A stretch of DNA of 64,000 nucleotides, taken from NCBI GenBank assembly GCA_013265495.1, contig MU058221.1, positions 2,046,001-2,110,000 of the forward strand, written 5' to 3'. The position numbers were made by a program, and so were the translations under genes. This DNA comes from Vicugna vicugna. Its lineage: Eukaryota. Below are positions 1 through 64,000 of this stretch, one piece after another (within the stretch, counting starts at the first letter, position 1; each line of letters starts with the position of its first letter). The notes under the pieces were generated by a model that saw nothing but the letters and a program-made list of their open reading frames with translations, made no database searches and was not told where the DNA came from.

Positions 1-55
1 TTAAACTGATGTTTCTGTTTATTAATGTCACAGTATTTACTGTGTTAAAATGCCA

Positions 56-622
56 TGTCAGGGAGAAGGAGAATCTCCTCCACCCTTTAGGTTCTTTTGG
101 CTGGTCTAAGAATTAAAATGACACGAGACAGATAAACCGGAGAAAATCAAAGTTTAATAACAGATACACACGGCAGAGACCCAGGAGCACTGGGACCCAG
201 GAGTAACCTGCACAGATGGCCAAAACCCTTGCCATAAACACCAGCTTCCGCTGAAAACGAAAGACGTTGGGGGTAGTGGTTTGAGACTTCAGAGGGGAGG
301 AAGGCAGTTCACGTGGAGACGGAAAAGCAGCTGTCCCATGAGCAAATGTTTGCTGGGCCGAGCAGAGACGAGGGGACACAGAGTGGTCTCTGGTCTTCGG
401 TGGCCACCCAGAGCTTCCCCTGGCACGCCCAGCCCACGTCCTCTGCAGATGTCTCTGGCGACAGCCCCATTCCAGGAACAGGCCTTCCGTCTGAATTCCT
501 GTAGGCCATCAGGGGGACGGTCAGAGTTTCTGCCTGAGTCTTTTGAGCCTTGACTGTTTTTAACCTCAAAATAATCCACACGCTAAAGAGGTGTTTTGGG
601 GTGGCAAGTTCTGTTCCCCTGA
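56..622 (-). mobile_element. ERV1-class solo LTR (MER34/MER39-like)
   Basis: About 570 bp. The minus strand begins tcaggggaacagaacttgccaccccaaaa...ggattattttgagg, resembling MER34/39-type LTR starts, and ends ...ccctgaca. No internal gag/pol sequence. Confidence 0.7.
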
Positions 623-794
623 AGCTGCAAGGAGCAGGAAGCCGAAAGCAGGGAAGCCTCCATGGGGGCCACGGCTAGATTACGTGGTCAGTATTTTTAT
701 TACGTTCAACTCGTATAGCTCTGACAAGTGAGGCCTGGAGAGCATTCTGTACTTTCACACTAGTCCTGTGTTCAAGTCCCTGAGCGCTAGAACA

Positions 795-912
795 TGAAAA
801 GAAATATACATAAACATGTACATGTACGTGTGTGTATATCTGAATCACTGTGCTGCACACTAGAAGTGAACACATTATAAACCGACCTAAAATAAAAAAA
901 GATAAAAAAAAA
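795..912 (+). mobile_element. L1 extreme 3' end with A-rich tail
   Basis: gtatatctgaatcactgtgctgcacactagaagtgaacacattataaaccgac followed by poly-A, matching the artiodactyl L1 3' terminus. Confidence 0.75.
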
Positions 913-2487
913 GTCAGAGTCCTTTTTTCCCATTCGCTGTGCCAGTGGAGACTCCTTTCCACCCATGTGTCTGTCTTGAAAAAGGTCTGAGAAGATGACA
1001 AGAAGCTCTGGTCAGTAAAGCATGTGGTTTTGAGTTAGATATTTTCAGAAAAGAAAGAAGAGACAACATTCTGAAGAAAGCAGGAAGTCAAGGTTAAACT
1101 TTAAAATTTATCTTTGAAAAAGGAACGGGTTTGCAGCCCTTTTGAGTGCCAGGAGAAGCAGTGGGAAACAAGCGTGGTGATGTCTTGGAACCTCGTAGTG
1201 CTTGGCACGTGGTGAACGCGTGCTGCAGCTTCGCTGCCGTCAGGAGAAGATGCGTGTGGTTTCTGGTGTGCGTTTAGGATAAACGAGATCCAAGGGCAAC
1301 GTGAGAGGCACCAGGTTTTCACAAATCTGATTCCTGGACGACTCTCCTCTTAGGCGCTGAGAGATGGAACTTCGTGTAGTGTGTGGGGGTCACGTGTGCG
1401 GTAGATGATTCTATCATATAAAGAGAAAATGCTTTCATTTTTGTGGGCAAACTAACCACACATGTGTGCATAGCCGGCGATAAATGAGCACAAAGCTGCA
1501 GAGTTAATTTACAGCTCAAAAGAGCAAATTCAGTTTTCTCTACACACACATTTTATGAGCTGAGCAGATAGTTATTTTCTACAACAAGCAAAACATGTTT
1601 TACAAGGTGATGGACATCAGAAGCCTCGGGCCAAGATTATCCTCCTCAGAGGTTAATAAAATCCTCGGCCCCTGTTGGGTTCTTGGGGTAAGCAGTTACT
1701 CAGCCATCACTGTAATGTATCCATTAGCCCTGGTTTGGTGAAAAGTTAGTAGGAAATATATTTCTGCAGAAAAAACCAAACCAGAGTTTTAGAAACCATT
1801 CCTGAACATTAACAATAATCACCAAAATTAAACCAAATGTGGTCAAGTTAAATAGAACAGAATAGGAACAGAAAAGGCCTTTTTACTTCATTCTAAGAGA
1901 ACGGCCATTTTTATAGAGATAGCATGAGTAAAGAAAAAAAGGCCTCACGATGGAAAATGAACTTTTTGAAAAATAGAAGCAGAATATTATTATCCTGTAT
2001 TTTTATATATTTGTTTTCATCATTATTAGTAAATACACATTTGAAAAAGTTGAAAATCCAAAACAATTCATTAAGAATAGGAAATAAGGTAACTAATTGA
2101 AGTGTTGATTCATCCTACTGTTTTCTTATATAAAATTTCAGTGTGACTGAGGTGAAAAATTTTGCTTTATGTCATCTGTATTTTACCCATGCCATTAAAC
2201 ATTCTTCTGTCTGACTTTTCATGGCTTCATGTTCCTGTATTGGGTTGGTCTTTGAAGATTTTGCCCAACTAGCTTTTTATTGTTCGTGTCTTTAGGTTTT
2301 TCCCAATCTTTCTCTACAACAAATTGTTATACTGTTTAAACAGCATATCGTAAAAGGTTACCTTTATCTTTTTTCCTAGTATAAGCCTAGATTTGCATGT
2401 ATTTGCATGGCTTAAAGTACAGAAACACATGGTAGCTCTTTAAGGGGAATCAAGTTGAATGTACTGCATCAGGGGTATAGGCATGTC

Positions 2488-3191
2488 GGGGAAATGCAGA
2501 TCAAAACGCAGTGGGATGTCACCTCACACACGTTAGGACGGCTGTTACCAAAAAAAAAAAAAAAAAGATGACATCTTTTGGCCCAGAAGTGGAGAAAGGG
2601 GCACCCTTGTACCTTGTTGGTGGGACCACTATGGCAGACAGTATGGAGGGCCCTCAAGCAAATTGAAAGTAGAATTACCGTGTGACCCAGCAGTTCCTCG
2701 TGTGGGTGTATACACACAGAGGAAGTGAAGTCAGTGCCTCAGAGAGAGCACCCCTCCCATGTTCACTGCAGCTTTGTTCACAGTAGCCGAGATACGGAAA
2801 CAACCCAAGTGTTCACGGATGATGGATAAAGAAGATGTGTGTGTGTGTGTGTCTGTGTGTGTGTATGACTCACCCTTAAAAAGAAGGCTGTGTGAGTAAC
2901 AACCTCTGTGAGCCTGGAGGATATTCTGCTAAGTGAAATAAAGCGGGGAGAAGAAAAATGCTCCCTGACCTCATTCAGTTACGTGGAATCTAAAAGGCTG
3001 AGCACGTAGAGGCAGAACTTGAAATGGTGCTCAGCAGGGGCAGGGAGGTGGGGAGACTTTGGTCAAAGGGTGCAAAGGTGCAGTTACATTAAATAAGTAG
3101 GTTCTAGGAGTTAAATGTGGAGCATGATGATTATAATTAATACTATATTTTATACTGGAAATTTGCCAGAAGAGTAGATTTCAGGTGCTCT

Positions 3192-3267
<76 letters not shown>

Positions 3268-3392
3268 TGAGGAGACAGATTCCATTAGCTTGACTGCAGT
3301 GACCATTATGCAGAGGTGTGTATATGGAAATCCAAGCATCGTGTCCTGTACCTTACATATATATAACTTTTTATTATAAAAAAAAATAAAAG
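2488..3392 (+). mobile_element. Old L1 (L1MA/MB-like), ORF2 end plus 3'UTR
   Basis: gaaatgcagatcaaaac, atgttcactgcagctttgttcacagtagccgagatacggaaacaacccaagtg, ctaagtgaaataaagc, A-rich tail at about 3378-3392. Confidence 0.85.
3194..3265 (+). repeat. (AC)36 perfect microsatellite
   Basis: Uninterrupted AC run inside the L1 3'UTR. Confidence 0.97.
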
Positions 3393-3894
3393 AAAGGCTG
3401 TCAGGTGAAAAAATTCTGGGGATTTAGTTCTTTAAAAAGTTGAGCTTGGCTGGAAAGGATTGCTTTGTTTGTTTTCCTTGGCGGGTACAAAATATGAAAA
3501 CGTTCTCTTCCACTGTCCTTTTCAACATTTTTTAGGCAGAATGTTTGTGAATTTGTTAAAATAAAGGAATGACTCTTTTGCCTTTTGTGATAGAAAACAC
3601 TCATCTTTTATCTTAGCAAGTAATCATTTCTGTGTGTTGCAGCGTCTCTCTGAGCATCTGGTCACTTCTGTGGTCGTGTTTTTGGTTTGCTCGCCATCAT
3701 TTCATTCTTCTGTGTTCACTTTCTCTGTTCCCTGAGACCGCTTCTACCTCTGTTCAGTGTTTTATTTCCTCGTAAGCCACGTTCACACTTCATGTTCATG
3801 TTTTCCCCTTCTGAATATATTCTTCTGCCCTGTGGCCCCAAATTAGATTCAGTCACTGTTTACTGAACTACGCATAGAGCTGTGTTGGAAGCTG

Positions 3895-4065
3895 TGGCCA
3901 GCGGTTCATAAGCTTTAGTCTGCAAGGAGATCACTCTGCAAACTCATTTAAGTTGCAGGGCACCATTTCTTCAGTTTCAGATTTGGGAGGTCTGGGGTGA
4001 TACCTGGGAACTTGTGTTTTCACAGATTGATCTGATGCACGTGATTCCTGAATCGCACCCTGACA
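3895..4065. mobile_element. MER5A-like hAT-Charlie remnant
   Basis: cagatttgggaggtctggggtgatacctgggaacttgtgttttcaca...gtgattcctga resembles MER5A. Confidence 0.5.
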
Positions 4066-4072
4066 GACGGTG

Positions 4073-4497
4073 CGGATCCTCCTTGACTAGCGATGGAGTT
4101 ACACCCACAAACGTGTTACACGTCGAAAGCGCACTGAACACACCCAGCCTGCCATGCAGCGTCGCTTCGCGGCCTGCCTTACACACGCCCAGAGCACTTC
4201 CATTAGCCTGCAGGTGGGCGAAGGCATTCAACACAAAGCCCGTTTCGTAGTGAAGCGCTCCCTGTCTCGTGCACTTTACTGAATACTGCGCTGACAGTGA
4301 ATGAAAGACGTGGTGGTTTTAAGCGTATGGGGAATTTCACCTGCTGACGGCCGGGTCACGGGCTGACCAGGAGCTTTGATCCCGTCCAACCACGGAGCAG
4401 AGTTCAAAGCACGGTTTCTAACTGAGCGTCTATCACTTCGCACCATCGTAAAGTTGAAAAACCCCAAGTCGAGCCCTCGTGAGGTGGGGGCTGTCAG
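4073..4497 (+). mobile_element. Tigger5/MER47-like TcMar DNA transposon fossil
   Basis: TIR-like ctccttgactagcgatggagttac; cattagcctgcaggtgggcgaaggcattcaacacaaagcc; cttcgcaccatcgtaaagttgaaaa. Confidence 0.8.
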
Positions 4498-4918
4498 TGC
4501 GCTCAGTGAGCCAGACGCCAGGCTTCCACGTGGCTGTCGGAAATGTCAGCGCCCTGTTTGGGGGGAGCTTCTTGAAGGAAGTGAATGTTGAGCAGGCGCC
4601 TGAGAATTTGGTTGGTCTGAGTGGCGGCAGTTCATTACAAGGAGAGACACAGGCTGCGTTCCAGACCCTCTCACCTGCCGTCCTCCCCGCCTGCTGCCAC
4701 CTGTGCAGCTTTTTGGGTGTCGTATTGTCTGCCTTGTCTGCTGTCGCCTGGCCCAAGATTGTGACACTCTTCGAAAAACTCACAGGATGAGGAATTGCTA
4801 AGTGGCACAGCCCCATAGTAAGCCGTCATAAAAAACAAGAACAGCACGTTGGATGGTGTTCTGTGCAGCCAGTGGTTGTACCCACTTCTGACTCACCATG
4901 ATCTCCTGTTTACTTCGA

Positions 4919-4989
4919 ATATATATACACACACACACATATATATGTGTATATGTATATATATATATATGTGTGTGTGTATATATATA
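4919..4989 (+). repeat. Compound (TA)/(CA)/(TG) microsatellite
   Basis: atatatatacacacacacacatatatatgtgtatatg... Confidence 0.9.
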
Positions 4990-6034
4990 GGAAGCAGCTG
5001 ATGAAATAAGACTTGAAGGTGGTTAAGGCCACCAGAATACTCGTTAAGTACACTAAGCCGTTTTCACGTGACACTTGTTTTTACTATCTGCAACCTCAAC
5101 TGAAATTCAAGAAAAACCCCCAGTCTCTGAAAGCACTTGCTTCTGAAAGCGGTTTTCTGGGCTTCCTGTATTTCATTGCCAGTTGAAGTTAAGTTCCATC
5201 TTGAATTGCCCTGGGAAACGTTGACCAGGTGCCCTCTGCTAACGCTGTTGTGGATAATTCTGCTTGTTAACAGGATGTATAGGCACTGGTTCTCCAATTT
5301 TTAAGTATCTTGTATGGGACAGTAGTTGTATGTTTAAAAAGTAAGTTGGGACACCATTAGTGAATTGTTTTTAGTTGTGTATCCTTTGGATTGGCTGACG
5401 TAAGGAGCACCTGTTTTGTGATGGGAAGTGTGGGAATCGGATACCTGTCGGGAGTGAAAGCACCCAGGCTGAACTGACGTCCTCACAGTTGACGTCCAGC
5501 TGAAGAAACGTGGGAGCAGTGGGTACCTAATGCTTGACTGGGAGCCACTGTAATAAAGAAAACCTGTAGGTGTGTAATTGGTATTGATCTGAACTGAGAA
5601 ACCAGTGCCACCTAATTTTATGGCTGTGGATGATGCATAGTTTTTCTCGAAATAGTAAAAGGCTTAGGATTCTGGTCAAGAGGGTAGAGAAAGCATTAGG
5701 TAAAGTTGAAATAAGGCCCTTAGTCTTCTGTTAGGGAAAGACACGTTCTGTATCTGACTTGGAAAAGCTGTTTGGGACTCGGGGTTGTATCATTGCTTTG
5801 TGGCTGATAAAAAACAAGTATGTGGCTTTTATCTGATTGCTGAAACAGATGCATAGAATGCAGCTTTGACTAGATCCAGTTTTGTTTTCAGATTATTTTT
5901 AAGCATTCAGTACTTCTTATTGGTAAAAACATTCAATTACATTATGAAAGGTGCGGCTCGTCTTGAGATTCGTTAGTACAGACGCTGGATGGACGTCAGC
6001 AGACTTGGATGTGCGGTTGATTTCGTCCCACTGT

Positions 6035-6098
6035 CTTTAGTGACTTTGGCACATAGTAGTTAATAAGAATTTCTAAGAAGAATGAATGAATGAATATT
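6035..6098 (+). mobile_element. L2 3' end fragment
   Basis: tggcacatagtagttaataa...gaatgaatgaatgaat tail. Confidence 0.6.
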
Positions 6099-7194
6099 TA
6101 TGACTCTGCTGCTTTTGTAAGGATTTGAAAAATGCAACCTCGTTTTTCTGTAACCAAATTTAACTTCAGTTTTAAGCCCTTATTCTGTTGGGGAGGAAGG
6201 AACGTATTCTCAGTCAATTTCTAGGACCCTCCTCTCTGTTCCCTTGGACCCAGGTTCTGGGGGGAGGGGTGGTTATGTTGTTTACTGCCAGCACATGGGG
6301 CCCGCTGTCTAACCCTCCTGGTCACTTGTACGTGAGCCCCAGACCCTGAGCCTGTGCAGTGCCCGCTGGCCAGCTGGTCTCCAGCTCTTGGCACAGACAG
6401 GTCCCTGCCAAGTTTCATTTCACATCGGCAGGTTGAGCACGTGCTACAGCCTCTGTCTCCTGCATCAAAATCCTGGAAATGATAGAAAAGGTATTTTAAC
6501 TGAATAAATCACAGGGATTATTAAATAGCTGAGCTGAGAGGCATGTTTGAAAACTTTCGGTGGAGCAAGAATTAGGAAGAATCCACAGAAGACAGGACTG
6601 GCTGAAGGAAACCACAGCTCAGGACTTCTGTGGATGCCTCCTGCCGGAGAACACGGTCGTGGTACTAAATTCCCATCCAGAAGTGGACGGAACCAAGAGC
6701 AGAGGTGGTCGGCCCAGGCCAGGGCCGACGAGGGGCCCCTTTGTGGGAGTAGGAAGCCAGTTCATACTGCATATCTCACACCCGTCCTTTGACCCTACAT
6801 ACGAACTGTGGTTCCTGTGTCCATTTAAGAGCATCAAGTCCGGGAACCTGGTTTCAGGGAGCCAGGTGGGTCTCCAGGGTGGTGAGACGCAGCCTGCAGG
6901 GACTAGGAGACACCCAGCCCGGTGGAAAGCTGGGGAGTGCCTGCCCGCGTCAGCGCTCTGCCGTCCTCACTGAGTGTCTTCAGGTGCCGGCTCAGGTCCA
7001 CAGACAGACGCGGCACCTGTGGCAAAAGGGGATTTCAGCTCTAAATCTGAGCACGCAGTCGAGACTCAGCGGACATTTGAGGGAAACCTACACTATAAAC
7101 AGATAAACGTGGTGAAGTGTAAAATATCAGACTCAGTGCCATTTCGGGGTGGAAAGGATTCTTCCAAATACAGCCACTCCCGAGGCTCATTGTT

Positions 7195-7415
7195 TCTTTT
7201 TTTTGAAACCCCTTTATTGTGGTCTGGTTCCTGTACAGTAAACTACACATGTTTCAGATGAACAATGTGATGAGTTTTGACAGATGTAGACACCGTGAAA
7301 CCACCACCACAATCAAGACGGCTAACATTCCATCCCTCCCCAAGAGGTGCGGAGTTGGAACTCCCAGTTCATCCCTTCCCACCCTCCTTGCCCACCTGGT
7401 AACCCCAGGGCTTCG
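7195..7415 (-). mobile_element. Old L1 (L1MB/MC) 3' end
   Basis: tttattgtgg...gatgagttttgacagatgtagacaccgtgaaaccaccaccacaatcaaga. Confidence 0.75.
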
Positions 7416-8891
7416 CTGAGGAATGAGCACCGCTGTCTTCTGCCTTTTCAGGAAGGTTCTCTTGCCCTCTCGTCCCCAGAGCCAGGGTGATCCTCCCTCG
7501 GCTTTGCCCAGGACAGTCTATTCCCACCTGATTTTAGGTAATTATTTGCGGTGTCCCTTGGATAAGGAAGGACGTGATTTTTTCACTCTTCTCGAGGATC
7601 ATCTGGGGAACGGGACAGGATCTGGGGTCTCTCTTCTCGGGGTCCTGAGGTTGTCTGCACACCCACTGCTTCCTCCCCAGACACTCCTCCTCCCTCCAGA
7701 CTGGACTCCTGTGCAGGGGCTGGTGAGGCGTGTGCGGGCGACCTAGTTCTCCTTTGTCAGGTCATCTGCCACGTCTGCTCTCTGTTTTGCGGAGTCCTGT
7801 CCTCGGGCTCTTTTTCCCATGTTTTCTGCTAAAGCTTCCCCAATCCTAAGCAAGAAAATCCAAATGGTTTCAGTGGACAAATGAGGGGGAGCAAGTAGGT
7901 AAAACAAGAGTGTAACAGATACACACACCTCTCTCTCTCTCACACACACACACAGAGGTCAGTATTTTAACGCTGTCTCACGACGTCACAGAATACCCCT
8001 GTGGTCTTTGGGAAAATCACTTAAGTGCCCTGAGCCTTTGTGTCCTAATCTGAGAAGTCCCAGAACGTTGAGATTTCTCCTAATTCCCACGACAAAATCG
8101 TCAAGCTTAGAATTGGTAGGAGCTTTGGGCATCGATTAGCCCAGCTCTCTACCCCATCCAGACCTGTTCTGCACATATTTCTGCCATGTGATTATCCAGC
8201 CACCGTAAGAATACTTTAAGGAATGAAATAAATAGAGGAGATAAAAATAGCCCTAATTGCTAAAAGTTAAAATTGTAAGGTGTGTTTGACAGAAAAGAAA
8301 TGAATTCAGAAGCCACTGAAGGCTGCGGAAAATGACAAGGTGCCCCCGAGTGACCAGACTTTTGGACTGTTTATAACATGGGCGTATCCAGTCCCCAGGA
8401 AAGGCAGTTAAGATCTGGTGTCACTCAGTGAAGAATACACGACATTAAAAACAACACCAGTGACAAAAACCTTGACCTGGCGCCGGGCTCACTGTAAGTT
8501 CATCACAGATGGCGGCTTGTTTTTAGTTTGGCTGCGGCGGTCACAGTTGGGATGGTTCTTGGGGATCAGGGAAGGAGATAGTTTACATAAAGCAAATCAT
8601 ACAGAGAAGGCAGAGAGTTACTTTCAGAATCTGCTGTGTTGTACGCAGAGCTGTCCCCTGGCTCTCCTGGCGGTGCGACAGCGGTCCCCAGCTGATCGGC
8701 GCCCAGTCTGAACGCTCCACTTTCAAGCCTCATCACGCTTGAAGGTAGAAGAGCCTCTTTCTCTGTAGCTTTTCCCTCCTCAGGCCCCAGCAGTAGGACG
8801 TGTCCCTGTGAGTCCCCTTTGTTCCTGTGTCCACCTACTCCAGCTGCAGACCCCTCATGTCTGACCGGGTCACCTCCTGGGCTCCTTGCAT

Positions 8892-9245
8892 TTTTACTTA
8901 TTTATTAATTTTTTTTACAGAAATGTAGTCAGTTACAGTGTCAGTTTCTGGTGCACAGCACAGTGTACCAGTCATGCATATGTATACATATATTTGTTCT
9001 CTATTCTTTTTCATTAAAGGTTCTTACAAAATATTGAATATAGTTTCCTGTGCTCTACAGAGAAAAAAATTGGTTTTTTTTTGTTTTTATATAGTGGTCA
9101 AACTTAGCAAATCTCAGACTCCCAAATTTATCCCTTCCCTCCCCGTTTCCCCCACTGGCAACCGATAATGCTGTTGACTGTGTCGGTGAGTCTGTTTCTG
9201 TTTCCTGGATGAGCTCATTAGTGTCCTCTTTTTCCTTTTTTCTTT
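8892..9245 (-). mobile_element. Young lineage-specific (camelid-type) L1 3'UTR
   Basis: gcaaatctcagactcccaaatttatcccttccc...ggcaaccg; near-identical motifs at 17975-18280, 31733-32200 and 42766-43495. Confidence 0.85.
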
Positions 9246-9829
9246 CTGCTTGCATCTTCCAAAGCAGAATTGTGGCCTCAGTTGTCTTGGGGGTCGTGTT
9301 GAGTCCCATTCTCCAGATTTTCCAAACTTCCTAGTTTTCTTAGGCCTTTGGGGTCCTTTTGAAAACACCCACTTGCTCTGTCCTCCACCATCAACGCAAA
9401 AGCCTCTCTGTTAAAGACAGCACCTCCGTCACAACTCACAGCCCGTTAAAATCTACAGATCCTCCCGGACACTCTCTGATTCTGTGGAGAGCTGCTCCTG
9501 CCACCACCGCCTGCACGGCTCTCCCTCTCCTGTTCAGGATTTTATTTGTTTTTAGTTCAGATGTATTCGTGTGTGTGGGAAATAACCTGTACCTGTGTGG
9601 CCTGCTTTGCAGAAAATTAAAGACCAAAAAATGCACACTTCCAAAATAGACCATTTAGGAGGTGATTACCAGCATTATGAAAGAGTTTTTTGCTTTCCAG
9701 CACATTTGTGGTAATTTACTTTTAACAGTTTCCCTGGAGTATTTAAAATATAGTTTAACTTTCTCTAAGTGATTGGTTTAACACCTAGAAGAGAATATAC
9801 TGAATGAGTAGAATGACTTCTTTTCTTTT

Positions 9830-10360
9830 CAGACGGGCACGTGGGCCGTAACCGCCTGAGAGAGAGAATTAAAGGCCTGTCTTAATAAAGCGCCCCCACC
9901 CCTCCCCACCCCCGGCCGAGCTGGCCACGCAGGCTCACGGGGGTGGGGGGCAGGCACTAAGGGACCTCCTGCCCCAGCCTCTGCCCCGCGGTGTGACCTT
10001 ACCCTCGGTGGGGTGACCTTCCCCTCGGCTGTGACCTTCCTCTGGCGGGGTGACCTTCCCCTGGGGGGCGCCCCGCCCGCCCCTGCGGCCCGCGGCCCGC
10101 AGCCCGCCCTCCCCGCGTGTGTCCCTCCCGCTGGGCTCTGTGCCTGTGTCCCGCTGCCCAGGCCGGCTCGGGCGCCTCCCTCCCTCCTGTCTTCCTGGTG
10201 CTTTCGCTCTGTAAATGCCCGGCAGCCTCCCGCTCCGGCCGCTCCTGTGAGGTGACACAGTGTGAAGAGTGCTTCTCTCAGCCACCCCCCCCAGCCCTTC
10301 TCAGAACTCGGACATCGTGTACGTGGGGCCCGCCCTGCCCGCGTTGCAGCCTTGGCGTCC
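9830..10360. promoter_or_regulatory. GC/CpG-rich island-like patch with GC-box-like motifs
   Basis: Very high GC and many CpGs (ggggggcgccccgcccgcccctgcggcccgcggcccgc). Function unproven. Confidence 0.45.
9993..10068 (+). repeat. Degenerate minisatellite, 4 x 18-20 bp with GTGACCTT core
   Basis: Units start at 9993, 10013, 10031 and 10050: gtgaccttaccctcggtggg / gtgaccttcccctcggct / gtgaccttcctctggcggg / gtgaccttcccctgggggg. Confidence 0.85.
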
Positions 10361-10381
10361 AGATTAGGCTCTTTCTGTTCC

Positions 10382-10543
10382 GTTTTTTAATTTTTATTTA
10401 TTTAGTTAGTTTATTTGAGGGGGGAGATAATTAGGTTTATTGACTTATATTAATGTTTAATTTTTTTGTAGTGGAGGCCCTGGGGACTGATCCCAGGACC
10501 GCTGCATGCTGAGCACACACTCCACCCCTGAGCCACAGCCTCC
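10382..10543 (-). mobile_element. tRNA-derived camelid SINE (Vic-1-like)
   Basis: Reverse complement gives ggaggctgtggctcaggggtggagtgtgtgctcagcatgcagcggtcctgggatcagtcccc...aaacctaattatctcccccc plus A-rich tail. Confidence 0.8.
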
Positions 10544-11261
10544 CGCCGCTCGCAGCCCCACGCCCCTCACGAGGCTCCTTCTGCACTCGCTGTTGGAGCT
10601 TGGAGGTGCCTCTGGGATTCACTTGAGGAACTGGCTCTGTTTTAGAGCAAACTGGGACGGGGATGGGCAGCTGGAGTAGAAGAGAAAGCAGTGCTAAAAC
10701 ATTCCTATTCTGAAATGTTTGCTTTCACTCTTTTTTTTTTGGACTGACCCTTATGGCCGCTTGGCAGCAGCTTCTCCCGTGAAAGTCCTCGGCGTTGGTG
10801 TTGTTCTCAACTAGGCAGCAAGTGAAGGAAGTGGAAGGTCTCGGGGATCTAGAGGTTTACCTTCCCTTAGGACCTCTTCCCTCTCATGAATATTTACACT
10901 GTGGATCCAGCCAATTCCTTTCTACCGAAGAGATAGGTTATTTGAATGTTATTTTTAGTTCAAGGCCAATCAGCAGAGGACACTTCCTGCTGTAGGTGAT
11001 CTTGCCCTGTCAGTGACCTCGCAGGAGGGGAGGCGACAAGTCTTACAGGTGTACTTGCGTTTCTCATCTTATTTTCCCACGTTGAAAACAGTTCACAGAC
11101 ATTAAAAGAAAAATGTAATAGACAAAAACAATGGACTGTGTATATAAAATGAAGACTTGTTCTTCAGTGTATCGTACTGGAATTCTAAGCTACTGGAAGG
11201 CAGGGCTTTGTCTCCAGAGTCTTAGATTTTTTTCTTTTAATTTTTTTGCTTTTACTTCTTA

Positions 11262-11465
11262 TTTTAAAAAAATGATTGAAGTATCGTCAGCTTACGGTGT
11301 CGTGTCGATGGCTGGTGTACAGCGTAATGTTCCAGTCATACATGCACAGACATAGTTCCTTTGCATATGACTTTTCATTACAGGCCGTAAGATATTGAAT
11401 CTGGTTCCCTGTGCTCTGCTTTAGGAACTTGTTGCTTACCTGTTCCATACACAGCAGTGAGTGTC
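11262..11465 (-). mobile_element. L1 3' end fragment
   Basis: attgaagtatcgtcagcttacggtgtcgtg...tccagtcatacatgc...gatattgaatctggttccctgtgct. Confidence 0.75.
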
Positions 11466-12044
11466 CAGAGCTTTCGGAAGTCTTGTCGTGCTGCGAGCAC
11501 CATGAGGCATCAGAGAGGCCGCTGATGCAGAATCCATCCAATACGTGTTACTGACTTGAAACGGTTCCAGGAAAACATGATATTAAGACATTCTTGATGT
11601 GAGTGTCTCATCCGCAGGTGTCTTCAGTCATGTGAAGAGTCAACATGAATGTGAAGTATTGTTCCTTTGGTCGCCAGGGGATCTTTGCAAAACTCTGAAA
11701 AGAGGGAAAGTGACTTTTTTTGCGCATATGCTCCCACTCCCACCTGTTCTCGGGTGCGGCCGCTGCAGTGCGGAGCTGGGTGCTTTGGCCCCGCAGAGCT
11801 TCAGGACAGCAGCAGGAGACGGGTCACTGGAGAAGTTAAAAAGAAAAAAAAAAGTACAATTTTTGTATCATCCTGCCTGACACTTCCCTGTCGATTTTTA
11901 TATGGTGGTATTCTCTCCTGCCCCCCGCCCCAAAGCGCAGTTCTTCGAGACATTTCTTTCTGAGGATTCCCCCACTTTTGCAAAGCCTTCCTTTCTCTTG
12001 GCAGAGGGGCCTCCAGCTAGACCACATCGGCATAACCATTAATG

Positions 12045-12260
12045 ACACAGATGTTGGCGTCACATTGACGTGTGTTCAGATCCAAGCTCTGCCACTTCCA
12101 AGCCCTGGATTTCTGCACCTGTTACTGAGTCTTCGTAGGCCTCTCTTTCCTTTCCTGTAACTCGGGGATGCTGGTACAGTAAGGGGGTTTAGGAGAGAGA
12201 AATGAGACAAGCAAAAAGAGCTACCTGTAAATGTCCACGAGAGTTATTAGTGTTTTATTA
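12045..12260 (+). mobile_element. MIR SINE
   Basis: gttcagatccaagctctgccactt...cctgttactgagtctt...tttcctttcctgtaactcggggatg core. Confidence 0.65.
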
Positions 12261-25805: not shown

Positions 25806-26030
25806 CAGTGGTTCTCAGCCCGGGGCAGTCCCTGGCGCGGGGGATATTTGTCAATGTCTAGAGACATTTTGGGTGGTACATCTGCATGGATGCTTCGAGC
25901 ATCCAGTGGGTATCGGTCAGGGATGTGCTGCACATCCTTCAGGCACTGAACAGTCCCCTCCTCGCCCTCCCCACAAGCAGAATGATCTGTCCCACAGTGT
26001 CAGTAATGCCAAGTTCTAGACCAATCCCTG
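25806..26030 (+). mobile_element. MER20 hAT-Charlie element
   Basis: cagtggttctcagcccgggg...gtcaatgtctagagacattttggg...catccagtgggtatcggtcagggatgtgctgcacatcctt...agaatgatctgtcccacagtgtcagtaatgccaag. Confidence 0.85.
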
Positions 26031-27007
26031 ATTTTACTACTAAGGAAATTGCAGACAGTGAGGTGGGGGATTCGTTCAGAGCCATGCAGTTTATTTCATG
26101 TCTGAGTCTAAGTCTTAATTTTCTTTATTTTTTGTCCTTTGCCTGAGGGTCCATATGAAATGGCAATATAGGAAGAAAAATAGCACCAAAATATAAAAGA
26201 ACAACATTTTAATTGTGCATAAACTTTAGGTCACATTTGTAGTTCAATTTGTAATTAGTAGGAGGTTGATAAACAAACACTTGGTGAAAGAAATTAGATA
26301 TGACACCTATATGTGAATACAGGTATATACGGAGCAATGTAAATACATTGACAGTGAAGCATGTGTGCTTCATTGAAATACATATTCCTCTATTATCCAG
26401 CACACTGTCTGTAATGAAGATGAAAAAGACAGCATCCCAGTTGGCAGAGAGCAATCCAGCTGGGACGGTTGGCTGAGAGATGAATAGTGATGAACCAAGA
26501 AGACGTACACCTACCTGTAAAGTGCTACGTGAATGCAGGTGGGGGGCGGCCATTAAGCCTGGAGGTGGTCTGGAGAGAACAGAGAGGAGGGCAGCAGGGT
26601 CCTGAGGAATGGACAGCAGTGCGTCAGGCGGGAAGGAGGAGGGAGAGAGGGCATTCTGGGTGGACATGACACTGTGCCAAAGGCGTGGGGGGTCAGAGTG
26701 CCCGAGGGTATTCTGGTTAAAAATCAGCAGGATCAAACTGGCCATTTGCCCAGTTGGGGCTACTTAAGGGCAAAGGACAGGTGGCGGGGTCGGGGGACAT
26801 ACCTGTTACCCACCGAGATCCCCCCCCATGTGCTGTGGTACTGGCAGTTTCACTGTGAGAAGTCCTCTCCATTTGGTTTTAAAAACTGCCCTTTCCCTGC
26901 CATCATCTGTAGAGAGGAAATGTATGTCCAGCCACAGTATGTCTCCCGAGGACCTTCAGGGAACAGAGTTTATCCAGCTGCTTCTCTTTGGAAAAATAAG
27001 ACTGGCA

Positions 27008-27125
27008 GGGAGAGTACAGCTCAGTGGCAGGTGTGCTTAGCGTGCATGAGGTCCTGGGTTCAATCCCCAGTACGTCCACTTAAAAATAAACAAATAGATC
27101 TAATTACCTCCCCCGACCCCTGGAA
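27008..27125 (+). mobile_element. tRNA-derived camelid SINE (Vic-1-like)
   Basis: gggagagtacagctcagtggcagg (A box), gggttcaatcccc (B box), tail aaataaacaaatagatctaattacctcccc. Confidence 0.9.
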
Positions 27126-30100
27126 AAGTTTTTTTTTTTCAAATCACATGCAGAAAAACCCTGATTCACTTGGAAATAAGGGTTCCAGGTGGTTGAGGAG
27201 GTGAGAGGTACCAGCAGGGGACTTGAGGAAACAAGAAAATTTGGGATGATGAGCACGTACCCACGTCACAGCGTGCCTGACTCCTTGCTCCACACAGAGT
27301 CTGAGTGGATCCTCTTGTGCTGTTTTCAAGCAGACTTCTTGTAATTTTGGAGCTGTGTATTCTAATTTTATTGTTATTGTTATTGTTACACCCATGTTGA
27401 TTGCCTAGACCGGCGTAGGCACCCTTCGCAATCTGGTAAGGGGTGTGGCTTACCTGGTCTGGTCCTGCAGCCACAGCATCCCGGCTGCACAGAGCCTGTC
27501 TGTCAGCGGCAACTTGGTTTTTGTATCTATTTGATGTATGATCCTGGAGGCTGTCCCTAATTTGAACTTTATAAAATGCAGAAAGGACCAGAGCCACCAT
27601 TAGCCCGTCTGGGGCATTTTTATAAATTACACGAAGGGCCGGAAGGCTACTTGGAGAGGCACCTTTTTCGCTTTGCCCGGGACGTGCTTTGTCCACGCCG
27701 GGGCGAGTGGCCGTGACCGCTCGCCTGGTGAGGGGGAGGGGAGTTGGATTTCAGGCTCACTTGCACCCCTCCTCCCAGCGCCTTTGTAGAGACCATAAGC
27801 TGTATGTTGCACGCAGGGGCTCTGAAAAGCTGAGCTGAGAGCCATGATCCATATGGCAGGTGAGTGATACACACTTAGCACAAGTGCTCATACAGCAAGG
27901 GTGCATACGTGTATGTCTGTGGGTGTGTTTGTGTGTCCACGTGTGTTTGTAGAACCGTGTCTGCTGTTAACCTCTCACCCCACCTCCTTAAGAAGGTGGA
28001 AGGTGTGCTTTGGGAAACTCCTGCATCCTGGTCTGTGTACCCTCTGTGTCGCGTGCCTTGCTGCTGGAAGTGGGGCTTTTGTTACTGCCCAGAGGAATTC
28101 CTTCAACTCTGCAGTCTCATTCTGTGCAGTGTCTTCATCAGTCACAAGTCTGGGCCAAACCCGGGCACTTCGACCCGTTCTTCTCCTTCAGCGTTCTCTC
28201 TCAGAACTGCGGGCTCTGTCCGCACACGCACCTTGGAGGCCGCCTGGGTCTCCTCCACGCCACACCAGCCCAGTGTCCTCCACCGAGGTCGTGGGAGTAG
28301 ATACGGTGCTTCCAACCCCTCCTGACCGGTCAAGAGGGTTTCTGTCTTCACTGGGCCCGGTAGACGGCTTCTCATGTTGTTCCAGTGACTTAAGCTCCGG
28401 GCCCTGCGCCGGGGTTTCTGCTCCGAACACAAGGTCATGCCCCAAGACGTTTGGGAGTTTACTTTCTCAGCGAACATCACTGTGTGTCAAGTCCCGGGCT
28501 GGCGTCCTAGTGTCTGACTTTTCCTGGACGTCCTGTGTAGCTCCTCACAACAGGCAAATAGGGTGAAGATAAGAAATCACATTTGAATTCCAGAAACCAT
28601 ATCGCCAGCTCTGTCCTGACCTCAGAATTAGCGATGTACGGACCTTTCTCTCCTGTGCAAGTTTGCAGTGATATAATATTAAAAAACCTCAAACACCAGT
28701 TGCCGTGGTTGCGCGCTGCCTGTTGTCAGATCAAGAGGCTGTCCAGGGAGCTGACGTGCTGCCGCTGCGCCCTGGCCAGGGGCTTATTTGATGTGTCCTG
28801 CTGGTTTCTGTGGGTCACACTTGTCCCAGCAGCTGGCACTGCGCTCGTGCAAAGCTCGGACAAGTGTTCCCCACGCCGGGCTTCGCCTCCTGATCGTGCC
28901 CTGTTGACGAGCCCTGCCCTCGAAGTACGTACGACCTTCCGTGGGGTTATTTTTCTCTCCACCTGATTTATATTGTTTTGCTGTTTCTTTAATGTTGAGC
29001 AAGAACTTTATTTCTGTTTTTATGTTATTCAGTTTCTCCCTTTTTATAAGCTGTGTGCTCCGGTGTCTCAGTTTTCACACCCTGTTCAGCTGTTTTAAAT
29101 GTCTTAAAACCTTTCATCTTTGCTCACATTAACATTCACAAAGATTAAAAAATCAAAGAACATAAAATGCTTTAAGAATTGAACAAATTCATCCATTTTT
29201 TGTATGACTGTGTACTATACTAATTTCAGAATATGTGATTTCAGTGTAATTTTATACGTGTAGATATTTTAAGGATAATAAGAATAATTTTGCAAAGAAT
29301 AAAGTGTATCTTCAGAAAAGCATAGTGTTTTTGAAAACAGGCATCCGCTGCCCATCATTTCGGTGGTAACTTCTGTAAATCAGCATTTATGGAATTCATC
29401 TTAATCAGATATCCTTACGTAGGCAAGACTGTTGCTTGACATCAGTCCTCCTCTGTAAGAGATGGCAGGACAGGTTTAGAAATTACTGCAGCCTTCCTGG
29501 CCAGAGGTAGTCACATGCTACTTAACATTGGACAAAACGGTCTTTCTTTTTTCAAACTGAGTGAAGATGGCGAGAGAGTCCTTGATATTCTTGACCTGTT
29601 ACAGTTTTAAGTGTTTAGTCTGAGGACTTCCATTTCAATCAGGCAGCTAGAGTGGAATAAAATTGAACAGCAAGAAGAATTATGTTTCCTTCACTGGCTC
29701 TTACACGTTCGAGCAGGAGCCTTTAATTTGCCATGTGGGCTGGTGAAGGGCCGTCTTTGTCTTGAATCAAGAAGGTGTGGACCGCAGGGAAGGTGGCATC
29801 TCTTACATTTGAACCTGGCACCAGACGAGTCCTCATAGTTAATCAAAAGCCATTTTATCTGAAGATGAAGAATTTTAACAAAAAAGTTATAACATCATCC
29901 GCCTTAAGGTTACTACCAGAAGAGGCAGAGGTGAAGAGGAGACGGTTACTTAATTTAATAACTATGTAAAGAATCTGAGCCTATAGAAGGCGTATACCAG
30001 GGACTAAGGGCCGTGGAAAGTCGCCAGACTCCCCTGAGCTTGGCTCTTCCTGTCGGTAAAATGTGGGTGAGATGCAGGTCTTACAGGCGGCTGGAGGGAT

Positions 30101-31732
30101 GAGGAGTAATGCATTAAATATCCTTGGCACTCCCAACCCTAAAAGGTCACCGTGACTGTTTGAGATGTTTCCCCAGTGTTTAAATCATCTAGGTCATCAT
30201 GCAGGCTAATAAATGTGAACAGGAGAGGAAAAAAAATAATAATAGTAAAAAAAAAAATGGATGTAGCTAAGGAGTTTGCAGTTTTTTGCAGGCACTGGGG
30301 TCTCGTTGAAGGTTCAGCGCAGGAGTGACTGCCACACGTTGCCAAAGCGCAGCTGCCTTGGAACTAGCTTCGGGGGCAGAAACAAGAGCTAGGCGGGCAG
30401 GCTGGAAGGACTGCGATTGCTGTGCTCTTCCGGGGCAGAAGCGGCCATGGAAGCTTGAACAGGATGGAGGGGAGGGTGGAGTTGTGGAGGAGGACTGAAG
30501 AAAGGAAGGATGCAAGAGGTGGTAAGGCCATGGAGTCAAAGGCGTTACTGCTTCCGCGTTTTCAGGGCCAAGGAACAGAAGACACCAGCTCAAGGGCGGG
30601 TGGGCATTCAGGTCCAGGGAGAAGACAGAGCAAGTTCTGCTGTGGACAGACCCAGTTGGAAGTTCAGTCACGGCGCCCCCTGGCCGTTGACACTGGACAG
30701 GTCATTTCTCCAGGGAGGAGCTTTGTCAGGAAAGAATTCCTGTCGTCATCTCTCATGAAGTCGGTAGACCTGTGCACAGCGAGAGAGAAGGTGTTTTGGG
30801 GTCACTTTGCAGAGCTGGGTGGACGGCAGGGGCTCCGCCTCCGGCAGCTTCTTCCTGAGAAGCTCTGAGAGGTTGTGTGTCTTACAAGGGGTGAGGCCTC
30901 GCGGTTGCTGTGTCCCGCGAAGAAACAGAAGACAAATTTCCTTAATGGTGATACTGCTTATCTTGAGATACTGTTATTTCTGATGTGCTCACCCTGAGCT
31001 ACTGGGTCAAACCACTTTGAGAAAATACTCAAAACCTACTTTGAGAACCTGTCTAGGAACACGTGAAGGGCAGGTCCTTCTGTATGTGGGAAACACTATT
31101 GTATTTGTTATACTTATTATTATATTATATTAGAGAGAAGGTGGGAATGGATGCGTTTGTCAGTGGAGCATGTTTTGAGTGGTGAGAGATACCGTGAACG
31201 CAGTGAGAACATTTAATTCAAACATCCTTTCATGATCTCCGTTGCTTTTTCTGAGATGCCACAGAGGTGTCTGCTTGTGAGTTAATTTCAGCCACAGCCC
31301 ATCAGCTTGTAAATACGACAACACAAAGAGAAGACAGGATGCGTGCGTGTGTCTGTGTTTGTGTTGCGTGCACATGCGAGTCTGTCTGTGGAGACACATG
31401 CATTCTCACTTAGTCATGTCCACAGCCTTCGTTTCAGAGAACTGTCTAGGGAGACTTAAAAGCCCACATCAGTGGTCCCATTAGTTTTGTTTTCCTTTTC
31501 GGTTGGAGCTGTCATGTATCCACCGTCTTCATGGGCTGGATGTACCCCGAGATAGTTTTAGCAAGAGATGCCTTTTGCTTCAAACACAGTCATATACACA
31601 GCTTCCAGCTGAACAGAGGGGAAGAAGGAATTCTTGGGGTGTTAGTCAAATCCTCTCATTTTTGCCTTGTTATTTTAAAGCCTAGACGTAGTTTCCAAAC
31701 AGCATTGAGCAAAAGTAGACTCTCAGGACACT

Positions 31733-32200
31733 CGCTTGCGTTCGCAGCAACGTGGACAGACCTGGAGAATGTCATTCGAAGTGAAGGAAGCCAGAAAGAG
31801 AGAGAAAGCTACCATGTGATACCTCTCGTATGTGGAATCTTAAAAAAAAAAGAAAAAAGAGGACCCTAAGGAACTCATCTACAAAATGGAAACAGACTCG
31901 CAGACAGTAAACCATATTATGGTTACCCGGGGAAAGGGAGCGGGAAGGGATAAAGTTGGGAGTTTGAGATTTGCAAATGTTAACCACTACATATAAAGAT
32001 ACATAAAAAGCAGATTTCTTCTGTACAGCACAGGGAGCTATATTCAGTATCTTATAATAACTCTTAATGAAAAAGAATATGAAAATGAATACATGTATGT
32101 GTGTATATGCGTGACTGGGACATTGTGCTGCACACCAGGAATTGATACATTGTACCTAATTATACCTCAATTTTAAATAAATAAATTAGGAAAAAAAGAA
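31733..32200 (+). mobile_element. Young camelid-type L1 3' end
   Basis: ttcgcagcaacgtggacagacctggag (FAATWTDLE), gttgggagtttgagatttgcaaatg, A-rich tail. Confidence 0.9.
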
Positions 32201-32778
32201 AGAAGAAACTTGCTGTGGACTGTGGGTGGCTGTAAGGCAGAACAACTCCAGCGAGGTTTTACCCTTGTTTGAATTGAGAAACCCTGTGGCAGCCTCTCAG
32301 CCGCTCTTACCTGGTTTACCCTTCATTTCTCTGTCTGGTGGCAGCGAGAACAGACTGAAGCCAGAGCGGCTCAGGGACTGCTGTTGACGGCGCGTGTAGC
32401 TGCAGCGTGTCGCTCCTGCCATTCCTTTCCTTGGATTCCAGAGAGACTGCAGAAGGGGAGCGCCTCTGGCCCCTGAGCTGCCATCTGGTGACTCGCACTG
32501 GAACTTGAGCTGGCCTGATCTCTTTCTTCCTCTCTTTCTGCCCCCAGCTTCCTCTCTGAGGCAAAAGGAGGGGGGCTTGAGATAAGAACGAAAGACAAGC
32601 AGGGTACCACAGGCCTTCAAGACTTTTCCTGACAATGGCAAACTGTTTGGTCATCCTTTTCCCTTACTTCCTTATAAAGAAGAGGTAAAATGAGTAGCTA
32701 CGTACAGGAGACAGGAAGGAAAAGAAATCCTGACTCACGCACAGCTCGTCGGAAACCTTGAGCTTGAAAGTGAAGAAC

Positions 32779-33110
32779 AAAGGTTGGGGAACCTTTTCTT
32801 TAAAGGGCCGGAGAGTCAGTCCTTTGGGCCCTGAGGACCCCAGGGTATTCAGATTCATAACGGCTACTGAGTTACGCCTTTGTAGTGAGAAGGCAGCCTC
32901 AGACAACACGGAAACAGACGTGTCTGTGTTCCCACAAAGTGATTTATGGAAAATTAAGTAGAGTTTTATAGATTTTCATGTATCGTGAGTCATGATCTGT
33001 TCGATTTTTAAAACTGTTGAAAGATGTAAATATCAATCTTCGTTCGTGGGCCCGGAGAGACAAGTGGTGGGTTGGACGTGGCTCGTGAACCGTGGGCTGC
33101 CAACCCCAGG
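32779..33110 (+). mobile_element. MER58B-like hAT-Charlie element
   Basis: ggttggggaaccttttctttaaagggcc...tgtagtgagaaggcagcctcagacaacacg...ccgtgggctgccaacccc. Confidence 0.8.
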
Positions 33111-33149
33111 ATGAGGAGGAGAATGTGTGCTGTTCATGGGACATTGATA

Positions 33150-33530
33150 ACAGTGCAATAGGTCCCGTTTATTGAGCATTTACTGTATACAAGGCCTTGT
33201 GCCAAGCACTTTACTGTGTCACCTCGTTTAATCCGTAAGGCCATTCTGTGTGAGGTGTTCTTAGTTCAAGTCTCAGAACCAGTTTGGGCTCAGAGAATTT
33301 AGGAAGCTCTCCCGGCGTCTCCTTGTTGGTAACTCAGAAGGCTTGTGTTCAGCTCTCACCAGGCAGTGCAGCCCTGGGAGAAACTCTCTGCGTCTTGGAA
33401 TTTTCTGCCCCTCATTTGCAAAATCTTAGGTGTTATTCCTGCTCTCTTGTTGCCTTGTGCTGGTTGTGAGGCTCCTGCAGTTCAGACAGCTCTGAAGAGC
33501 TGTGCGGCGTCAGGGAGTTAGCACTCAGAC
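33150..33530. mobile_element. MIR fragments
   Basis: tttattgagcatttactgtatacaaggccttgtgccaagcactttac...cctcgtttaatcc; cctcatttgcaaaat. Confidence 0.6.
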
Positions 33531-33534
33531 TGTT

Positions 33535-33672
33535 GGCCTCGGGGGTAGAGCGCAGGCTTCGCCTGCCCGAGGTCTTGGGTTCAATCCCCAGCACCTCCAT
33601 CAAGGAAGTGAGTAAATAAAGAAATACACCTAATTCCTCACCCCAGCAAAAAATAAAACAGAACAAACAAAG
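33535..33672 (+). mobile_element. tRNA-derived camelid SINE (Vic-1-like)
   Basis: ggtagagcgcaggcttcgcctgcccgaggtcttgggttcaatccccagcacctcc...cctaattcctcacccc plus A-rich tail. Confidence 0.85.
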
Positions 33673-35194
33673 AATACTGGAATAAAGTATGAAGTTGTTC
33701 TTCCCTCCAGCTCTATAATCCTGCCCATAGCCACTAGCAATGTACTATAATTAAAGAAAAAAAAATTAGTCCCCCAGTCTCGTGGGATTAGTGATAAGGC
33801 GGTATGGCAACAAATGACAGTGTAATTAAACGGTGATACCCTCGGTAAAGGGAGATACGGTACAGGAGAGGCAGCAGAGAACAGTGCAAATGAGGGGAGA
33901 ATTCCCTGGATGGGTAAGAGGCAGGCTAGCTTTGAAAGGGTAGCGTAGACTGAACTTTGCCAAAGGGTATCAGTATATATTCAAGAATTACAAATACTCA
34001 TCACTGCAAGTTTCCATCACTGACATGAGTGATTTGAGTCATCAATGCGATGTACTCAAATTGTTGAATTTTAAAAGAATGTATGAAAAAAGATAATGTT
34101 TAAGAAGTCATAAATTGTGCATAGACAAAAAAAAACCCCTCTAGTTTTGCGATAACGTTCACAAAAGGGGAATATGCTGGTTCTAGAAACGCAGTGTGAG
34201 AAGCCGAAGTAGGGTGCCGAGCAATACTCGAGAACAGATTTTTAAGCAGCAGGTAGGTGAGTCCTTCGAGAAGAAAACACTGGTATCCTGCCAAGGTTTT
34301 TGAAAGGAAGAAACGAACGAGGTCAATTCAGGTTAAAATTAATTCATTTTTAAATTGGACTTTAAAAATATCCCCCCTGAATTATGAGTTCAGTCTATAA
34401 ATACTGGTTAAGAACCTGCTCAGTCTTGGGAACTGTTCTGATGGCTTGGACTCTGTTCATAAACAAAACTGACCAAGACCCCTGCCCTTGAGGGGCTTAC
34501 ACCCCTGCAGTGGTTGGGGGGGGGTCCCCGGGCTCCCAGCTCTGTTAGGAGCCCCTGCTGCCTTTGTCCCTCGTCGCTGCTCAGGGCATCGCACGTGGCC
34601 TGGAGACAAAGGGGGTAGGGAGGCAGAGAATGTTCACATTTCCGGCTCTGTTCACTTAGATTTGTCCCCATCACCATGGACGTGCTCATCAGGCTTCATA
34701 GAAGTGCTGGCTTAACTGAAGAAAATGAAGTAGGATGGGAAGACCATGAAACGATATGACTAATGTCTAAGTCGAGATGAAAAGCTCCCAAGATTTTAAA
34801 CTCTCCCTAGGGGCCCCCCGTCGATTTCTCGACGTCTCCTCGCTCCCCTCCTTGACCCTGCAGGAGGACCAGCGCTGACTCAGACAACCCGTGTGTGAAC
34901 AGAAGAAACTGCCCATTCCCCTGGGTGACCACTGGGGTTTAGGAAGCGGAGTGAGGGCTGGGCTGGACCCTGCTTGCCCCTGCGTCCAGTGCCTGTGTGC
35001 AGGGCACAGCCTGCCCCACCGTTGATGGCAGACTCCCCCTTCCTCCACAAGAGCACGTTTCCAAGTGTGAGCCATGCGGTCGGGCACTGTGCCCCAGGGT
35101 CCCAGCAGAACAGTGCATGATGACCTTTGGCCAGACAGACTCAAAAAGCTGCCCAGGGAAGCTCTGGAGATCTGAAGCATCAGCATGTTCACAG

Positions 35195-35280
35195 AATCAA
35201 CGCCGCTGTACTGTGCCCTTAAAAATGGTTTTAGGTGGTAGATTTTAGGTTATGTGTGTTTTACCACAATTTAAAAAAAC
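35195..35280 (+). mobile_element. L1MB-type extreme 3' end
   Basis: cttaaaaatggtt...ggtagattttaggttatgtgtgttttaccacaatttaaaaaaa. Confidence 0.7.
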
Positions 35281-38200
35281 TCTGTCCAGGGCAGGTTGGG
35301 GTGCAAGGTGGTGCCCCCTTACTGCAGAACTGCAGGCGTCTGTTTGTTCCCGGAGCTGTTTTGCTGATATTAATTGTATGAGACACGAGCTGACCTCCCA
35401 GTGACCACCCGTGACTGTTGTAGATGGTGCTGGCTCAACACATGAGGGAAGTAACTGTCTAACCGCCTGCTTCCCCGTCAGTGTGCAAGGAAGTACACCC
35501 TTGGCAGGTAACTGCATGATCTGCTTTATTCACTGACGCAATGTTTGTTACTTCTCACGTGAAATTAGCAAGTGCATTTACTGACGTACCTGACCCAGCT
35601 TCTCAGTAATAAAACCCAGTAGAGGTTTGAGGAATCACACCCAGCGATACACCCCCCCCCTACTGGGGGTGCACGAGAGGCTTATGATGTGCCTGCCGTA
35701 AAGCTGGACACTACTAATAAAGTAACTGTCAATGAAATTGGTTCATTAATTGTGGAAATCTCAAATTTCCCCCGAGTCAGGCAGTTAACAGGGATAAAAG
35801 ATGATCAGTCCCCACTCTGTCCTGCTGTCGAATTCCTGCTGCCTTTGTCCATTAGTTTGATGTGGAAAGTGAGCGCATGTAATTCAGGCTGTGACTGAAA
35901 GATGAAGCCCCCGGGAATGCATCGCACCTGGAAGCTAGACCTCACTTCTTCAGGAGACATCCAGCTCGTTCCCCTCAGAAATCGCTTTCATCGCCTACTT
36001 TCTGGCTTCTTAAAAAAACAGATAACGTGGTGCACACACACACAAAGAGCAGCTACAATGACTGTCCTTAAGTGATTACACCACCGTCTCGCATGAGTCT
36101 TTGAAATGCCTGATGCTTCCAGTGGGAAAGCTAGTATAAACGGCAGCATATTTTTAGGGCAACTTTGTTACCCTTCTTTTGACTCTGTACAAGACCTGGG
36201 GAAGAAATGCCACGTGGAAGAGCATATCTGCATGTGTTTTGTGATGGGAAAACCATCTATAAACTAACATGGGATTTAAGAGTCAACATATATAATTTAA
36301 CTTCTCATTGGTTCAAAAAACTGTGATTTATATACCATACTGTACTTTTAACTGAGCCGAAGCTCTCAGTCATTAACCCCAGTTCCCGTGTTTCATAGTC
36401 TGATATGTTCTCCGTTCGGTGTCTGGAGGTTTCCGCTCTACGTGTGAGATCCTGTGTCGCACCTGCTTTTCCAGACAAATTGCTTGTGGGCAGGAATGGT
36501 GTTATCTATACACAAACACATGTATTTACTCCCCAAATGTTATCTGGTCAGAGAGCGTTCTGTGTAATCATAGGTACTAAATAATTTTGAATGCTAATGG
36601 AGAATATCAAAACCTTTCAATGTGTTGTAGCTCTTCTATCAAATATATTCAAATGTGGTGCTTGAATCCTAGAAAATCCTCATTATTAGGAAAAATAGGC
36701 TGTCACCGTTGTATGTTCTGGTCTTCAAATTAACGTATTGGAGTGAGGACGGGACGCAATCCCAGCTTTGTTGGGGCCGCGTTCTGTAATACAAAGGAAA
36801 ATGTTTTCTGTTCTTACAGTAGCACTGTGCATGCACTGCAGATGGGCTGAGATTTAGCTAAATCAGGAAAGAGATCAGAAACAGTGTTTACAAGAACACT
36901 TATTAATATTGCATCCTGTTCAAATGGACTTTCTGCAGCAGTCTTTTCTATTTGAATTTGATTCTGTTTTCTAAAATGTAAATGGCACGGATATTTAGTA
37001 GGAGCAGCTGTAATCACTTATTCATTCAACTTGCATTTTTGAAGACCCACCTCAGCCACGCTGTCTGTGAGTTCTGGGCACATAATGGTGAGCAACAGAG
37101 GTGCGGGCTCATTGCCAGTGAAAAGGAAGAAGGTATTGACCACATTTAATAAAGCCAGCGAGTGGGTGAGGGGTGAGCTGGGCTGGATTTTACCTGAGGT
37201 GGAGCCTTGGTTGGATGGATGGGGACCTTCACGCTCCTGAAGACGTGCGTGGAGTTAACACACAGGCCATTAGTAGAAGTGCTGACTGAGCGTCTAGGGT
37301 GGTTAATCGTTAGAAGAGAGAAGTTTTCCACAATTATCCTGACTCGCTGTGTCAGCATCACGTGGTCCTCAGATCTCAGGGAATCCGTCTCCGAAATCGT
37401 CCAGCCTCACCCCGCAGTCTCTCCCGCCCGCCCATCTGAGGAGCCCACCCTCTTCGTTCCGTCTCAGAGCAAGCCGTCCGTTTCCTGTATCTCACCGTGC
37501 AGGCTTTGTCTTGTGTCCTTACTGCATTTACTCCTTCGGTGTTTTTATCCCCCCACCACTCGATTCTGATGCCACGAGGACAAGGCCGATGACTGTTTCC
37601 CTCACCTGGGTGTGTCCGTTGCTCGGCAGCCTGAGTGGCACGGAGACATGGCTCAGTAACTCCTCGTTGCAGCTGAAAAACGAGCTGCTAAGTTTGAACA
37701 CCCACTTTGTGGCTGATCATGGTCACGCAGTGGAGAGTAATGTCACTCTGAATTGTGATTCTGTTTTTTTTTCCCCTCTGCAAATTTTAACCTTTCTACA
37801 AAATTGGAACTGCCTTTTATTTTTATTTTGAAAGAGATCATATGTAAGTATAAAGGGCAATGAAAGGAAGTAACTCTGATGAAGTAAGAAAGTCAAAGAA
37901 TAGATAAGTAGGATGCTGTAACATTTCTAAAGGTCCTTTGCATTTTTGCTTTCTGCTTTGGTATTTTCAAAGTTTCAAGGAAAAGTTTTCTGCCATAAGG
38001 CCAAGAGGAGTTAGATGGCTGCCGGCCCTGCTCCCTGAAGACGCACACGGCCGGTCGTCTCACTCCTTTGCGAGTCCTCTTGGTCTTGTGAAGGTCGGGT
38101 GGCTTTTTCTTTTAAACCAGATTTGGAGTAGGGCCCTCTTGACACCCCGCCGCCTCCTTTGGCAACCGTTTCTCCTGTCTTGTGAAAAGAATCTTTTCGG

Positions 38201-38399
38201 TTGCATTGTTTACCAAGAGTCATTGCTAAACATAGATCGCTTTTCCCCTACTGGCGTCAGTGTGGCCGTTGAGAGCTCAAATGGGAGATGCGTTCTAAAA
38301 AGAGAGAATGAACTGAGGAGAAGGCCACGTTGTTACATTTTATCTACCAGGTTAGAATTTTAATTTTTTACCCATTGTTTGAATGACTGCATGATCCAA

Positions 38400-40450
38400 A
38401 TACATATAAATGTGGCCTGTGTGCGTACCACTCCCTCGTCAGCTAGGCAGACGGTGCGAATTGTTCCCAGGACGTGGCTGCGTTGCTCGGCCCGAGGCCC
38501 CACCTGGATACACGCTGGCTCCGTGCACGGGTCTGGGTGCGTGTGTAACGGGAAGGTACCCGGGCTGGTTCAAAGGCGAACGCGTGCGAGAAGCCCGGGC
38601 CCGTCCAGTCTGCAGGGCAGTCGTGACGCGAGCAGGAAGCTTTCCTGAGGCATAATTCCTGCCTTACCGCTCGTGAACCTGCGTCCTGTCCTCGTGTCGT
38701 ACATGCGCACCCGCTTTGTGTCCGGGAGGTGAACACGTGTGAGCGTTTTCCCACCCCCTCCTCCCGGCCGGCCTTGTTCCCTTGTGCTGCACCTCTCTGT
38801 GCTTTGTACATACTGGGCATTTTTTGTTTTGTTTTGTTTTGTTCTCACAAATTGCAGGTTTGTGACAACTCTGCGTTGTCAGAGGACGGTTAGCATTTTT
38901 TATCAATAAAATTTAATTTCTAGGTTAAGGCAGGTGCACCGTGTTTTAGAGCTCGTTACTGTTGCAGACTTTGACGGACTGCAGTGTAGCATGAACGTGG
39001 CTTTGTGTGTCCGGGAAGACGGGGAGCGCGTGTGAGCTGCCGTGCGTCCCGCGCCCCACCTGCCGCGTCTCCGCGGGCATCTGTCTGTTGGTTCGGTGTT
39101 TAGGGCTGATCTTTTGATGGGTTTCCCTCACCTCTTCTCTCTCGGTGCTGGGTTCCTTCTCTGTCCTAAAGCCCAGTGAGTAGCATGGGGACTGCATCTC
39201 TGCCGAGCTCCTGGCTCTCATATCTCCTGGCTGAGTTCAAAAGCCTGAATCCTGTCTCCAGACCCCTCAGCCGCTGCCTACGCGTGGCCTTGGAGGGACA
39301 GGTTGCTCTGACCCACGTCGACATCAGCCCAGAACCCCCACTGCCGTCTCCCGCCCCGCCCGCTGGGGCTGCCCCCTGGGTGTTGCCTGCGTCACCGGCC
39401 CAGCAGGAAGCACCATAGCACCTGCTGGCCTCGGGGGGCCCTGGCCCGTCTCTGCAGTTGGCTCCTCTGCTTCTCTTGCTCATTCGCCTCAGTTTGCTCT
39501 GGGTTCCGTCTGATGTGCCCACACGTATCGTGACAGTGACAACTCTTAGGGGAAGAAGGCACAGGAAGGGGAGGCGAGGGGCCCTCACGTTTGTTTGGAA
39601 TTTGATGCCCTGTGAATCCCTGGGACGTGCCCCTTCGCTTTCCCGCTTTGGCTGGTGTCTCTAGAAACCTTCCTGAGAACACAGGGAGCCTCCGCTTCTC
39701 TTAGACCCCGTGTTGTTCACTGGAGATGTCTGCGTTCAGGGCTAGCATCGCTGTAGAGGAATAATGAGTCAGTGTGAGTGAGTAGCTTGTCTGCACCGCA
39801 CACCGGCCCTGGGGCACCCGCTCCCTGGTCACCGTGCCGTCCTGACTGCGTGCCGAGCGGCTCGGGGTGACGGCACAGCGCAGCTAGACGGGGCCGCAGA
39901 AGGGCTCGGCGCAGGGCTCTCGCTGCATCCGTCTCACATCTCAGGATTTGGGCGCGGAGCCTGAGCTGCGTGCGCCCTCGTTGTCTTTAGGAGCTGATTC
40001 TCATGCCGTGACGACACGTGCCTTTCACGTTTAGCGTGTCACAGCGCTCGCTTCGTGGGAACTTTATCTGAGTGTAGATTATAAAGTGGAGCGTCTCTAA
40101 ATTGCCCGAGTCCATCGTGCGAGGCAAACGTGAAACGAAGGTGATCAGGCGAGGATGCGACGAGAGGGAGTCGGTCTGGCTGCGAGGCCGGACCGCGCCG
40201 CTGGCTTCCGTGTGACCGTAAGCAAGTACCCGTCTGGTGTCGCTTCCCTCTGGCAGGAGAGTCGTGTCATCATTCCGTGTATGTGTGCAGATTCGTTGAG
40301 AGGAAGCATCGTCAGTTCCAGGAAAAAAGGCTTTTGCGGAGCCACGTTCCAGGCACGTGCTTTCCTTCCTTCCTGGCAGGACGGCCAGTTGGTGACTGTT
40401 GGTCTAAGATCTTCTAATGTCCTGAAGTTGGTAATAAACAGGTGACGTCA
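38400..40450. other. Extended CpG-rich intronic domain
   Basis: Dense CpG and high GC (e.g. 38440-38770, 39780-40400) against AT-rich flanks at 37750-37950 and 41400-42300. Confidence 0.7.
38775..39090 (+). mobile_element. Tigger1-derived internally deleted element
   Basis: acaaattgcaggtttgtgacaactctgcgttgtcagaggacggttagcattttttatcaataaa...gactgcagtgtagcatgaacg. Confidence 0.75.
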
Positions 40451-42765
40451 CGTGGTGCTGGGTGAGGTCTGAGACCTCCTCCTGGGGTCTCATACCTCTG
40501 CTTATCCAGGTACCGAGGCAAATCTGACCATCCCATCACTGCAAAGGACTGTCGTCTCTGCTTTTCATCCTTCTTTACTTTTCCTTTTTCAGTTGTCGGT
40601 ATTGTGGAATATAATTACCACACGATGGAATTGTCTGTGTGTGACGGAACGCCTTCCCCCCTTAAAATGCTTTGAAGGCCCTCCTGTTCTTCCCTACGAA
40701 ATCCCTGCCACTCACAGATTCACCACACACCTTTCACGGCCCCTCTTTCCCCGGTGCTGCCTGGGAGGCACCCTCCCAGCCCAGGAGGAAGCAGTAAGAA
40801 CGCAGCGGGTGAATGGCGAGGGGCCACGTCGCTGCTGAGAAAATGCGTGTGAATCGTCTGCTTGGCATTTGTCCACGTGCCGGGCGTCCCGCGGTTTGCG
40901 GGTCTCCGAGTGCAGGGGTGAGATTGTGCGCATCTGGGCTTTAAGTGCATAAACCGTAGAAACTTCAGCCAGCAGTTCGCAGAGGTGTATATATGTACAC
41001 ACACACACACACATTTATGTGTTCTCCCTCGTTTTCATACACACAGCTCAAGAGCATGTGAACAGTGCTCGAAAAGGAGTGGGATTTGTCGTGCAGTCTG
41101 GTGATTTCAGGTTGAACTTTGGGGATGTCCTCAGTGTCTACAGGGAGGGGAGGAAGCAGCGTGAGAAGCAAGCACGCTTTGTCCTTCTCCATCTGAAGTC
41201 TGGTAACGCGAGCTTTATAGTCGGTTGGCTTCAGTGTTTATAGTGCCAACGAGGCCAGTCTTCTCAGATTCGATCCCTAGGCCAGCTAAGTGTATTGATT
41301 TTTCTTAAGAGAGAGTCAGGCAGGAGAAGAAACACTGTGAGAGCAGTAGACTGTGTGGCTTTCTGTCCTTTATATATGGAGCATATTTTATTACTCTTAC
41401 CCCCTGTGCTAATGTTAAAGTACCACGGAAAAAATCAGATTTAACCAATGGTGCCTAGAACAAGAAGGAAAATAGGAAAGACTTGAGACCACATATTATG
41501 TTTTGAACTTGTAATTTTGAGTTCAAAAAAATTTCCTTAGCTATAAAAAGTGAGTGGGTTTTAAATAGTCTAATCAGGCAATCACCTGTTGCTCACCTGC
41601 GTTTACAAAGAGCAAAGGGAGAACCAGAAGTGTTCTGTACGTGTTGCTTAATTAGTCCGATTAAACACCTGCCTGAGATTTCCTGGCTCAGCAGGTCCCC
41701 CTTCTCGGAGTCACTAGTACATGGCTAAAAATACAATTTTTCAAAATGTAAATATTTAATTTTAAAAATTGTTGAATTATTCTCCATACTGTATATGAAA
41801 AAAAGGATATGAATTATGCATTGCTTACAACACAAAAAAATAGACTCTGCAGTTAAGCTCATTTAATGGTGCTATATACAGGAATATTCAGTTCACAAGC
41901 TTATAAAAACATAACGAAAAAAAGTAAGGTGCATATCTAAAGAAAATTATGAGGAATTTCACAAAATACTTGGGTGAAAAACTGGAGTGGGCCCCCAGGG
42001 GGCAGCAGGACCCCCGTAAGCCCCAGAGTGCTTCGGGTGAAGCATCCAAATTATTTTGAAAGATCCCCAAAAAGGAGATTTCTGATACTCCTTTGTTAAC
42101 CCCTCTGAATTTTGGCCTCAGAAAATTCATTGTTAAATTAATATTCTCCCAATCATGTAGTGTATCTCAGTGGATACAGAGAATAGATTTCAGGTATTTA
42201 TGCCCCAAATTTACCATCATGAGCCACCAGTCAAGAACTGAATTTCGTTAACATATGGAACGTAGGAATTTGAAGTCACTTAAGGATAATTTTTAATTTT
42301 GAGCCGAGAAAAAAAAAAGAGACAGATTAATTGTCCTGAGTATTTCACAGGTAGTGAGTGGGTGGGGCTCAGGTTCAAGTGCTCTGGCTCTTCCCTCTCA
42401 CACGTGTGCTCTTTATTGTTCTTGGAACCCCTCCTTTGTTGCACAGCTGAGTGCTTTAAGCTGTCAGATTTAAACTTCACAACATCCCTGTGAGGTATAT
42501 AATATTGCCCTCGTTTTTCAAAAGAGGAAGCCAAGTCTCCGATGCAGTAATTTCTCACCCAGATAAGACCTGGCAGCTCCACAGCCTGCATCCTCTCTAC
42601 TGCCCTGTGCCACTGCCTTTTACTGACGACTTGCTCCGCAGTGTTGCTTCGGTCCCGATTCTCTACACCCATTCTGCAGTTTCAGAAATGCTCATCCACT
42701 TTTTTTTAAAATCCATGGTTTTTATTTTGCCAGTATCTCCACAACATAATTTGTAACTTTTTAAA

Positions 42766-43495
42766 TTTCTATTTTTTAAATTGAAGTATAGTTAGTTGTA
42801 ATATGTCAATTTCTGGTGCACAGCATAATGTCGCAGTCATGCATATATATATACACATATGTTCCTTTTCATAAAAGGTTATTATAAGATGTTGAGTATA
42901 GTTCCCTGTGCTATACAGAATAAATTTGTCTTTTATCTATTTTTATATATAGTGGCTAACATTTGCAAATCTCAAACTCCCAAATTTATCCCTTCCCACC
43001 TCCTTTCCCTAGGTAACCATAAGATTGTTTACTATGTCTGCAAGTCTGTCTGTTTTGTGAATGAGTTCATTAGTGTCCTGTTTTTTTTTTTTCAGATTCC
43101 ACACATGAATGTTATCATATGGTATATTTCTTTCTCTTTCTGCCTTATTTCACTTAGAATGATAATTTCTAGGACCATCCATGTTGCTGCAAATGGCATT
43201 ATTTTACTCTTTTTTATGGCTGAGTAGTATTCCATTTTATAAGTATACCACACTTCTTTACCCAGGCATCTGTCACTGGACATTTAGGTTGCTTCTGTGT
43301 CTTGGCTACTGTAAATAGTGCTGCTGTGAACACTGGGGTGCATATGTCTTTTGAAATCAGACTTCCCTCTGGATATATGCCTAGGAGTGGGATTGCTGGA
43401 TCATATGGTAAGTCTGTTTTTAGTTTTTTAAGGAACTTCCATACTGTTTTCCATAATGGCTGCACCAAACTACATTCCCACCAGCAGTGTAGGAG
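42766..43495 (-). mobile_element. Young 5'-truncated L1 with apparent target-site duplication
   Basis: ORF2 C-terminus ([32 protein letters not shown]...) plus 3'UTR. ACTTTTTAAA flanks both sides (42756-42765 and 43496-43505). Confidence 0.95.
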
Positions 43496-46400
43496 ACTTT
43501 TTAAAGAGAAATGATACTCAGAATTAGAAAACGAGATGCTTCCTTTTTTGGTGAGTTGTCCAATACATGTTCACGAGCAGAGTCTTTTGACAGGGTAATT
43601 ACAATCTGCCCATTTCCCCCTTTACAATCCCCTAGAACCTTGAGCCTTTGAGAAGTGATGCTTAAGGAGTGCAGCTAGACAACACGCCTGTGCACTCAAG
43701 TGCAGGGCTGGCATTCTGTCCGTAACGAGATGACCCTGCAGTGAAATGTCAATGTGGTCTTTATTCAAGCCATTGGCATTTTCCAGACGTTTGGAGCATA
43801 ATGAGAGGATAATAATGTACTCTTACATATCAAGACTCAGGAAATGTCAGTGGATGATATAATTGTCTCTTTGGGGGAAAAAAGAGGGGCCGTTTGGGTA
43901 TGTCATGCGACTGTAGTGAAACTGTGTAGCCACATCCATTTTCTGCCCATAAAGCACAGTTGGTTTTGGTCTTAGAAATTTGTACTGTGTATAAACTGAG
44001 GCAGGTGTGTGTTGAGCATTATCTTAGGGGAAGAAACTGCCAGACAAAGTAACACCTGAAATCTCCGTGCTTGGTGGTGGTACCTGAGTCAGAGAGAGAA
44101 CGGTCTGTTTCCGCATTCAAGCAGACACGTGTGGTGTGTGTAAGGAGCCGGGCGTATCTGGGGGGCATTCACTGTTTAGGGGTCTGTTAAGGAAAGAATA
44201 AGGTGGCGTCGTCCGCCATGATTCATTTGGGTTCCAGAGCAGAGATAATCCACAAAAGAATGAGGTTTTGGTGGGGTTATTCTGCTTGTTGTTTTGGAAG
44301 AAACTTTTTAAATATGGTGGTGGGGAAGCATAGTTTTTTCCCCAAAACTCAGTAGGTTTTATGTTAAATCCCCCTGTGGCTTGCAAGTATCATCCGCTTT
44401 ACGTGAGACGACTAATGTCAGTTCTGTTCCAAGAAGTGCTTATGGCGTCTATGGTTTTCTTTTTGGTGTGAATTCCAGCTATGATTTTTTTGAGTTCACC
44501 AAGAATCTAGAGCTCCTAATTAGTACTTGCAAATGATGGCTTGAAATTTACATCTCAAATATACTAAAGTTAGCAGCATCTGGAATTTGACAGTATTTTA
44601 AAAATATGTGTCATATGAAAAAAACCGTGAAAGTCGAAGTAGCGTGGTAAAAATTGCAGCCTGTATCTTCTTTTCTGTGCGTGTGTGTTGAGTGTGCACT
44701 TGTCCACATGCAAGGGGGGAGGAGGAGGGGGAGGGAAAGTAAGGACACACTTAATGGCTGCTGCAAAATAATGAGAAAACGAACAAATCATTTTTATTTC
44801 ATAAGATAAAGTTTCTATCCCTACCTCCCTGCTGGATTAGAAATTTTGATCAGCTGAATCTTTTAGCTAACCCGGCGCTGATTGGAACATACTTTTTATT
44901 TGTTGTAGTCTCAGATTTGTGTCTCCTCTTTCTTGTAACAGTCTAGTTTTATTTTGTTTCATTTTATTTCAGCCTTCGTAAATCCAAAATAGTGACTCAT
45001 TAACATAGTTTAGTCATTTTTCAATTGTTAGGGACGTTAAAAACAGCATGGGGTTTCCTCAGATGGGCACTGATGGTTAGAACAGTTCAGGGGTTTTAAA
45101 GACAGAAACATTTTCTTACCCACTTAAGTCCCTGCTTCTAAGCCGTTGCTCCTTCAGTGAATTCTGCCGTTGCTTCTGTGTCTTAGTTTTGAGTATCTTT
45201 TCTCATCGCCCTAAGAGTAGACATTGCACGTTGTGCAGATTCTAGGAAAATCTAGTAGGCTTTTAGCAGATCCTGTAAACAAGTTTATTTCTTGGGATTG
45301 TTTGATTTGCCATGTTGTATCAAATCTCAGTTGCCATCAATTATAAGATTGTATTTTAAGTGCCTTTAAGAAAAAATAAACCTCTATCAAATGTATCTTT
45401 TAAGTGACACTGACACGGGTTGTAGGATTCATCCTTATTTTGCATGTGTAGAAGTGTGGGGGAAAAGTAAATCTTAGAATTGACGGAATATATTTTACTG
45501 TCTTCCATAAAAGATTGAGACTTTATTAGATTTTAAGGTGTATAGAGTACTGGAAGGTTAACATACCATAAAGGAAAATGATTTAAAAAAAGTAAAACCA
45601 AGATGAATGTAAGTCTGGATAAGGAGCAAAGACTGAGACTAATTCAATAATAATCATCATCAAATTACATGCTTTGTAATGGGGACCATATACTTGGGTC
45701 AAGCTTTTCTTCATTGAAGTCAGTGTAAAAAATAATAATTAATTTATTACACAATTTAATGCCCATGAAATAAATCAAACCAGGTTCTAAGGAGAAAAAT
45801 AAATAAAGCTCCAATATTCTTGGTACTAAAATCATACAAAAATTTCTCTGTGTTACGTAAAGAAAGGTACCTTAGCTGTAACCGCAGGGCGCACACAGCT
45901 TCCTAAAACCCTTTGTGGGCTGCCTCTCCACCGAGGTCAGTGGTATCACACGAAGGCAGGTGGAGACTTTTCCATCAGTGTCCAGTATAATAACGTGTCT
46001 CTCTTTGCTTGTCTGCTTTACATTAGTGTGGTTGGGGTATTATGATCGGTGGAGAGAGAGTTGGCCTGACCGTCCTTCAAGCAAAAGTAAATGTTGTTTC
46101 TCTCAGATAAGCTTTTGGGTGGCAGTGGATCTAGACCACACTCCCTGGAGGTTACACGAAGCTGAGTCCCTCAGGCTGCTATGTAAAGGTGACACAGCAC
46201 GCCTGAGCAGGGAGTGGAGGGAGTGTGAGTTCAGCATCTTCTAAGGGAAGCAGTTTCTTCTGAAGAAAAAGTGCCTAAAGAGAAGGGCCCCCTGCTGCGC
46301 CTTGGCTTACAGCCACTGGAGAGGTTCTTGCTGGGAAGTCAGGTTGCGTCACTTCTGACCTGCAGGATGGATGGTCCAGTGCCCAGTTGTTCTACTCCGG

Positions 46401-46554
46401 AAATTGCAACCGCAGAAAACTTAGCCAAGAAAAATAAGTAAGTAAATGAATAGATAGGTATACCTGGCTATTGCTCTTGGCCTTAGAAACGCCTCAACAC
46501 CCAGTCATAGCATTTCTGTTGCGGGGTTAATTTCTGAAATTTGCTTTTTGGTAT

Positions 46555-47032
46555 TATGGATCTTCCTTGACTTGCAATGGGGTTGTGTCCCAATAAAGTC
46601 ATCATTTAAGCTGAAAATATTGTAAGGGGCAAATTCGTTTACTATCACTACCCTACTGAACATCATAGCTTAGTGCCGTCTGCCTTAAATGTGCTCCGAG
46701 CAGAGCTTACCGTTGGACAAATTATCTGGCACAAAGCTGTCAAGTGTCGAAGAGCTCATTGAATCCTGTGCTGAAAGTGAAAAACAGGGTGGTTGTGTGG
46801 GTACAGAACGGTGGCAGGGGTCTCTGCCCTCTCCCCTGCGCTCCCGTCGCTGAGCGGAAGCTGTGGCCGCCGCTGCCCGGCATCGTGAGAGAGAGAGCAC
46901 CACACCCTACCCCGTAGCGCTGGCCTGGGAAACGGTCAGAAATCAGAATTCAGAGTGCAGTTTCTGCTGAATGCATATGGCTTTCTCACCACTGTAAAGT
47001 CGGAAAATCAGGTAAGTCGAAGTCTATCTGTA
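46555..47032 (+). mobile_element. Tigger5/MER47B-like DNA transposon fossil
   Basis: cttccttgacttgcaatggggttgtgtcccaataaa; actgaacatcatagcttag; gaatgcatatggctttctcaccactgtaaagtcggaaaatc. Confidence 0.85.
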
Positions 47033-47126
47033 TGTTCTTCAAGATAAAGTATTTGGGAAGCATATACCAAAGCAGCCGAGAGAAGGCTCGCCTTGGACCG
47101 CACGGAGCAGGTCAGGGTGAGTCTGC

Positions 47127-47163
47127 TAATGATAATGATAATAATAATAATAATAACAACAAC
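47127..47163 (+). repeat. (AAT)n/(AAC)n trinucleotide microsatellite
   Basis: taatgataatgataataataataataataacaacaac. Confidence 0.9.
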
Positions 47164-48619
47164 TTAAACGGCATACATCATGTGTAGGCTCTCTTTACAG
47201 CCATATGTAACCAGCACCAGTCCAGCTCTGTTTCAGATTAAATAATAAAACCTTGTCTTCAGAGCTGAGGAATGCCCGCCTGCAGGACTTGGGAGTCAAT
47301 GAACATACATCCTGATCTGCACTGCCAGTGTCAGACACCTGGGAGGAAATTTCAGACAACGAGGATAATTCCGATTTCTGCCTTCTGTAAATTGCCAGGG
47401 CATCATTAAAAGATCGTTTCTTTGTTTTTTGTTTTGTTTTGTTTCTTGATTCTTAGCTTTAAAGCTGTGGAAGGATCAATAACCAGTTCTTGGCGATGTA
47501 CTTCTTTTTGTCTGAAATGGGATGTGGAGCTTTGTCTGGGAAGAAAGACCAGTTCAGTAGGAAACGCTGGCGCCATCGTTTCTGCCACACGGAAGTCTTA
47601 CTTTAGTGACTGTGAGGCCGCGGAAATCTGTGTTTTGGCCTCCTTTCGCTCAGGCACTGGTGTCACCGCGCTGGTCTTTTTTCCTCCAAGTGCACCACAT
47701 GCGTGTGTCTTGGATGTCATGGAAAGCCCGCTCGTGGGTTATCCCACAAGGGGAGCATTCGCCTGCTCCTGTGTTTTGCAAGGAAAAGCACAGGCCGCAT
47801 CTGTGCTGACCGTGTGACTGCTGGGTGAGCAGATCGGGCTGTCGAGGAGCAGTTCAAGGGAGACGTCATGTTGACGCATTGCTTGGCACTTGTTTAACTT
47901 GGCAGTTCTTAATACCTGACTTAAGATTGCTCCTCGAGGCTTCGTGTGATCAAATATATTCCCCTTGGAGCACTTAACTCTTTTCTATCTTAAGTTAGAA
48001 GAGTTTTCCTCTTTAAGGAATTCTTAAATTTATCTGCAGTTGCTCCTGGAATAGAAGAATTTGTTTTTGATCATTTTGTTTTCAAATATTCACCTCACAG
48101 TGCTCTTGATTTTTTTTTTCTTTTTTAAGCTGCAGCAGTAATCAGAGCCCTCTGTTACGTTAGCTGAGTGACTGTGACAAATGAAATGCTTCAGAGCTTT
48201 GCAACAGTGGGATTCACAAAGGCTTACTGCTCACATCTGCCAAGTGCGTGAATCTAGTAAAACAGGGCTAAGATGGTCATTTTTTTTAACTTCTAGCTCT
48301 TGGTTCTCTTTTAGTGGCTTTCTGGGGATCTCAAATAATGGTTCGATTCACAGCAGTCACATCTGTGTACTCTTGCTTCTGCCAGTGCCTTCTGGCTGCC
48401 TGATAGAGGGGGTGCCTTTCGACGACTTGACCGGTGCATCAGCGGGTTGTTTTTCAGGACACGTGATATGTGATGGCACCTGAAGTAAGAGGAAAAGTTT
48501 GCCTTTAGAAAATCACTGCTCTGTCTCTCTCACTTTCTTTTGCTTCAGCTAGACTGCTGTTTCTGAAAGTAAATCCATAAACCGTGTATATCCTAGTTCC
48601 CTGTGATTGGATGTGAGAT

Positions 48620-48870
48620 GCCCTGGCAGAGACCTCCCAGGAGCCCCGCAAGGTCTACCGATCCGCCTGCTGACAGGCATCTTGGTGATTCTGAGATGCG
48701 ATGCTGTCTGATGATCGTGGTCCTAGAATTCGGTGCTTCTCAGATTTTAATGTGCATATGAATTACTTAGGGATCTCGTTAAAATGCAGACTCTCTTTTA
48801 GTAGGTCTGGAGTGGCGCCTGAGAGTCTGCATTTCTGACAAGCCCCAGGTGACAGTGATGTCTGCAGAGC
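48620..48870. mobile_element. MER5A/MER5B hAT-Charlie remnants
   Basis: gtgcttctcagattttaatgtgcatatgaattacttagggatctcgttaaaatgcagactc...gagtctgcatttctgacaagccccaggtga. Confidence 0.8.
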
Positions 48871-51249
48871 CTGCCTTCAGCTGACTGCCCTCTGGGTAGA
48901 GCTTAGACAACTGCCCCGCTGCTGGCTCTGGGCAGATGGGACAGAGTGACCGAGACCAAGGCCTTGGTGCCCTCGCTGTTGCTTGTTGTTTTGGAAGAAG
49001 TCTTCCCTGTCTGTTGAGCGTGTGTGTCTGGAAGCAGAGAACTGATCCAGTGGAAGAGACATGGTCAGATAAATTGTCTTAAAAACACTGTAAGAGAAAG
49101 AAAGGGGTGAAGTGGCGCTGGCTGCTGCATTCCCGACCGCCACCGTGCAGGAACGGGGCTCTGCTCCTAGGACATCAGGCGACGAGTCATCTGCACCGGC
49201 CTGTGTCTCACGGGGTTACACTCAGATCCCGCCATCACCGTGTCTGAGAGCAGCGGTGCCCACCCTCTGGCTGTCACTGAGACGTTCCCATTGGCTGGGG
49301 TCCACTGGGACCCTCATTATGTCCTGGTCCTAGGACCACGGACCACTTACACTCTTATCTGGGAGCTATAGAATTTCTTCTCTTCTTTGATGCGAGGTGG
49401 AGACATTGAGGCAATATTTGAGGTGGGACTAGAGAAAACCAAGCATGCTTTTAAGCTAAGACTGACGGGCCTACAGACAAGGGGCTGTGTTGAAGGTTTA
49501 GAGGGAAATTGGTGCAGCTAATGCCTCTGAATGATGTGGTCAGAAGATCGGGGTGATTTAAAAGGGCGGTGGCAGCAGCATGCCTTTCCTGGTGTAGGAG
49601 CAGGGGAGAAAAACATGGGCACAGAGAGAAGTGAGTTTGATGGTCCTTTTGAAAGCTACCGGAGTTTAGAGAAGGAAGAGATTGTTACTAAGAGAATTAG
49701 CCAGGAGGTGTTTCCCGGAGAAAGGAGAGTTGATGAGACAGAGCAGCATGATAAGATAAAAATGATTTGGCTTTGGGAACTTACCAGTTTCCTTAGAGAT
49801 CAGTTTAAGAAGACTCTGCTCCAGGAGGTGTGGAGATGAGAGCACAATTTCTGAGGAGTGAATGGAAAGAGAAAATGGACACTTTAACACGTGCACTTCT
49901 ATTTAAAAAATTTTTTGGCAGTGACTAGTAAGATCTAAACCCCTCAGCTCGGCTCTCAGAGGCCCCAGAGGCTTTGCTCTGCTGCGTCTGTCCGACCTCG
50001 TCTCCTGCGCCATGTCCGAGTTCACGCTGTTGCTCTTGTCTCTGTGGCTGGAACGTTGTGTTTTCCTCTTTTCTCTGCCGCACAGCAGATGGGCTCGCAG
50101 ATCGTTAGCAAAGGAGAGCGTGTGGGTCTTGAGTGACGCTCGCCTGGGGTGGCATTTGGTGTGGGGACTGGGGAGAGAGCCTGGATAGGGTAAGGGGAGA
50201 CGTACCATTCAACCAGGAGTTTCTACAGAATAACTGCCTTTTGAAAGTTTGCCAGTGAGCTGCCCTAGGCATTTAAAGGCCTGTAAGCACCGTCTCCCCA
50301 GGATGCAGCGTCACCCGGACGCCAGACCTGGACGCGGGCAGCCAGCCTTCGCAGCTCACTGGGGTGTCCCTCTGCTGTTAAGACCGTCCTCTGTGTTCTC
50401 CCTTGCAGTGGTAATTTTCCTCACGCAGCAGTCTCTACCTTGTGTGACGGTTATCTCTGATAGCATGAGTGTGTGGTGATAGGATGTTTACAACTGGATT
50501 TTTCGCCAGGACTGCTGCTCTGTTAGGTTTGTGCTGTTTAAATCTAGTGTTTAGCCACCCGGCTCTTTGCTCCTAGAGTGGTTGTAATAGTTTGTCTTTT
50601 AACTCTTCTGCGTTTTCTTGATGCAGTCACGTTTTCTGCAAGGAATGAAGAATAACTTAGTCTCGACCATTCTAGTGCTTGCACCTCGTCCTTCTCTTTT
50701 CTTATCCAACTTGTTGACTTTGTCCTTCAACGAAACTGACTAGCAATGGGGAGAATGAACAACTATCTCCTTATTCTAAACTGACTAAGGCGTGAGTGTT
50801 AATGGGGCCTCGTAACGTTCCTTCTGTTCTCTCTCACATCGCTTTACGTTCCGCCACACGCGGAGCCGAGAGCTCTTCCTCACGGAGGACTGACTTGATT
50901 TGCTTCGTTTGGAAGTCATCACGTGTTTCTTAGGACCTTCCTGGTCAAGTTCCATCTTTATTTCTTCCCACATAACTGATAGCTTCTTACCGGCTTGTTA
51001 TTATGAGCGTTGCCTGAATTGTGCTCGATAGAGTAACGCGCCGTGAGATAACAGGAAAAATTGAACTTCGTTTGCCTTGACAGCAGACGAACCACGGTGT
51101 GGCCGTTTAGCTCTTTTGGTAGATTCTGCGTCAGCTTCCACTCCCCAGATCGTCAATATGCCGGAAACAAACAGCTCCCCTCCCCATCAATTTTTTTTTT
51201 CTGTTTTGAGAGCACTAAAAAACAAGATCACAGAACTTCTCAGAATTGT

Positions 51250-51540
51250 ACATAAAATGAGAACAAACCAGGTATCAGCGAGAAGAGAAATGCTTCCCGC
51301 GGATGCAGAGCCCAGGGAGAGAGCTGCTGCGCAGGGCGGTGAACACAGGGCCGTCCCGCAGCCTTGTAGTGGGAGGCGGGCGCCGGATATCGGCGCTGCG
51401 GTCCCCTGTCACAACGTGCGCACGTGTCAGAATTGCACTGTACACACCCACGTGTCAGACTGACACGTCCTACACCTTAAGCTCACACAGTGTTAGCTGC
51501 GGAATATATTTGACTGAAAAATCAGTCAGTCAATAAAAAT
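51250..51540 (+). mobile_element. Old L1 3' end, GC-shifted
   Basis: tacaccttaagctcacacagtgttagctgcggaatatatt...aataaaaa terminal motif. Confidence 0.55.
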
Positions 51541-53070
51541 GAGAGATTCTGGAGCTGTTTGCAGTGTTTGAGAAGGGGCTCCAGTGCCTGCTTCCGGGCG
51601 GTGGTTCTTGGCAGGAGTGGGGGCTCCTGGAAGAGAACCGTGCTTCTGTGTTGGGGGACATTCTCCTTGGGGAGAGCACTCCTGTACCCCAGAAAAGCAG
51701 CGTCCGTGAAGCCGGTCTTGCTTCTGATGTTGGCCTCAGGGGGGGGGGGAGCGGAAGAGCCACCCCGTGTCACTGGCCGAGGGCACGTTTACAGCTCACT
51801 GCTGCTTTCTGGCAGTCTCATTCTCAAGGATTTTATCTTTTTTTTTTTTTTGTCTAGCGTTCTTACTTAAATGTCCTTACAGAATCCGTCTTCAATTCAC
51901 TGCATCTAGTTATTTAGCTGTCTAGAGAAACAGGCTGGCACCGCTTGCAACACTGTGCTGACCGTGTCTTAGGTAATGACCCTACTGTGCTCGTCGTCTC
52001 GGCCCACGTTCATTCAAGACGTTCCGTTTTCTGGTGTTCTCTTGCGCCCCGTAAACACACTAGACGTTCATTGTGACTTTAGTCACTTCGCTTGCTCTTG
52101 GATCTGAAGTCAAGAGCAGAAACTACAGCATTTGGAGCTTTGCTGGGGACTGACTTTCTTGGCAACCTCCAAAAAAAGTTTTAATCTGCTCGCCAGGACG
52201 CGTGCCGGTGACAGTGACCGCAGCACCCGTGTTCTTTTCTAGCACACTAGAAAAAACGCAGAGGTGTCGATGGCTCAGTGAACAGAATGTGGAGCCGTGG
52301 CGTTCCCTTCCCTCTCACACTTCTCAGAAAATAAAGGTTCAGAAGTCTGTAGGAGATAAGTTCTTTGTAACGTATTAAAAGCTGTGTTACAAGATTAAGC
52401 AGCTCTAGATACAGAGCAGAAGGAGGTTTGGCAACTGAGATCTGTATTCAAATTATAATACTTAGTCAAGGAGTGATAAAGTCAATCTAATTTTAGTTCT
52501 CGAAGTTTTAGCTGGTTAATGAAATCTGGGTACTGCGTCATTCAGCGCCTTCAAATCAGATTCACCGTTTTGATTTTATAAGATGGAATTCAGAGATAGC
52601 AGAAGTCTTCAGAAGTCCTCGGTGACTGACGCATGAGCAGAGGGCATCGATGGTCCACCATGTGTCGATCCCTCGCTCACCTCCGCCCTGACTCTGAGGC
52701 TCAGGATCGGGTACTGGTTCTCCTCACGCAAGGCTCAGAGGCGGTCCCACGTTGTGTTCTGTTGTATCTCCTCCCTGAGGCTGGCTACCCTGACCAGCAC
52801 TGCACAGTTCAGTCTGCGAAGGCGCAGCCTCCAGTTGGCTGGGAACTTTGAGCTACTGGCACGTCTGGCCTTCGTCCTGATGACCTGAGGTCATCTGCGT
52901 GAGGTGAACAGCTGTTCGTCTGCACAGAGTCTGTGTGCTTCCACGTCTTCCAGAGGATGAGGCTGTGTGATGTGTGTGCGCAATGTCGTGAGCGAAGGCT
53001 GTGTAAAAATGGCGAGATGACAGTGCTGTTTCTTGGCAGTTAATTTCACAGTTGTCCTTTTACCTTTAAG

Positions 53071-53266
53071 GTGACGACCCTTGTCAACACAAGCAACAAA
53101 GGCCCGTCTGGTAAGAAGAAGGGGAGGTCAAAGAAGGCCCACGTGCTGGCCGCGTCTGTGGAGCAGGCCACTCAGAACTTCCTGGAAAAGGGCAAGCAGA
53201 TCGCCAAGGTGAGTCAGGATCTCAAGGAGGAGCTGGTCGCTGCCGTGGAAGACGTGCGCAAGCAAG
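53071..53266 (+). CDS. CTNNA2: Catenin alpha-2 (alpha-N-catenin) internal coding exon, N-terminal dimerisation/beta-catenin-binding region, about aa 35-100
   Basis: Translates VTTLVNTSNKGPSGKKKGRSKKAHVLAASVEQATQNFLEKGKQIAKVSQDLKEELVAAVEDVRKQ(G). TSNKGPSGKKKG, ATQNF and SQDLKEE match CTNNA2 rather than CTNNA1 or CTNNA3. Pyrimidine tract plus acceptor ccttttacctttaag ends at 53070; donor caag|gtgggc starts at 53267. Length 196 nt, phase 0 in and phase 1 out, as I recall for human exon 3. Confidence 0.97.
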
Positions 53267-53764
53267 GTGGGCCGATGGTGCTGCTCTGCGGGGGGAGGCT
53301 GGGGTGGGGGCAGGGGACTCTTCTCCAGGGAAACGAGGCTGCTCAAAGCATTGGCCTTCTTCCTTTTTCCTCTCCGTCTGCACCTGTCGCTTTCCATCTG
53401 GGCTGGAGCTGGGTGCAGCAGACAGGGGGAGATGCCGCTGTATCTAGCACAGCCACGAACACTCCTCATCTGCTGCTGCTTTCTGAGTAGATGAAACCAG
53501 ACACCTGTGTCAAACTCATGCTTTCGGGAGTTTCGTGTGAGAAGACTTTTTACTAGAGTCCCTGGAAGTCCAACATTTTAAGGATGCAGGGAGGAGACAA
53601 ATGTGAAGTAGTGTAATAGCATTATTGCTGCTTTCTGTGATTCCCATGATTTGTATTTTCAGTTCATAGCTTTCCTCAAAAATCCACCCAGCCAGCTAGC
53701 TGTCGGCAGAGCAGTCAATTATACAGCTAGAGAGTTAGCTCTGAGACTGTTTAATTCAGCGTGT

Positions 53765-54772
53765 TTTAAATTTTCAAGTGGTGAAATGCACGTAACATAA
53801 AATGCATCATCTCGCCCATGTTTTAAGCGTACAGCTCGGCGAAGTAAAGTGTGCTCACCTGGTTGAGCGGCCAAGCTCCAGAACGACTGCATCTTGCAAA
53901 ACGGAAATTCTGTGCCTGTTAAACGGCCCCGGTTTCGCCCTCCCCCAGCCCCTGGAGACCACTGCTTGACTTTCTTTTTCTGTGAGTTTCACGACTCCAG
54001 TGCCTCACGTACGTGGAATCATGCAGCGTTTGTCTTCTTGTGACTGGCTTATTTCGCTTAGCGTGATGTCCTCCCGGCTTCTCGTGCTGTGGCACGGGTC
54101 AGAGCACCCTTCCTTCGGGGGCTGAGTAATATTCTGCTGTGTCTTTATGCCACATTTTCCTTATCCTTCCATCCACTGGTGCACGTTGTGCTCCTTTCGC
54201 CTTTTGGCTATTGTGAATGATTCTGGTATGAACGTGGGTGTACAAATGTCTGCGTTCAATCCTTTTGGATTTATATCCAGAAGCGGGACTGCTGGATCAC
54301 ATGGTGGCCCTATTTTTAATTTTCAGAGGAATCTCCATGCTGTTTTCCACGGCAGTTGCCCCATTTCGCACGTCCACAAACAGTGTCCACGGGTTCCAGT
54401 CTCCCGACGTCCTTGGGGGTACCTGTTACTTCCTGGTTCTTTTTATCGCAGTCATCATGATGGGTGTGAGGTTATGTCTCGTTGTGGTTTTGATTTTCAT
54501 TCTCCAGTTGTCAGTTATCCTGAGCCTCGTTTCACGGGCTCCTCGGCCACATCTGTATCTTCTTTGGAGAAACACGTTTTCAAGCCCTTGCCCATTCTTT
54601 GCTCAGGTTGTTTGTCTTTATTGTTCTTGCTGTTGTTGAGCTGTAGGAGTTCTCGGTATTAAAGCCCTTATCAGATACTGTTTTGCAAATATTTTCTCCC
54701 ATTCTGTAGGCTCCTCTTTCACTCTGTTGATTGTGGCCTTCGATACACAGAAGCTTTTAATTTCGATGTGTT
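53765..54772 (-). mobile_element. L1MB-like 3' fragment (ORF2 end plus 3'UTR)
   Basis: IKSFCVSKATINRVKEEPTEWEKIFA on the minus strand; gactggcttatttcgcttagcgtgatgtcctc; ggatttatatccagaagcgggactgctggatcac. Confidence 0.9.
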
Positions 54773-55014
54773 GTTGTTCAGCAGCTTGAGTTGAAAATTC
54801 TAAGACATTACAAAACAAACAAACACCTCCCCCGCAGCCTGGTTTCCCGCCTCTGTTTTCTGAGTGAATGCCCCGCGGACGTGTTCAATTGCATAAATCT
54901 TGGTATCCTTCTTCCTGCTTCCCTCTCCTTCCAGATGCCTTCTGTTACAAAGACAAGTAGGTTTTAACTCCTGAATATCGCTTACATGAACCAGTTTCTG
55001 GTTCAGTTATTCCA

Positions 55015-55350
55015 AAGCACCGTGTTTTACCTGCCCCAGGGCCTTTACACATGCTGTCCCCTCTCACGCAGTTAAGGATGACTCATTCTGCACATCCCAG
55101 CTCAGGAACACCTTCCCGGGGGAAGCTTCCCTGACACTCCTGTCACACTTTCTCACAGATCTTTTCCTTGTGGGAATATTAGTCATTATTAAGGTGACTT
55201 GACTGATAGCTTTTTTCCTCTGCCGCACTAGAAGTTAATGAAGGTGGAGACCACACCGTGGCTCTTTGTGATCATGGGTTTGTAATGCTTAGTACTCGTA
55301 AGGTGTAAATCAGTATTTGTCTAATGAATGAAGAAGTAGATGGATGAATG
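55015..55350 (+). mobile_element. L2 3' fragment
   Basis: cctgccccagggcctttacacatgctgtcccctc...ggaagcttccctgac...tatttgtctaatgaatgaa. Confidence 0.65.
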
Positions 55351-55707
55351 CTTTGTCCCCTTTCTCCTTGCAAACCTGCCACTTTCTAAATTCACAGATG
55401 GCTATTTAGTCCTGGGAGAGACCAGCCACCCATACCAGCAGCCACCCTTCCTCCTGCTGTCTTCTTCTCATTCTCTTCTTCCCTCTAAAAGTTTTTTTTT
55501 TTAACATTACACTGATGTCAATTGTTGCCTTCATTTGAAATGTTAAACCTTACATATTTTACCTCATGTGGATGGAGGGTATTTGTGTGTGTGTTTTAGC
55601 AGCAAGAATGTTTTCAGGTTTCCAAGTTTGAACACTGGTGTTCTTGCTTTCCTGCAGACGGACAGTTGTGTTCATACATCTGTAGCCTGGATACTTTTTC
55701 TCCCCCC

Positions 55708-55830
55708 TTATTTTTATGTTGACGGATAGATAATAAATTTCGTATGTTTAAAGTGTACAATTTGGTAAGTTTTGCCAGGTGTGTCCACCGTGCACCCGTC
55801 ACCGCCGTCGAGATGGTGCACCTCTCCCCC
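55708..55830 (-). mobile_element. Old L1 3' end
   Basis: atgtttaaagtgtacaatttggtaagttttgccaggtgtgtccacc. Confidence 0.65.
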
Positions 55831-57939
55831 GTGTGTGGAGTTTTGATTCACTGGCCCCCAGGCCATTTTCTCGGAGGTTTGTCTGTCATGTTCTTACATT
55901 TTTCCATTTAGTTTCCTCAGCAACCTCTTAGCTCTCCTTTATTTTTCCCTTAGAAGGCAGTTTCCACACCTGCTGTAGAAACTAATATGGTAGATTTCTC
56001 CAGTCTTACATGAAGTGATGCTTTGTGGGCATAATGTAGTGAACAACATAGTTCTTGGCCAGACTGTCCTGGGATTTTAGGGTGAGAGATTTTAAAGATG
56101 CTAATTTAAGCTTCTCGTGGTTATTCTTCTAGAGGACGTTTTAAATTTCCATTTCACTACCCATTTCTTGTTACAGAATAATTATGCGTAAGAAACAGTG
56201 CTTGCGTTTAAAGCCCGACTGCCACGTGTCCCTTCTCCTGAACAGGGTCGAATTCCAGGAAACACTGCTGGACAGCAAAACACAAACTTCACTGGCAAAC
56301 ACCTTTGAAGTTCTCCTTTTGCGCCTCTTGTGTTCAGACGCCCCCGCTGTCCGGTGCACTGCGGGTGTCTGGCCCGCGTGGGGTGCCTGCCTCTCCTCCC
56401 GGCAGCAGGTCCTCAGCTCCTCTGCACGTTCTGTGCCCACAGGCTCTCTTAGCTGCTCGGGTCCCCGACTCAGTTCTGTAGTGTGTGAGCTCCTTGGCCC
56501 GTCTGGCTTTACCCGCATTTTCTGTTTGCCCATTACCCAGATTTTATTCACAGATGCGAGCCTGAGTTGATTTTCAGAGAGAGTTGGGAAGAACAAGAGT
56601 TTGAGGAGAGCAAGTGAGGCTTAGGGCAGAAGTACTGTTACTGAAAATCCAGCCTCTCCAACAGCCAGACTGAGACGCGGCGGCGGAGACTGGGAGCCCG
56701 TCCTGGGGCTGGGGTCTTGAGTCTGATAGAAGAGCTGGGTGGGACAGAAAGGCAACAACAAACAGGGCATTTTTCCAGGGTGCCCTATTCTTCTTAGTCT
56801 TGATGAATCCGCCTGGAGTCACGGGGAGACTCTGGAGGGCCTGGTGATCCTCTGAGGCTGTCGGCCCATGGCCTCCCTCCTGGAGCACAGCTCCTGGGTC
56901 GAGGGATAAGCGATTCTGGGTAAAGAATGTCTGGCGAGTGGGGAGTGTAAGGGCAAGGTTGGGGGCTGTTAAGCACAGAAATAGTGGAGCAGGTGAAGCC
57001 AAGGTGGGGGTTTGTTAGAGAAAAGAGGAAAACAAGTTGCAGGAATTTTAGGTCAGAGTGAATCAGCAAGGAGCTTTAGCATCAGGGAAGCCATCCTGTT
57101 AGTTAGTTTCCCAGTCTTTTCAGTATTTAGTCCTTGGAATTTTAAAACATAGAATCTTTCCTTCCAATATAGCAGTCTACTTCCTAATACGTAAGACGAC
57201 ATTCAGAAGCTGTGAAAACACAGACATTTGGAAAAAAAAAGTCCTCCTTTAAAGTGGCTCTAGCTGTCATCCATGCCTGCTTATTAAATGGCATATGGTT
57301 TAGGAATTACGCCTGTTAAAGATAATCTTTTACTATTGAGTTGTTTTGCCTTTTTTAAAAATCGAATGGTGAAAAGGCTCGCCACACTTGAAGAACATTT
57401 CCAGCACGAGTACATGCCTGAAGCCTGAGGGCTATAAATCTCCATTTTCACATTTTTTAATATAGAACCATTTACTGTTGCTCCTTTGAAGTTTCATAAC
57501 ATTCATGATTATAATTACTGTAATCTGCCAAGATTATATATGAAATTATCTATTTAACTGTGTCATTATTGTATCTCATGGTTAAACTTAGCGTTGTGTG
57601 AATTTATCATTTAAAAAATACATCTTTTAATCCTAGACTGCCAGGATTTTTTAAGTGCTCAGTATGTGTGGTGACAGTATTTTTACCCTACGCTGTTTCA
57701 GCAGGAGAGTTCCCTGTGCTTTTAAGTTATAAACTAAAAAAAAAATAGGCCTGTGACAGCATTTATATTAAAAAAGTAACAAAAGTAAATTACCAAAATA
57801 TATATAAAGAAGAGAAATTGTATTCAAAGCTTAAAACACTGGGGAAGGCTAGTGGAGAAAACAGTCTGGTTTTACAAGGCAAAGCGATGATGACTGGTGA
57901 TTGGGGGGTGGGTCCAGAAGCTCTGAGTTGAGAGGTTTA

Positions 57940-58900
57940 TGTCCAGGCATAGTTAGAAATACGGTAAGGGGACAGAAAGGGACCACAGTGGGGAAAGTTC
58001 AGGAACTGGGTTTCATGTACACAACGTAATGAAGGAGAGACAGGAAAAAAAATGCTTTGGTTTCTACCCATTTAAGTGATGTTTTAGAAAGATTCTTTTG
58101 GCAACTTCATGCAGCGTTGACTAAATCAGAGCAAGACTAGACTCAGATTGCTTAGGTGTTATTGTAACATGGCAGAGAAAACAAAACAAGAAAGAAACGC
58201 TTTGAGAGTCTGGGATTGGAGTCATGGTCCTGGGAATAAAAATTAAAAAGTAGATGTTACAGACATTGCCAAAAAAGAATGAAAGAGTCACCACTTGTTG
58301 AAGGGAAGAGACAAAACTCTATATTTATTCTCTGTTTTTGGCCCTAGGCAACTTGATTCGGACAGCTTAAGGGCTGACGGGTGGGGGAGAGGATCTCTTG
58401 GATTTCAAACATTGATGGAGAAGGGGACCCTGCCTATCACGTGGTTAATGCTACGGAAATGGAACTTTGGGGCAACAAAAATGTGCAAGTTTTTGGAGCT
58501 GATGGATAAAGCTTTCAGAACTAGAACTTTCTTTGATTACTTGCCAATTGGTAAAGAAGAGAAGAGGTTTTGTTCTGAAAGAAAGGCTGAATTAGGATTA
58601 GAAATTGGAATAGAAATGAGTCTGAGAGGGAAGCCTTGCCTTGAAATGGGACCAGAGAGCAAAGCTAATGCAGAATCCTGAAATCCAAGAGAACAGGATA
58701 TTCTGCAAGAAAGACAGTGATCAGTCCAGTCTCTTGAATGTTGTTGCAATCATGTCAAACACTTCTGAGATTGTGGAGGATGAAGAATGAGAGAACTCCC
58801 TGGATTTGCCAGAAAGGTGTCATTAATTATATTTAAAGTACGTTTTCAGGAAGCTGCAAGGATGATCGTTAAATAAAAAAGATGCTGAAAGAAGAGAGTA
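57940..58900. mobile_element. L2 remnants
   Basis: gttttagaaagattcttttggc, gcaagactagactcag, gatgaagaatgagagaactccctggatttgcc. Confidence 0.5.
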
Positions 58901-61900
58901 GATGGTGACATAAAGGATGTAGGCAGGAAAGCTACCCACCCCCTTTTTTGGTCCTCACTGCAGCATATGCTGCACATACTTCGTTTTGCTCCTGAAGATA
59001 GTCTGGGACTCAAACGTGGGGCCCTGTGTTATTATTTTGTGTTATGTCTGGAGCCTGGGACAGTGCCTTGGCCATGTGAGCACTTAATGCACGATTCAGA
59101 AGACTGTCACAGAAGGGAAGGGGAGAAATAGAGGAGTAATTGGAGAAAACGTTAAGGGCAAGCAAAAAATATAATTACTTGACTGCTTGCGTGCTTATTT
59201 TGTTCCGCGCAAGTCAGAAGTTTCAGAACATACGTTGAGAGAGGGAGCCACTGGTGAGACCCATTGTGGACATGAAGGGGCAAGACGCAGGTTGGTCGCA
59301 GGAGGTGACACAGATGGGACATTTCTCTACCTAGAAAGCTGGTGGGGGAGAGGGACACAGCCGGCAGTGGTTTTACAGAAAACCCGAGCACGGAAGCAGA
59401 GTGGACGAAATGATCTCAATTGTTTTGAATAAGAAAGGGGGCAGTTTTAACGGACCGTGGAGATCTGATGTGAGACCACTGTTGTGGACTTGTGCATGTT
59501 TTTGCCTGTTGCTGGCATCTGCGTGGATAGCATATGTTTCAAAGGATTTTATTTCTTGAACACTCGTCCCTTGGATGCAGCTAAAATGGCCAATTTGTAA
59601 CAGGCTTAACTGTCCGAGAACTTTTCATGTGATGTGTTTATTTGGAGTGTGACAGCGTCCGCTAGCGACGGGAGGCTCACCCAGCGTCTGCGCATCGTCT
59701 CAGATTTGAAATAGGTCCGGAAGCCGTCCTTTGAAAGGAAGGCGCTGCCTTTCGTGTTTGCTCAGTCAGGGGACCCGTTCACTGGTGGGACGCAGCCCTG
59801 GTTCCCGTGCTGCTCCGCAGGCCTTGGGGCCGTTGCCTGGGTTTCCTGTCTTCAGGCAACAGCCCACTCTGTCTGGGGCATGACCCATCGGAACAGGTAA
59901 GACCTGGCCCGGCCGAGAAGCCGTGCCAGGCGAGGGTGTGGACAGAAACGTGCATGGCCTTAACCCAGGTCTAAGAGGGGGTCACAGAGCAAAATGACCA
60001 GAGGTACAGACGAAAGAAGTGGCTTCTTCATGGAGCTATTTCCTGAATCAAAGAGCTGCTCTAAGCTTTCACTGCTCATCTAGGATTGTCTTTGTTTTCA
60101 TACAGCGTCAGATGTGGAGTGACACGCTGATGCCAGCTGTCCCATCGCTGTTACTTTCTCACCCAGTCAGTATTTACCGAGTCGCTGATGACCACTGGGT
60201 AGAGACAGACAAGCCTGAGGCAGAGCTGTAGACGGAGGGAGAAAGGTGGCCTCACGTCTCTGAGGTGACTGGGTGGCCTGGCGGCTTTCTCCTTCCCCAC
60301 CCACTCTGGGGTTGGGATGCGGTGCTGGTGGAGTGCGTTATCCAGCAGAAACCCCAGGGGCTGTCAACTGCGTGACACCCCAACTGAGAGCTGGTGCAGG
60401 CCGTCCGTGGACGAGAAGCTCCTGATGCTAAGTGGCCCTGCCTGTCCTCCTCCCGCCGCCCTCTGATATGGAAAGCAGCGCAGTGGGGGAGGAAGGACGG
60501 CTGTGTCCTCTTTCTTGCCCCACTTTCCAGAGTCAGTCTCTCTAAGGAGGAGAAGCAGCGGGGGTGCTTTTGCAAGGATTCTAGAGTCCCCCACTTGTCC
60601 TCTTTCTCAGGGTCCTTTGCTGTGGGACCCTGCTCTTTGCATCCTGAATCCTCGTGTCTCCTAGAGCTACTGAGCTTCCTTGTCTGCGCTGGGCTGCTGG
60701 CTGGCTGGCTGGTTACCCTTAGGTAGGTGGCACTTCCTGTGTTGGGACGTGCGATCCTGTTGTCGTTGGCTCAGATTTCACTCCTGTGTGGTGGGAGGGC
60801 TAGGGGCGCAGCTTCAGAGGAGAAGCGAATTCCAGGACAGAAAAATGGGGATTTGAGAGGGAAGACTCGGTAAGAAAGAGGACTCACCTCTCTCTGCCCG
60901 TCTTACTTCTTCCAGCCTGGACTCGGCTGCTTACTTCACTAAATAATAGTACCCGAGTAATACTGTTAATAGAGTGCATGTTTATTACATCAAGGAGGGG
61001 CAGACCTTGACGTTGGTCCGGGGGGCATGTCTTCAGTCTCGGGGTGCAGCGGGGCAGGGGTCTGGGGACGGTCCCTATGTCCACGCGCTGCTGTTCACTG
61101 TCCTTCCCCGGGCGCCTCCTCCTCTCCTTATAGAGGCGTCTTTCACAGGCAGTTCTCAGAGTGAAGTTCACAGACCACCTGGCTCAGAATCCCCCGGGTG
61201 AGGATGGGAGAGGTCCATAAAGACTCTTGTCCTTGGGTCTAGCCACAAACCTAGATTCAGGGTGGCTGGAGTGACCACCGGGAAGCTGTATTTCCAGGTA
61301 GCACTGCAAGTGAATCTTATGCTTCCAAAACTTGAGAATTGCTAATAGCCCAAGCTTATTACGTCTTTAGACACACCATCTTTAATCACTTTAAGTCTTT
61401 TTTCCATTGAAAATCATGCCATCCAGGAATGACATAAAGTTTCTGAAATTTTGATATCGGAAGTTTAAAGAATACTAAAAAACCTGGCGGTACAGACAAT
61501 GACAAAAATGATTAAAATGAAGAAAAAAACACGTAAGCGTGAAAACGCATACATCTTACGATTCATCTTGTGCAGATTTTAACGTTTGCAGTAGTTTTAC
61601 CTGTTGCATATTTTGTTGAATAAAACACACCTCTGTGCAGCAGTTTGCACCAGGCGAGGGACCAGAAGCATCTCACGTCAGCCTGGAGCCCTGTCTATGG
61701 CCCTTGTTACAACATCCTGGGAGACAGTGGGAGACAGTTCTTCCGTCTCACCCCTCTTTCTGGAGCCCGTGGATTCTGAAAATGCCGTAATCTTTCAGCA
61801 AGAATAACAAACAAACAGCAGGTTCCATTTATCGGTTGTTGCTCCATTTGTAATACACCTCGTGTATATTCTCTCAGCGTCGTTCTGTTGGCCATCCAAG

Positions 61901-62149
61901 TGCTTTTACCCGTGTTTTATATAAGATGATAAGATGCTGAAAGAGCTGCGTGTGCATTAACTGACTAATCTGACGGACATTTATTGAGTATCTGTTACGC
62001 GTATGAGCTTTTGGGGGCTGAATATGTAAAATGCAGAAGAAAGGAAACACGTTCTCTGCCTGTAGGAACACTGCATTCTGATACGACACAGACCATATGA
62101 AACAAACCAAGCGGGGCTTATAGAAGTGCAGCTTAAAAATGGAACTACC

Positions 62150-62710
62150 AAAAGCATAATAAATAAAAGAGAAATTTGATAAGTTGAACTATGATTAAAA
62201 CCTTTTTCTCTGTGAGAGAGAATGCGGAAGAAAAACCATAGACAGGGAGAAAATACTTGTCAGTTATGTATCTGATAAAGGACTTGTATCTAGAATATAT
62301 AAAAAGCTCTTAAAACTTAACAATAAGAAAAGGAACCACCAGGTTCCAAAATGGGCAAGCGACTTGGGCAGACAGGTCCGCAGTGAAGAGATACAGATGG
62401 CAAATGAGCACATGAAACAGTGTTCAGCATCACTTGTCACTGGGGAGGTGTAAATTAAGACAAGAACGAGATTTCACTATGTGCCTCCCAGAACTGATGA
62501 CGTCCCCAAATTAACAGCAAACGCTGGTGAGGAGGACGTGGAACAGTAAGAATTCTTATTCATTCAGACGCAAAGTGGTGTAGCCACTTTGGAAGCCAGT
62601 TTGGTGGGTTTTTTTGTTTTGTTTTGTTTTTTATAAAACTAAACATAGAATTTCCATACAACCCATGAGTCTCAGTCCTAGGGATTTACCCCGCTGATTT
62701 GAAACTCCTG
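62150..62710 (+). mobile_element. Old L1 ORF2 3' fragment
   Basis: tatctgataaaggacttgtatctagaatatataaaaagctcttaaaacttaacaataagaaaa; gatacagatggcaaatgagcacatgaaacagtgttcagcatcac. Confidence 0.85.
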
Positions 62711-62754
62711 TCTCTAGAAAATCACCAAACCTTGTTGCATTTATTAAAAATGTA

Positions 62755-62915
62755 TGCTTTTTATTTCAGAATAATTTTAGATTTACAGAAAATTTGCAAA
62801 GGTAATACAGAAAATTTCCATAACCCTACACCTGGTTTTCCCTGTTATTAACATCTGATGTTATTTTGGTACATTTCTAACAATTAATGAACTAGTGTGA
62901 TACATCATTAGTTGA
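62755..62915 (-). mobile_element. L1MC/ME 3' end
   Basis: aataattttagatttacagaaaatttgcaaaggtaatacagaaaatttccata. Confidence 0.7.
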
Positions 62916-63399
62916 GCTGAGCACAGTAGTGAAAAAATACATAATAATTAGCCCTTAGGCGTATGTGCTTAGCAAAAGCGGGAAGGACCAATGCAGTGTG
63001 GATGGTGAAGTATTCTTAAACTGCCTCGCAAAGAGTGGTAAATTATACATCTGCATGAATAAAATGGGAAATTTAGTGTAAAAGATTGCCAGCTCAAGAC
63101 TATTGCCTTTAATACCTTTTATTGAGGTCCAGCCTCAGTAAAACTGTTCCTGCCTTTCACAGAAAAGATTTCAAGAGGCTTGCACGGATATACAAAACAC
63201 AGTAAGAAAGAAAATAGAAATCCGTGGAAAAGAAGGAAAAAAACAATGGCAGTGATTCGAGAGGAGCCAGGAAAATGGCTCATGCGCCTACACGTGGGTG
63301 CCCAGGCGTGCCTTTCATCCTGAGCCACCCCAGGGTGGGCCAGGCGGCAGGAAGGGGCGTGCGTGGCGGGACGTGGGGGCGAGGGACTTTGCAGCGGAC

Positions 63400-63580
63400 T
63401 GAGACTTCAGTTCCAGCTCTGCCGTCGTCATGCCGCATGCGCCGTGTGGCGTGGGGGCAGGTTACTCATCCTCTCTGCTCCAGGGTTTGCATCGGGCACG
63501 TGGAGCTCATCATACACACTCTTCCAGGACTGTTGTCGTGAGTGCATGACAGGATGCGTCTAAGGTGCTTAGCACCAGAC
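63400..63580 (+). mobile_element. MIR SINE, GC-shifted
   Basis: ttccagctctgcc...gggcaggttactcatcctctctgctccagggtttgcatc...ggactgttgtcgtgag...aggtgcttagcac. Confidence 0.65.
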
Positions 63581-63696
63581 GGAGCAGCTGTGGGCTCTGA
63601 AAGCCTGGTGGCCAGGGCCTTCACTGTAACATCAGTGTTCCGCTTCTTGCTGCAACTGCACGACAGAGTGGGCTCTTAGGTTTAGCGCAGACCAGT

Positions 63697-64000
63697 GTTT
63701 TTGTTTGTTTGTTTTGTCTTTTTTTTATTGAAGTGCAGTTGATTTTCAGTGTCAGTTTCAGGTGTACAGCCGAGTGATTCCCTTACACATATACATACAT
63801 ATGTTTTTTCTTTTCAGATTCTTTCCCATTATATGTTATTACAAGAAATTGGATGTGGTTCCCTGTGCTCTGTAGTAGGTCCTTGCTGTTTATCTATTTT
63901 ATATGTAGTAACGAGTGTCTGTTAATCCTCAACCGCTACTTGATCCCTCCCCAGCCTCTCCCCTTTGGTAACCATTGTTTGTTTTCTACGTCTGTGAGTC
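63697..64000 (-). mobile_element. Artiodactyl L1 3' end (runs off the window)
   Basis: tttttattgaagtgcagttgatt...ttcagattctttcccattatatgttattacaaga...ccctttggtaaccattg. Confidence 0.88.

What the first reader, a model, noticed from the sequence alone, without database searches (positions are those of the whole stretch)
53206..53214. Perfect cryptic 5' splice site AAG|GTGAGT inside the CTNNA2 exon, created by an apparent E81V change
Seen: codons read GCC AAG GTG AGT CAG (A-K-V-S-Q). This is an exact match to the MAG|GTRAGT donor consensus, 58 nt upstream of the native donor, which is the poorer AAG|GTGGGC. Recalled knowledge: alpha-N- and alpha-E-catenin both read IAKESQ here, so a single GAG>GTG change explains both the valine and the donor. 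Inference: use of this donor gives a 138-nt phase-0 exon instead of a 196-nt phase-1 exon. That shifts the frame and probably triggers NMD in a gene whose biallelic loss causes pachygyria in humans. It could be a deleterious allele, a regulated poison isoform, a decaying duplicate, or an assembly error.
Basis: partly seen in the sequence, partly recalled or inferred. Interest (0 to 1): 0.75.

Follow-up and report, generated by a model that had tools for sequence, protein, structure and literature searches.

The report
Pseudogene bases pasted into CTNNA2 exon
The perfect hidden splice site is in the assembled sequence, but it sits in a short stretch copied letter for letter from a broken partial duplicate of the gene; the annotated alpaca and camel proteins lack the change, so it is most likely an assembly mix-up and not a damaged brain-development gene.

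Summary
AAG|GTGAGT is at 53206-53214, 58 nt before the native donor of the second coding exon of CTNNA2. Neither occurs in 320 of 320 homologues covering both sites. The assembly also holds a partial CTNNA2 duplicate, about 7% diverged and flanked by multi-copy sequence (C5264/C7925). It carries both changes, and window and duplicate are identical over 53137-53268. That tract is one of 12 perfect tracts of 111 nt or more in 15.7 kb (0.6 of 100 nt or more expected), with no excess of eroded tracts. RefSeq alpaca CTNNA2 matches this gene at 758 of 760 residues compared, differing only at these two; two camel proteins also read E76/E81. Where the duplicate's two contigs overlap, one equals the window and the other does not. 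Best reading: pseudogene bases were written into the real gene during assembly (0.8). A true gene-conversion null allele remains possible (about 0.1), because no reads were examined. The scan noted similar partial duplicates elsewhere in this genome.

The parts
53071..53266 (+). Second coding exon of the working CTNNA2 gene (aa 35-99 plus one base), 196 nt, phase 1
   Evidence: other exons in order on C1658
53206..53214 (+). Cryptic donor AAG|GTGAGT; T at 53210 gives V81 where homologues have E (or D)
   Evidence: same letters in the duplicate C5264
53194..53196 (+).
53137..53268 (+). 132-nt tract identical to the duplicate; holds both changes; most likely duplicate-derived bases
   Evidence: P(no difference in 130 coding nt) about 8e-4 at the 9/168 rate of the other coding stretches
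53264..53272 (+). Native donor AAG|GTGGGC; the duplicate has AAG|GTAGGC. The Bactrian camel read-through tail GGPMV agrees with the window's form
44954..60702 (+). Part of the locus duplicated on contig C5264 (minus strand), 91-92% identical; the duplicate ends at 60702, inside the following intron
44954..45310 (+). 357-nt perfect tract at the tip of C5264; the overlapping end of C7925 differs from it at 9 bases and 1 gap in 279
47974..58726 (+). Span of the ten other perfect tracts, starting at 47974 (198 nt), 50098 (137), 50335 (129), 50562 (120), 51766 (138), 52670 (138), 54992 (164), 55335 (125), 55900 (111), 58508 (219)
14146..45231 (+). Upstream intron, partly duplicated on contig C7925 (matches seen at 14146-19986, 27595-30000 and 42825-45231; 91-95%). 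C7925 also holds a copy of the first coding exon

Best explanation
A segmental duplication, roughly as old as the split from camels, copied the first two coding exons of CTNNA2 and their introns into a block of duplicated sequence. That copy drifted neutrally and acquired E76K and E81V; the second change made a consensus donor by chance, with no downstream CTNNA2 exon to splice to. During assembly or consensus calling, short stretches of about 110-220 nt were exchanged between the two copies, so the working gene in this assembly shows the pseudogene's bases over 53137-53268. The real CTNNA2 allele would read E76/E81 and have no cryptic donor. SHOWN: the duplicate, the shared tract, the tract statistics, E76/E81 in other camelid records, and the disagreement between overlapping contigs. 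INFERRED: that the exchange is technical, its direction at this tract, the age of the duplication, and which software step caused it.
For: (1) The duplicate carries both changes and the donor; the 132 nt around them are identical, while the exon's first 66 nt differ by 4 events. (2) 12 perfect tracts of 111 nt or more cover 13.5% of 14,586 matched bases, against 0.6 of 100 nt or more expected; none falls at 70-109 nt. Two more, 130 and 154 nt, lie near the first coding exon. (3) No excess of near-perfect tracts: observed 1, 1, 1, 3, 7, 5 against shuffle means 1.7, 0.7, 2.7, 3.0, 6.2, 5.7, so there is no older layer of eroded conversions. (4) RefSeq Vicugna pacos XP_072807663.1, on an 18.1-Mb sequence whereas C1658 is 5.97 Mb, equals this gene at 758 of 760 residues compared, including two camelid-type residues; the two differences are E76K and E81V. 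(5) C. bactrianus P0252 and C. ferus P0079 have E76/E81. (6) C7925 and C5264 overlap by 279 nt and disagree at 9 bases and 1 gap exactly where C5264 is identical to the window. (7) Direction: two amino-acid changes in 43 codons have probability 0.106 at the duplicate's rate and 0.006 at the working gene's rate. (8) Human non-allelic conversion slows as copies diverge, and its rate was estimated only for ds below 5% (10.1101/135152, passages); these copies differ at 7.3% of sites.
Against: No sequencing reads were examined, so a real allele in the sequenced animal is not excluded. The tract lengths are also typical of gene conversion (mean 250 bp). One tract of 132 nt or more somewhere in the alignment arises in 4.6% of 2000 shuffles; the case rests on there being twelve. 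Runs of 50-69 nt are mildly over-represented (27 against about 13), and tracts of 74, 75 and 92 nt occur in the C7925 alignments, so divergence is uneven and the lower length limit is not absolute. C7925 and C5264 could be two different copies, which would weaken point 6; there the flow looks main-to-duplicate, the opposite direction. The species of G000 was not fixed below family level, and the RefSeq protein may come from another animal or species.
Confidence: 0.8

Rival explanations
1. Real, very recent non-allelic gene conversion copied 60-130 nt of the pseudogene into one working CTNNA2 allele. The allele would carry two missense changes and a donor that shifts the frame (98-aa product, predicted NMD): a recessive null or hypomorphic allele, like pseudogene-derived CYP21A2 alleles.
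For: Tract sizes fit conversion. The cryptic donor pairs better with U1 than the native donor. No reads were seen that exclude it.
Against: 14 perfect tracts with no eroded ones would need a burst of conversions on one haplotype between copies 7% apart on separate contigs. The overlapping contigs of the duplicate disagree at one such tract. RefSeq alpaca has E76/E81.
Confidence: 0.11
2. E76K and E81V are private mutations of the working gene in this animal or species, and it was the duplicate's contig that was overwritten with main-gene bases.
For: At the tip of C5264 the flow appears to run from main gene to duplicate. The species of G000 was not fixed.
Against: It needs two radical changes 16 nt apart at sites that are acidic in 320/320 and 319/320 homologues, in a gene otherwise identical to RefSeq alpaca over 758 residues; 0.006 against 0.106.
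Confidence: 0.05
3. A lineage-fixed alternative donor that makes a regulated poison (AS-NMD) isoform of CTNNA2.
For: The frame shift and a stop 110 nt before the next junction would suit NMD; the native donor is the weaker one.
Against: Absent from alpaca RefSeq, both camel records and all 320 homologues. It would cost two conserved acidic residues in every normally spliced product.
Confidence: 0.02

Closest known systems
Paralogue-chimeric consensus in draft assemblies of segmental duplications (general knowledge; the two literature searches were read as listings only)
   Same: Short perfect tracts shared between otherwise diverged copies; a contig break at one of them; overlapping contigs that disagree; conflict with another assembly's annotation.
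   Different: Not confirmed against reads; the software step responsible is unknown.
Duplicated (unprocessed) partial pseudogene in a segmental duplication
   Same: Keeps introns, holds only the first two coding exons, drifts (4 nonsynonymous to 1 synonymous codon changes in the first coding exon, one codon deleted in the second), and both flanks are multi-copy.
   Different: No stop or frameshift within the two exons; transcription not tested.
Non-allelic gene conversion from a pseudogene into its parent, as in CYP21A1P to CYP21A2 (PMC3843699, start of abstract in the listing; parameters from 10.1101/135152, passages)
   Same: Pseudogene-derived bases in the working gene, a tract of 100-250 nt, a potential splice lesion.
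   Different: Copies are 7% apart and on separate contigs, there is no layer of older tracts, and the allele was found in no other camelid record examined.
CTNNA2 / alpha-N-catenin; biallelic loss causes CDCBM9 with pachygyria (PMC7596222, passages citing Schaffer et al. 2018)
   Same: The window is this gene: 758 of 760 residues equal to alpaca RefSeq.
   Different: Nothing here shows that a living animal carries a null allele.

Membership tests
Exonic variant creating a cryptic 5' splice site (loss-of-function allele) | Site matches the donor consensus and rivals the native donor | tested here: met
   Exact MAG|GTRAGT; U1 duplex -10.7 against -8.8 kcal/mol
Exonic variant creating a cryptic 5' splice site (loss-of-function allele) | The variant exists in the working gene of a real animal | tested here: inconclusive
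   Absent from alpaca RefSeq and two camel records; lies in a duplicate-identical tract; no reads examined
Exonic variant creating a cryptic 5' splice site (loss-of-function allele) | The donor is used in transcripts | not tested
   No RNA reads were laid on the exon
Exonic variant creating a cryptic 5' splice site (loss-of-function allele) | Use gives a stop more than 50-55 nt before a downstream junction (rule recalled) | tested here: met
   Stop at codon 19 of the next exon, 110 nt before its end
Regulated poison (AS-NMD) isoform | Alternative site conserved or fixed in the lineage | tested here: not met
   0 of 320 homologues, alpaca and camels included
Non-allelic gene conversion | Tract of about a hundred to a few hundred bases identical to a paralogue | tested here: met
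   132 nt
Non-allelic gene conversion | Ongoing process leaves tracts of mixed age, some eroded | tested here: not met
   No excess of tracts with 1-5 internal differences
Non-allelic gene conversion | Converted haplotype present on single molecules | not tested
   No reads examined
Paralogue-chimeric assembly consensus | Conflicts with a separately assembled record of the gene only at paralogue-type sites | tested here: met
   2 of 760 residues differ, both paralogue-type
Paralogue-chimeric assembly consensus | Internal inconsistency of the assembly at a shared tract | tested here: met
   C7925 against C5264, 9 mismatches and 1 gap in 279 nt; seen at one tract only, not at the exon tract
Paralogue-chimeric assembly consensus | Source reads lack the chimeric haplotype | not tested
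   No reads examined
Duplicated partial pseudogene (the C5264/C7925 copy) | Intron-containing, truncated copy while the parent is intact | tested here: met
Duplicated partial pseudogene (the C5264/C7925 copy) | Coding sequence drifts without purifying selection | tested here: met
   4 nonsynonymous to 1 synonymous in 34 codons; one codon deleted and one lysine changed to glutamate in the next 22; small numbers
Duplicated partial pseudogene (the C5264/C7925 copy) | Stop or frameshift in the retained exons, or no transcription | tested here: inconclusive
   Both exons are open; expression not tested

The most novel reading that the evidence does not exclude
The tract is real: a pseudogene 7% diverged and on another contig recently converted about 130 nt of CTNNA2, giving a South American camelid a recessive allele with two missense changes and a frame-shifting cryptic donor. 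That would be a candidate for congenital brain malformation in these animals, and the dozen perfect tracts would mark an unexpected burst of conversion between old duplicates.
Probability: 0.1. Interest if true: 0.6.

Novelty: not a real feature. Interest (0 to 1): 0.1.

Why it matters
On the best reading it is a caution and not a discovery. This assembly's CTNNA2 carries two false missense changes and a false splice lesion, and about 13% of a 15.7-kb stretch is not locus-specific. Other striking single-base findings in duplicated parts of this genome should be checked against their paralogues first. The partial CTNNA2 duplicate is a real but ordinary by-product; the one search for it in print (CTNNA2 + camel + duplication, 2 unrelated papers in the listing) found no description. 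If the allele were real, it would be a testable livestock disease allele and a case of conversion at high divergence.

Tried and rejected
Raw reads: no reads or run contigs were laid on the exon, so the base at 53210 in the source animal is unverified. Run search: 14 DNA-type or untyped runs hold 0.73-0.86 of 70 sampled words and none holds all. This cannot separate the hypotheses, because words inside the tract would come from the duplicate anyway. Search for gene calls from public camelid runs that read through the exon into the intron: none with this intron tail among the 120 of 213 hits listed. One search aligned the duplicate on the wrong strand; redone. One search did not return the window's own place or C7925 among its 38 scored candidates, so absence from such searches shows nothing, and further unassembled copies of the duplicate are not excluded. 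'The window is itself the pseudogene' was rejected: 13 exon stretches on C1658 are open and match RefSeq. Left out of that comparison: the 39-aa alternative exon stretch L027 (absent from P0287), the tandem exon copy L010a, and exons not fetched (760 of 944 residues compared). 53 of 373 proteins held did not match the pattern covering residues 76-81 and were left out of the 320. Dating used one 42-codon intronic stretch of C. ferus P0079 (7 differences from the window, 5 from the duplicate) and is rough. Literature searches on polishing artefacts and camelid duplications were seen as listings only and gave nothing specific. No supplements were read.

Full report
Observation. The window reads GCC AAG GTG AGT CAG, with AAG|GTGAGT at 53206-53214 inside the second coding exon of CTNNA2 (53071-53266); the native donor AAG|GTGGGC is 58 nt downstream. 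The exon matches alpha-N-catenin chains in the PDB, which read IAKESQ. The motif is not enriched: 3 matches in the window against 3.16 in shuffles. Against the U1 5' end (motif recalled) the cryptic site pairs at -10.7 kcal/mol and the native at -8.8. If used, the 138-nt phase-0 exon would meet a stop at codon 19 of the next exon, 110 nt before its end, giving 98 residues.

A second change. The exon also has E76K, 16 nt upstream. Of 373 proteins held, 320 cover both sites: all are D or E at 76, 319 are D or E at 81 (one salmonid has N), and none has K76 or V81.

A second copy. The genome holds this exon twice. Contig C1658, the window's own, carries the CTNNA2 coding exons in order. Contig C5264 holds a copy aligning to window 44954-60702 at 91-92%. 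Contig C7925 continues it upstream and includes the first coding exon. Both outer flanks match many other contigs, so the copy sits in segmentally duplicated sequence. It drifts like a pseudogene: 4 nonsynonymous and 1 synonymous codon changes in the first coding exon, and a deleted codon plus three substitutions in the first 66 nt of the second. It carries K76, V81 and the cryptic donor, and is identical to the window from 53137 to 53268. At the 9/168 rate of the other coding stretches, 130 coding bases without a difference have probability about 8e-4.

The tract is one of many. Over 14,586 matched bases the copies differ by 1,144 events (7.3% per site), yet 12 tracts of 111-357 nt are perfect, against 0.6 of 100 nt or more expected. 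Eight are 111-138 nt, none lies at 70-109 nt, and together they cover 13.5% of the alignment. Two more (130 and 154 nt) occur near the first coding exon. Tracts with one to five internal differences are no commoner than in shuffles, so all tracts are either brand new or technical. Against this: a single tract of 132 nt or more appears in 4.6% of shuffles, runs of 50-69 nt are about twice the expectation, and tracts of 74, 75 and 92 nt occur in the C7925 alignments.

Internal contradiction. The 357-nt tract lies at the tip of C5264. The end of C7925 overlaps that tip by 279 nt and differs from it at 9 bases and 1 gap. The assembly thus holds two versions of the duplicate there, one of them identical to the main gene. 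This shows mixing of copies if the two contigs are one duplicate; it is weaker if they are two.

Other camelids. A search with a later exon that carries a camelid-type residue returned RefSeq Vicugna pacos CTNNA2, XP_072807663.1, on an 18.1-Mb sequence (C1658 is 5.97 Mb). It equals this genome's gene at 758 of 760 residues compared; the differences are E76K and E81V. A Bactrian camel fragment with main-type first exon and main-type read-through tail (P0252) and a wild camel model (P0079) also read E76/E81. Two amino-acid changes in the tract's 43 codons have probability 0.106 at the duplicate's rate and 0.006 at the main gene's rate, so the bases most likely came from the duplicate.

Mechanism. 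Most likely (0.8) the pseudogene acquired both changes by drift, the donor being a chance by-product, and assembly or consensus calling wrote its bases into the working gene. Real conversion (0.11) fits the tract length, since human non-allelic tracts average 250 bp, but that process slows as copies diverge and was estimated only below 5% divergence (10.1101/135152, passages); it would also leave eroded tracts. Private mutation of the main gene (0.05) and a fixed poison isoform (0.02) fit worse. No reads were examined, so the animal's true base at 53210 remains open; that is the main gap.

Comparison and verdict. CTNNA2 loss is tied to recessive pachygyria in people (PMC7596222, passages), which is why the site looked important. 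As a property of the working gene the cryptic donor is probably not real. The partial duplicate is real and of an ordinary kind; earlier unchecked notes of this scan describe similar partial duplicates of ANO6, CEP162 and KIF21A in the same genome. One search for a published camelid CTNNA2 duplication found none. Exon numbering and the NMD distance rule are recalled. Interest 0.1.

Noticed in passing
L010:1305-1696 and 1760-2151 (G000:C1658, about 2,798,130-2,798,980): A later CTNNA2 exon (AIMAQ...DFTR) stands twice in tandem: 392 nt, 99.5% identical, 455 nt apart, each copy ending in a different GT donor. RefSeq alpaca has the segment once. Either a recent tandem copy, a mutually exclusive pair, or another assembly fault.
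   Followed up: partly
G000:C5264 and G000:C7925 (L002, L034-L036, L038, L039): Partial CTNNA2 duplicate with the first two coding exons still open from the ATG. Several kb of the intron copy appear deleted (no match for window 19987-27594). Whether it is transcribed or spliced to neighbouring duplicated exons was not tested.
   Followed up: partly
P0079, P0252: Both Camelus records have S43 where the window, alpaca RefSeq and 119 of 120 homologues have N.
   Followed up: no
L007, L024, L027: Camelid-type residues in other CTNNA2 exons: L for M at 292 and S for N in the EALSAS stretch (both shared with alpaca RefSeq), and two changes in the alternative C-terminal exon.
   Followed up: partly
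window 27857-27865 and 47009-47017: Two further exact MAG|GTRAGT matches on the + strand inside the intron, at chance frequency.
   Followed up: no
G000:C11790:19824352-19824981: An alpha-catenin-like match at 41-44% identity with many stops, probably an old processed pseudogene.
   Followed up: no
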